Assembly (NCBI GenBank): GCA_965649825.1
Contig: OZ287711.1
Span: forward strand, 169,201-233,200
From: Penicillus capitatus
Lineage: Eukaryota; Plantae; Chlorophyta
Reading direction: 5' to 3'
DNA length: 64,000 nt
In this document: one piece after another, positions 1-64,000 of the stretch
Layout of the letters: every line of letters begins with the position of its first letter
How positions within the stretch are numbered: the first letter of the stretch is position 1
Notes under the pieces: generated by a model
Databases searched by the model: none
Told to the model about the DNA's origin: nothing
The model's input: only the letters and a program-made list of their open reading frames with translations
Program-made: the position numbers and the translations under genes

Positions 1-137
1 ACGAAGGACGGACGTCCGCGGCGCTGACGAAGTCGACCGAGCGCAGTCGGGCACGTCCAGGTCACACCGGGCCTGACGGCGCTGGATAAAGCAATCGGAC
101 GTCCGGCATAGGGCGAACGACCGGTTCGCGCAGAAAT

Positions 138-620
138 GGACGCCATCTTCAAAGCTCCGTATGCCGTACTTTGATCGCTGCCTTCCTCGGCTGCTTGTCA
201 CGTCGGCCATCTGCAGCCAAAAATCAGGACGTCTTGGCGTCTGTTTCGCTGCACCAGCAGCACCTCCCTCAGGACGCGCCCATTCTCCGGAAAGAGTTCC
301 TCGACTGGAGAATCTGCTGGAGAATCTATCCGAACAGAGAATGTGCGGGACGCAACGCAGTTACCGAGTCAGAGGACGACATCCAGGATACTATAAGAGT
401 GTTGCGGGCGAGAAGACCTGCGAGGAGACGATTGACTTGGCGTGAGTGTGCTTTCTTCGATTCTGTTGACAAGCCCCGCCGTATTTCATCTAGTCGATGG
501 CTCGCTTTGCCACACGTTACGTGTCCAAACGCCGACCTTTCTCTAGGGCGTAGAACTTCAAAAAGGGAACAACAACTTCTCAACAAAGAGGCCGAGTAAG
601 GGCTGCCATGCAAAGACATG
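138..620 (+). pseudogene. Possible degraded hAT-type transposase C-terminus (window edge)
   Basis: Frame reads LRKEFLDWRICW...DDIQDTIRVL...LALPHVTCPNA, loosely like the hAT dimerisation region (E..W...W ... LPVT...ERSFS). Frames are broken. Motif impression only. Confidence 0.3.
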
Positions 621-724
621 ATGTTCTACGACACATCCTTTTTCTCGCGATGGACTAATAATGCATACGCTAACGAAGCTCACGACGAGAAGTGCGCGAT
701 CGTATGTGTTCGCAGTTGAATCTC

Positions 725-1955
725 ATTTACAACGTCGTTTGATTTACCCAGTTTTTGCTTTCGTCTTCGACCGAGTGCAAAAAAAAGCGAGGCAAAAGGG
801 ACCGCTCGGTTCTGTGCTAGAAAGCGCAGGCAAGACGTGGCTCAGCCCCGTTGGTTGAATCTGAATGTTGCGAGAGAACTAGCAATGGAATGTGGCGTGC
901 CCACCGTATAATCCGCACCTCTTCGCACAACGTCGTCGATGAATTCGAAGCAGAAATACCAGTTACGCGCGCGAGATAATAAAGCATTTTGATACACGGG
1001 CTAGAGAGCTTTTTTGCAACTTAGACATTGCCATTCCACCCATTATGTCCTATCGCCGCTGTTCTTGATCGTCATCTCGGCCAGCCACATACCTCAACCC
1101 ATGTCTCATTCGAGCAACACATCTCAACAAAAACGCGTTAAATCACCAGATCTTGACCTCGAACCACGCGGACCCTCGACTCAGCTTCATCGCTACCCCG
1201 CCGCCGATCGCGACAAAGTTTCGATTGTCTAGTATGCGGGGGTAACGGACGAGAAGTTATTCTGTATTGTAGCGAAGGCTTGAAAGGGCTTCGTTTTTGG
1301 CATGCATCGGTATTATGGAGGTGATGGTTCTTCCGGATAAGAGGTATTTGGCAGACGTCTCTTCCACAAAATAAAACTCCGGGCTTTTTTGCTGATCCTT
1401 TTTGCTGTCCCGCCAAGCCTGTTTGTCTTGGGCGTGTTGCCTGCATTAACATAAGTTCGATCCATATAAATCGAACCGATTATATATAATGCCAATTTCT
1501 AAGTGTCAGACTAAATGAGCACAATGAAGGCATCCCGACCGTATAAGGGAAGTACATCAGAACCTCTAACACTATAAAAGAGGGATAATTGCGTTATTTA
1601 CGTCATTCTGTTTTAAGGTCTTTCGCTGATGCGCATGTTTGTTCATCAACAACGCGACACCAAGTTGCGTAAGTGCTTTCCGGCCTCTGCTCTCAACGAC
1701 CTTTTATCTCGCGCGCTTGAACTGTATTTCTTCTTCGGATTTGTCAAACGACGGTGTGCGAAGAGGTGTGAATTATACGGTGGGTACACCACACGCCACA
1801 TCTGGTTCTCTCATATCACTCAGATTCAACCAACCAGTAGACCTACGTCTCGCCTGCGCTTTCTAACACGGAACCGTTCGGTTCTTTGTTTGCTGGTCCT
1901 TGCACTCGATCGAAGGTGAAAGCAAAATTTGTATGGAACAAATGACATTACAATT
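725..1955. repeat. Diverged long inverted repeat (arms ~725-990 and ~1700-1955)
   Basis: The reverse complement of 1700-1930 aligns to 750-990 (e.g. TAGAAAGCGCAGGC, GTTGGTTGAATCTGA, CCCACCGTATAAT, CACCTCTTCGCACA); roughly 75% identity by eye. Confidence 0.8.
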
Positions 1956-2250
1956 CGGTTTCACATTGTCAAGCCGAGGAGCGAATGATTTGACTGATGG
2001 ACACACTGATGGATACCTGTTGATAAAAGACGCTAGATCTTGTCGATAACGCCCCTTTTTTAACAAGCACTGCAACCTCGGTTTTAATTCATCGTGATGG
2101 GATCGCAACATCTTACAGAGCAAAGGTGTACGCGGGTCCACGTTCATGTCTTTGTACGTCACAGGTGACATGACACGTCGTGTAAGCGGCCCTTCAAAGA
2201 CAGAAGAACCCTTGGACAACAAGACACGTCACGATGCGACGGCCCTGTCC
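1025..2250. repeat. Dispersed repeat family, copy 1 (segment A 1025-1218 + segment B 1203-2250)
   Basis: 1203-2250 matches 24906-25905 in direct orientation; 1025-1218 matches 24186-24370 in reverse orientation. Confidence 0.9.
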
Positions 2251-3139
2251 TTTTGACAGTTTTATATACTTGATATGTGTTATGCTAAAATTTTAACAAA
2301 TGATAGCGCTCCTTTGTTATTGTCGTAGGGGACAGCTGTTACCTTCGCTATCCTCTCCTTCGGACAGCTGTCCCCTTCCGGGTCACGTCCCTGTGAACAT
2401 ACTTAATGCTCGTCACCTGTTGAACTCTGCCTCTCTGTAATCTATCTGTGTTTGCCGCATCAACCTCGACGGTTATCTTGATAAAAAAGGACATGAGCCT
2501 CTTATCTATTCAACGCGCTATGACCCCTCCCGGCGTGGAACATTCATTGCCTCCTTGCTTTCACGCCGTTACAGACAACCCGTAATGTCCCTTCATGTTC
2601 CTTCCAGTTGAGAAAGGACGGACTTCACTCGATAAATCAGTATGCAACAGATGCAATTCTTAAAGCTTCAATCCAACGTCGCCGGCCTTTAGAAAGGAGG
2701 CTAGATTACATACACCCATCGCCCCAGGACAGATCTACGAAGTCATCGCGGTATCTCCTTACTGTTATCGCAATACACAAAGCGTCTCCTAAATCCAGGG
2801 CCTTAATAACATGGGCCCATTAAGTACATTGCCATTGTTACGACCTGTAAAAAGTCTGATTCTATTTTTCACTGCGCAACAGTTCCGGGACTGCAGAGAA
2901 AACGAGAATGTGATATATCATTGAATACACAGAGCGAACTCGCCTCGACTTGTGCTCTATGTTCTGAATTGTAGCTGGATCATTAAGTAACGGTGTATCA
3001 CGTTGACGAATCGCGTTTGAAGATGACTCGACTCGTTCTTGCAGCGTCATGCACTCCATACTGCCCGCTGAATGTACAAATGTCGCTGCACTGTCATCCT
3101 CCCGATCCTGTTAGTTTGACGTAGCAATCACATTACGTT

Positions 3140-3760
3140 GTGCACAGGCACAACAGACGGGATTCTGGAGGCATCTGGTCTGTCTTGTCAAAGGTCTCCG
3201 ACGTCCACTGGGCGGTGGCCAGAGGAAACGTCTTCGTCACTGTCACCTTGTTCTGATGAGCAAATGATTCGCGGTCAGGGCGTAGGCAATGCAATCTTTG
3301 CATGGAAGCGTCTTGCTGACATCATACTGGTTCTTCAAGTAACACTCCTTCGAGGACGCTTTGAACACCCAGGACTTGCACTCTGCAGTGGAAGATTGGC
3401 TGTCTGTTCTGTCTCGCTCTGCGGGAACTCACCGTTCACTTTAGCACACTCGTTGCAGCACTCGAAGGCAAAATCCACTTTGAGCGGCTGGCTGTGGATG
3501 TTGTGCTCTGCTGGTTGATCGTAACCACTAGATATGGTGCATATCTTCTTGGCAGTGCTCTCTGGCATCCACATGCAGACATCAGAAGCCCAGGACAGGT
3601 CCTTCTGCGCCATCGTGACGGTGGAACCAGTGGAGACATCCTCTTTGATGCTGCTGATTCTGCTACTGATCTCAATGTGTCTCGGCACGGGGAGACTACG
3701 ATTGAGTTCCGTCCAGTGAAGCAGCGTCCATGCTTGTGCTGGCTGCAAGATCTGGTCGTA
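3140..3760 (-). pseudogene. Orphan PAN/apple-repeat gene fragment
   Basis: KDLSWASDVCMWMPESTAKKICTISSGYDQPAEHNIHSQPLKVDFAFECCNECAKVN, then an intron, then CSKRP/WVFKASSKECYLKNQYD...PCKDCIAY matches the 46-54 kb units. A 1-nt frameshift follows CIAY; no start exon found. Confidence 0.75.
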
Positions 3761-4386
3761 CAGTCCTACGATCTATTGGACTTCATCTTGAACGATGGCC
3801 TCTCTCTTCAAGTCAGAATCTGAAATCACAAGCCAGCCATGAATGCACGTACTTGTCAAGCTGAAGGGGCAGACACGAATCGTGTTTTCATCATACATCC
3901 ATCCGTCTGTATCCATGATGACCCAGCCGTTCACTTTTTACACGTTCATATCACACTGTTAAACGCTCTGCTTCAGTTTTAGGTAAACATACCTCTTATA
4001 AGTATTCTTGATGATCACATCTATGCATGGTCTGCATTTCCTTTTCGAAGGTGGACATCGTTTGAACGCGAGGCAACGGCGGAGTTTTTCTCGTCGATTA
4101 TTTTACTTCTCCCTAGATCCTTAGACAGCTGTAAACAACGGCAGACGTTGCAAGTACATACGTATCAATGAGCTCTAGACGGATCGTCAATTAGCTCTGG
4201 CTGGTGTGCACGTTCCACGGTTTGCTCTTCTGCGGTTCAAATTGAGGAACCGTCCATGAAGGCAAAAATCGCCGCATTGAACGGTCTACGGCGCACAAGA
4301 CACAAGACATCATGCGCACTAGCACCGTCATCTATATATTAGTTGTGTTCACCGAGTAACGCTATTGTTTTGGCGAGCTGTTTGCT

Positions 4387-5831
4387 ATGAGGTTCTGCGC
4401 AGGGGTTATCTTCTTTTCGTTATGTCTTTCAGCAAATGTCGTTCACAGCAAACATGGTCACTATCCTACGGAGACAAAACTCTCATCCACCGGAAAGTGC
4501 GTTTACCGGTTTGAGACAGAAGGTTGTGAGGGTTTTTTGCGTTTTCTGCTTTCAGGCCACTCATTCACAGACCCCTAGGCAGCGCCTTTAGGACGATTCT
4601 CTATCTGGACGGAGGCGGACTGCGCGCCATTTTCTCGGCGACGATCCTTGTCGAAGTCGAACAGTCTATAAAAAGATACCTCGTCAGACATCCCCACTTG
4701 CTGCACCCTTTCAACCACATCCGCAGTGTCGACGACTTCGATATCAATCTCGCTGATTTCTTTGACTGCATGTCGGGTATCTCGGCTGGCGCTGGGACTG
4801 CTTTGTATCTTGCCTCGAGGGGAGGTCAGGGTATCGCACGTGCTGTGCTTGAAAGACCAGATATCGTGGCGAGGTATGGGATGATACCCGCCGGAGGCGC
4901 CGAAGCTCTTCGTTTATTCTTTATAGAATTCGGCAGCGCAATTTTTCCGACGGAATCTATCAATTTCACAGCAGGGACGCCGCTGGATGTCACAAATCCC
5001 AACGCGCCAGGTGTCCTGACGCCTCTGTACCCGCCAGACGGGTTAGAAAGCACCTTCGGAACTTTCTTCGGAAACACAACTTTGGAAGACTGTGACACCT
5101 CCGTCATCATTCCAGCCTATGACCTGATCAGATCAGAGGGTGTCTATTTTGTTCAGAACAAGTTCAGAGAACCGTCAGTGACGTCCGCGGCTCGATTGGT
5201 GGTGCGTTCTGGGCCGAGACCGCTTCCTGCCAGTAATGGACGCTTTACTCCAGATTTTACATTTGAAGAAGGTAAGAATTATTATCTCAGAGACATTGTC
5301 GTCGCCTCAAGTTCACTTCCTTCATTTTTTCCGGCAAAGAATGTATCCCAAGTTGGCAATGACACTGTGGAGTTCACTATGATCGATGGAATTAATCCAC
5401 TGGCAACATCAGAGTTACCGGCGAGCAGTTTTGTCGCCGCCGAGACTGGAGCTGCAGACATCGAAAGCAGTGCCTTGCTCTCGATCAGTAACGGAAGAGA
5501 CACTTCAAGTTTCCTTGAGCTGGCGAACGAAGGGGCGATTCGTTGGCTTGGCGAGAACGCGTGGCTGGTGCTGACCCAAAACAGTGGAATCGACGGATTG
5601 TCAGCTCTAACAGATTACATCTACTACTCGAATCCAAACGTCAAACCGAACCAGTATCTCAGAGTGCAAAGATTTGCCCCGATCACGTCGGAAGAGGGCA
5701 TGGCGCTTGCAAGATCCGATGACCCGACGATCGTGACCTTTGTCGAAGAAATCGCTAAGGGCGCTGCACAAGAGTATCGCGAATCCATTGATTCTTATGT
5801 CGAACAGTTCATTTTCGGCAAAGTTATTTGA
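4387..5831 (+). CDS. Secreted patatin-like phospholipase/lipid acyl hydrolase; join(4387..4496,4571..5831)
   Basis: N-terminal signal peptide; phase-2 GT-AG intron 4497-4570 restores RTILYLDGGGLRA (Gly-rich loop); GISAG (GxSxG nucleophile); IDGINP (catalytic Asp). Confidence 0.85.
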
Positions 5832-8236
5832 CATGTTTCGCATTATCACAATCTCTGCAGGGGCATTGTTTAAGAAGGTTACATCTCCTCCTCCGCATTC
5901 GTGCTTTACTACTCCATCGTTACCTTAAATGATGAGTAGAGTCTTTTCCAATCTGTTTCTAAGAAAGAGCGGACAAAGAAGTGTGCCTTTCGTTTGTGAC
6001 TTGTCTTGTTAAGTTGACCCGATCAACTGCATCAAGTATTTCACACACAGACGTTCAGATGTTAATACATGAGCGGTTAGTTTATCGGTAATCGGATCGC
6101 GATGGCGTTATCAGTGTCTCCGTCTGTTTGACGAATCAGGCGAGCTGTCCGTCCATCGACACAGATCGTCGCTTAAATGCGGTAGTCTCCTGTAAATCCC
6201 GGTTCTAAGCTATCTGTCCATTTCTTAAGGGAGAAAGGATGGAATAGCAAGAGTGCTTGTAACGACGACTTTCAAGACGGGCTTCAAAGTGACTAACGCG
6301 TAAGAATCCTACCAGTGTCAAAGATATCTGTCCATAGAATTGTAGTCATATGGGCAACTGTCAGATGTCTATTTGCCTACGGTACATTGTCCGAACAGGC
6401 TCTTCGAAACTGTGAGGTCATTCTTATTCACTCGGAATCCAATTTCTTTGAAGATCTTGACAAAAAAGCAGGCGCCAAGGCCCCGTTTCCTAGAGACTCA
6501 TCCGTTACTCACTTTTTGCCTGTTCACGGACGGTCTCGTGCAGAAACATGGGGGTTCGTGTGTGAATGAGTTTAAACGCCCACCACTACTGTCATTTGGA
6601 GCCAGGTACAAGAGAGAATCAGTAATCCAAGAGTCGGAAGTTTGGGACAGATGAAAGAAGCCATAGAACAGGGAAGTTTAAGAGATGCAGTTTATCGATC
6701 GGACTGAAAACATTGGGCTCTACTGATAACGGAGAAATGGAACGATAGTGTTCAGCGTCTAGCTTGTGTATTGTGAAGAGACGTTGCCTCATCTTCTGTG
6801 CCTACGAATTAAAGACCTCTCGAATCGAAGATCCGCTAACGGTATTCTTTCTGTATTTCTTCTCACACAGAAGCTATTTCCGGCTTCGTGGAGTCAATCG
6901 CTTCCCACAGACGCTCCGCGAGCCAAGAGTGGGGTCGCTGAACGGGATATTTGCCATGTTATTTGAACCTTAAATGCACCGTCGCTCCCCTGATGTTCAC
7001 AAAAGGACATGTAAAAGTCTTCAAACCGAAAAACGTCTGTGTTGGGATCGATGTAAACCACGTTGGAAAACACGAGAATCAAAGCGACGAGTGACGACGA
7101 GGACATACTCGAATGAAGCACCAAGAAGTCGAGATAATTACACAAGGAATAGCGTGTTTAAATACCTATGGCGATTAGGTGTCGTTCAACCTCCATGCCT
7201 ATCAGCTGGAAACTTCGAGCAACGTTTAGAAAACAACACCCGGTGGTTAGTCGAAAGTCAGGCTGACACCGATTGCGACCGAAGGTCAGCGCGCCAAGAT
7301 GGTTTGTTACTTACAGACCCGACCGTTCTTGATGGCTACGAACGGCGGAGGTTTAGCAGCTACAGGTCCAGCCGTTGACAGTGAACAGCTGTCCACCTTC
7401 GTGCAGCTGCCACGGAGACGCGTTGATGTGACACTTGACGCGTATAAAATCCAAACGCTGATTGCTACAACAGTCTTTGTAACCAATACGCCTTCGGCGT
7501 TATCGCGTTTCAGCGACAAACACGACACCGTCTGCACCTCCCTACTATTTTGTCGACATGACGTGACGTGTCTGGCGTAAAACGCTGGTTGCCCCATGTT
7601 GGATACGTAGCGTCCTATCCGTCGTTCGTGGCCGTCGGAAGCGGTTCGCTGTCATGGTAACCACCTCGGCGCGCTGACCATCGGCTGCGACGGGTGCTAG
7701 CCTCCGAGCTAACTTCCTCATAACAATAGGGCGGTGGTTGTCGAACAAGCCCTGAAGTTCTCGACTATTAGATAGTATGGTTAGGAAACTCACAACCACC
7801 GTGGGTACTTAAGGGTGGCATTCCTGTTGTAATTAATCTCGAGTTCCCGTGCTATCGTTCGAGCGTTCGTTTTGCGTCGTCGTCGCGTGCCTGTTCGACT
7901 CTGTGTTATCGAAGTTGTTACATCGATCCTAATACCCCACTATTTCACGTCCCGTCAAACACCTCACAAATCATGTTGTCGGGAATCGTGAAAACAATAG
8001 ACAACTGTTGCTCTTACAAGAACGTATCAAAAAATCACATAACCAGTTCACAGTCTCTTTCACTATCGCCCGCGGACTGTCACATCCGTTCACATCATCG
8101 AGCAAACGCCAACACGCTTCCCTGCCTAACTCCGAAGAGTTTTTTGCAAATGGTCGACATGCACCACCAGTCTTGACTTCCTTCCTCCTAATCGAAACTC
8201 GTCATCCGATGGCTTCAATCGCCAAAGGGTACGGGT

Positions 8237-8518
8237 TGTGACGGTGTGCCCGTCATCGCCTCGGGTCTTCTGGCAAAGGGACACTGCCGTCGCGGCAACC
8301 GTCCCTGTGGCGACACGCTAGCGGAGGGTCATTGGAATGTGCGTGACGAGAGGCATGAGAAGACACTTACGTGATGATGTGACGTACCTTTCTCTGGGGT
8401 ACTTAAGCGAGAACTGAGACGCTGTATCCGTCTAGCTATGTAATTACTACATTGCCGACGGAGTTCCCTGCGCGACTCGCCATCCGGTTCGGACTCGGCC
8501 GAGAGGTCGACGTTCACA
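8237..8518. mobile_element. Solo LTR (282 bp) inserted into the integrase C-terminus of element A
   Basis: Starts TGTGA, ends TCACA; 5-bp TSD CGGGT (8232-8236, 8519-8523). Removing it restores the frame ERITR|TLWRLKP. Confidence 0.85.
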
Positions 8519-9559
8519 CGGGTGATTCTTTCCGAGAGCACATAAGGCCCTTTCCAGAAAGGTGCCATCTTGTCTACTTTCTTCTGAGCTCTCACTGCAT
8601 CCCATAAGTAAACCTCGTCTCCAACTCGGAGATCTGCTGGTTGTACATACTTCCTTACGTTCGCTCTCCTTCTTCTCCTTGTCCCTCTCTCAATAGCCAA
8701 TTTCCATTCCTCTGGACCCTGACCCCACAATTGCTCTGATGCCCATCTCGTCGTCGAGTGTTGCATCGTGTTAATTTCTTTCGTGGCCACTTCCAGCCAG
8801 TCCGTCCATAAGCCTCCTCGTTCACATCGCCAGTTTCGTTGCACGCCCCTTGAACCTCGCTTGATCTCTTGGAAACTTGTTTTCCACTCAATTTTTGATT
8901 CCGTCACCATCATCGCTCGTAATTGAGGCGTGTCAGCATAAGTCCCTTCATCCGAAAACAACTAAGGAAACTTCTCAGCCCGGTCAGTGATCACCGATTG
9001 AAACTTGATTTATGAGTTCTTTCTCTATCGAAAAACGCAACTCAGGCCTTATCAAACATTTCACTCTCACTAAACAAGTTTTGTGACTAACAAATTTAGC
9101 GATTCTCTTGGCGTTATAAATCTGCAACCAGATAACCCCGTCGTCGGAAAATGGGTACGAAACCAGAACTTTTGGAATCTGACATCTAACTACAATCCCC
9201 AACACATGACCACACACCCTAAAAGGCATCACCACAGACACACAGTCGTTAGGCCCTATGATGACTGACTGATCTTCCGACTGGTAAAGAGACCCCATTT
9301 CCGACGGCACGCAACTTGAATCCGGGAATCTCCTTGGTCTGGGTGATCACGACAGTCAGTTTTTTGAGGTCGACGGAGAGCCCACTCCACCTAGGCCCTC
9401 GAGCAACTGACACGCCGGTGACTCCTCAAGCGTAGGCTGACAGGCCAACAAGTTGCCGTCATCATCTTGGACACCACGCCGCAACGGATCTATCTTCACT
9501 CCGAGTGCCGCAAGTCCCGGAAGTCCCAGTATCACCTTCGAGCAATCAGGGATAACGAA

Positions 9560-10397
9560 ACGAAACGCCCAGACCAGAGAGCTTCGGAAGAAAACCCAAG
9601 AGCTCAAAGCCCAGATCCGCTGTGATGAGCGCAGCTTTCAGTTCTGCCCAGTTAAGCTGAAGGGAGAGCGACCGTCCTTCCGCCAGCTCGGAATCAGTCT
9701 GGAGCGAAAGCTCCAAATCAAGAACCTGAAGGAACACGTTGAAGACATCCGCACCGATCACGGAGGCCGTTTCTACGTGCAAATCCGTGCCGAGTGGCGT
9801 GAGTCCTTCGAGAAGTCATTGGATCGCTGCTTGGAATGTTCAGGAGACGCCTGGGATCTCGAGCTGCCAGAGATCGGTACGTTCGCAGTGAACAACCCGT
9901 ACCTCTCGCCCACAAAAGACAAAGTCCCCGTCGTCATCAGCAACGTCGACACAGACATTGATCCAAAAGCAGCCATCACCGCCATTGCAGAACAGAACAC
10001 AACCCGCTGGAAGATACCGGCAACTGAACTCGAAGAATCGCACTTTGCCGCCCCACACCGCTTGAATCGCCGGAAGCGCGATGCCTCAGGACAGCCCCTT
10101 CCCGAATGGACACCGAGCAGAAACCTGAAAGTCTTCGTGTCGAAGACTCTCTTCGAGATACTGAAGGACCCCAAGTCGGCGTTCGCGACGCTGGACTACA
10201 TGGTTCTGCCAATCCGCTCATTTACACGGTCTCCCAGGGTCCCTCAAGGAATTCCCTGATCCACATCTCATTTCATGCATGCTTCTGATTTGGGTTCGCT
10301 CTGCTTTGTCTGAACATTGATTAAGCCCTCTCCTCTGATGTTTAACTTGAAAAGGGGATGTAAGAAGCACCAAATTTATTATTATAATTTATTTATT
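9560..10397 (+). mobile_element. 5'-truncated non-LTR retrocopy containing only LINE ORF1 sequence + 3' UTR + AT-rich tail
   Basis: 16-bp TSD AATCAGGGATAACGAA (9544-9559, 10398-10413). Removal rejoins the protease region FFVIPD|CSKVILGLPGL. ORF resembles LINE ORF1 (VVISNVDTDIDP...RLNRR...PIRSF). Tail TTTATTATTATAATTTATTTATT. Confidence 0.85.
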
Positions 10398-11517
10398 AAT
10401 CAGGGATAACGAAGAATCTCAAACTGGCCACCCATGGTCCGACTCTTACTCTCTGAGTGAGAGTCCCGACTACTTCTGAGTAAACCCCATTGAAACCAAA
10501 TAGGATCTTCTTTGCTTCTGGTTCTGCTGTTGACACAGGAACGCCCCACTTCTGCGCCTTTGCCATGGGGATGACATTCACTGCACTACCGGTATCCAAT
10601 AACACGGAACATGTCTGATTGTCATCCTTGACCTTGGCTGTAGCATACATTAACGGGTAATGATCCTCTTTTGTCGCTGCGGCCATCACGTCCACATTCA
10701 GCTCTTTGCCATTCCCAATCGACTTCTTTGGGCAATCTCGCGCCCAATGTCCAGTCTCTTTGCAAATAAAGCACTTCTGCTTCGTAGGACATTGGAACAG
10801 GGTATGACCCACACCTCCACAATTGGGGCACTTCACTTCAACACGCACAGCATTGCTTTCTTCTCCCATTTTTGCTCTGCGTAACTCTTCTTCCAACTTC
10901 TTTACTCGGCTATTACTCAAACACAACAAAAGTGCAGCCACCAAGTAATTTGCTGCCCTAATCATTGGAATCCAAAAAACCCATTGACGAACTTTTCTCC
11001 ACATCGTACCCGTCAACAGTAAGCAAACCACGGCAATGAGTGAATTCCACAAGAGGAAACAAAATACCACTCCCATGAGCGGTCCTTGCACCTCCACAGA
11101 ATTCACCAATGCACTAAGTTCAGATTCGAACTGGTCGAGCAATGTGATAGGCTTCACATGCATTATCAACGACTGCTTAGTCACGAAGTACACTACGTAA
11201 CCTCCACGAACGAGGATCTCCTATGCGCACTGAAGAAGAGTTTTGCATTGCTCGACAGGTTCTTCTTGAATCGCTACCCCTTGTGGACTCGCCCCCCGGA
11301 TAGGCGGAAAACGCCATTTAGTCATAGAGGACCATGCCCATTCCACCCACTGTCGGGCAATAGACTTCCGCGCAGCGCTATTAATCTTAAGTTCGTTCAG
11401 CGCGCGTTGCAGCTCTTCGACTTGCGCCCTCAACGCTATAACCGTATCCGGCTCGGAGTATCTCGTTTGACTGCGCGTTCTTGCCACACGGACCGGGATG
11501 ACCAAAACGAACAACAT
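10398..11517 (-). pseudogene. Element A gag-pro: signal-like N-terminus, coiled coil, hydrophobic helices, 2 zinc knuckles, aspartic protease
   Basis: ORFs 11221-11523 and 10396-11193 are in the same frame, separated by one TAG (11221-11223). MLFVLVIPVRVA; LRAQVEELQRALNEL; LMGVVFCFLLWNSLIAVVCLLLTG; CPNCGGVGHTLFQC, CFICKETGHWARDC; DTG motif. Confidence 0.85.
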
Positions 11518-12255
11518 GAACAACGAAAGGAACCAGCCTCGGGCTCCGAAACCATGTTGCTCTTACAAGAACGTACAAAAGAATCACATAACCTCAGTTC
11601 ACAGTCTCTTTCACTATCGCCCGCGGACTGTCACATCCGTTCACATCATCGAGCAAACGCCAACACAACTAAGAGTCCAGACTCAGCGCGAAGGACGACA
11701 ATAAAAGTACTCAGATTTAACACACAAACTCGAAATAAGTTACAGAAAACTGTCGCCCCTGAATGCTCACGGAGGTTGCGGGTTCCTTAACCTTACATCT
11801 AACTGTCACCGCGGAAGTGCCGCGCCAAACGATAACAGCGGAAGACTTGTTACAGTGTTCGGAGAAGGTGAGATAAGGTTCAAACTGTTCATTATATACT
11901 CGCACGGTGATGTAACCCTTCTAGAATGGTGAGTCAGCTCGTGTTCAGGGCCAGAGAAAGACGTCCCAAGACGCAGTTAACAAGACAGGCAGCACCCCCT
12001 CGCACGGCTGACCCCCACAGAACAAGGCAGTGTCACATCGCTCGGCGACAGTATCTTTCCTCATTCCACCAGCACACGGTGTGGTGTTAAGCCATAACGC
12101 TCCTAACAATGAGCTCGTCTGCTTACACTTATGTAAATCTTCAATCAACAAGGAGTAGTGTCATGATGGTGAAGGACAAGAGAGGGGTAGCCAAGCTGAT
12201 CGATGGGAATGACGTAAAGCATGACGAGATCTTGACGTCAGGATTCTTCGCATCG

Positions 12256-13980
12256 ATGCAAACATCTATGCCGCCAAATCCGACGCCGGAGGACTCGAAC
12301 CCTTCGAACGCGCCACCCCGTCCAGAACCGCCAGATACCCACGGCGGTGACTCGGAGCAACCCCTCCAGCCACCGCGACAGTCCTGGGCAGACTCAGTGG
12401 AAGCGGAATAGAGACGAGCGAGTCTAACACAGCCTCGAGCCGGAGATTACAAGATCACGCTTCGCCGCGTCTACGAAAAGCTTGTCACGATCAACAGTGA
12501 CGATACTACTCGCCCAGCACTGGAATCGGCCAAACTACTGGTTGAGGGTCTACTCTCCGGTGCGGAAATGGCAGACGCCATGCGCCCCGCAACCGTCCCG
12601 TCGCAGCATGCCGATGCCTATCCAACACTACGACAAAGTACCCTAACCGGACTGTCCTCCGGTCGCCCACCGCAATCGACCTACCTAAGCATTGCCCGCT
12701 CGAACTTGAGACCTGCCTCCAGACGTCCGCCCGAAGCGCTTCGGACTGGGACTGCCCCTATGACAGGAGTTCGTCGTGCTCCCTTCTCAGCAGCTGCCCG
12801 CGACAAACAAACAGCGTTGGACCGCCTACGCCGACTCCGCCCCCTAGCCCCGAATGCAAGCTGCCAGTTCTTTATGTCGCCCGTTGTGGAGGACGCATGC
12901 CGACCAGTCCCTAGCTACTTCCGGTTCAGAGAAGCGTGGGAAGCATGGGCAGCAGAAATTGGTGGTCGGATCGAGATGCTCCGCTCGATGCCGAGCGGTG
13001 ACTACTTGGTACAAGGCGACGATAATGTCATTCAGTGGATGCGTACGCACTATTACCCAGAAGTCAACTTTGTGGACTTTGGCTCCTGGCAGCCACGTCC
13101 ACAACCGACTGATCCTTCCCCCTCCGTGGTATTGGAAGGTGTTGATCTGGGCATGTCTCACAGAGAAATCATCAGAGAAATAAAGAAGAATGCGGCAATC
13201 CTTGAGATACCCGAATCGCAACTACAATCAGCAACACTCACCTTTTCCCGTTTCTTTCGGAAGCCTTTTGTGGGTTCGGGTGCTGAGCCCACCCTGAATG
13301 GACGACTGGTTGGCCCGGTATCGATCATTAGCGCTCTCAGACAGCGTCAAGGTTGCTTTCTGGGCACGATACCGATATATGCCAGAGCGTATTCAAGACC
13401 CACGAACAATACCACCGCGTACCAGCATGACAACGCAGGCACACCCAATGAAGACCATCGCGACAACCGTGACAAACGCACATCAACAGCCCGAGAGAAT
13501 GAAGAACAAGATCTCATGGCAACAGAGGAAAGAGAAGGTTATGAACAAGCGCTCCCACCTTCGGTGCGCCAGAAAACAACAGCGGACAATGAAACACGGC
13601 TACTCTCTCCCAGGAGGGACGACCCCTCCCGCAGAGAATGGCTGCAATCATTAACACTTCCCCCTCCGAATCTCTTAGCGTCGGCACCGCCGGCCACCGG
13701 AAAAGAAACACCAGAAGAGACGATAGAGGAGACGCCCGATACTGCAGGACTCAGAGCCCAAGAGACACTGCCAGACTCTGAAAACCCCTTCGAGGCTCTT
13801 TCGGCTGAGATTCAACAAGGACTGGACGACCTCTCCGATTTGCAGAGACGTCAAGCGGCGACTCCTAGCTTGACGCCACGAGACGTCCGATCCAAAGAAC
13901 CCCCGCCGTCCGGCCCTCGACGCAGCGAACGCCTTCGCCGCCAGCGCGAGCGACAAGAACAAGACAAACAACAACAATGA
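12256..13980 (+). pseudogene. LINE ORF1 with one premature TAG (12409-12411)
   Basis: ORFs 12109-12411 and 12568-13980 are in the same frame; SVVLEGVDLGMSHREIIREIK...ARAYSRP core; no CCHC knuckle visible. Confidence 0.8.
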
Positions 13981-14225
13981 CGGAGCACATACCACCGCGA
14001 TCACTCACGCACAAGCAATCTGCCACGCACCACTTCACCTGTGACCAATGTAACCTGGCTGGAAGACAAATCAGCATGGACGCACTTCAACTCTGGCTCC
14101 TGGAACAAAACCCAGACGTATTCATCTGCAGTGACCCCCCGTGGTTTCTGAGAACTCATGAATTCACATCGATGCGACACGCCTGGATTCGCTGTTCCAA
14201 AGACAAGGATGCCCTTGCGGGCATC

Positions 14226-17200
14226 TGTGAGCGACAGACGCTCGCGACAGAGACGGATGGGACATAATGATAGAAGATAAATTGTCGCGAAAAACGACAG
14301 AGCGTCCCTTTAAAAAAGTTCGCTAGGGTTTTGTGTTTCGCCGCGATTTTCGCGTTCGCGGTGCAAATAGCACATGGTTTCGGAGCGAGTTGTAACTGTA
14401 GTGGCCACTCTAGTAGCCACTACCCTCGGGAGACTCTTCGTCGGTTGGCTCTGGGAGCCGGCCGATAGTCCTAGAGGCGGCGACGAAGACTACTGCCCGG
14501 TCGATGAGGACGAAGAATTTATGTCGTCTCGTTGGGCGAACGCAAAATGGCTGCTTTGGGTGTTTAGCGCTTTGACGGTTATGACTATCCTCTCCATCGG
14601 AGGCGCACTGCTTGTTATATGGAGATGGAGACGGAAAGATTTATCTTTCGAGCCGGCGACCTGTAATCGTGAAGACGGAGTCGCGCTTGCACTATCGCAG
14701 CCATGGCCTTATGATTCAGAGCGCCGCGTCGGTAGGAACCGACGATTGAGCGAATGGACAGTCCGAACACATCGGCAGACTATCGCGAAGCTGGAATTTG
14801 AGATAGTGGACCCATTTCAACGGGTTAGAGCCTTGACAGCGCATTTCGATGAGACGACGCCATTCGGCGACTCAGTGACCGCCGATATTCGTTCGGTCTG
14901 TGTGGCATATACAGGAGGTGGCCCCTTACCTCCTAACACAAAGGGAGCAAGAGCTGAAGTTGCATCGCGCGGTGAGGAGATGTGGAAGGCTGTAGCCGCG
15001 CGCTTGGAGCGTCTGCATGGGGGAGTGGAGGACGTGCCAGACCGCGTGCAATACTTGGTTGAGTTGCGCCGCGGGGAGACCGAATCGGCCTTGGCCTTTG
15101 TCAACCGTTGCAGAGTCGTCTATTTCGGACAGTGTGAAGGAGTGAGCATGAGGCGCGCCATGAATGTGGTGATGGCGAAGCTCGAACCAGAGTTTGTAAG
15201 CTACCTCAGGAACAACGCGGATTACAATCTCCTCGATTTCGAAGAACTACAAGCCTTAGCAACTCGATACCACACGTGGAGTAATGTGAAGAGACCAAGA
15301 TCAGGTCACAGGCATCACATCGGGCACATCGGACAGGAGGAAGATTCCGTGGTCGATCCGTACAACGCAGATCTGGTCGATCCCGAAGATCCAGCGTATC
15401 AAGAACGCGAGGGCGAAGTTGTGAACATGACGAAGAAGATGGACGATACTGCCGGAAAATCAAAGCAGTTTCACGGACATTGTTTTAGATGCGGAAAATA
15501 CGGACATCGTAAACGCGATTGTAAGGAGAAGAGTGGTTCTGAGTATACCATGCCTTCGACGCATACGGCGACTAATGCGGCGACGATGAAGAGTTCTGCC
15601 GTTGAAGAGGGGCTCCCACTCTTGCATCTCACCGTCAATCTTGGTCAAACCCGGGATACTCAAAGGAAGACGCGGATGCTGGTCGATACTGGCGCTGCTC
15701 GCAGTGTGATACCTTTGCGCTTGGTTCGAAAGCAAGGGTGGCCCGTCGATCCCTCCGGAGCAAAGTCTCTCCAAGCCTTCAATGGTCAAGTGGAGAGGAC
15801 ATCGGGTGTGACGGACTTATGGACTACGATCGGCCGTGAGACTAGAAAGGTGCAATTTGAAGTCTCATCCTCAGCATCGCAGCCTTTGATTGGGAAACCA
15901 ACTCTCACTGCATTTGGTGCCATCATTGACTGTGTATCCGATGCATTACGCATTGAGAATGGGGAACTTATTCCATGCTCTGCGGTTAAGAGTCAAGTCG
16001 ACGTGGAATCCGAAGATCGACAAAGACGACCTGACAAAAATGATCTGGTGATACGGGAAGATGAGACTAGGACGGCAAAGCCATTCCGACGGGAGAACGC
16101 TGTTTTCTTACCCCTCGGCCGATCGTTAGTGCTCAAGCCGAAGGACATGACGACAGTGCAGTTGCCATATAGTGTCATGAACGGAGAAGTGCTCCTATCG
16201 GGTTCCGGAAATCTGCCGGCCGGAATAGCCGTCATCGGAGCCACGAGACAGCGAGGGGTACCTTTGAAAGTTCATTTCATCAATCTTTCAAGCGAACCCC
16301 AGCAACTGGGAGCAAAGAACGGAGCCGTCGGCTTTCTAGTCCCCCAAGAGACGTCAGTGTTCCTTCACCGAGTGTCAGGAGAGATAGTTCCCATTGAACG
16401 CAATCGCCCAGCAAAGCGGGCGGTTATCGCCACCTGTACGGTCATGGAAGAGCTGCAGAAGAAGTTTCCGGAGGTGCTTCGCGACGGCATCGGGATGACG
16501 ACCCACTATGCAGTCACAGATGCAGGATTGCGCGAAAATGTCGATTGGAGCCGACTTAAGCTGAGATTTCATTCGCAAGCAGAGTGTGACAAAATGCGAC
16601 CGATGGTAAGAGATCTCCTTGACCTAGACGTTATCGAGACGGTCAAGACCCGGCCAACAGTTGTCACCCCGATGATCATAGTGACGTCCCCAAACGGGAA
16701 GTCCCGTTTGGTCCATGATTTTCGTCTATTGAATGCAGCTTCGCTCGCACTACAAGCCAACGCTTTAGACAGAATGAAGACAATCGAATCAGTACCTGAA
16801 CGAGAGGTTTGGAGTACAATTGACCTGGCGAAGGGATATATGCAGATACCTCTCGATGAGTCAATTCGACAGTATTTCGGTTTCGAGCTGCAAGGTCAAT
16901 GGTACAGATTTAAGCGAGTACCGTTCGGTTGGATTCATTCGGGGACGCATTTCACGACGGCTCTCAACATGACGATGGCCGAAATAGCTCCAAAGTTGCC
17001 TCCGGATGCAGTGATTCGAGCCTATGTTGACGACATATTACTGGGTACCCAGACCGAGGAATCTCATGATACTGGGGGTGATTTTTCAGGCCTTATCGGC
17101 TCACGGATGGTGTTGCAACCCGCAGAAAATCCGTTTAAAACGTCCGGCTGTCGAGTTCCTCGGGATTGAGATCGGGCGCGACGGCCTCCGACCATCCTCG

Positions 17201-18987
17201 GGCCTCATTAAAAAGCTCTCAGACCTCTGTATACCGAACAACACAAAAGAGTTGCGGGTCGTGTTTGGTCTGTTGAACCAACTGGTCAGATTCCAAGGTC
17301 ATCAGCATGCCATCGTCGCCCCGCTGCGACAGTATCAAGGAAAGCCTCCGGATGCCTTCAGAACAGAAGAGTTTCGCAGAGTGTGGAATGAAGTAATAAA
17401 GAGGACCCAGACTGAGTGGCATGTGCTTAGCTTCCCCCAAAAGAATGGGAAGTGGACCGTGATTTCTGATGCTAGCTCAACGGGGTATGGGGCTGTTCTT
17501 TTATCGGATGACAAACCTGTGGCGATGTTCAGCAAGTCTTCGTCGAAGACTTGGGCACATTCCAGCGAGGCAGAAATCGACGCTATCTTGCTGGCCCTCC
17601 GTGCGTTTGAGGGCTACATCGCACACTGCCCCGTCGAGGTGTACACCGACAACTGGGCAGCCTTTCGCGCCATGTCTCCTGACAATTGCAGCCCGATTGT
17701 CCTCCGCAGACTGGATCAGATTTTGCAGTTTAACCCGAGTGTCAAGTTCATCCCAGGCGTTGAGAACACTGCTGCGGACCTTCTGTCACGATCCACCTAT
17801 CTCCAACGAAGGATACACGCAATCGATTCCCCCGAGGTTCCGACGGAAAAGATACCGACATTGACACTAGAGCGCAGAAGGTTCATTGAGGACGTACACA
17901 ACCGAGGCCATGTAGGACCCGCCGCAGTCGCGGATGAGCTTCGCCGGCGAGGGAAGTCATACAAGGGAATGTTCAAGGACATTAGGACTATTCTCAAGTC
18001 TTGTGATGCTTGCCAGAAGTGGCAGAAGCGAGTCCCACAGGAGTCATTTGGTTCCGTTGAAGCCATTCGCCCCGCTCAAGTCGTGGGGATCGATTTTATG
18101 GGACCGTTCCCGGCACAGAGCCGAAGCGCTGGAGGATACGTCGGGGTGGCGATTGACGGATTAACCCGTTTCGTAGAAACAGTGATTGTGCCGGACACTA
18201 GCATCCGATCCGTGATGAAGCTCGTTCGACATTGGATCAATCGACATTCGACTCCGGAAACGATCATATCAGATGCTGGAGCCGCGCTGCGTTCGAGCGA
18301 ATTCAGTAATTTCTGTGGCAGAAATCAGATTCGACATGTGATGGCCGCCCCTCATCACCAAGCTTCGAACGGACTAGTGGAACGTGCGATCCAGACCATT
18401 CTACGTAGGATAAGGAGAATGATGAGCACGAGCAACTCGCCCTGGCGCCGTTCGATTTCCGAAGCTGTGGGTATATACAACACTACAAAACATTCCGTGA
18501 CTGGATATAGGCCGAAAGAGCTTATGTTCGGATTGGGACAGTCGGAAGGGAATCCGGGTATGGCATTGGATAAAGCCCGACAACAAGCTGTGGTTCGTAC
18601 GCGACAACAGAGGGCATATCGAAATAGCCGTCGACAAGGGAGGCGCCAGATTCCGTTAGAGATCGGATCCGAGGTGTTGATTTACCTTCACAAGGGACGT
18701 CGCAAACTGGATCCCTGGTGGAGCGGTCCGCACGTCATCACCGCTCGCCTCTCCTCCCGACGATACTTGGTTTCTAAGAATGGAAGAAGCCAAGTAGTGC
18801 ATGGCGACGACTTAGTGAAGTATTGGCGCAGGGAAGCGTGTGAGCGACAGACGCTCGCGACAGAGACGGATGGGACATAATGATAGAAGATAAATTGTCG
18901 CGAAAAACGACAGAGCGTCCCTTTAAAAAAGTTCGCTAGGGTTTTGTGTTTCGCCGCGATTTTCGCGTTCGCGGTGCACATAGCACA
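14226..18987 (+). mobile_element. Young Ty3/Gypsy LTR retrotransposon B
   Basis: 149-bp LTRs 14226-14374 and 18839-18987 with 1 mismatch; 5-bp TSD GCATC; PBS TGGTTTCGGAGC (14375-14386); PPT GCAGGGAAGCG (18828-18838); domain order PR-RT-RH-IN. Confidence 0.96.
14374..18880 (+). CDS. Element B single Gag-Pol polyprotein: TM-anchored Gag, CCHC, protease, dUTPase-like insert, RT, RNase H, integrase; one frameshift near 17065
   Basis: WLLWVFSALTVMTILSIGGALLVIWRWRRK; CFRCGKYGHRKRDC; LVDTGAARS; YVDD; DASSTGYGAVL; HNRGH..CDAC; GIDFMG/SDAG/NGLVE; WSGPH. The frame changes just after YVDD. Confidence 0.9.
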
Positions 18988-21900
18988 GCATCTTCATTCG
19001 ATCAAACATTAGTCATCAACTCCTACCCCTTCCGACCCCCTCCGACAGGGTCTTGGCCATTTCACTGAACACAAAGATAGGTGAAATGGTAATCATTGCA
19101 TGCTACATACAGCACACAAGTGGCGCGGGTCTCTAAGCTCTGGATAGCGCTATCCGAATGGCAAAAAGTCGAACCTCACTGGTGCTCATAGGTGGCGACC
19201 TCAATGGACATTCGCCACTTTGGGGAGACCAGAACACAAACCCATTGGGAGCCCAGATAGAGGATCTAATCGGGGCCTTAGGGCTGATAGTTCTCAACAT
19301 GCCGGACAGCATCGCAACCTTTCAGAACAGCAGAGGACACAGCAGCTGGATAGATGTCACCCTGGGCACCCAGCACCTAGCCGAACTACTAGAAGCTCAC
19401 GAAGTGCTACCGGATGCTCTTCCTTCGGACCACAACCTCCTTCGCACAACACTCAACCTCGAAAGCAAACATATCCCAACGCGGGGAGTATGGACCTGGG
19501 ACCAGACGGATTGGCCAACCTTCGCAGTCCGCCTCGAAGAACGCCTCCCGAACTGGCTGAAGACTCAGAGTCTTGACTCTCCGAAGCTGATAGAAGAGAG
19601 TGTCACTCTCCTTTCAAAAGCCATCAGACAAACACGCTCTGAGCTGGTGACTTACCGACACCTCCGCTCTAAGCCAAAACCGTGGTTTACACCTGCAGTG
19701 AGGATACAGCACCGGGCCCTCCGGAAAGCCAAAAATGCACTGCACAAGGCACAGAGAAGAGCAGTCAATGGACAAGCGCCACCACAAGTCGCCACAACAT
19801 ATAAAAAAGCACGGCTCAAGTTTGAAGTCACGGTTAAAAATGCGAAGGATCAATGTTTCACAGACTTCTGCAAGCAAATTCGCCCACATGTGGACATGTG
19901 GGATAAATTCCGACAAATCTGTGGCACACGCCGCATCGAGTCAGTCCCGGCTCTCAGCACCGACGAACAAACGGTCAGTGATCCAGGAGACAAAGCCGAC
20001 CTTCTGCTCCACACCTTCTTTCCTGGAGCCACTACAACATCTCCTGGCACACCCGAGGTGTCCCAACCATGGGAACGTCCAATCCTCAACTCCCCTGTGG
20101 AACTCATCACCTCACAAGAAGTGCAAAACACGATCTCCTATGCACGCCGCACGGCACCTGGAAGCGATGAAATACCAGTGATCTGCTGGCAGGCCTGCTC
20201 CTCGTTCCTGGTCCCGATACTACAGCGAATCTACAATGCCTGCCTGCAGTGTAACTACTATCCCAGTCAGTGGCGTCACGCACAAGTCCTTCCCTTACCC
20301 AAAGGAACGAAGAATCGCTCGCATCCAAGCTCCTGGAGACCGATTAGTCTGCTGTGTAATGCAGGCAAGTTCATGGAAAAGATTATCCAACGTCGGCTTT
20401 CGCTATTCCCGGAACGCACAAAGGCACTTAGCGAGGCACAACACGGCTTCCGACGGAATCACTCCACTGAATCGGCCCTCTCGGTCCTCGCCGAAGACAC
20501 CACTCGAGCCTTCAGTCGACGGAAACAAATCGTCGCTGTCAGCCTGGACATATCCAAAGCCTTCGACTCAGTCTCGCACTCACTACTTCTACAACGCATG
20601 TCAGACCTGGCAGCACCGCAGTATATAACAAAGTTCCTTTGCTCGTTCTTGACACAGCGAAGCGCCACATTGACATTGGATGGAACCTCAAGACACGTCA
20701 CTGTCCCGCAAGGAGTACCCCAAGGCTCCAGCCTATCGCCGACCATCTTCTCGATCTACATGGACACGCTCGCAAACGTTATTCGACCTCCGGTGCGACT
20801 ACTGATGTATGCCGATGACTGCTTGCTGTATCAAGAAATCGGCCGTGAGCAGACAGACTGTGCGCCTTTGCAAACAGCACTAGCTCATACGATCCACTGG
20901 GGCGTCACTTGGAGCCTGTCCTTCAATCCGACAAAATCCCAACTCTGCCGCTTCAGCAGACTGCGTCGCACGAATCCCGTCGAACTGCACCAAGGCCCCC
21001 GCCTCCTCCGTGAACAACCAATAATCAGATATCTCGGGCTAGACATTGATACAGCATGGACATTCATCGGACATCTCAAGAACAAGAAAACTATCTGTCA
21101 ACGACGACTAGCCCAGATACGTCGTCTCAGTCATAGCCTCTGGGGTTCCTCTCCGTGGGTAACAAAGAGACTGATGGACGCATGCATCCTCCCAGTATGC
21201 CTATACGGCTCTTCGATCTATGACCCGATTTCCCGAGGTCGCTCATCACGCCTCCAAATCCTTCGCTCCGTCTATAGGACCGGAGGCATTTACATCACTG
21301 GAGCACACCGCACAACGCCCACGTGCTCGGTACTGCAGCTTGCTGGACTTCATCCACCCGAGGTCGACATCTTAGACCGTCTCACAAACTCCAAACATCT
21401 GTGGCCCTCACCTACAAGGCCTGCAGGGAGCAAACCGCGCTACATCTCGCCAGCAGAGCACCATGCTACGACCTTCGCACGCATAGCCGCTCAGGACTGG
21501 ATATCAGCGGACGTGCAACGTCTACTCCGAGAAAACATCGAACAAGGAAGACGCAGTCAGCTAGTCCAAGCCGCCCGCAAAGCTTACCTCACGACGCTCG
21601 TTTGCGACATCTGGAATACAGACTCCAAAGGACAAGCGCTGAAGAAAACGGGATGGTCTACAATGTCAAGCCTGGAGCAATCTTGGTTGAAACAGTTTTC
21701 AAGACCCAGTGTCACACGGCTCACACGCTTCCTCTCAGGACACTTTCCCATGAAGACATACCTAGCACGATTTCACTGCCTAGAAGAAAGCACCTCGTTA
21801 TGCTGTCGGTTTGGATGTGACCAAGAAGAAACGCGAGAACATCTTCTTAGCTGCCCGCAGCTGACCAACCTTAGAAACAAGACAATCGGGGCTGCGAATT

Positions 21901-22682
21901 TTCCCCAAACATTGTCAATTAACTATCTTTTGCAACTTGACAATTACCTGGCAGAATCCAAAATTACCTGAATTCCCCTTTCTCTGTAGTCAGTAAGAAC
22001 CATGGGATATACCTCAGTGTGAACCCCATGTAAAAATCACAATTAGAGAGAGATCTTGACGTCATGCTCGGATATAAAACGGGGGGCTGAAAGAAACTGA
22101 ACGCTTATCTTTAAAAAACAATCGTTCTCGTTTGCATACGACCGAACTCACGAATCGATATCTCAAAATCTCAGGCCTACTACGTATCAGTAGGTTCTCT
22201 ATGAATTCCCTCCACCTGATTATCCAAACATAGACCCGCGGCCAGTACACCACCGATTCCAGGAGACTCCGGGATATTCGAAGAATATTCCTTGTTGTTA
22301 CTTACAATAGGCCCGCGGCCTTGATGTGACATCACTAAACCCTACCCTATATAAGCATTGTGGATGTACAGTTCTTGTCTTTCGCTGTCTAAGATCTTGC
22401 GTTCCAGAGTTTACGATCTCTTACGATTTAAATCAGCTCCATCAAACACCCTACGCAAACACGGAAGGGTATGCAACGGAGAACCATATGCAAGGGTAAC
22501 GATGAAGTCGAACAAACTCTTAATTTAGCTCGGCAGAAGACAGGAAGCTGCCTCTTCATTAATTTAATAAATTCTCCTTTAGTCAGCTATAAATTCAGCG
22601 ATGCGTTACGGTTTTCGTCATTTTTCGCGTGTTCATAAAACGCCGAATACCACTTCGTTGTTAGCGCTTTGCTGTCTTTGAG

Positions 22683-24107
22683 GTGATGGATCATTCAATG
22701 CGTTCCGCGGTTATTCTAACGGGCTTGCAAAACGCGGTGATGATGCGGGGGTTCTATCACGATCTTCTCAGTGATGTGAGGAGGGTTCTGCAAGACTTAT
22801 TTGAACCTTATGTGGAAGGCGCGCGTTTCCCGGAACCTTTTAGAATAACAGCTACGGAGTGGTGGTACCCAAGGGTTTTGACGGTATTGCGGCGCCTGAG
22901 AGAATGGGGACGGCAGGGAGATGATGTTCATCGCATAGATGTACAGCTGGCTGCAGAGGGCAGACGTCATTATCGCACGTGGGCGGAATTTGCTCACGAG
23001 TGGCGCAATGAAATGGAGAGAAACCGCTTGGTGGAGCCCGCTGACGGAGTTGCTTACGAAAGTATTCTGAGCTTTGTACAGAGGATACAGCAGCTGCAGG
23101 CAACGACAAGAGACATTGGACGAGAAGGGACAGCTGCGGCCAGGCGCCAGTTGGCGAACGATTTTATAAGAATGACGGTGGCCAATGCTCCCGAATATCC
23201 TCCGCCTGCCGAAATCGTGGAAGGACCTGTCGCCCCGGCTGGACCAAACGGACACGAAGACGAAGGTTTCGCTGACGGCGTGGAAGGGCATGAAGACGAC
23301 GCGGCAGAAGAAGAACCGGCAGAGGGAGTTCCGGCGGGGCCAGTCGTGCAGGGACGTCCGCTCATAGTTGTAGGACGCACGCCTGAACAGCTGGAGAGTC
23401 AGGCCAGTAACGTACCGCACACTGTGCAGCCGGAGACGGAGACGGAGACGGAGACGGAGGGCGTGCCCATGGAGACGCACACGGTGCAGCCGGGAGAGGA
23501 GACGGAGACGCACACGGTGCAGCCGGGAGAGGAGACGGAGACGGAGACAGTGCAGCCGGGAGATGAGACGGAGACGGAGACAGTGCAGCCGGAGACGGAG
23601 ACGGAAGGCGTGCCCATGGAGACGCATACGGTGCAGCCGGGAGATGAGACGGAGACGGAGACAGTGCAGCCGGAGACAGAGACGGAAGGCGTGCCCATGG
23701 AGACGCACACGGTGCAGCCGGGAGCGGAGACGGAGACGGTGCAGCAGGAGCGCGTGCCCATGGAGACGCACACGGTGCAGCCGGGAGCGGAGACGGAGAC
23801 GGTGCAGCCGGAGACGGTGCAGCCGGAGACAGAGACGGAGGGCGTGCCCATGGAGACGCACACGGTGCAACCGGAAGCGGAGACGGTGACGGAGACGGTG
23901 ACCAAGCGAGACCGCCGTCGCAGGAGGCCTACTTTTGCGGAAGAAGATGTTCGGGCAAAGAAGGCCAGAACGGCGTACAATCTTCGGAGCACGCCGGCTC
24001 GAGACGAACGGCTGAAGAAGTTAAAGAATGAGGAAGATTCAAAACGGAAGGTCGACAAAGAGGCGGGGGGTTCATCTGGGAGCCCCCGGAAAAGGTCCAG
24101 AAGATAG
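22683..24107 (+). CDS. Intronless orphan protein (474 aa): helical N-domain, acidic modular repeat, basic NLS-like tail
   Basis: Long uninterrupted ORF; repeat modules HTVQP/ETETE/GVPMET; C-terminal KRDRRRRR...YNLRS...RKRSRR. No family recognised. Confidence 0.65.
   Translation: MMDHSMRSAVILTGLQNAVMMRGFYHDLLSDVRRVLQDLFEPYVEGARFPEPFRITATEWWYPRVLTVLRRLREWGRQGDDVHRIDVQLAAEGRRHYRTWAEFAHEWRNEMERNRLVEPADGVAYESILSFVQRIQQLQATTRDIGREGTAAARRQLANDFIRMTVANAPEYPPPAEIVEGPVAPAGPNGHEDEGFADGVEGHEDDAAEEEPAEGVPAGPVVQGRPLIVVGRTPEQLESQASNVPHTVQPETETETETEGVPMETHTVQPGEETETHTVQPGEETETETVQPGDETETETVQPETETEGVPMETHTVQPGDETETETVQPETETEGVPMETHTVQPGAETETVQQERVPMETHTVQPGAETETVQPETVQPETETEGVPMETHTVQPEAETVTETVTKRDRRRRRPTFAEEDVRAKKARTAYNLRSTPARDERLKKLKNEEDSKRKVDKEAGGSSGSPRKRSRR
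23419..23900 (+). repeat. Combinatorial coding minisatellite (HTVQP, G[EDA]E, ETETE, GVPMET modules)
   Basis: Recurring CACACGGTGCAGCCG, GAGACGGAGACG and GGCGTGCCCATG modules in varying order, always in frame. Confidence 0.9.
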
Positions 24108-24185
24108 GTGACCGATAGAGTGGTTTGGAAAGCGGGTACGGTTTTGCTGATGGATGTATCGGTGTGTTTGCGTTGGAGGCGGAAC

Positions 24186-24921
24186 CTTTGTCGAGATCGG
24201 CGGGGTAGCGATGAAGCTGAGTCGAGGGTCCGCATGGTTCGAGGTCAAGATCTGGCGATCTGGCGCGTTACTTGGAGAGACGTAATGGTCGCGTGGGATA
24301 TGGGTTGATATGTGCGGCTGGCCGGACACTTCGATCAAGGACAGCGGCCAGTGGGGCGCAATGGGGTGGCATTGGATTGAGGATGGCGGTGAGCCGCGGG
24401 CCGCATTCCTTACCGTTGCTGCGGCATGCCGACCTAGGACACTGCGTTCGCATGGGTTCGACGCGCGTTTTTTCGTCTATTGTGTGTCTTCGTAGGAAAC
24501 GTGGCTTTTTCTCCCCTCGCTACGCGTTCGTCTTTTGTTTTTGTGTGTGTGTCGTAGGTCCGTTGTTTTTTCTCTGATAATTTTTTGTGCGTTTTTTAGT
24601 TGCCACTGCGAACGCTCTACGGGGCGTTTACATAGTCCTCTAGAGCCTGCTGCGATTCGTGGTTTTCCTAGCGTTGGTATTGCTAACTTGCAGCCCGGGG
24701 GAACTGTTGGTTTCCGCATGGGATAGAGGTAGGCGGTATGGTGCGCCATTCCATCGGGTTCGCCGGAGGATGTCGGTCGAGTGCCGCGGAATCGGGAGCT
24801 GAGGTTGGGGGGAAAAGGATGTGATGCGGCGGGTAGACGCCAAGGTCGCCAAGGAACGCGGATCTGCTACGCTTGCTCTGGGGTATGTCGACTAGGCCGA
24901 AGAGCGCCGATCGCGACAAAG
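24186..24921. other. 736-bp segment bounded by 16-bp inverted repeats (GCCGATC[G/T]CGACAAAG)
   Basis: Reverse core 24186-24201 and forward core 24906-24921; the same core lies at 1203-1218, where it joins segment A to segment B. Confidence 0.75.
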
Positions 24922-25905
24922 TTTCGATTGTCTAGTATGCGGGGGTAACGGACGAGAAGTTATTCTGTATTGTAGCGAAGGCTTGAAAAGGCTTCGTTAT
25001 TGGCATGCATCGGTATTATGGAGGTGATGGTTCTTTCGGATAAGAGGTATTTGGCAGACGTCTCTTCTACAAAATAAAACTCCGGGCTTTTTTGCTGATC
25101 TTTTTTGCTGTCCCGCCAAGCCTGTTTGTCTTGGGCTTGTGCCTGCATTAACATAAGTTCGATCCATATGAATCGCACCGGGCGTGTTGCCCTGGCCTTT
25201 TCTCCCGCCAAGCCTGTCTGTGCCGGGCGTGTTGCCTGCATTAACATAAGTTCGATCCATATAAATCGAACCGAACCGATGGTATGTAGTGCCAATCTCT
25301 AAGTGTCAGACTAAATGAGCACAATGAAGGCATCCCGACCGTATAAGGGAAGTACATCAGAACCTCTAACACTATAAAAGAAGGATAATTGCGTTGTTTA
25401 CGTCATTCTGTTTTAATGTCTTTCGCTGATGCGCATGTTTGTTCATCAACAACGCGACACCAAGTTGCGTAAGTGCTTTCCGGCCTCTGCTCTCAACGAC
25501 CTTTTATCTCGCGCGCTTGAACTGTATTTCTTCTTCGGATTCGTCGAACGACGGTGTGCGAAGAGGTGTGAATTATATATACGGTGGGTACACCACACGC
25601 CACATCTGGTTCTCTCACATCTCTCAGATTCAACCAACCGGTAGACCCACGTCTTGCCTGCGCTTTCTAACACGGAACCGTTCGGTTCTTTGTTTGCTAG
25701 TCCTTGCACTCGAACGAAGATGAAAACAAAATCTGTATGGAACAAACGACATTATAATTCGGTTCCACATCTTACAGAGCTAAGGTGTACGTGGCTCCAC
25801 GTTCGTCTTTTACGTCACAGGTGACATGACACGTCGTGTAAGCGCCCCTTCAGAGACAGAAGAACCCTTGGACAACAAGATACGTCACGATGCGACGGCC
25901 CTCTT
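24906..25905. repeat. Dispersed repeat family, copy 2 (segment B), with a ~100-bp internal duplication and a ~140-bp deletion relative to copy 1
   Basis: Long near-identical blocks with 1203-2250; GCCTGCATTAACATAAGTTCGATCCATAT occurs twice (~25140 and ~25236); copy-1 ~1968-2108 is absent. Confidence 0.9.
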
Positions 25906-25909
25906 CTGA

Positions 25910-26470
25910 CAATTTCGAACACGCATGATCTCGTTCATCAAGCCGATGACGACAACAAAGGCCATGAGCAGCCATAACGCCTCGTCTGATGCCTGTCCGC
26001 CCTGCACGAAGAGGACATCCATCTGGGGCGATGCATCGCTGGATACAGAGTGCAGAATGGATGGAGGTGGGAGGTACGAGCGGCAGAGAAAGAAGACTCA
26101 GGACGAAGACGACGAGAGCACAGGACATTCGGAAGTGTCCTCTGTCTCGTGCTGGGATGACGCCGTTGACAAGGACGGCGAGGAGCGTCGTGGGTATGCA
26201 GCAGATAGAGAACAAGCGCAACACATCCCTCTCCTGCCACAGTCTCAGAAGATGTTCTGAATCAGAGGAACGCATGGGATAGGTGCCCTCGAAGTAATCC
26301 ACGGCGCTGAGGAGGGCGTTCCAAGGGGTGAGGAATCCGCAGCCGAGAACGAAGTAACAGAAGCTCAGTCCGTCGGAACGACGGAAAGCCGGCATGGGAA
26401 ACGGAAGGAGACCGTTAACGTCGTCGCGTCGCCCAGTACATTCGACGTTGACCCCCCCCCACTCGCGCAT
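25910..26470 (-). pseudogene. Equilibrative nucleoside transporter (ENT) 5' part, truncated at the repeat element
   Basis: ENT TM1 signature YFVLGCGFLTPWNALLSAVDYF, then further TM helices with short introns; the sequence runs into the repeat at ~25905 and no 3' half was found. Confidence 0.7.
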
Positions 26471-26740
26471 GACAGGATGCGGTCTTCCAGAGACAGAATG
26501 GTCGCGCAGAACCTTCCTTACAGGCGAGGAATCACCGTATGATACAGAGGGCACCGAGCTGTGGCGGCTCGTCGGGTTATTCGGAAGAACGCCGGAGTTC
26601 GAGTGTCCGACCGAACGAGCCAAAGGGGAGGGAGGGGTGTCACAGCACCGCGAACGCTACGGTTGCTGCCAGACACCACCACACCAGGAGTGCTTTGCGG
26701 TTCGGCCTGGAAGCTTCATTCACGTCGTTCACGTCGTACA

Positions 26741-26813
26741 CCTCATGTCGACCGCAGTCTCCTCGCCTCATGTCGACCGCAGTCTCCTCGCCTCATGTCG
26801 ACCGCAGTCTCCT
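26741..26813. repeat. 25-bp tandem repeat x~3
   Basis: CCTCATGTCGACCGCAGTCTCCTCG units at 26741, 26766 and 26791. Confidence 0.9.
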
Positions 26814-27594
26814 TCGGCGCACGGTCCAGCTGGGGCGTTTCCAGAACTGCCGCTTTGGGTAGAGGCGAAGGCGCTGCCTCCGAGAAATGCAGACCCAGTC
26901 TGAAAACAGTGTCCTGCGACGCATCTCTCAAATGGACTGCACAAAACGTCTCTGGAGAGGCACGTGCAGTACCTCGTCAAGGGACACCAGCGTTCATAGC
27001 ATTCGCCGGAGCACGACTGAATCTGCGCCATCGCAGGATAGCGAAGCAGACCGAGTGCCGAGAGCAACATCAGCAGTCGCGTCATCCTGGGCAGAGTTGG
27101 TCCACGTTCAGCCAGTACAAGGTTACGCTGTGAATGCAGCCAAATCAGAGAGCGGAAGTCCGTTTGCTCGTTCGCAGCCGTTGTTCTCAAAATCTTCTCT
27201 CTACGGCTGCGAATGACTGGCGCCTGGACGAGGCCAAGGCAGTTCGTGCAGACCGTCGGGATCAATCAATGTCATTTAAAGCGGGATACCTTCGATCTTT
27301 GCCAGCCATCTGTCCGTCTCTTCACTGCAGAAGAGTTTCCCATGTACAAGTACTGTCTCATTTTCAACGCATGAATGGACTGAATAATTAGTTCTCTTAG
27401 ACAACGCATTCCACATCTCACAACGCCATGATCGGGTAACGGACCGGCAAGCGCCTCATGAGGACGCAGAAAACTAGCGGATGTGAAACATACACTGATA
27501 AAAACGGGGAAGGCGGAGCGATACATGCACAGAAAGAAGGAAGCAGGGAAAACAAAAGTGAGTCCCTCAAAGAACACCAAATCTTCGTGGCAAT

Positions 27595-27740
27595 GCAGAG
27601 AATGTTAGAGTATTGCGAACACAAGTGCCGATAGAAGAATCCACGCCAACAGAACGCCATGTTGTGGCAGAGAATGTTAGAGTATTGCGAACACAAGTGC
27701 CGATAGAAGAATCCACGCCAACAGAACGCCATGTTGTGGC
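27595..27740. repeat. Perfect 72-bp tandem duplication
   Basis: Identical units start at 27595 and 27667. Confidence 0.95.
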
Positions 27741-28072
27741 CTCAGCACCGCGCTAGTGTAGTATACTTGATTTCCATCTCCGTCAATGTCAATGCTGGTT
27801 ACGCTGCAGTCTGAACCGATGCAGGTGGTAGGTCCGTCTGAGTCCTTTTCACCTCTTAAAGTTATGCGAGATTTTATCTGGCTGCGCTCTACACACCGTC
27901 CCTCGCGGCAGTGTTCGTTAGGAGTGTCGCACAAATCATCAAGGTCTTCGCACGGACAATAGGCCACGAAATTAGGTGAACATACCACATTTTCACATTC
28001 TCCTGGGCACACGGCTTCTGCATGCGTCCAGAGCAACAAGGAAGCTAACAGTACGGATAGCAGTCGAGGCAT
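27677..28072 (-). CDS. Small secreted Cys-rich protein (131 aa) with a C-terminal hydrophobic tail (GPI signal-like)
   Basis: MPRLLSVLLASLLLWTHAEA signal peptide; ~10 Cys; ends GVLLAWILLSALVFAIL*. Confidence 0.7.
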   Translation of the reverse strand: MPRLLSVLLASLLLWTHAEAVCPGECENVVCSPNFVAYCPCEDLDDLCDTPNEHCREGRCVERSQIKSRITLRGEKDSDGPTTCIGSDCSVTSIDIDGDGNQVYYTSAVLRPQHGVLLAWILLSALVFAIL

Positions 28073-28299
28073 TCTAACAGCAAAATGCTCAGGAGACAAC
28101 CACAGGAAGTAGAGATTTACTGAGCAGGAAATCCTGGAAAGAAGAAAACGCGCTGCCTCGTTGTCTGTCGCTCTGCACAAAACTCTCCAAGGCGCGTCTG
28201 CAATGCAACGGATATAGAGCGAAAAAGGACGAGGCCTTGATTGAGTCAACTGATGACAGCGCTTAAATGGTCGTTGGTCTAACACCATTCGTATGACGT

Positions 28300-28755
28300 A
28301 GAGTGACAGGCCAATTGTTTCGCTCTGGAGCTGACGCGAGCATCATTCTCCGCGGAGTGATTTCCAGAGACTTCGAGAACAGGCGAAAACGTCTGTCGCG
28401 TCCTCCATTCGATTTCTTCGACGGAATGTGCGTCGCTATCGCCTTCCTGCCTTTTCTCGGGCTCCGACTGGCGTCTCGTGGAACTCGGCTTCGATAGCCT
28501 TGACCATCTCTGTTTCCGTCGGAGCCTTGGTTTGGCGTTTGATGGCCTCGCCACTGCACTTGGCCTCTGCGACTGCTGCCGAGACAGTGGCGGTTTCTGC
28601 GGGGAGTGAGCCTTTCTGGCGCTACTCTCTGCGTGGCTTGGCACTCGTCTCTGTCTCGCCTTCGGGTGTCGACTTGACAGCTGTTGACGAAAGCTTTGCC
28701 GGGGCAGGCAGCTCTCTTGCCGCAGTTTCGGCAGCAGAAGGCGTCTTGTCGCCCA
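28300..28755 (-). pseudogene. Displaced copy of the Lys/Ala/Thr-rich terminal exon of the giant PAN gene
   Basis: About 80% identity by eye to 42390-42750 (GDKTPSAAETAA.ELP.PAKLSSTAVKS); in-frame TAG replaces AAG. Confidence 0.8.
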
Positions 28756-28843
28756 ACGTATGTGAATTGTCTCATTCTCGGCGTATGAATGAATGAAATG
28801 TGGCGTTCGTTTGTCAGGACCGTCATTTTCACGATTTTTTCAG

Positions 28844-30285
28844 ATGCGCGGAATTGGGCTTCGCCCTTCGCCATCTGCAACCCGTAAGCTTCGCCGCGAT
28901 ACCGACCGCGATCGACACTCACCGTGCACAGGCTGTGCTCGGCGCGTCGTCGTCCCCAGGGCAGCGGCTGTCGAAGGCGACATCACGCCGTCGACGAAAT
29001 TCGACGCCACCGGCAACGGACGCGGCCGTCTCCCCGCGGGTCCTTTCAAAGTAGTGATCACAGGCTCAACCAAAGGTACTCTGCGACTCCCCTGCCCGCG
29101 GTATTGAGTGCGTGCCCTCTGCAACCGATAGGCATTGGCTTGGAGCTCGCTCGAGAGTTCCTCAGATCGGGAGATGACGTCATCATCTCATCCCGAAACT
29201 GTGCGTTTCGTCCCCATGACCGCCGCTGCGAGATCTCGCTCTTTTCTAGACAGCAACGTCCGACAGGCGGTGCGCGCACTGCACACAGAGTTCGGCCAAG
29301 ACGCCAAAATCAGCGTACATCAGACCCGCTCCACCGTGCCTCTCTCCTGAAGGATGGTGTGGTCGGACAAGGGGGTCACATGCGACGTGTCGCGCTCCGG
29401 TGAAGTGGCAGATCTCGCGGACTACGCGCGCACAGAGCACGGCGCCATTCATTTCTGGTCACACTTCTCGCCCTTTCTCCTCTGCACGACGAACGCCCTG
29501 CCCTGTGCAGGATCAACAACGCGGGAACGAACGGATACCAGTACCAACCGCTGACCGAGTTCGACGAAGAGACGCTGCGCGAGATTCTCGAAACCAACAT
29601 CCTGGGAGCCATGCTTGCCTGCAAAGAAGTGCCGATCGACCTCGGCACCGCTACGCGAACGAGTGTGCGATGCCCAGGCCGTTCGTGTCATGTCTCAGCA
29701 GGACGAAGACGGTCACATCTTCAACATGGACGGGGCTGGCGCCAACGGCCGCCCTACTCCGAGATTCGCCGCCTACGGCGCGACGAAGTACGCCCTCATG
29801 CAGTTCAACGAGTCCCTCAGCGCCGAGCTCAAGCTGCAAGAAATCGACAACATAGGTCGCGCTCGCTCTCGTCGCGCTCGCGGTCCTCATTCGCCGCACG
29901 GCGTCGTCTAGGAGTGCACATCCTGTCGCCTGGCATGTGCGTGACCGATCTGCTGATGAGCGGACAGCTGACAGAGACGGCAAAGTTCTTCATCAACTGC
30001 CTGGGTGTGGAATCTCGCTCCTTTCGCTAAAAGCGTGAGATGGTCTCTGCAGCTGAGCACCCGAGCGTGCCGGCTCGGCACCTGGTGCCCTTGGTTCGGC
30101 GCATGGGCCAAGAGAAGAACGGCAGCGGCATCAAGAGCCGCAAGGTGGAGTACCTCACGCAGACCAAAGCTTACACGCAGATTTTCAAAGTCCGGCTCCC
30201 TCCGTCGACCATCGGCGTCTCATCTGTGTGAACTCAGCGGTTTTTGTTCAACGAACGGAAGAATCGTCACGTCCAGGAAGACTGA
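28844..30285 (+). CDS. NOL: Chlorophyll(ide) b reductase NOL/NYC1-like SDR, multi-exon
   Basis: VVITGSTKG|IG, INNAG, GAGANGRPTPRFAAYGATK, SPGMCVTDLLMSG...AKFFINCL, KAYTQIFK, C-terminal RHVQED*. Confidence 0.88.
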
Positions 30286-30414
30286 GAAGATTTTTTGAGA
30301 AGGGGGACAGTGATGTGACTGACGTCTTGGATGCTCGGTCATGTCGGCGTGACGCACATGAGCGTGACCGAGCCGACAATTCACTCGAACGCGTGTTTGT
30401 TCGTTCGCTTTGCA

Positions 30415-32176
30415 ATGCGCGGCATTTGGCTGCTCACTTTCGTGGCGCTGCTGGCCGTCCTCGACCAACGCGTTCGGGGAGACCTCCACCGCATCGCACT
30501 CAGGACCAAGCCGCGTTCTGTTGACTCTCTGCTGCTACCGCGTCAGAAATACGCGCGGTACTCGAATGCCGACCACCTCGACCGCGTCCCCCTGAAAGGC
30601 TACAACAACGCTCAGGTGCGCGACGCACGACGGGCGGCGACAGTATCACGCTGTTCGTTTCTGTGCCCTTGCAGTACTACGGTCAAATCGGCGTCGGCAC
30701 ACCGCCGCAGTACTTCGATGTGGTCTTCGACACGGGAAGCTCCAACACGTGGGTCCCGTCGACCAAGTGCTGGTTCTCCATCGCCTGCTGGGTGCATCCA
30801 TCCTACCGTTCCTCCCACTCCTCCACCCACTGGGTACCGTTGTGCTCGATGACATCTCGAAAAGCGTCGAGTGTGGTCTAGAGAGACGGACGATTCTTCT
30901 CCATCCGGTACGGCTCTGGGAAGCTCAGCGGCATCTTCTCGGTCGATGACATGATCGTCGGCAATGTCACCATCAAGGCGCAAACCTTTGCCGAGGCGCT
31001 CTACGAGCCCGGACTCACTTTCGCGGCCGGAAAGTTCGACGGCGTGCTGGTCCGTGTGCCTCCGATCCGGTGGACGGTGACGCGACGTGTGCAGTACTTT
31101 AGGGACTGGGATTTCCGGAAATCGCCATCTCCGGCGTCGCGCCGCCGTTCCAGAACATGATCCAGCAGCAGCTCATCGACGAGCCCGTCTTCTCGTTCCA
31201 CATCAAGAAGCTGCCACCGGGCGAGAGCGAAGGCGACGGCGGCGAGCTCGTCTTCGGAGGCGCCGATCCAGCGCACTACACCGGAGAGCACGTCTGGGCC
31301 AATGTCACGATGCGCGGCTACTGGCAGATCAAAGTCGACAGCCTGAAGCTGTCCGGCATCGACGACATGTGCGACGGCGGCTGTCAGATGGTCGCCGACA
31401 CGGGAACCTCGCTCATCTGCGGCCCCGCGAACGACATCAAGAAGATCAACGATCGCATTCGCAGAGCCGCAGAGGACAACGGACTGGAGACGCGTTCGAT
31501 CGCGGACCTCTGCACGGATCATCTGACGACGATCGCGAAGGCGGTCTTCGACCGACGGCGCAACGGCGCGGCGGCCGAGGCGCTGTGCGAAGAGGTCGGC
31601 ATGTGTCCGAAGCGAACGTCGAAGGCGTCGCTCTTTCCGGCGCAGAGGCGAAGGCTCATGGCCGAGGAGGACGTCAAGAGCGTCGAGTGCTCCATCTGCA
31701 CGGCGGCGGTGCGGTTCATGAAAGGGGCCGCATCGTTGGAAGCTCTGGAGAAGAGTGGGATGATTGCCCACGTGTGTGCGACCATGGTGCCGCAAGACAA
31801 CGGAATCTTTGGCTCTTCGACGACGTCGGTCGCGTGCTCGACCCGCGCGATCCTGCCGGACGTCATCTTCAGAATCAACGGTGTCGATTTCCCTCTCTCG
31901 CCGCAGAACTACATCTGGGAGGTCGGTCGCCGCCGGCGCCTTTCCGCGGAAGTGTGAGGACTGTGTGACTGCAGATGAAGATGTTCGGTCAGGCGTCCTG
32001 CATCAGCGGCTTCATGAGCCTAGACATCGGCAAGGGTCTCTGGATCCTTGGCGATTCCTTCCTAGCAGGTTCTTTCGCTTCCCGCTCCATTCGAAGTGCG
32101 ACGTCGCTCTGTTGCAGCCTATCACTCCATCTACGACTACGGCAACGAACGAGTCGGATTCGCCAAAGCGGCGTGA
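30415..32176 (+). CDS. Phytepsin-like A1 aspartic protease with saposin-like plant-specific insert, multi-exon
   Basis: Signal peptide; [21 protein letters not shown]; second DTG (VADTGTSLI); Cys-rich insert; WILGD.F; ends GFAKAA*. Confidence 0.92.
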
Positions 32177-32302
32177 GGGAAGGGAGATTGAATGGATGGC
32201 TCGTCGTTGGACGACGCCAATAACCAACCAGTCACGATAGCGCACAAATGCTGCTTCAAAGCCTTATATGTTGCTCTACGGGTCACTCTCTGTAAAGATT
32301 GT

Positions 32303-33946
32303 TCAGAATTCGCTGTCCATGTCTGGGGGACGACACACGAAGAGCACCTTCGCCAGAACCTCGTGCGATTGCTCGGCGATTTCCTCCACTGTCTTCAGCG
32401 CCACCAGCGGCGGCGCAGAGACCAGGTAGTACGATTCGGGGTCTCGGGCCTCGTGGACGGAGGCGTCTGCGACCAACAAGCCGCTGCCGCTCAGTCTCAG
32501 CGCCTCTGCCTTGCTCTGCGGACAGATCACGCTCACGGTGTCGATCGCTTGACGAGCGAAGGTACCTTGGCGAGGATCGATGATCGGAGCACCGACAGCG
32601 AGGCGCAGTTCCTGATTCCGAGTGCGACGGGACGCTTGGCGTGGGAGAAGAGCGGCCAATTCGGCAGCGCCAGCCACTTCCACGGATGCTCGGGCATCTC
32701 CATCTCTTCCATGCTGAACAGGCCAAACTCGCCGGAGGTCTTGGCAACGGGGCAGCGCTTCAGGACGGTGCCGTGGACCTAGACGTCCCCCCTCCTTCAA
32801 ATCGCGGCTCCTCCGAATGGCAGAGAACCGTGTCGAGCTCTCCGGCGTAGGGCAGTGGACGGAACCGCGTTTCCTGACTCAGAAGCCGGTAGATGTGGAT
32901 CTTGGCAGGTGCGATCCGATCTCCGGAGTCCGACAGCTTCTCGTGGCCCGTCAGCACTGACGCCTGCGCAACAGGACCCCGCCGTCACATCCGTGACAGC
33001 GACATCTGGGCTACCAGCTTCTCCCGGGCCGTTTCGGAACGGACAACCTTGAGTCCCTTCTCCACGAAAGCGGCAATCAGTTTCCGTTCTCGGCTCTCGA
33101 GCGCCTGGAATTGCAGCAGGGCTGAGAAGGAAGGCTACAAGTGGGTTGATGTGACGTTTCGATAGTACTGGTAGGCCCACATGTCTTCGGGTGTGCATTC
33201 GAATCCCGCCGCTTCCTCCTCCCTTCTGTGGTACTCCTTCGCCGCTCTGGCCAGATCTCGCGTCTCCTGTGCTCCATCCAAAAGAGTGAGCAGACATCAC
33301 ACGAAGCCATCTCGCACTTTGGCGTGCAGTCCGTTCCGCGCTATGTACTCGGCACAGGACACTCGGTCTGTCACGTCGAGAAACCGCAGCTCGTACAGAG
33401 CGAAATGCGCCCCTGTCGGATTCTCAGCATTCGTAGAGCGAGAAGAGTGCGACCTTCGATCTCAAAGTACTCCATGGTGGTCTCGTATCCCGCGAGGTTC
33501 TGTTGGCGACTGTGGCGTGCGATGGACTGCCGAACAGACGCCGCCGTGACCAAGATGTCCTGTTCGCGCTTGGCGATTCCCGCCAGCTGTTCGATGAGAT
33601 ACGCGTCGTAGCCAGCGACGTTCAGTCGGGGGATGTAGGCAGCGAGCTCATACCACCGTCCCGCTCCCGCATTCAGCCGCTGGATCATCGCCTCCTCGTC
33701 GGTCTCGTCAACCGCAGCCGCGTCCCTGTCCTTCGTCTGGACGAAGTAGCCCATGGGCGGTCGGTACGTGCGTTTCCCCTGGGCGTCTTGCGGTTCGGTC
33801 GGCACGAGGGGTTTGGCGAAGGGCGACGGGGTGGGACGACTGCCGGGGACGATGAGGCGGTTGGGTTTGGCTTGGCCATCGCTGTTGCCGGAGTTCGGCA
33901 ACAGGAGGGCGCGGCAGGGACGACGGTACGCGACAGAAAACGCCAT
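32303..33946 (-). CDS. RAF1: Rubisco accumulation factor 1, multi-exon
   Basis: TYRPP; [15 protein letters not shown]...[19 protein letters not shown]; [10 protein letters not shown]; GEFG...WLALPNW; terminal VLFVCRPP. Confidence 0.85.
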
Positions 33947-33985
33947 CCTTCAATTGCGGAGACGCCAGTTAATGCGCGAAGATCG

Positions 33986-36083
33986 ATGTGGCGGAGATGC
34001 ATCGGCAGGTTCTGTTTTGTGACGACGGCCGATGCCGCGGGGCTGTTCGAGACGACGCGTCGCTGTCCGTCGGGCATTGATGTCGATGGCGAAGACTTCC
34101 GACGCAACGCCGAGGCAATGGCGCAACGCCTGACGTCGCTGAGGTGGGGTGCTGTCCCTTCCGCCGTGCGACGACATTATGGACGAGAGACCAGGGCGGA
34201 GGTGCGCCGAGTGGTGGAAGGCGGAGGAGAGAAGGCAGTGGAGAAGCACCGCTCTCGAGGGAAACGTATGCCGAGAGAGCGCATCGATCGGCTGTTGGAC
34301 CCAGGATCGGCATTCCTTGAACTCTCGCAGCTCGCCGCACACGAGCTCTATCCAGACGAACAGGTCCCGTCGGCCGGCATCGTCACCGGTGGGGCCACTC
34401 ACTCTGCTGCTGGCGGGCGATGGGGCCGTCCTCGTGGCTTAGGTGTCGGTCGGGTCCATGGTCGCCTCGTGGCGGTTGTTGCCAACGATGCGACGGTCAA
34501 AGGTGTGACTTTGCGGAGATGCTCGAGATCTGTCGAAGGTTGTTCGTGTCTTCGAGGTGGGACGTACTATCCGATGACGGTCAAGAAGCATCTGCGACTG
34601 CAAGAGATCGCCGAGACGTGTCGACTGCCGTGCGTCTATTTCGTCGACTCGGGTGGCGCCAATCTCCCCCGCCAGGCCGACGTCTTCCCCGACCGCTTTC
34701 ACTTCGGCCGCATCTTCTACAACCAAGTGCCGCACATGTGGGTGCGCATCTGGGAGACGAGGGAGTGGCTGCAGGCGCGGCTGTCGGCGGCGGGATGTCC
34801 TCAGGTTGCCGTGGTCATGGGTATGTGCGCCGCCGGCGGCGCTTACGTACCGGCCATGGCGGACGAGACGATCATCGTTCGCGGCAACGGAACGATCTTT
34901 CTCGGCAGTCCGTCGTTGGTGAAAGCGGCGACGGGCGAAGAAGTGACGGCCGAAGATCTCGGCGGCGCCGTGCTTCACACATCGACGTCTGGCGTTGCGG
35001 ACCATCTGGCCGAGAACGAAGACCACGCCATCCAGCTCGCCCGCGACATCTTCGCCACGGTTCCGCATTCGGCCGTGATGGGACAGGCGGCGGTGGCGGC
35101 GGAGGAGGAAGCGCCGCTCTACCCCCCGGAAGAACTCAACGGCTGTGTACCTGTCGACCCGCGAACGCCGTTCGACATCCGCTCGGTGTTGGCACGCATT
35201 CTTGACGGCAGTCGGTATCTGATCGACCCTCTCTTGCGCGATTCTGAGGGTGACTGTGTGGTGGCGTGGAGATTTCACGAGTTCAAAGAGAACTACAGGA
35301 AGACGCTGGTGACGGGATTCGGTCGTCTCTATGGTCAGGCCGTCGGCATCGTCGCCAACAACGGCGTCCTCTTTTCGGAAGCGGCGCTCAAAGGCGCACA
35401 CTTCATTCAGCTGTGCGGGCAGCGCGGCATTCCACTCCTCTTCTTTCAGAACATCACGGGGTTCATGATCGGTAGGACGCCGCTCTCCGTCGCGTCCTTT
35501 CCTGGACATCGCTCAGGAGACAGGGCAGAAGCAAGAAGCGGGCGGCATCGCCAAGAACGGAGCCAAAATGGTCATGGCCGTCTCCAATGTCCAGGTGCGG
35601 CCAGTCGATCCCCTGTGCCGAGCGCAAACCCGTGTGGCTAGGTACCGCGACTGACGGTGATCGTCGGCGGGAGCTTCGACGCAGGGAACTACGGCATGTG
35701 TGGCCGCGCCTACGATCCGGCCTTTCTCTTCATGTGGCCGAATGCGCGGATCTCTGTTATGGGCGGCGATCAGGCGGCCGACGTCCTCGCCACCGTGCAT
35801 CGCAAAAACCAACCTGGACAGGTAAGGCATCGCACAGCTCTTGGCATGACCGCGGTCGGAATGGCGTCTTCAGGAGTGGGCGCCGCACGAGAGGGAGCGT
35901 TTCAAGCAGGAGATCCGCGATCGCTACGCCCACGAAGGCTCCGCCTACTACTCGACGGCGCGTCTGTGGGACGACGGTATCATCGAGCCGAAGGATACGC
36001 GCTGGGTGCTGGGACTGGCCCTTGGCGCCGCGATGCACGGCGAGGCCGTTCGTCGCAGTACTTACGGCGTGTTCCGCATGTAA
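33986..36083 (+). CDS. MCCB: 3-methylcrotonyl-CoA carboxylase beta (carboxyltransferase) subunit, multi-exon
   Basis: [26 protein letters not shown]; [13 protein letters not shown]; [11 protein letters not shown]; [11 protein letters not shown]; AEDLGGA..H; [18 protein letters not shown]; ends GVFRM*. Confidence 0.93.
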
Positions 36084-36109
36084 GCGGACAAAGACGTCCG
36101 TCAGTCACA

Positions 36110-37327
36110 TCATCCTGTAATCATCGTTCCGACGCCCTGGTCCGTGAGCAACTCCATCAGAAGCGAATGCGGCTGGCGCCCGTCGATGATATGCGTGGCA
36201 CGGACGCCCTGCGCCAGGCAACGGATACAGCACTCGACTTTGGGAATCATTCCGCCGGCAATGATCCCGTGATGAATCTCCGCACGCGTCTTCTGGATGT
36301 CGAGGATCCGAATCAGCGAATCGGCGTCGTCGCGATCGCGCAGCACCCCAGGGACGTCCGTCATCAACACGAGCTTCTCCGCCTGCAGCGCCGCCGCGAT
36401 CTGCCCACGGGACACACACCCGGATGGTCTCGCATCCGCGATAGGAGATTCCGGACCTCGCCTGCCGCGGTGTCGGCGTTGACGTTCAGCGCGTCGCCCG
36501 TTTTGCTCGTTGCGATGGTGGCGACGACCGGAATGTAGCTCCCCTCGATGACGGTGTTCAGAAGCTGCGTGTCGATCCCAATGACTTCTCCGGTGAATCC
36601 GAGCTTGCCTCCGAGCATCGGCCGGGCGATGATCAGATTCCCGTCCTTTCCGCAGAGGCCGACGGCCTTTCCGCCAGACTGCTCGATCAACGACACCAGC
36701 GATTTGTTGACCCGTCCACCGAGCACCATCTCCACCACTTCCATCGTCTCGCCTGTCGCATCACCCCCGTCGACCACATGCTTTTAGACACGCGGCGTCT
36801 GACGGTCGGTGACGCGAATGCCGTTGTGGAAGACGGGCTCGATGTTGAGCTTCGACAGCCAGGTGTTGATCTCGGGCCCGCCGCCGTGGACCAAGACAGG
36901 ACGCACGCCGACACACGACAGCAGGACGAGGTCCTTAATCACGCCTTCCTGTGACAGCCCGTCAAGACCACGCACGTCCTTTCATCAAGGGATGTATGTC
37001 ACACTTTCAGAGAAGCGTCCTTCATTGCCGCGCCGCCGTACTTCACCACGATCGTCTTCTGTGCAAAGCGCTGGAGATAGGGCAGCGCTTCGGAGAGCAC
37101 CGTCACGCGTTGCAGGTCGGACAACTCCGACACCGCCTGTACATCCGCCACAGCGTCGTCTCTCGGCGGCGGGCGAAGGACAGACAGACCTCCATCAGCG
37201 AGGCTCGAATGACGCGGCGTCGTCCTTTGGGTCGGACGGAACGCGAAGGGCGTTGCGGACGGCGTGGGACGACGCCGCTGAGACGTCGCCCCGTCGTGCC
37301 CTTCATCTGCAGCAACGCCCGCGGCAT
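36110..37327 (-). CDS. NAGK: Plastid N-acetylglutamate kinase, multi-exon
   Basis: Transit-like [10 protein letters not shown]..., intron, then [11 protein letters not shown]...VVKYGGAAM; VHGGGPEIN; [10 protein letters not shown]; GGMIPKV.CC; ends GVGTMITG*. Confidence 0.93.
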
Positions 37328-37370
37328 GTCTCATTATCGAACCATTACCGTCAGCCTTCGCCTTGTGAAG

Positions 37371-37735
37371 ATGGACACGGGAAAGAGCTTCTCCAAGAAG
37401 ACACTCTCGCGCGAGCCCATTGAGCGCATTCAAGTAGCACCCACCCGCCTGTCTGCCGTCGCCCGCGTCTCACATGGCGGCTGCGCTTTGACCTGCAGAA
37501 GATTCAGGCCGAGATGCAGGCGAACCTCAAGAAGAACGGCGGGGCGATTCATCTCGTCGGACGGTAAGGCGACGCAGTCCTATGGGCATCGATGATCGTG
37601 TCTGTGCTGTGGCGGCGCGGTAGCTATGACCACATCACGAGTCGTTTGATTCCTGGGACGATGCTGGCGCTGTCGGTGCCCATGATCGGCTACTGTTTCT
37701 ACGTCCTTGCCACACAGAATGCGCCCAACAGCTAG
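37371..37735 (+). CDS. Small protein similar to plant cytochrome c oxidase subunit VIIa (3 exons, ~80 aa)
   Basis: Spliced product [28 protein letters not shown]...[34 protein letters not shown], with the plant COX7a-like motif YL.G.YD.ITS..IP and one TM helix. Confidence 0.65.
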
Positions 37736-37999
37736 ATTTTACACGGAGACGCTGTTTGTGGCCAGACTCATCCCCTCAGATTCTGTAAAATCGAGGATCT
37801 GAAGCGCCAGTCCCATTTTAACGGTAGCGTCCAAACGCAGACGCGCGGTCCAATCCGATAGACCTCCTTCTTAAGATACAAATGAATAACGAGTCCATCG
37901 ACGGATACACCTGTCCATTCCAAAAACTCAAAACAAGGATCGGTACCCATCCAAAACTGTGTGACAGTGGGTGCGTTGTGTTTTGCGGTTTGGCTGTCT

Positions 38000-39606
38000 T
38001 CATTCGGCAGACAGCTCGGACGCAGCTTCGCGCAGATCTTTGCTGACGACGTTGTTGACGCGATGGACGCCAACTTCGTTATCAAAGAGCTCGGATGTGT
38101 CCTGGATCCGCTTGTCTAACGTCACATCATTTCGCACGCCGTCTTCGAAGCGTTCGGCCGACGGCGGCGTCTTCGAAACGCTCAATCGATCGGCCGTTTT
38201 CAGAATCTTGGCCACCGAGAGGACAGCCGAGAGCAGCGTTCCAGCTGAGAGCGTATGACACGGCAGTTCCTTCTGATGCAGATGATCGCCCAGACGCACC
38301 GAAATCTACGGAACGCACAAGCTGCCACATCACCCAGCGATGCCTCTCGTCCATACCACAGGCGCATCGACAGATCCGGAGACGATATCTGGCAATGCTG
38401 TCTCCTCATCATACAACACCAGAACGACACTCGCCTGGGCAACACCTAAAACCGTGCAAAAGCGTCAGACCCACGCGTCCCAGTGCGAAACTCGATGCCG
38501 GACGGACTCTTCATGCGTTCGACGATGTCGGATAGATACGTGACCGATAGTGAGGGGATCTGGAAAGTGTAGCAGCCCAGGAACTCGGCCATGATATGCA
38601 GTTGCTCCATTGCCGCCGCCGGGATGGAGATGTCGGAGATGATGCCGAAGGAGTCCACGACAAGGGACAAATGCTCGCCTCCTGCGCTGTAGTGTGTGCA
38701 CAAGGATAGACACTCCCGAATAACAGCACCATGATTGTCGGTTACTTCTTTGACGGGAATGTCCCTGAAGACGCAGATGGTCTTTCGCATCACTTTCGTC
38801 ATTCCGGCTCTGTTCATTCTCTTCTGTTTTATTGAACGCCGTCGCAATTTTTCGGATGAGCGATCTCTCCGGGCGAGTCAAGCATCTTCCTATCACTGAA
38901 CGGAGGACACAGCTTTCGGCGACAGTTTGGCGTCCGAGTGAATCGCTGCCGGACGAAGTTTCTCTGTTTCCGCTGCCAAGAAGCCCGAGATATCCGCGTA
39001 GATGAACTCCGCGTCTTTTCTCGATCGGAAAGGACGTGAACGCGATAACGCAGAGCACTCTGTGGCAGATCGGCCTTTCCTCGTATCGCTTCTTCCGGAT
39101 TGCAGAAACCCCTGCAGAGTGGAACCGTCCTTCTCCTCGAAAACGGTCCAATGCGTTCGAGAATTCTTATTGCGAATGTCTCTCCTGCTCAAGCACGCAG
39201 ATCTCCTCGGAGTTTCCCTGTGAAGAAAGTTGCAACCCAGAACTGGACAAAAAACACCGCACCTCTGCTCAAGCGAGGACCAAAGTGCGGGAGCTACGCC
39301 ATTCTGTCGGCAGAAAAAGCTGCCGAGTCGAATCAACCGAGGCCAAGTTCTTGGCAGTCGTGCACCTCGGCAAACGCGACTTGATACGCGGAGCTGGTTT
39401 ACGGTCGAATTCTAGAGAGAATAGACCAATCTACCGAAACGAAGAGGAGACGTGAGTGAGGGAAACGTCCTGGCGACGCTCAAAGCATCCCACATCTGTC
39501 GAACGCGGTGTTTAAACATGCGACCTCGGCCGACTTCGTCACCTTCAAAGCTAGGTAGACGCTGAATTGAGTTGGAAGCGATGTACAAATCGCCGGTCGG
39601 CCACAC
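38000..39606 (-). CDS. Hypothetical multi-exon protein; exon structure uncertain
   Basis: Consecutive minus-strand open frames (39412-39606, 38893-39336, 38446-38847, 38000-38299) with GT-AG-like gaps; no family recognised. Confidence 0.4.
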
Positions 39607-40659
39607 AGCAAAAACGAAATCGGCAAATGACTCACAAGTGTTCGAAGTAAGGTTTTCAATGGTCCAGAGTGCCCATTATACACTCGCGCGATGACGTGAT
39701 TTTCTACGCAGATGGGTCATTACGTCGTCGGAGCCGGAGTGTGAAGCCAAGCATTGATGACGAATGATACATCTGTCACGTCTCCCGATCACACGCATAT
39801 TAGTCGTCCCTCCAATCCGGAGAGTATATTAATCGCGATGGAACGGACAAGGAGTCTTTGTAAGACACACGTGTGTTTTTTCAAACTGTGTGCGTTATGT
39901 ACGACTCAGAAGAAAGCGTCCCTTGAAGTTCAGGAAGCCCTTCTAACAAGACAGCAAGCGTCCCTTTAACCATGTGCCCCTTCCACAATAAGACGGTCTC
40001 ATCGCCATGAAAATCTTGGCGACAAGTCAGTCTCCGGGTCTTGTGGCAAGGTTGAGAACATGCAGCTCAGATGGTACAGCTTGAATAGTTGGTAGCCAGC
40101 TCGACGGTGCATGTCGTCGACTACGTTTGTCCCCTCGAAGCCTCTCTTTTGGTAGGATGCCCAATCCGCATCTGCGACCGGCGTTGATGTACAGATCCCC
40201 GTCAATACGCCTCCAGCGGACATCGGCGAACGTACACACTAGAGACGTGCATCATAGCGGCGCGTACGGATGTGTCATGAGGTGTCGGGAATCTTGTAAT
40301 AACTTGGATAACTTGGAGTCGAGACTCGGCGCATACGACGACGAAAGCAGTCGGATTTCAGACACAAGGAAATCGAGATATCTTACATGAGGACCGCCAT
40401 CGTTAAATACCCAGGATGGTTGTGTGTTCCCTAACTTTGACACCTAACAGTCGAGAACTTCAAATATGTTCAAGAACCCATCTCCCTACCGTTATTTGAA
40501 AGTTATGTTTGGGAGCCGACACCCGTCGCGACCGATGGTCAGTGCGCCAGGGTGGTCAAAACAGGGCTCAACTGCTCTCTATGGTTACACAGAACGGTTC
40601 TACTACCTTATCTCTTGAATGGGGCTTACTTTCTCAGCGACGTTCTGAAGACGGCAAGT

Positions 40660-41360
40660 GGCATGATTCTCCATGGTAAGAAGTTCGAGTTTAACATCGG
40701 CGAATGCCTCGTGATGTTCTTGGAAACTAAACGCAAAGACAGGCTAACTCAGATAGAAGCCACGAATCTTTTGATGACATATGGATTACGCAATCGGCAC
40801 GATGCGCCTATTGAAGCAAATCGAAGGTGCCAATGCGCAGAAGAACAAAGAAAACCAGCTGCTGGCGTCACGACTCAGTGCCGAAGTGACAGAGTCCTCT
40901 CCTGCAATACACTCGGTCTCTATCCGAGATGTCGTCCTCCAATTAGGTAACTGCATTGTGTCTCACACATACTTCGCTTAGAGACAGACAGAGTCTGCAT
41001 CCAGAGAGATACACTGCCGATCACAGCGAAACGGATGCTGAGACGTTCTGTCTGGTCTTCGGCAACAGATGGCCAAGGTGACATTCGGCCGCGGAAGACA
41101 GCGATCAAAGTACGATAGCGTTCATGAACGCACTCGAAGACTGTTGCAGCGTAGTTTATGCTTTACGCGCTATAGATCCTGAAAACTGTCTGATCTCTGG
41201 CAAAGCTCTCATGATGGTATGGCCATATCTTGGTCCTTTTGTGTCTATCTATGTTGTAGTGTTTGCCACGAAATGTCCGCCTGCAACGCATCCACTGCAA
41301 TTCGATGAGTGCGACTGCCATCCAATGTACCTCACACACTTCTCGCAAGAATAAGAGCAC
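40660..41360 (+). pseudogene. Possible degenerate gene fragment
   Basis: Protein-like frames (MILHGKKFEFNIGECLVMFLETKRK...; ...AFMNALEDCCSVVYALRAIDPENCLISGKALMM) with an in-frame TGA; unidentified. Confidence 0.25.
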
Positions 41361-41758
41361 GTCTGGGCTTGTCAAACGATTCTCGATGCGCTTCACACAT
41401 CTCGGCAACTGTTTGCTCGAAGCCCGCTCGCTGCCGACTGTAGTAGGACGTCTGCCTGCTTCGCTTGCGTTCGATGAGGCACAATTAAACAAGCCAGTAA
41501 GGTAGATCCTTAAATTTGTTTCTAGATAATTCTGTGCCATCGTTACTTCTTTCTGAATTCGATGCAATGGCTTTCTTTCCATTCAAAAGCATCCGAAAGA
41601 GTACGTAGTTCAAGCAAACAAAAAACAAACAGGGAATGTAAGTCCAAACGGGACTGGACTTCTTGAACACAAACATCGACTAAAGAGTTGCAAGAGCAAC
41701 GACTTCAAGGAGCAATGTGCTCTGCTGACAATAGAGCAGTTGAGTTGTTTTGACAAAA

Positions 41759-44700
41759 TTAAGAGATCTGTGTTGAATCTCCGTCGTGGTGATCTCCGTG
41801 GTCGCCGTGATCGCGACCGCTTGAGTAGTGTGTGTAAGCATGGGTTTGCGTCTGGGCTGTGTCGAAGTAGTGCTGATCGCCAGACGTCTTGGATCCGTAG
41901 GAATGGTAGGACGCCTTGGATCCTGCTGTCCTTGTGCTTCTATAACGTTCTGCATACGAGCGGCGAGACGAGGTCGATTCTCCAGACCCTCCGTGTCCTT
42001 CCTCTCCCGATTTCGGTTTGCCTTCTCCCTTGTGTTTGCCGCCAGATTTCTTGGCATGCGTCTCTGTCGTTTGCGCCGCCGCCGCCTTTGGCTTCGTCTC
42101 ACGGTACTCGGGTTTCAACTCGACTTTGAATTCCGAAGCTGGTCTGTCAAACAACGCCGCCGTTTTCTTGACGTATGGAGTGGTTGTCTCGGTCTTCGTC
42201 AGATCGACAGCCGCCCGATGGCGCTTGGTCTCGGATTTCTCTGCGGCATGTTCCAGAGCCGTTGTATGAGTGGTCTCTGCCGATGGATAGTCCTCGTGGC
42301 CTTTCTCTGATCGCTTCGAGTGTTTTGCTTCTTTATGACCATGAGGTGTCTCCACGGCCACCACTACTGGAGCTTCGCGCTTGCCACCGCGTCCGCTCTT
42401 CGTTTTCTTCGATGGAATGTGCGTCGCTGTCGCCTTCTTGCCCTTTTCTTGCGCTTTGACTGGCGTCTTATGGTACTCGGCTTCGATAGCCTTGAGCACC
42501 TCTGTTTCCGTCGGAGCCTTGGTTTGGTGTTTGATGGCCTCGCCGCGGCCCTTTGCGGCGGCTGCGACTTCTGCCGAGACGGTAGCGGTTTCTGCGGGAC
42601 GTGAGCCTTTCTGGCGCTTTTCTCTACGTGGCTTGGCAGTCGTCTCTGTTTCGCCTTTGGGTTTCGACTTGACAGCTGTGGACGAAAGCTTTGCTGGGGT
42701 AGGCAGCTCTTTCGCTGCAGTTTCGGCGGCAGAAGGCGTCTTGTCGCCCTTCTTGCCTTTGCCTGATCCCCATTGACCACCACCGCGCCAGATTCCTGTT
42801 ACAACAAAGAAAAATGAGTGAGACGAGCGTCGATTTGCTACACAACGCACCTCCACTGCTCCAGACACTCTTTTTCTTCTTCGCGCCAGGGGTTCCAGCG
42901 CCGATACCTCCGCCGCCGCCTCCACCGCCGCCAGAACCGCCACCTCCTCCTCCGCTAATGTCGCCTGCTCCATGACCAGATCCTTCTGTACCGCCTCCAC
43001 CTCCACCGCCGCCAACGGATCCACCTCCACCACCAGCGCCAGCTGCAAAACAGAGAGTGAGATTGCTGAATGTATCGATTGAGAGAATCTTACATCCTTT
43101 TCGTTTACTGATACCGATTCCAGATCCGCCAGAGCCATGACCTGCTCCCATCCCGTAAGCTGCTGTAGTTCCACCGCCGCCTCCGGCAACGCAATCGTGA
43201 CAGGAGACTCTTAATCCTCCGGAACCTCGTCCAACAGCATGATCACCAGCACCACCGCCGCCTCCACCGATATCTCCACCACCACCTCCGCCACCGCCAC
43301 CGCCTCCACCAGATCCTCCTCCGCCGACAATGGTTCCGACACCTTCTCCGGCACCCAATTTTCCACCGCCTCCACCGCCGCCTCCACCTCCATCTTCCTT
43401 ATCATCGCAATCGATATCAGCGCCGCCACCACCACCTCCGCCGCCACCGCCATGACGACGACTGTAGCCAATGCCTTCACCTCCAGCGAACTCGCCAGCT
43501 CCTTGTCCTGTGCATCACAAAAGCTGTTTATGCGTTTTCGTTGTCTGCTGTTCGGCGCACCTCGTCCTCGAGCGCCAAAACCTGCACCTCCTCCTCCGCC
43601 ACCTGATGTTCCACCACCACCTCCAGCGCCTCCACCTCCTCCGCCACTTCCACCACCACCTTCAATGTCTCCTCCTGCTGTGCCGCCACCAATGGCGCCA
43701 CCGCCTCCTCCTCCACCGCCTCCAGAGACGCCTTCTTCTGTCATATTACCAGCACCACCTCCTCCGCCACCTCCACCAGTGGAGTCTTCCATCGTTTCGC
43801 CATAACCATAGCCGACTTCGTATCCTTCGATGCCAGATCCTCCAGTACCTGAACACATCACGTGTCTCTCTCCTGTCGCAGCTACAGCATCGAATTACCG
43901 AAACCGAAGCCTGAATCGCCAGAAGCACCGCCACCGCCACCACCTCCAGTACCACCACCTCCGCCGCCGCCTCCACTTCCGTCGACAGAATCGCCTCCGC
44001 CTTCTCCACCACCACCGAAAGAGTCGCCTCCTCCGGATCCAATGCCGACTTTCGTGCCAACGCCTCCGCCTCCACCACCTCCGCTGATGACGTCTTCCAT
44101 CCTACTCTTGCCTCCGCCGCCACCGCCGCCGCCACCGCCTAAGAATGGACAACATCAGCCATCTCGATCAAAGGTCGAGCAGGATTACCGATGGCCGTTG
44201 CGTTCGGTGACTGTCCGCCAGTTCCTCCACCGCCAGCTCCTTTCTCATCCATGCCGATGCCACTGCCGCTTCCAGCAATTCCAACAGAGCCACCACCACC
44301 TCCACCTGCGAACCGTGTAACAAAGCTTAGCATCATACATCATCCAAGGCCCTTGCTTTACCTCTAGCGCCTCCACCGCCGCCGGCGGCGCCCGTTCCAG
44401 TCTCTTCCTTCTTGGCACTGGTCGTGATGCCTCCGCTACCTCCACCTCCGGTACTGTCTCCTCCACCTTCGCCAAAGCCTTGATGGATTCCACCTCCACC
44501 TCCACCTCCGCCTCCGAAGCAGATACTGGCACCGCCACCGCCACCACCAGAGCTCGATTCATCGCCACCTCCACCTCCGCCGCCACCTCCTTCAGAGCAT
44601 TGGCAGATGCAGGTCTTGGGAAGCGGCCTGTGCTTCGGCGGTTTGACACAAGGGTCTGATCGTCTACAAGCGCAGTGCTTGCATCTCTCCAGAGGTTCCG

Positions 44701-47700
44701 GAGCGACAGTTGATCCATAAACACCCTCCTCCAGCTCACCAGGACGTTCCGGTGGTTCAGATTCGATGGTGGCTCGCATCGGACGATGCACAAGTTTTGG
44801 AGATGTCGAGACCTCTGGCTGTTTTTTGCCTTTTCCCCGATGCTCCTCTTCCCACTCTTTGGACGACATAACATGGATTCCATACTTCCATTTCTCTGCC
44901 GTTGTCCACTGGAATTCTTCACCCACTGTGCCGAATCCTTCGCCGTACTCATGAATACCAGAAAGGTCGCCGATGTCGCCGATCTCTTCTCCGCCGAAGA
45001 TTTCGGGATGCGTCGTCGTAATCTCTGTCGCTATCACCTTGGGAGGATGCACATAGACCTTTGTCTCCTCGGGCTCTTTTGACTCTAGAGGCGGACTGGG
45101 GCGCGGAGTACCGAACCCACCTCCACTACCGGGCCCTCTTCCGGGGACGTCTTCGCGAGGACCGCCATGACCATACGGTGGCGAGCCTTCGGGCGTCGCG
45201 GGTACATGCGGTCGAGAGGGACCGCCTCCTCCAGGAGCATCTGGTTTCTTAGGCTCATCCTCCTTTGTCTGTTTTTTCGGAGGCGCCGATTCGGTCACTG
45301 TACGTGGCTCTTTGCAGGCATCTTCTCCAAAAGGATAATACGCCACGCGGTCTTCGCTCGGGATCGGTTTTTCTTTTGGATGATAGGTCGACTTCATCCA
45401 GCACCTTCCTGTTTTCTCTTCGAAGACCCAGGCATGACACTCTAAGGACAGAAACCGTCAAGGGGGAAGAGTCGAGCAATGACCTACTCGATGTGACATT
45501 GCAGGCTCTGCAGCAATCGCAAACGCTTTGCACGAAGAAAGGCCGACCACCGACATCCTCGCCAGGAAGATCGTAACCTGCCTTGAACAGGCACATGTCT
45601 TTCACTTTCTTTCGCCCGCCAGGTTCAATGCACTCGATCGATTCGTTGAGAGGTGTGCTCTTCACGGGCGGAGGAGACGGCGGAAGAGGTTTGGGCGAAT
45701 AAGAGATCTTCGGATAAAGTTTGGGCGAATAAGAGATCTTCGGAATAGGTATGGGCGAGGTAGGGGGGAGGGACTTAACAAGCGGTTCGGGCATAAGAGA
45801 TGGGGCGAACGAGGGGGAAGGTATCGGTGAGGGAGGAGGCGGGGAGGGGGAAGGTATCGGTGAGGGAGGAGGCGGGGAGGGGGAAGGCGGTTTGTGCATT
45901 CCTCCGCCTCCAGGGGTGTCCTTCTCGTGCTCTGTCCCTATGTCTCGGTCCGTGCGAGGCGGCTTATCTTCTTCCTTTTTCGGTGGAACGTAAGGTCTGT
46001 CTTTTCCTTCCTCTCCAGTAAATGTCTCCTCCTTGATTTCGGTTACCACCTTTTTGATGGTGCAGTATCTTCCAGCTGGACTGTAAGCAATACAGTCGTC
46101 ACAACGGATCAGCTTGAAACCAAAGTCGACAGCAGCTTTCAGATAGCACTCCTCCGATTTACTCTTCCACACCCATGACTGGCAACCTAACACAAATCAC
46201 ACGTTCGGAACATTCTTTACGGATCCGCCGCCACACCGTCGTATACACTGCACGCCTGGCAGCATGCGAAAGCGGATGGCTTTTGCACAGGCTTCTCGAG
46301 CATATCGTGTTCGGCCGGTTGGTCGTAGCCTTCGATGTACGTGCATTGGTCGGTGATACTTCCACTCGAGTATTGCCACGTGGCATCTTTTCCCACAGAC
46401 AGCACCGGCTCCGTTTCTTTCTCTCGCTTCTCGGTACCCGGTTTCTTTTCGTGCCCAAAAGTATACGCCACACCCGTTTTTTCGTAGGCCACGCAGTCGT
46501 CGCAAGGCGCCCGTGATCCATCGCTGTAGTACTTGCTCTTCAAATAGCACTCGCGCGATTTGTAACGCCAGACCCAAGATACACACACTGTGCGAAAACC
46601 ACAGCCACGTGAACAGCAGCTGCATAACAGAGGCAGACGTACGTTCATGTTCGGCGCAGGCGTTGCAGCAGAGAAAAGCGTCGTCCACATAGAGCGGCTC
46701 GGGCAGAAGATCATACTCCGTCGGTTGATCCTTGCCAACGTTATACGTGCACTGAACCGTTGCCACTTCCTTTGCGATGAGTTTGCCTCCTTCTTGATAC
46801 CGACGCGAGGGAGGCACCGTCTCATGTTTGCGCCAGTGCAGAGCGTGGTCTCCACTTGGCTTGTACGCCACGCAATCGTCGCAAGGAATCTGGCTCTCCG
46901 CTTCGACATACTCTCGCTTCAGATAACATTTATGCAGGTTCGCTCTCCAGACCCACGACTTGCACTCTGCAAAACGCACGGTTTGAGCAACGACGTTCAG
47001 AGGATAGCGAAATCGAACGTGGATTCTTGTTGCAGGCGGCACAGCATTTTCCGCCGTCATCCAGAATCAAAGGCCGAGTCAGCAGGTCGTACTTCTTTGG
47101 CTGATCGTGTCCTTCGGTATACGTGCAGACGTCTGTCTCCGTCGTCTTCTTCCATTCCGACTCTTCGCCGTATCGCTTGCTGGACCATTTCGTAAAAGGC
47201 GTCGTCGATGTGAAGAGGATCTTGCGGTAGATCTTGGTGCTCGGCTTTTGAAACGTATACATTTTACTCGTCTTCGAAAACGACAAGCAGTCTTGGCATC
47301 CCGCCACCTTACGACGCTCATCATACTTATCTTTGAGGAAGCACTCGTGCGTGGAACGCTTGAAGACCCACGACATACAATCTGCATCGAATGATCAAGC
47401 ACAAGAGAGTCGTCAAAGAAATGCGATTACCGTCGCGCTTCGCACATTCGTTGCAGCACAAGAAGGAGAACTGAACGATCAAAGGCTTGTCCAGGATGTC
47501 GAATTCGGCTGGCTGATCGTAGCCCTCTTCTAACGTACAGAGTCTCTCTGCCGTCGTCTTTGGCATCCAGATGCCATCCGCAGGACCAGCCCAGGAGAGA
47601 TCTTTGTGTGCTGGCGGCGATTCTTTCTTTCGCGGAGCCAGATCTTTTGTCCCCTCGACTTTTTTGAGGAAGTACGATCCCTTTGGCGAGTAAGCCACGC

Positions 47701-50700
47701 AGTCGTCGCAAGGAATCTTGCTCTTGTCGGCATCGTATGCCTTCTTCAAGAAACAGTCGTGCGACTTGGCCTTCCACACCCATGATTTGCACACTACGAC
47801 GGCATTGAATACAGTTAGGTGTGCTCAGCGCAAGGTAAGCAAACTTACTGTCGTTTTCGCTGCAAGCCTGGCAGCACTCGTAGGACGATTCCAGATGCAA
47901 AGGCTTATCCAGAAGATCGTATTCCTTAGGCTGGTCATGTCCGACAGTAAAGGTGCAGACTTCACCTCCAGACGTCTCGCCCCACATTCCGCCGAAGGTT
48001 GTTTTGGACCAGCCTTCCATAGATCCCGGGATAAATTTGATGATGATTTCAACCGTTTTCTCGACCGTTTTCTCTGTGACAACTGTTTTGGAGCCGCCAA
48101 TAGTTTCTGTGCCAATAGCCTCCCCAGCAATTGCTGCAACATCTTCAATCTCCTCCTTACCAATACCTTCTTCGTCTTCTTTTTTAGTGACGGTGACCTC
48201 TTCCTTGCCGAAGCCTTCCTCGTCTTCTTCTTTGGTGACGGTGACCTCTTCCTTGCCGAAGCCTTCCTCGTCTTCTTCTTTGGTGACGGTGACCTCCTCC
48301 TTGCCGAAGCCTTCCTCGTCTTCTTCTTTGGTGACGGTGACCTCCTCCTTGCCGAAGCCTTCTTCGTCTTCTTCTTTGGTGACGGTGACCTCCTCCTTGC
48401 CGAAGCCTTCTTCGTCTTCTTCTTTGGTGACGGTGACCTCCTCCTTGCCGAAGCCTTCTTCCACCACTTCTTTGGTGACTGTCTTCTTAATAACAGTCTC
48501 CTCAGTTTTTTCCTCTTCTGCCTTTCGGCGTGCCTCCTCTTCCGCTTTGCGCCGTGCCTCCTCTTCTGCCTTTCGGCGCGCCTCCTCTTCCGCTTTGCGC
48601 CGTGCCTCCTCTTCTGCCTTTCGGCGCGCCTCCTCTTCCAACTCCGCCTCCCTTTTAGAGTAAGTCATGACCATATCACTGGAATCGTCATATGATTTGC
48701 AGTCGGCACAGGGAGTCTTCTTGCTCCTATCATAGCGATCCTTTAAGTAGCACTCTCCCGTCTTTGATTTGAACACCCAAGACCTGCAGTCTACACACAG
48801 CGATCACTCAGAACTGTCCAAACGACAGCACTCTTACCTTCGTATTCGGAGCATTTGTAACAACAGTGTCCTGCAGACGTTGCAGTAAGGGGCTTATCGA
48901 GAATGTCGTCCGATGGGTAATCATATCCTGACTCGACTCGGCACAAGATTACGCCTTCGCGGTGACTGTGAGAATACGGAAGCTGATCATGTTTCTCAAC
49001 ACCTCCCGATCCACCTCCTCTTTCTAGATCTTCCTCCTCGGTACTCTTAGAGACCTCTTTCAAGTACGTCGTTCCAGCTTTGCTGAAAGCCACGCAGTCT
49101 TTGCAAGGTGTGTCACCCTCCGATGGGACGTATTCGCTCTTTAGATCACAGCTGCCGTGCGTAGACTTCCAAACCCATGATTTGCATTCTAGACAGGCAG
49201 GATTCAGATATGGGGAGATGGCGCAAGTGCAGACCATCGTTTTCATTGCAGGCGTGGCAACATTCGAATGCAGTAGGGAAGAATAGCTGTTTGCCAAGGT
49301 TGTACTTTTTCGGTTGATCGAAGCCGACGACGAAACGACACTGTTCAGAACCGGTCGCTTCAGCCCAGCTGCCGCCGCCGAATGTCTGGGTCGTCCACGA
49401 CTTGGTCGAGGTTGTGATAATCTTCGTCACGGTGGCGATCTTCTGAAAGACAAAGGCATGGCTGTCTTCATCGTACGCAATACAATCGGCACACGGCGTC
49501 TTCTTGTCTTTATCGTATTTGTTTTTGAGGAAGCACTCGTGATCTTTCGTTTTGAACACCCAGGAGACACAGTCTAGAAAAAGAAAACACCATCCGTCAG
49601 TAGGGAGATAGAAATCTCAGAGGATACCATTGTCCTTGGCGCATTCGTTGCAGCACTGGAAGGAGAATTGGAGTTTGATCGGGCGTTTGCGGATGTTGTA
49701 CTCAGCAGGTTGATCATATCCTTTAGATACCTTGCAGGTCTTCGCCGCCACCTCCTTCGGCATCCAGATGCCGGTTTCGGAAGCCCAGGAGAGATCTTTC
49801 TCCTTTTGCCTCCCAGCGCCTAGCATGTCCGAAGAGAACTTTTCGGTCAGATAGTATCCGCCGCCTTCGCTATAGCCAACACAGTCATCACAGGAAGACA
49901 TCTTCGATTCGTCATAGGCATTCTTCAGATAGCAGGATCCGTGTGTCGATCTCCACACCCACGACTTACACTCTAGAACCATCGAGCATTGTATAGCGAA
50001 CGATTGGACAGGTGGCCTCTTACGGGGATTCTTGCTGCAAGCTTTGCAGCAGGCGAACGGCGTCTTGCGATAGAGTGGCTTGGAATGGATGTTGTATTCC
50101 TTTGCCTGGTCTTTACCGATAGTAAAACGGCAGGACTCCGAGCCAGTTGCCTTTGCCCAGCCGCCGCCGCCGAAGGTGTACATTGTCCAGCCACTACTGG
50201 TCGTGACAATCTTCGTTGTCACTGTTGCCTTCGTCTGGTAGACATAGGATCGGCTACTCGCATCATAGGCAATGCAGTCATCGCAAGGCGTCTTCTTATC
50301 TTTATCGTATTTGTTTTTGAGGAAGCATTCCTTCGTTTTCGTTTTGAACACCCATGACTTGCACTCTGGAAACACATAACACATCACAAGAAAACAAAGC
50401 AAGATGTTACGTACCGTTCTCTTTAGCACATTCGTTGCAGCACTGAAACGATAGGTGAAGCACAAGTGGCTTGCTGTGAATGTTGTACTCGGCAGGTTGA
50501 TCAAATCCTTTAGATACTTTGCAGGTCTTCGCCGCCACCTCCTTCGGCATCCAGATGCCTGTTTCGGAAGCCCAGGAGAGATCCTTCTCCTGTGTTCTGC
50601 CGGCGCCTAGCATGTCCGAAGAGAACTTTTCGGTCAGATAGTATCCGCCGCCTTCGCTATAGCCAACACAGTCATCACAGGAAGACATCTTCGATTCATC

Positions 50701-53700
50701 ATAGGCATTCTTCAGATAGCAGGATCCGTGTGTCGATCTCCACACCCACGACTTACACTCTAGAGCAGCCACGTGTCAGAAGAGGGTTCGGTAAGCTCAT
50801 CTGCTGTCTCTTACGGGGATTCTTGCTGCAAGCCTTGCAGCAGGCGAATGGCGTCTTACGGTAGAGTGGCTTGGAATGGATGTTGTATTCCTTTGCCTGG
50901 TCTTTACCGATAGTAAAACGGCAGGACTCGGAGCCAGTCGCCTTTCCCCAGCCGCCGCCACCGAAGGTGTACATCGTCCAGCCACTGCTGATCGTCACAA
51001 TCTTCTTTGTCACGGTCGCATGCGTCTGGTAGACGTAAGATCGGCTACTCTCATCATAGGCAATGCAGTCATCGCAAGAAGTCTTCTTGTCTTTGTCGTA
51101 TTTGTTCTTAAGGAAGCACTCTTTCGTTCTTGTGTTGAATACCCATGACTTACACTCTAGAGTGCATCAGATGTTAAAAACCAGAAGAAGCAAAGTAAAA
51201 AGGTACGTACCGTTCTCTTTAGCGCATTCGTTGCAGCACTGGAAGGAGAATTTGAGTTTCAGTGGCTCGCTGTGAATGTTGTACTCGGCAGGTTGATCAT
51301 ATCCTTTAGATACTTTGCACAGTTTAGCAGCGTGATCCTTTGGCATCCAGATTCCTGTTTCAGAGGACCAGGAGAGATCCTTCTCAACAGTTCTGCCGGC
51401 ACTTCCGCCGCCGCCGCCGCCAGCTGACGTCGAGTACTTTTCTGTCAGATAGTATCCGCCGCCTTCGCTATAGCCAACACAGTCATCACAGGAAGACATC
51501 TTCGATTCATCATAGGCATTCTTCAGATAACAAGATCCGTGTGTCGATCTCCACACCCACGACTTGCATTCTAGAACCATCGAGAATTGTATAGCGAACG
51601 ATTGGACAGGTGGTCTCTTACGGGGATTCTTGCCGCAAGCGTTGCAGCAGGCGAACGGCGTCTTACGGTAGAGTGGCTTGGAATGGATATTGTATTCCTT
51701 TGCCTGGTCCTTACCGATAGTAAAACGGCAGGACTCGGAGCCAGTCGCCTTTGCCCAGCCGCCGCCACCGAAGGTGTGCATCGTCCAGCCACTGCTGATC
51801 GTCACAATCTTCTTTGTCACGGTCGCATGCGTCTGGTAGACGTAAGATCGGCTACTCTCATCATAGGCAATGCAGTCCGCACAAGGAATCTTCTTGTTGT
51901 TATCGTATTTGTTTTTAAGAAAGCACTCCTTGGAACTCGGCTTAAACACCCACGACTTGCACTCTGGAAACACATAATTCATCACAAGAAAACAAAGTAA
52001 GAGGGTACGTACCGTTCTCTTTAGCGCATTCGTTGCAGCACTGGAAGGAGAATTTGAGTTTCAGTGGCTCGCTGTGAATGTTGTGCTCGGCTGGTTGATC
52101 ATATCCTTTAGATACTCTGCACAGCTTAGCAGCGTGATCCTTTGGCATCCAGATGCCTGTTTCGGAAGCCCAGGAAAGATCCTTCTCGATAGTTCTGCCA
52201 GCACTTCCGCCGCCGCCGGCGGCGCCGCCACCTGACCCGGATGACGAAGAGTAAGTCTTTGTTAGATAGTATCCGCCGCCTTTGCTGTAGCCCACACAAT
52301 CGCTGCAGTCCTTCATCTTGGACGCATCATAAGTGTTCTTCAGATGGCAAGATCCGTGCGTCGCTTTCCACACCCACGACTTGCATTCTGTCATCCACGA
52401 AACTCAGACAAGCCCAGGTACAAAGATCGCTCACGATCGTTTTGGTTGCAGGCATCGCAGCACATGTAAGCAGAGTTGAGGAACAGCGGCTGAGGCAGAA
52501 GGTCATACTCTTTCGCCTGATCCTTGCCGAGCGAAAAGATACACGACTCCGAACCGGAGGCTTGTCCCCAACCACTTCCGCCAAACGTCAAGGCCGTCCA
52601 CTTGGAAGTCGTCGTCGTGATTGTCTTCGTCACCGTCGCATGTGTTTGGTAGACATAGGATCGGCTGTTCTCGTCGTAGGAAATGCAGTCCGCACAGGGA
52701 ATCTTTTTCGCCGCATCGTATTGGTTCTTGAGGTAGCACTCCTTGGAACCCGACTTAAACACCCACGACTTGCAGGCTGCGAACACAGACAACCGTCATG
52801 CCCGTAACGCGCTCGATGCCGCTAACCGTTTTGTTTGGCGCATTCGTTGCAGCATTGGAAGGAGAACTGGAACTTGAGTGGCTGGCTGTGGATGTTGTAC
52901 TCGGCAGGTTGATCGTGGCCCTTAGACACGCGACACAGCTTCGCTGCGATGTCCTTCGGCATCCAAATGCCAGTTTCTGAGGCCCAGGAGAGATCTTTCT
53001 GTTGGGTTCTGCTCGAGCTTCCGCCGCCACCGCCGCCGCCATGTCCCGATCCCAGTCCTGACCAACCGGAATCTCCCTGGACGAGGAAGTGTGCACCCTC
53101 CGTGCTGTAAGCCGTGCAATCGGCGCAGTCAATGTCGTTTTTGCTCTTATCGTAGTTATTCTTTAAGAAACACTGTTTCGTGGAAGCTTTCCACACCCAT
53201 GACTTGCATTCTGCCGAAACAGACCACCCGTCATCACACATACGCATCTTTCGAGGCACTTACGATCATTCTGGTTGCACGAGTTGCAGCAGATGAGTGC
53301 CGTATCGACTGTCAGCGGTTGGGGCATCAGATTGAATGCGGCAGGCTGATCAAAGCCCGTCGCAAACATACACTTGTTCGATGCATCGGCAGCTGTCGCC
53401 AGGCGAAATCCAACACCGTGACCAAAAAAGCCTTTCTCCCACTGTATCGTGTAGGTTGTCTCCGTTGTTTTTATCGTCGTCTTGTGATACGAATGGTAAC
53501 CTCCATGGCCGCTGCCACCGCCGCCGCCGCCGCCAGATCCACTCGCATAGACATACAGTTCTCCCGTTGCGCTAAAAGCGACACAGTCATTGCATTTCGT
53601 TTCCTTGCTGCGTCGATGATCAAAATTCTGTTTCAAGTAACACTCCTTCGATTGCGAATGCCATACCCACGATTTACATCCTAGACCACACCCTCCATCT

Positions 53701-55181
53701 CAATCCATACCTACGATGGCATCGATACCGCACCTGAGGTCGAGCCGCACTTATTGCAGCAGGAAAATGCATCGTTTGTGCTGACAGGCATGCCAGGCAG
53801 GTTGAAATCTTGTGGCTGGTCGAATCCAACCATCACCGTACACATCGTCTTTTCCTTTCCGGTATATCTTCCCCATCCTGTCTGCCCAAAGGCAAACTGA
53901 TACATCGCCATCTCTTGTTGCGAGAACTCATATTCCGTCTCCATATGCACCGACTTCTTCTGTCGCGCCGCCAAGCTGTAGACATACTGTTTGCCGTCCG
54001 CCGCAAAGGCAATGCATGAAGCGCAAGGAATATTGTTCCGCTCCGGTTTGTAATCGTTCTTCAAGAAACACTCCGTCGTTTCTTGCTTCCACACCCACGA
54101 CTTGCAAACTGAACACAGATCACCGCCGTTCACCCTATCCGCCCATCCAATAGCACAAACGCACCGGGATTGGTCGTGCACGAATCGCAGCACTGAAAGG
54201 AGGCAGGCAAGATCAGTGGCTTCTCCAACATATTGAACTCGGCCGGTTGATCAAAGCCTTCTTTGAATCGACAGCCTTCGCCGCCCGTCGCCTGAGCCAC
54301 CCCGGCATCGACGCCATACTTTGGCACGGAACCGAGCGACGCTTGCAGCTCCTCTTGCGAGAGCATGACGGATGGCTTCTGCGACGCAGCGGTGGACGTC
54401 TGATACTGACCGCCGCTTCCGTGACCGGCGGCGGATTCCGAATGTGAGCTCTGGGCGCTTTCGCTGTGCGTTTCCGTCATCGTCTTCGTCACTACGCAAC
54501 ACACCGACGCGTCGCCGTGCCGCCAAGCGCAACGCGTTTACCCATCGTTTGCGTTTTCCTTCCCGTGCATTGGAAGTATCTCGCGCCGCTGGGATTGGAC
54601 GCCACACAGTCGGCGCACTTCACCTGCTGCAACTGGGCGTAGGGCTTGGACTTGAGAAAACACTCCTTCGTTGCCTTGTTATACACCCATGCCTGACATC
54701 CTAACGACGGCAGCTCGACGAGATCTTTCACAAAACGGCCATACCTGCTGTCCACTTGCAGAAGAAGCAACATCCGCAAAGCTGGTCAACGTTTGGACGC
54801 GTTTCCAAATCGCCTCCGGAGAGATCGATGCCGTCTTCGATATGGCACGTCTGTTTCTCGACTAGACGACAGCACGCGACGACATCGCAAAGATCACGGC
54901 GTTTTGGCGACGTCCTTACTGCCATCGTTGTCGTCGACGACAGCACCGCTCTGACACCAAGGAGACAAACATCCACCTAAAGTCGGCGTCCGTGTCGGTT
55001 GGATGGCCACATCGACGCGACGCGCGCATGACGGGCGAAACGCCTGGCGATGAAAGGCAAAGGGTCGGTGCTTACTGTTTAGGTGTCTGGAAAGACGTGC
55101 TGTCGACTGGGGGTCAAAATTCAGCGGTTCGGCGTGTGCTGTGATCCACAGCAGGAGTAGGAGAACGAGTCGCGCAGCCAT
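41759..55181 (-). CDS. Giant secreted modular protein: signal peptide, 21 PAN/apple-like domains, SAH and acidic repeats, Ser-Pro, Gly-rich and Lys/Ala/Thr/His/Tyr-rich C-terminal regions
   Basis: MAARLVLLLLLWITAHA signal peptide; repeated C..G.DQP.......P......CC..C | C.SWVW.....C.LK......PC.DC.AY; GT-AG introns on the minus strand throughout; stop TAA at 41759-41761. Confidence 0.85.
48150..48640 (-). repeat. Coding tandem repeats: (EEEARRKA)x5 and (KEEVTVTKEEDEEGFG)x6
   Basis: 24-bp units (48511-48640) alternating two codon variants; 48-bp units (~48150-48470). Confidence 0.95.
49617..52010 (-). repeat. Three tandem ~800-bp two-exon units within the PAN gene
   Basis: Recurring ECKSWVWRSTHGSCYLKNAYDESKMSSCDDCVGYSEGGGYYLTEK and SGSESCRFTIGKDQAKEYNIHSKPLYRKTPFACC exons, near-identical at the DNA level. 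Confidence 0.9.
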
Positions 55182-55380
55182 CGTGCCGCGACGACGTGAC
55201 TGAGCAAGAACGCTGTGCGGTTTTCACGCAGAAGCAACCGGAGCAGCAAAGCACCACTGCATGCAAAAGCGCAGGGCTATACGACGAATGACGGCGCCAC
55301 GCGCATTTGTACTTCAGATTTCGCATCAAATCCGACTAATCCAATCCTGCAAATCCGGACGCGGCTTGGCGATAGGGACA

Positions 55381-56700
55381 TCAGATCGCCACGTCAGAAA
55401 TCCGTTCCATCTCGGCGGCCGTTCCCGATCGACCCGGCTGCGTTGCTACGTCATAGGGAAGGCGAAATCGAACGCAGCACATGACTTTGTATGGGGCAAC
55501 GTCGCGGACGACATGCACCTCGGCATCGATCGCCGCCCCCAAAACGTTCTCACACTTTTGTCGCATCATCTCTGGCGTCTCACTTTTTTGCATAAAAGCG
55601 TAGCAATGCACCATCGGCATCTGCTCCGCCGTCCAGTGCGCTCGATCGAAGCTGCCTCGGAACATGTCGAGGAAACCGATAGCGTACTGGGGGTAGTTCA
55701 TCACGATGTGATGACAACGTAGCGGCAGCGGCGGCGCGATGACATCGTCCATCGCAGCGTCACTCTTTTCCACTCTTCGTTTCTTTCGTCTCTCTTGAAA
55801 GGCGGCGACGTCGGCGCGGTAGTCCTCCGAAACGAACGGATCCAGATCGCCGTGGTGACCCAGCAGCACACGCATACAATGTCGTGCATCCAGGTTCAGT
55901 GGCAGCACGCGATCGACGACGGCGTTGAGAGCAATGTTGTGGCGCAGGTAGCGATAGCTGTCGGGATTGATGTCATTGGCCACGACACGGCAGCCCTTTT
56001 TGGCGGCGGGTATGGCGAAGGGCCCGATGCCAGCCATCAGATCCACGACCGTCTCGCCGGGATCAAACACATCGACCAGGCGCGTGTGCTCGTACTCCAG
56101 GCGACTGTTCCAATAGACTTTGCCAAAATCCAACCGAAATCGACAGCCGCTTTGCCGGACTTCGGTCTCGAGCGACGCATCTCCTGCCAGAACTTCGTAC
56201 TCCATCACACGGAAGGCGTTCTCCACCGTCGCCACTTTGTTGATCACCGTCTGGATGCTCGGATTCTTATCAAGCAGTACTTGACCGATGGCATGTTTGT
56301 ACGGCGCGTGTTCTGGGCGAAGATTGAGGTGTGCGATGTGGCCGATGCTCTCGAAGGCTGTCGGCGCGACGACCGTCGTCGGTAGCAGCTTCCGTATGAC
56401 TTCCGCCGCTGTCAGATGCTCGTATCCCAGTGAAAGCTCGTGATCGACCCATTCAACGTCGTCGCGCTCAAGGAGGCGCTGGACGTCCTCCGGTACGTTC
56501 TCTGCGATGTCGTCTTTCAGCAAAACGAGCCGCGTCGCATCGTTTGTGTCCTTCTGCACGGGTGGCACTCTGGCAGTCGTCAGAAGGTGATGCCGCACCA
56601 GACGACGGACGTCTTGACTGAGTCGCGACGGAACGCGGAGCGCTTTGACGCGAAGCGTACGACGAAAGGCCTCGCGATCGAGCGTTATACGTTCGGACAT
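55381..56700 (-). CDS. TRM5: tRNA (guanine-37-N1) methyltransferase
   Basis: FESIGHIAHLNL; FRLDFGKVYWNSRLEYEH; VVDLMAGIGPFAIPAAKKGC.V.ANDINPDSY; HIVMNYP; VRDVAPYKVMCC.RF.LP. Confidence 0.93.
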   Translation of the reverse strand: MSERITLDREAFRRTLRVKALRVPSRLSQDVRRLVRHHLLTTARVPPVQKDTNDATRLVLLKDDIAENVPEDVQRLLERDDVEWVDHELSLGYEHLTAAEVIRKLLPTTVVAPTAFESIGHIAHLNLRPEHAPYKHAIGQVLLDKNPSIQTVINKVATVENAFRVMEYEVLAGDASLETEVRQSGCRFRLDFGKVYWNSRLEYEHTRLVDVFDPGETVVDLMAGIGPFAIPAAKKGCRVVANDINPDSYRYLRHNIALNAVVDRVLPLNLDARHCMRVLLGHHGDLDPFVSEDYRADVAAFQERRKKRRVEKSDAAMDDVIAPPLPLRCHHIVMNYPQYAIGFLDMFRGSFDRAHWTAEQMPMVHCYAFMQKSETPEMMRQKCENVLGAAIDAEVHVVRDVAPYKVMCCVRFRLPYDVATQPGRSGTAAEMERISDVAI

Positions 56701-56752
56701 AAAAACGGACGCCAGACGCCAGAGCTGTCGCATACTGTACGACACGTCTCTC

Positions 56753-59731
56753 ATGTGGCCCCGTGTTCGACGGGCCCTGCCGATCGTCACGCGTGGCCTT
56801 CGTGGATGCTCCTACCGCGCAGAGAACTACGAGTTCGTCGAGTTTCGCAATTTGACGCAGTGGTCGGACATCGAGACGGCGATCGAATCCGTCGGCGCCA
56901 ATCTCTCGCCTGCCCATATCGGCGCCGCCTTCGCGCAGTCGCAGAAGCTCCTGCCGCGTCCGCCGCCTGCGTTTTTGCAGTTCCTGACGCAGCGGGCGAT
57001 TGAGCAGCGCCATTTACTGGACACGAAATCCGTCACCGTCATCCTTCATGCCTGTGCCGGTCTGGGGCATTTTGATCCGCAGCTGCTGGCGGCGCTGGGC
57101 GAAGTGGCCAACGAACAAGTGATGTTTATGGATTTCCACACGACGGCGAAGCTGATCCATACCTTGGGAAGACTACAGCAATCATGGAAGGCGCATTCCT
57201 CAGCCACCGCCGCCACCGCCGCCGTACCGTTCGCTCAGATGGAGTCCGTGCTGCAGGTCTTGACCTCGCGTCTGCCCACTTTCTTCTTCGCCGAGTCAGG
57301 TCACACCTTTTCTCACTCTTCTTTAAGCGGACGGTGTTGTAGGAGATGTGAGATGCGGTCGATGCTGCTACTGTTGCTTGGACTGGCCGAGTTGGAGTAC
57401 TGGCCGCCAGATCTGAGCCAAGTACTGACACGACAGATCACACATCTCACGGATCACACTCCCGACAGTCTCGCCACCATCCTCTACGCCCTTTCCCGTC
57501 TGCATTGCCGGGATGTCCAGCTGATACAGCGCCTGGCACGGGACGTCACATCACCGTCACATCTCTCACGCTTTACGTGCAGAGAACTGGCAACCGTCAT
57601 CTTCGCCATCGAGCGTCTGGGCTGCCGTTCGCACATCGTCCTGTCGACGTTGGTGGAGGAAGCGTCGAAGCCGAAGCGACTGCAAAGCTTTACAGATCAC
57701 AGTCTGGCCAATATTCTCTACGCACTGAGTCTCTCGGAGCTGCGTCCCAATGTGATGGACGTCTTTCAGGATGCGTTTCTCCGAGACCATCGACTGCAAA
57801 CGTGCAACGAGCAGGACATCGTCAGCTTGATGCATTCCCTCAGGCGGCAGCCACGTTTCGATGAACAATTTTTGGCGGCGCTGATGGCGGCGGTGACGGA
57901 AGAACGCCGATTGGAGAAATGGACGCCATCGGATGTGATCGAAATTCTCTTTGGCTTTGCGGTCTCTTCCTGTTCAGATCCATCGCCGCTTCGACCCCTT
58001 GTCGAAAAACTCAGCAAAAGGGAGGCATTGGCCGCCCTGCAGTCACATCAAATGGCCGACGCTGTGTACAGCGTAGGGGTATTGGCCCTACCGATGCCGG
58101 AAGCATTGTGTGCCCATCTACAGAACACCTCGTGGCTGTTGTCGCTCTCCCAGGTGTCGATCCTACGTGTGTTGACTGGACTGTCCCGTGGGTCACCTCA
58201 AGATCCCGCTCTCAACAGGACGTGTGCCGCGGCAGCGCTCGCTCCACGGCGACTGGGCCTCTATCCTTGCCACGAACTGACCAAGTTAGCCACGGCGTTG
58301 ACAGCGATGGGACTGCGGAGTCGAACGTTCGTGGGGCCATTGGAGATGGCAATCACAAAGGATGAGCGATTTCGGCGATGTTCTGTGACAGATCTGGCGG
58401 CGCTAACCGTCGCAATCAGCGAACTGAGACGCCGGGGCAGTCCATGCTTAACAGCGCTCTTTGCGCATCTCATGGCGAAGGACAATGTACAGAGACTGCC
58501 ACTGAAAACGCTCAGCCGTCTTCTAACGGTTGCCGGGCAGTTGGACCTTCAGGATGCGACGTGGGCCGAGGGCGTGGCGGAAGTGCTGCGCCAGCCAAAC
58601 AAGGAAGACCTTGTGGAGACACACATCGTGTCGATGGTGACCAGTCTCTGTCACATGCGACACCGCAGCGATCTTTGGTCTTCGCTCCTTCCTAAGCTCA
58701 AACAGCATCTCCTGGCAAACTACTGTCCACCGGATCTGCATCTGCAGCTTCTCAACAGCTTCGCCAGAAACATATCCAATCTGAGACACGAATTGAAGGC
58801 GTCCGGCATCGTGGAGCTGATACTCCATCAGCAAAGTCCAGAAGTGCTCAAGGAGCTTTCCGACGAAGCGCTCGGAACGTTAGCAACCTCCCTTGCGACA
58901 CTCGTCTATGCGATGCCGCCCTGGATCGATGCTATGTGTGACCAGGCCTCGGAGCGTATACAGGAGAAAGAGCTCAGGCACAAGGATGTGATACGCTTTG
59001 TGGCGGCGCTGATGGAGATCTGCTGGCGGCTGAAGGCCACGGAGCATCCCGTCTTCTCTATGGTGGAATCGCACGTGGCGAAGCTGCACGAGACGATTAC
59101 GAGCGACAGGATGTTCTCTGTCGCGCCGTATGTCTCGCACGAGCTTCTCGTCAACTTTATGTTCCTCAAAGGCGTCGAAGGAACATTCACACGCACGCAT
59201 CTGAGCAGCGGACTGGATCTGATGGTTGCACTCGAACGCGAAAGCGTGCCTGCTCCGAAGCGCCGTCTGCCGAGTGTGTTCCTCTGTCTTTTGTATCTGC
59301 AGAGATTTGGCTACCGTCCGGAGACCAACCAACAGTCCAGGCTGCTGCGTCGATCGATGGAAAGGCAGATCGAAGAGCAGATCGCGGTGACAACGGCTTT
59401 GGAGACGAGAGTTGGCGCCGCCACAGAATTGGCGGCGGATGTCGCGGAGAAGAAGTTGAAAATCGGGGCGCTGTTACGAGATCTGCATCTAAAAGTCGAT
59501 CTCCTCGACCGCCGCTGCAAAACGGTCGCACTCTTCTTGCAGCCAGGCGCCGGTCTTGATTTCGGCGGCGCGATCGAAACGGGAGACATCAAACTGAAAC
59601 GGGCGCTGCTGGAGCATCGCGGATACAACGTACAACCTCTTGCGCCGATCTCTGAACCAAAAGCACCACGTTCTGTGCTCTCAGGTGGTGACCATCAATG
59701 CCGAGGCCTTCGATGCGATGTCCTTAGATGA
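56753..59731 (+). CDS. Organelle-targeted helical-repeat protein with a C-terminal RAP-like domain
   Basis: Transit-like MWPRVRRALP; repeated 'LA.ILYALS.L' helical units; C-terminal KVDLL...TGDIKLKRALLEHRGYNV (RAP-type LKRRLL..G..V). Confidence 0.7.
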   Translation: MWPRVRRALPIVTRGLRGCSYRAENYEFVEFRNLTQWSDIETAIESVGANLSPAHIGAAFAQSQKLLPRPPPAFLQFLTQRAIEQRHLLDTKSVTVILHACAGLGHFDPQLLAALGEVANEQVMFMDFHTTAKLIHTLGRLQQSWKAHSSATAATAAVPFAQMESVLQVLTSRLPTFFFAESGHTFSHSSLSGRCCRRCEMRSMLLLLLGLAELEYWPPDLSQVLTRQITHLTDHTPDSLATILYALSRLHCRDVQLIQRLARDVTSPSHLSRFTCRELATVIFAIERLGCRSHIVLSTLVEEASKPKRLQSFTDHSLANILYALSLSELRPNVMDVFQDAFLRDHRLQTCNEQDIVSLMHSLRRQPRFDEQFLAALMAAVTEERRLEKWTPSDVIEILFGFAVSSCSDPSPLRPLVEKLSKREALAALQSHQMADAVYSVGVLALPMPEALCAHLQNTSWLLSLSQVSILRVLTGLSRGSPQDPALNRTCAAAALAPRRLGLYPCHELTKLATALTAMGLRSRTFVGPLEMAITKDERFRRCSVTDLAALTVAISELRRRGSPCLTALFAHLMAKDNVQRLPLKTLSRLLTVAGQLDLQDATWAEGVAEVLRQPNKEDLVETHIVSMVTSLCHMRHRSDLWSSLLPKLKQHLLANYCPPDLHLQLLNSFARNISNLRHELKASGIVELILHQQSPEVLKELSDEALGTLATSLATLVYAMPPWIDAMCDQASERIQEKELRHKDVIRFVAALMEICWRLKATEHPVFSMVESHVAKLHETITSDRMFSVAPYVSHELLVNFMFLKGVEGTFTRTHLSSGLDLMVALERESVPAPKRRLPSVFLCLLYLQRFGYRPETNQQSRLLRRSMERQIEEQIAVTTALETRVGAATELAADVAEKKLKIGALLRDLHLKVDLLDRRCKTVALFLQPGAGLDFGGAIETGDIKLKRALLEHRGYNVQPLAPISEPKAPRSVLSGGDHQCRGLRCDVLR

Positions 59732-60008
59732 ACAGCGCTCCTGGCTCTCGTCGCTTCTCCCCGCAGAAACCCTCGCATAGAAGCCCGACACAGCGGCCGT
59801 CATGCCTTCGTCGTTTCTTGTCACCATCCGCGTCACTGCAGACGAGGTGTGCGTCCGTTGGGTCGTTAAACGCCAGCTGGCATCGGTCTCCAGTTATCGT
59901 ACATTGTGCTATACGACGTTTCAGCTGTTCTCGTCTTGACGCGTTTCTTTATTGTCTGTCCGAATACGCATCGTAAATTTCTGTCTTCTACAGATGTATG
60001 GTCGCGCC

Positions 60009-63000
60009 ATGGTCGCGCGTCCTATCCTCCTTCTCTTACTGTCCCTTGCGGTCAACGCCGTTCCGATGCTCCACGATGCGCACCCAATGATGCATCCGTC
60101 CAGAGCGCTCAAAAGTACCCCCGTCGACAGCGCCCTGCCGCGCGCACCCCATCGACGGCGTTTTGCAGGTGGCTGCGTACCGCCGGCCTGTATCGAAGGC
60201 GTGGTCAAGTGGGATAGCAGAGGTACGCTTGGAACGCGTGGGGGCTGTCGTCGCATCCGTCCGTGGTGTGGCAGATGAGACAGAGGCGAACGCGAAGAAT
60301 ATCCCGATCCAACGCGGGGTCGATTTGCTAGGCAGCACCTACAAAACATTCCACGATATCCAGATGCACTGTGACTGTTATCACAAATGCCATGCCGACA
60401 GCGGTAGGCCTCGCCGCCTCCTGGCTGTCCTGTTCCATCGGGCGTTGTTGTGCAGCGTGTCGTGCGTGGGTCTATCAGGAGCGGCTTAAGGAGTGCTACC
60501 TCAAGCAGAAGAGCTGCGATCAGTTGCCGCGAGGGAGGTGCAAGAGCTGTGTCGCTTCAGCCAAGCGCAGCGGATCCTCTGGGCGTTTTATCCTCTGCCC
60601 TGACAGTAACGAGACGTCTGACATGTGGCGGCGGCGGACCATGCTTGTGTGATGTGACAGTTCCGCAGGCGGCGCCGTCAGTGCCGATGGGCTGTCGGAT
60701 GGAAGAGACCGTCACCACGGTCTTCTTTCGACGCGTGACGCGAAGATGGGTGGCGGCGCCCGGAATGTGGATGCCACACTACATGTCCAAACAGGTTTGT
60801 ACCATAAAGGAAGGCTACGACCAGCCTGCCGAATTCAATCTCACCCAACCGCTCTATCTCGAGCATCCCTTCGAATGCTGCAACGCATGCCTGCTCAAGA
60901 ACGGTACGCCGCTCGTCGCTGCCTTCGTGGCGCTAGATGGCTGGTGTTAGGCACTTGTCAGTCGTGGGTCTATAATCGAGCGACGCGGGAATGTTTTCTC
61001 AAGAAAGACTATGACGAATCGCGGAACACGATTCCGTGCGCGACGTGTGTGGCCTATCACGAATCGAGTGAGGACTACGTGTATCAAGAGAAGAAGCTGG
61101 AGGAGATCGTGATCGAACCGCAAGCGGCAAAGTGGACATCGGAGCTCTTCGGTGGCGACTGGGCTAGATGGACCGGAACACAGCAGTGCCGGTTCGCGGT
61201 AGGGCACGACTATCCAAAGGCCCCCAACCTATTCGATCGCCCCCTCTTTCTCGACGCCGCCTTCAAGTGCTGCAACGCTTGTCTTCAAGAACCAAGCACG
61301 CCGTGACCGTGATGCCGAGGGGGAGATGTGAGTGGCGGTGTGGATGCAGGTTGTGCGTCGTGGGTGTGGATGGCGACGAAGCACGAATGCTTTTTGAAAT
61401 CGGCCCGGTCGACGCAGAGCGATTCAGAGCCGTGCGCGGATTGCGTCGCCGATGATCTCGACGGCGATTATTTTCTTTACGTCTACGATCGTGCCGGACG
61501 CAAGTGGCCGTCGACAACGGAGGCAGTGAAGCCGAAGGATCGATCGTGGGCGTCCGAGCGGCGACCGTGGATGCCGCCAGAGGTGGCGCGTGAAATGTGT
61601 CGCGTATCTTATGGATACGATCAGCCTGCCGAGTTTGATATGCTCAAGAAGCCCCTCATCTTACCCTTCCCTTTTATGTGCTGCGACGAATGCGCCAAAA
61701 CGGATCGTAAGCGTCGTGGCATCGAGGGCCGTGGAGATGTTGTTGAGTAGGTTGCCGGTCGTGGGTTTACAAGAGCTCGACGCACGAATGCTTCTTCAAG
61801 TTTCGTTACGTGGCGGCGGCGGCGGCGGCGCGGATTCCGTGTGCGGATTGCATTGGCTATGACGCCGAAGCGCGCGCACCGGATCACGTGTTTCACAATA
61901 CGACGACGATGCATATCACCATCACCACCATCTTCACCTCCGCAGCAGATCCACACAACTGGACGGCGACGCGCTATGGAGAAGAGACCGAATGGCGGCC
62001 GGCAGATGAGACGATTCCTGGGAATTATGTCGAAGGCTTCGACCAGCCGTCGGAATTTGATTTGGGGAACTCACCTTATGTTCTGAACGAAGCGGGAAAG
62101 TGCCGCTACCTATGCCGCAAAACGCCAAGTGCGCCGCCCGCTGTGTGTGCCGATATCCAAGTCACGTGGATGATGATTAGAATGTGTCGCGTGGGTGTGG
62201 CGAGCCAATCTTCATCAATGCTACCTGAAGAACGACTACGATCCCTATCGCAGCGCGATCGATCCTTGCGACGATTGCGTGGCGCACGCCACCAAAGGAA
62301 ATTATTATTTGCTATGGACGCCGCGTGGGGATTCCAAATTTCAGCCTTACAGTCGTCTGATCGAGAAAGAGGCGGCGGCGGCTCGATGTGCTTATACAAC
62401 AGGCATGGATCAGCCAGCGAAATACGATCTTCATGATACGCCCCTGACGAAAGATAGCGCATTCCTCTGCTGCAACGCCTGCTACGAAGAGCCATGTATG
62501 GATGTCGTTGTTGTTAGGTCTTACCTAAGGGGCGTGCGTTTGTGCAGTGTGCAAATCGTGGGTCTGGCATTTCAAGTCGGGTGACTGTCGCCTGAAGAGC
62601 GCGTATTTTGCCGATGATCCAAGGGAGCCGTGCGCGGATTGTGTCGCCTACGAATCCGCCGCCACTCAGTTTGCTTACATTCCGGTTCAAGAGCTGTCGA
62701 AAGAAGAGAATTTGACAGAAGCGCAGCAGCCAGTGTTGGGAAGCGGCGAGAGCTGGGCAGTGTCGAACGGAACAGAACAGTGTCGTTTTGTTCAGGGACT
62801 GGATCTGTCGGATCAATATGATCTGTTAGAGGGTCCAAGCGAATCTGCTTTTGGCTGCTGCGATATGTGTGACACGATAGAAGGTCATTGCCCGCCGCCT
62901 TGGGCCGGAGGTATGAGGGGTGGTGTGTAGGGTGTGAGGCATGGGTGTGGTACAGGGAATCCAAGAGATGCCGTTTGACGTCTCGTGCAGATTTTGGATC

Positions 63001-64000
63001 TGAACCCATAGAATGCGCAGATTGCATTGCCTCCAGCCCAGCTGGAAGGTTTTTTCTATTTTCATCGCCTACGGTTAGAGAACGAGAGATCACGTCGCTG
63101 GGGGATGCCTGTCGATGTACGAAAGCGAATTATGTGCCAGATGCTTATCCAAAGCGTTTTCTGGTCGAAGTGTGCAGTCCATTGGATTGCTGCAATGCGT
63201 GTAGTTTAGCATGCGGTAGGTTTGGTTTATTTGTGGCTGTTGGTGATATGCTTCTGGATAGGTTGCAATGGTTGGGTATTTCGGAACTCAACAGGGGAAT
63301 GTTTTATTAAAATGCCTGATGTTGTAGTCAACAGTGAGAAACTCTGTGACGACTGTGTGCAGTATGATGCAAATGGAGAAGGACAGTGCAATTTTGACCC
63401 TCCTCGGCTAAAGGAGCCTAGAATACCAAGTCCCAGCCCCAGCCCTAGTCCCAGCCCCAGCCCTAGTCCCAGCCCCAGCCCCAGCCCCAGCCCTAGTCCC
63501 AGTTCGATTCCCAGTCCAAGCCCAAGCCAGACTGGTCCATCGAAACCAAATCTTCCCGTCGAGACGCCTTCTCCATCTCCCATTCCAGTCGAGACGCCTT
63601 CTCCATCTCCTATTCCAGTCGAGACGCCTTCTCCATCTCCCATTCCAGTCGAGACGCCTTCTCCATCTCCTATTCCAGTCGAGACCCCTTCTCCATCTCC
63701 GAGTCCCGTCGAGACGCCTTCTCCATCTCCTATTCCAGTCGAGACCCCTTCTCCATCTCCGAGTCCCGTCGAGACGCCTTCTCCATCTCCTATTCCAGTC
63801 GAGACCCCTTCTCCATCTCCGAGTCCCGTCGAGACGCCTTCTCCATCTCCCATTCCAGTCGAGACCCCTTCTCCATCTCCGAGTCCCGTCGAGACGCCTT
63901 CTCCATCTCCCATTCCAGTCGAGACGCCTTCTCCATCTCCCAGCCCGGTTTTGGAGAAGCTGAACTCTACGGGCACATTTCAGACAAAAGGCAAAGAAGC
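60009..64000 (+). CDS. Second secreted PAN/apple-repeat protein (8 domains, then Ser-Pro-rich stalk); runs off the window
   Basis: [17 protein letters not shown] signal peptide; same split PAN consensus and phase-1 introns as the 41.8-55.2 kb gene; (SP)n and [10 protein letters not shown] repeats. Confidence 0.85.
63558..63947 (+). repeat. 30-bp coding tandem repeat (VETPSPSP[I/S]P) x13, preceded by (SP)n
   Basis: GTCGAGAC[G/C]CCTTCTCCATCTCC units. Confidence 0.95.

Follow-up and report, generated by a model that had tools for sequence, protein, structure and literature searches.

The question raised by this locus is whether the Gag of an env-less Ty3/gypsy element can carry a membrane anchor of its own. 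Ty3/gypsy Gag is usually treated as a soluble cytosolic capsid protein, and where retroelements do contact membranes, env or a peripherally bound matrix domain is usually held responsible, apart from special cases such as the IAP signal, glycoGag and the recently described sORF2. The element lies in a stretch of 64,000 nucleotides from the green alga Penicillus capitatus (contig OZ287711.1; the window), and an earlier note on this DNA had proposed that its capsid precursor is tethered to a membrane. In our assessment, the first ~90 residues of this Gag are probably the element's own module for integral anchoring in a membrane.

Results

Architecture of the element and its gag-pol start

The features of the element are collected in Table 1. 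The direct LTRs with TG..CA ends and the 5-bp duplication GCATC on both flanks identify an LTR retrotransposon. The Pfam domains of the window element follow the order CCHC, PR, RT, RH, IN zinc domain, and IN core, with integrase after RT as in Ty3/gypsy elements (Metaviridae), and a capsid-type fold (at weak Foldseek E-values) together with a zinc knuckle in Gag agrees with this assignment. No chromodomain was found by the Pfam scan of the window element. Because the pol ORF extends 42 nt into the 3' LTR, no space is left for env, and the description of the element as env-less was borne out, as was the single mismatch between its two 149-nt LTRs. The closest Pol among 5.8 billion proteins has 41% identity to that of the window element. 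ARAGORN, used in the search for the primer tRNA, found no tRNA genes in the window or in nine loci; the 15-nt primer-binding site (PBS), TGGTTTCGGAGCGAG, is also found in the divergent relatives L002 and L007.

Table 1. Features of the Penicillus capitatus element, in positions of the window; residue numbers are those of the Gag-Pol product.
Feature	Position	Strand	Remarks
Left target-site duplication	14221-14225	+	GCATC
Whole element	14226-18987	+	4762 bp, env-less Ty3/gypsy
5' LTR	14226-14374	+	149 nt, TG..CA ends; final base supplies the first letter (A) of the gag ATG
gag-pol gene (Gag, PR, RT, RH, IN)	14374-18880	+	pol with one frameshift in the window copy
Primer-binding site TGGTTTCGGAGCGAG	14375-14389	+	inside the ORF; codes most of MVSER
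Hydrophobic segment 1, aa 6-27	14389-14454	+	candidate signal-anchor, first transmembrane helix or signal-peptide-like segment
Acidic loop with Cys41, aa 28-58	14455-14547	+	aa 31-44 predicted disordered
Hydrophobic segment 2, aa 59-83	14548-14622	+	strongest transmembrane candidate
Basic patch RWRRK, aa 84-88	14623-14637	+	immediately after segment 2
Linker, aa 89-127	14638-14754	+	aa 91-122 predicted disordered, pLDDT < 50
Capsid-like helical domain, aa 128-306	14755-15291	+	family-conserved part; HMMER matches align here
CCHC zinc knuckle, aa 369-385	15478-15528	+	Pfam score 19.8, slightly under the gathering threshold of 20.8; family-conserved motif
Aspartic protease, aa 415-516	15616-15921	+	Pfam
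Conserved domain of unknown function, PR-RT interval	16042-16695	+	nothing significant in Pfam
Reverse transcriptase	16696-17180	+	Pfam; bounds approximate
RNase H	17396-17695	+	Pfam
Integrase, H2C2 zinc domain and catalytic core	17870-18511	+	Pfam
3' LTR	18839-18987	+	149 nt; overlapped by the final 42 nt of the pol ORF with its stop codon
Right target-site duplication	18988-18992	+	GCATC

The start codon at 14374 was likewise found where it had been placed, across the LTR end and the PBS, its ATG being made up of the final LTR base and the TG of TGGTTTCGGAGCGAG. Two codons before it stands an in-frame TAG, which excludes any earlier start. In the window element the next methionine after residue 70 is residue 203, within the folded capsid domain, so that any AUG-initiated product with the whole capsid domain keeps at least segment 2; the interval from segment 2 to the capsid domain also lacks an in-frame AUG in the relatives L002 and P0011. 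Translation from a methionine downstream of the transmembrane segment, which had been named as fatal to the proposal, thus finds no AUG before the capsid domain. The first AUG has a weak Kozak context with C at -3, which makes leaky scanning possible. The gag-pol of the window copy is split into two ORFs by a single frameshift in pol, and an ENA contig of the same locus shows 0 mismatches and the same two ORFs, with a single 5-nt gap ahead of the start codon. A single Gag-Pol polyprotein, as first described, therefore does not apply to the window copy and is instead found as intact 1503-aa ORFs at sister loci.

The N-terminal module and the capsid domain

The best 19-residue Kyte-Doolittle windows of segments 1 and 2 score 1.84 (aa 6-24) and 2.19 (aa 64-82), and nowhere else in the 931 residues of the window ORF is a value of 1.5 exceeded. 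On the Wimley-White octanol scale the two segments give -6.9 and -10.5 kcal/mol, respectively, and the 785 windows downstream of the capsid start all stay at or above -1 kcal/mol. Segment 1 is interrupted by an arginine (R20). AlphaFold2, supplied with an eight-sequence family alignment, predicts helices at residues 2-27 and 46-90 with pLDDT up to 89, the latter helix at 85-89, and Cys41 of the intervening loop is invariant across a six-sequence family alignment. Hydropathy and AlphaFold together reproduce the order that the earlier note had read from the sequence: a hydrophobic segment, an acidic loop with one cysteine, a transmembrane-type helix and a basic stop. The net charge is -2 in the ten residues after segment 1 and +3 in the ten after segment 2, a pattern that fits an N-in/loop-out/C-in arrangement, and by the positive-inside rule the RWRRK patch after segment 2 predicts that the remainder of Gag is cytosolic. 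The protein begins MVSER with valine as residue 2, as set by the PBS, and so lacks an N-myristoylation motif. Pfam returned nothing significant for residues 1-129.

The helical domain at residues 130-306 is modeled at a pLDDT of about 90, and its top Foldseek matches are exclusively retroviral, Arc, Ty3 and Ty1 capsids and retroviral Gag, at weak E-values (0.05-1 in PDB; 6.5e-4 for the best BFVD match). The retroviral capsid fold anticipated for this region is thus recovered as a capsid-like domain, and Pfam and AlphaFold agree with the proposed downstream order of capsid-like helices, CCHC, PR, RT, RH and IN.

Conservation of the module

Three intact sister copies with 1503-aa ORFs are present in the same genome, with identical 151-nt LTRs (0 mismatches) and distinct target duplications, and all three carry the module. 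Absence of the transmembrane region from most intact copies, which would have pointed to captured host sequence, is therefore contradicted by 3/3 of them. These copies also decide how much of the claim of recent activity stands: the pol frameshift deprives the window copy of any force in this respect, and the family provides the support through its identical LTRs and intact ORFs.

About ten relatives carry the module at 20-33% Gag identity; one is from Caulerpa lentillifera (P0010, gene model g3811.t1), and several further members are metagenomic. Ahead of the capsid domain, each shows hydrophobic segments, two or three in number, with a Cys-containing loop. In L002, P0010, P0011, P0012, P0014, P0017, P0044/P0021 and P0026 the segments lie within 60-250 residues upstream of the capsid domain, and such segments are nearly absent from the 800-1350 residues downstream of it. 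Every member keeps 125-320 open codons ahead of its capsid domain, and the module shares the Gag frame in the window element and all relatives. In several relatives the segments are aromatic, interrupted by Arg or Lys, and reach Kyte-Doolittle values of 1.0-1.7; these could be interfacial instead of spanning. No such hydrophobic segment was found in an unrelated gypsy Gag-PR of the same genome.

The proposed comparison of copies and homologues, including dN/dS of the transmembrane region, established that the module is conserved and gave counts too small to use. The four near-identical copies vary at only 13 of 410 codons, with 1 synonymous and 2 non-synonymous differences in the module, so that the counts are uninformative on selection. 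Comparison of the 22 segment 1 codons of the window element with a related relic N-terminus in L091 gives 8, 2 and 8 differences at positions 1, 2 and 3, respectively; judged by these counts, the codon position that sets hydrophobicity class is the one that has been kept.

The module can be traced in relatives to about 26% Pol identity and, going by this distribution, is old within its clade and not a recent gain. It looks like a conserved design, not decay or captured host sequence; an origin by capture was rejected on the grounds that the module is clade-wide and that HMMER and Pfam gave no homologue outside the family. An organelle transit peptide was likewise rejected, the segments being far too hydrophobic, and a separate ORF of the sORF2 type was rejected too, since every member has the module fused in the Gag frame.

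A word-indexed search of 5.8 billion proteins with Gag residues 1-400 gave no match, and the Gag family was recovered solely by an exhaustive HMMER scan. Scans based on the Pol alignment gave 413 pattern matches in JGI metagenome contigs and 32 in IMG/VR, with 0 relatives in either. A 17-nt pattern of the junction and PBS (C + ATG + PBS) matched 81 loci in metagenome contigs, none related by tblastn; these are chance matches, mainly to bacterial ORFs beginning MVSER. The Gag alignment is too divergent to serve a pattern-based locus search.

Discussion

Proposed mechanism

The front part of Gag has the look of a genuine membrane anchor, and of a little-known way of tying particles to a membrane, a view suggested by the retention of the design in relatives down to 26% Pol identity. 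The best reading is that a hairpin, or a signal plus an anchor, tethers Gag-Pol at the cytosolic face of endomembranes. Insertion into the membrane, topology, the membrane chosen, cleavage of the linker and any effect on the particle's fate are all inferences from the features above, and the proposed course is as follows. Segment 1 would leave the ribosome right after the PBS-encoded MVSER and, as a signal anchor or signal peptide, would bring the nascent Gag-Pol to the ER or another endomembrane, with the acidic Cys-bearing loop placed lumenally. Segment 2 would then cross back, RWRRK keeping its C-terminal end cytosolic, so that the capsid domain, zinc knuckle, PR, RT, RH and IN would come to lie on the cytosolic face at the end of a flexible linker of ~35 residues. 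The single Gag-Pol polyprotein would be concentrated at the membrane surface for particle assembly, and the element protease might then cut the linker (aa 89-127), a candidate site for release of the capsid from its anchor. Budding into vesicles or movement between compartments or cells, as raised in the earlier note, is pure speculation.

Alternative readings

Segment 1 could instead be a cleaved signal peptide, leaving segment 2 alone to span the membrane as a type I protein with a lumenal stub of ~30 residues and a cytosolic Gag. The N-terminal position of segment 1 after the short charged MVSER and the acidic stretch that follows it in most members are consistent with this, as is P0017, which has a classic-looking hydrophobic core with a small-x-small site at its end. 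However, segment 1 spans 19-22 residues in most members, exceeding typical signal-peptide cores, and the window element has no clear small-x-small cleavage site, and we regard cleavage as unlikely. The outcome, a tethered cytosolic Gag, is the same as in the main reading and only the topology differs.

It is a more doubtful suggestion that a fusogen-like or envelope-substitute device is fused to Gag, comparable to sORF2/FAST or to a miniature class-I fusion subunit. Segment 1 would then be exposed as a hydrophobic patch of an ectodomain in N-out orientation, with segment 2 as the only anchor, and the element could move from one cell or gamete to another, or bud off as a particle with an envelope. 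The succession of hydrophobic patch, transmembrane helix and polybasic patch 5' of the capsid resembles the description of sORF2/FAST (PMC11952523), and in relatives the helical loops are longer and contain C-x(2-6)-C motifs. P0017 begins like a signal peptide that ends at an Ala-x-Ala-type site and continues with ~150 helical residues containing a Cys cluster ahead of its hydrophobic segments. The AlphaFold model of this N-terminus, made without an alignment, is unusable at a pLDDT of 42 and was therefore excluded from the fold search. A class I Env TM subunit has a fusion peptide, a long heptad-repeat coiled coil, a CX6C(C) loop, a second heptad repeat and a transmembrane anchor. The loop of the window element, in contrast, is short (31 residues) and acidic, with one Cys and predicted disorder at residues 31-44. 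The lack of a myristoylation motif and the fusion of the module to Gag in one ORF also speak against such a device, and no fusogen was matched in sequence or fold by HMMER, Pfam or Foldseek (PDB and BFVD), nor any Env in the Pfam, PDB and BFVD searches with the window element. There is a slim chance that an entire clade of env-less green-algal Ty3/gypsy elements has its own membrane device in Gag, enlarged in some members to the P0017-type arrangement (signal peptide, helical Cys-clustered ectodomain of ~150 residues, anchor), and that the capsid precursor also serves as an envelope or fusogen-like protein. If this were true, it would provide self-enveloping or cell-to-cell transmissible particles without env, and a fusogen-fused Gag would be a third route besides env capture and sORF2.

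The hydrophobic peptide might also be incidental, with the first ~270 nt constrained mainly as RNA for primer binding, dimerization or packaging, and with a functional Gag that starts downstream or tolerates a meaningless N-terminal extension. MVSER is indeed set by the PBS, the first AUG is in a weak context, and positions 14340-14640 fold better than 100/100 shuffles (z = -2.97). An 8-bp hairpin at 14398-14423 with the palindrome GTGGCCAC lies in the coding part of segment 1, and a similar palindrome occurs in L091. This reading is nevertheless improbable: the hydrophobic segments recur in place in relatives whose nucleotide and amino acid sequences there are unrelated, the ORF of every member stays open ahead of the capsid domain, the 8/2/8 pattern is that expected under protein selection, and the window element, L002 and P0011 offer no AUG between segment 2 and the capsid. 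The unusually structured RNA over the module does imply that part of the conservation may act on RNA. That the capsid is lumenal, as for Ty1 Gag in the ER lumen or in the topology of MLV glycoGag, giving an accessory or secreted form, is very improbable despite precedents for both (PMC3945221; PMC12530543), since the acidic loop before and the basic patch after segment 2 favor a cytosolic capsid and the gag-pol ORF (single, 1503 aa in intact copies) is the sole source of Gag, so that, were this product purely accessory and lumenal, the element would have no structural Gag left.

Comparison with known systems

Under the preferred reading of an element-owned anchor with a cytosolic capsid, the module would substitute for the retroviral matrix domain (MA). 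MA, at the N-terminus of Gag, holds the precursor at the membrane during assembly; its binding is peripheral, through myristate and a basic patch, and the domain is globular and folded. The module occupies the same N-terminal place as a putative transmembrane hairpin, in contrast to the globular peripheral domain of MA.

The PBS of Ty1 also lies inside the gag ORF. Ty1 Gag is, moreover, an LTR-retrotransposon Gag translated at the ER, and SRP has been described in connection with both IAP Gag and Ty1 Gag, the latter with ER association (PMC3945221). Ty1 differs in being copia-type, with a Gag that has no recognizable signal or transmembrane segment and reportedly enters the lumen and returns.

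IAP Gag has an N-terminal ER-targeting signal (10.1101/2022.06.22.497016, citing Ribet 2008). As in IAP (IAPEz), whose signal is stated there to act co-translationally at the ER membrane in an intracellular life style, a hydrophobic N-terminal Gag signal is found here on an env-less element, a resemblance that is functional only. IAP is a mouse betaretrovirus-like ERV with a signal that is reportedly host-derived. In the algal Ty3/gypsy Gag there are two hydrophobic helices, with a Cys loop between them and a basic patch behind, and no host homologue of this module was detected by HMMER or Pfam.

MLV glycoGag (gPr80Gag) is an N-terminally extended integral-membrane Gag whose extension is coded in the leader by the PBS region (PMC12530543, PMC3423011), and the window element shares with it an N-terminal Gag extension near the PBS that would likewise make the protein membrane-integral. 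GlycoGag is, however, an accessory isoform made from an upstream CUG beside soluble Gag, and is type II with the capsid lumenal or extracellular, whereas the anchored form of the window element is the only AUG-initiated product with the whole capsid, which is predicted to be cytosolic.

The statement that typical Gag is soluble and that membrane functions come from env, on which the earlier note relied, holds only with a qualification. In the Drosophila MDG1 group, a small transmembrane protein, sORF2, is encoded on its own ahead of gag, with a short N-terminus, one strong transmembrane helix, a polybasic patch and capsid association at membranes (PMC11952523). Like these env-less Ty3/gypsy elements, the window element has a putative membrane module coded 5' of the capsid, with a transmembrane candidate followed by a basic patch. 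sORF2 is a separate ORF of 63-107 residues, usually with an N-myristoylation motif, whereas the window module is fused in frame to Gag without that motif; a separate small ORF (63-200 aa) is found in neither the window element nor its relatives. Compared with the single N-out/C-in helix of sORF2, the strong transmembrane candidate and RWRRK are present alongside a second hydrophobic segment, and no sequence similarity of the window module to sORF2 is detectable.

Significance

For annotation, these Gag proteins give no Pfam hit and are missed entirely by a word-indexed search of 5.8 billion proteins. The window element, Caulerpa lentillifera g3811.t1 and several metagenomic members make up a small, concrete family for work on localization and topology. 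If the proposed reading is true, a young and very compact algal element of 4.8 kb has a conserved integral-membrane module fused to its sole Gag. This would add another answer to the question of the site and manner of particle assembly, and would extend membrane use by env-less LTR retrotransposons beyond animals.

Results

The window element, a complete 4762-bp LTR retrotransposon, has inserted into a non-LTR (LINE-type) retrotransposon. Its LTRs end in TG...CA and the 5-bp duplication GCATC lies on both flanks; when the flanks are joined at this duplication, a 166-codon open stretch runs through endonuclease-like motifs and is closely followed by the ORF that encodes Exo_endo_phos_2 and RVT_1 domains. 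The 15 nt directly 3' of the 5' LTR, TGGTTTCGGAGCGAG, start with TGG as in a tRNA primer-binding site (PBS), and the ATG at 14374 consists of the final LTR base and the first two PBS bases. Since an in-frame TAG lies two codons 5' of this ATG, it is the earliest possible start. The first frame encodes Gag, in which Pfam searches place a CCHC knuckle, followed by protease and reverse transcriptase, and the second encodes RNase H, integrase zinc domain and integrase core, which is the PR-RT-RH-IN order of Ty3/gypsy elements. The description of the LTRs, start codon and domains in the earlier note is therefore accurate, as is its claim that the element is env-less, because the coding region stops 42 nt into the 3' LTR and leaves no space for such a gene. 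The element is extremely compact: its ORF starts on the final base of the 5' LTR and continues into the 3' LTR, so that coding sequence takes in the PBS, the presumed polypurine tract and the beginning of U3. One frameshift breaks pol in the window copy, resulting in two overlapping ORFs instead of one. The ENA metagenome contig ERZ25074695 ctg311418 aligns to the window locus without a mismatch and with a single 5-nt gap, located 5' of the gag-pol start codon; as the same locus with the same two ORFs, it does not confirm the frameshift independently.

Features of the window element, its surroundings and related loci (nucleotide positions are those of the window unless a locus is named; aa, residues of the gag-pol ORF)
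Feature	Position	Strand	Remark
Patatin-like phospholipase	4698-5831		host gene
Retroelement fragment, CCHC knuckle and aspartic protease	10396-11193	-	about 31% identical to matching part of window element
Non-LTR (LINE-type) retrotransposon	12568-14225 and 18993-21971		
ORF with Exo_endo_phos_2 and RVT_1 domains	19158-21971		
Window element	14226-18987	+	
5' LTR	14226-14374	+	149 nt; one position differs between LTRs
3' LTR	18839-18987	+	149 nt
MVSER	start of protein		PBS-dictated
Hydrophobic segment 1	aa 6-27		follows MVSER
Acidic loop	between segments 1 and 2		31 residues, single Cys (C41)
Hydrophobic segment 2	W59-W83		25 residues, then RWRRK
Hairpin, 8 bp	14398-14423		
Palindrome GTGGCCAC	14401-14408		inside hairpin
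Domain between PR and RT	about 16042-16695 (aa about 557-774)		
ORF holding tandem array	22683-24107		
Tandem array	23407-23920		
Methylcrotonoyl-CoA carboxylase beta chain	33503-35641		
TRM5/TYW2-type tRNA methyltransferase	55381-56790		host gene
P0014 lineage	L007 2909-7812		
P0017	L089 2989-5259		
54-codon ORF	L091 7001-7165		

Between protease and reverse transcriptase lies a domain without a Pfam match that is well conserved among family members, which share 36-46% identity with the window sequence across 121 columns. Its family profile gave a single match to PDB sequences, the ASFV dUTPase E165R, with a non-significant E of 1.5; the domain may be a dUTPase-like barrel, which is unproven. 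Elsewhere in the window, GAGACGGAGACG-rich units are repeated in tandem (commonest spacing 33 nt, 11 copies of a 100-nt reference) within an ORF that has no Pfam match. The closest named relatives of the carboxylase, itself a host gene, at 55-62% identity, are all from green algae (Chromochloris, Bryopsis sp. KO-2023, Coccomyxa, Chlorella, Trebouxia and Ostreobium), and P0010, a relative of the window Gag-Pol, is Caulerpa lentillifera g3811.t1 according to EukProt. Both agree with the assignment of this DNA to an alga, and on sequence grounds the host is a chlorophyte without a close sequenced relative.

The first ~90 residues of Gag, here called the module, contain the two highest 19-residue Kyte-Doolittle windows of the 931-aa ORF, 1.84 (aa 6-24) and 2.19 (aa 64-82), with no further window above 1.5. 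On a Wimley-White octanol scale, segments 1 and 2 reach -6.9 and -10.5 kcal/mol, and 0 of 785 windows downstream of the capsid start fall below -1. AlphaFold2, using an 8-sequence family alignment, predicts helices at 2-27 and 46-90 (pLDDT 85-89 in the core of the second); residues 91-122 are modelled as disordered, and residues 130-306 as a compact, helical domain whose pLDDT is about 90. By hydrophobicity and predicted structure, the anatomy read from the sequence by the earlier note, with a hydrophobic segment, an acidic Cys loop, a TM-like helix and a basic end, is correct. The retroviral capsid fold expected downstream is likewise predicted: the best Foldseek matches in the PDB are all capsids (HIV-1, BLV, HTLV-1, HERV-K, MLV, Arc, dArc1, Ty3 and Ty1) and those in BFVD are retroviral Gag proteins, with modest E-values (0.05-1 for the PDB, 6.5e-4 at best for BFVD) and TM values of 0.6-0.7 for single-lobe alignments.

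Three lines of evidence, from intact copies, distant relatives and an internal control, show that the module is more than chance or decay. An exhaustive HMMER scan found P0009, a 1503-aa single-ORF Gag-Pol that is 99% identical to the window element over Gag. Three loci of the ENA assembly ERZ25074695 (L004, L005 and L006) encode P0009 or its twin P0039; each is 4771 bp long, with two identical 151-nt LTRs and a distinct 5-bp target duplication (GAAGC, GCAAC and GATGC, respectively). All 3 of these intact copies keep the module, with 3 of the first 90 codons differing from the window copy, and a fifth copy in the same genome, comprised of two split ORFs, has it at its start. The proposal of a recently active design rests on these sister copies rather than on the frameshifted window copy. 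The relatives compared (the L002 ORF, P0010, P0011, P0012, P0014, P0017, P0044/P0021 and the fragment P0026) are 20-33% identical to the window element in Gag and 26-41% in Pol where measurable. Within the 60-250 residues that precede the capsid domain, all of them show two or three 19-residue windows of strong hydrophobicity, against almost none across the 800-1350 residues downstream; the short fragment P0035 is the sole weak case. The loop between the segments ranges from about 30 to about 150 residues and contains Cys in every relative, with C41 invariant in a 6-sequence alignment and C-x(2-6)-C present in most. In the internal control, an unrelated gypsy element adjoining the copy at L004, the Gag-PR ORF has no such segment (maximum Kyte-Doolittle 1.16).

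P0014 (1570 aa) represents a second, divergent lineage of the family in the same genome, with identical 111-nt LTRs and the PBS of the window element; its ORF begins 6 codons earlier, within the LTR. P0017 has a longer pre-capsid region, beginning with a signal-peptide-like stretch that has a small-x-small site at its end; about 150 helical residues containing a C-x3-C-x5-C-x3-C cluster come next, then hydrophobic segments, with the capsid-like part from near residue 320; its single-sequence AlphaFold model (pLDDT 42) is too low to use. The ORF at L091 is 52% identical to the first 48 residues of the window protein, PBS-encoded start included, and has no LTR-ending CA before it and no other element part after it. 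It is a relic or else a copy of the module that has become detached. Contig labels in ERZ25074695 are 22x for the window locus, 20x for L091 and 38-43x for the intact copies, and the 22x and 20x contigs could be haplotype-specific (heterozygous) regions.

Discussion

A reading that we consider improbable is that the module peptide is a by-product of RNA constraints or goes untranslated. MVSER is certainly PBS-driven, and the 15-nt PBS is identical in the window element, L002 and L007 despite Gag identity of otherwise about 25-30%. The 301-nt RNA at 14340-14640 is more stably folded than 100 of 100 shuffles (z = -2.97), and just 3' of the PBS the hairpin with its palindrome encodes part of segment 1, with a similar palindrome, GGTGGCCACC, at the corresponding place in L091. 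This hairpin could act as a signal for dimerisation or packaging within coding sequence and, given the PBS, fold and palindrome, the leader RNA is probably functional as well. However, relatives without the palindrome have a hydrophobic segment at the same place, and the 22 codons of segment 1 differ from L091 at 8, 2 and 8 first, second and third positions, respectively, the position that fixes hydrophobic class being kept while the others drift. Every member also has an open frame of 125-320 codons upstream of the capsid domain. After M1 the next Met residues of the window element fall ahead of segment 2 (aa 50), within it (aa 70) and already inside the folded capsid domain (aa 203), and L002 and P0011 also have none from segment 2 to the capsid domain. 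AUG-started products with a whole capsid therefore carry at least segment 2, although the weak context of the first AUG (C at -3) makes shorter isoforms possible. The enlarged Cys-rich helical loops of P0017 and similar proteins suggest a Gag-fused envelope or fusogen-like device, which we consider improbable.

N-terminal hydrophobic signals for membrane engagement are already known in retroelement Gag. IAPEz elements became efficient intracellular retrotransposons by gaining a Gag N-terminal ER-targeting signal and losing env (10.1101/2022.06.22.497016, citing Ribet et al. 2008). IAP Gag is delivered to the ER by SRP, and Ty1 Gag undergoes SRP-associated translation and ER entry without a recognisable signal (PMC3945221). 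MLV glycoGag is a type II integral-membrane isoform with an N-terminal extension from an upstream CUG (PMC12530543). In Drosophila, MDG1-group Ty3/gypsy elements have no env but carry, 5' of gag, a separate ORF for the small transmembrane protein sORF2, which combines an ectodomain of ~30 residues with a transmembrane helix and a polybasic patch and is proposed to act in cell-to-cell transfer like reoviral FAST proteins (PMC11952523). The algal module resembles sORF2 in position and general layout and the IAP signal in logic. In contrast to each of these systems, it is fused in frame with the only Gag, combines a Cys loop with two hydrophobic helices, lacks a myristoylation motif and is old within its clade rather than a recent capture. 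No homologue outside its own family was detected by the HMMER scan or Pfam, and full-text searches of open-access papers gave no account of a Ty3/gypsy Gag with a transmembrane anchor, which is absence of evidence.

Sequence, predicted structure and conservation all lend good support to the predicted membrane anchoring of Gag. The budding into vesicles or movement between cells suggested by the earlier note is speculative. The N-terminus is weakly basic, the loop very acidic and the 10 residues after segment 2 carry a charge of +3. When orientation is read from charge by the positive-inside rule, this pattern is compatible with a helical hairpin whose two ends are cytosolic, or with a cleaved signal followed by a type I anchor. 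We infer membrane insertion, topology, the membrane involved and cleavage. In both topologies the loop would face the lumen, with the capsid, nucleic-acid-binding and enzymatic parts on the cytosolic side, held to the anchor by a flexible linker of ~35 residues that is a plausible site of proteolytic release. With the capsid predicted to be cytosolic in either case, the module is read as a built-in integral-membrane stand-in for a matrix domain, one that would bring the single Gag-Pol polyprotein to the ER or another endomembrane during translation and concentrate it there, where particles may assemble.
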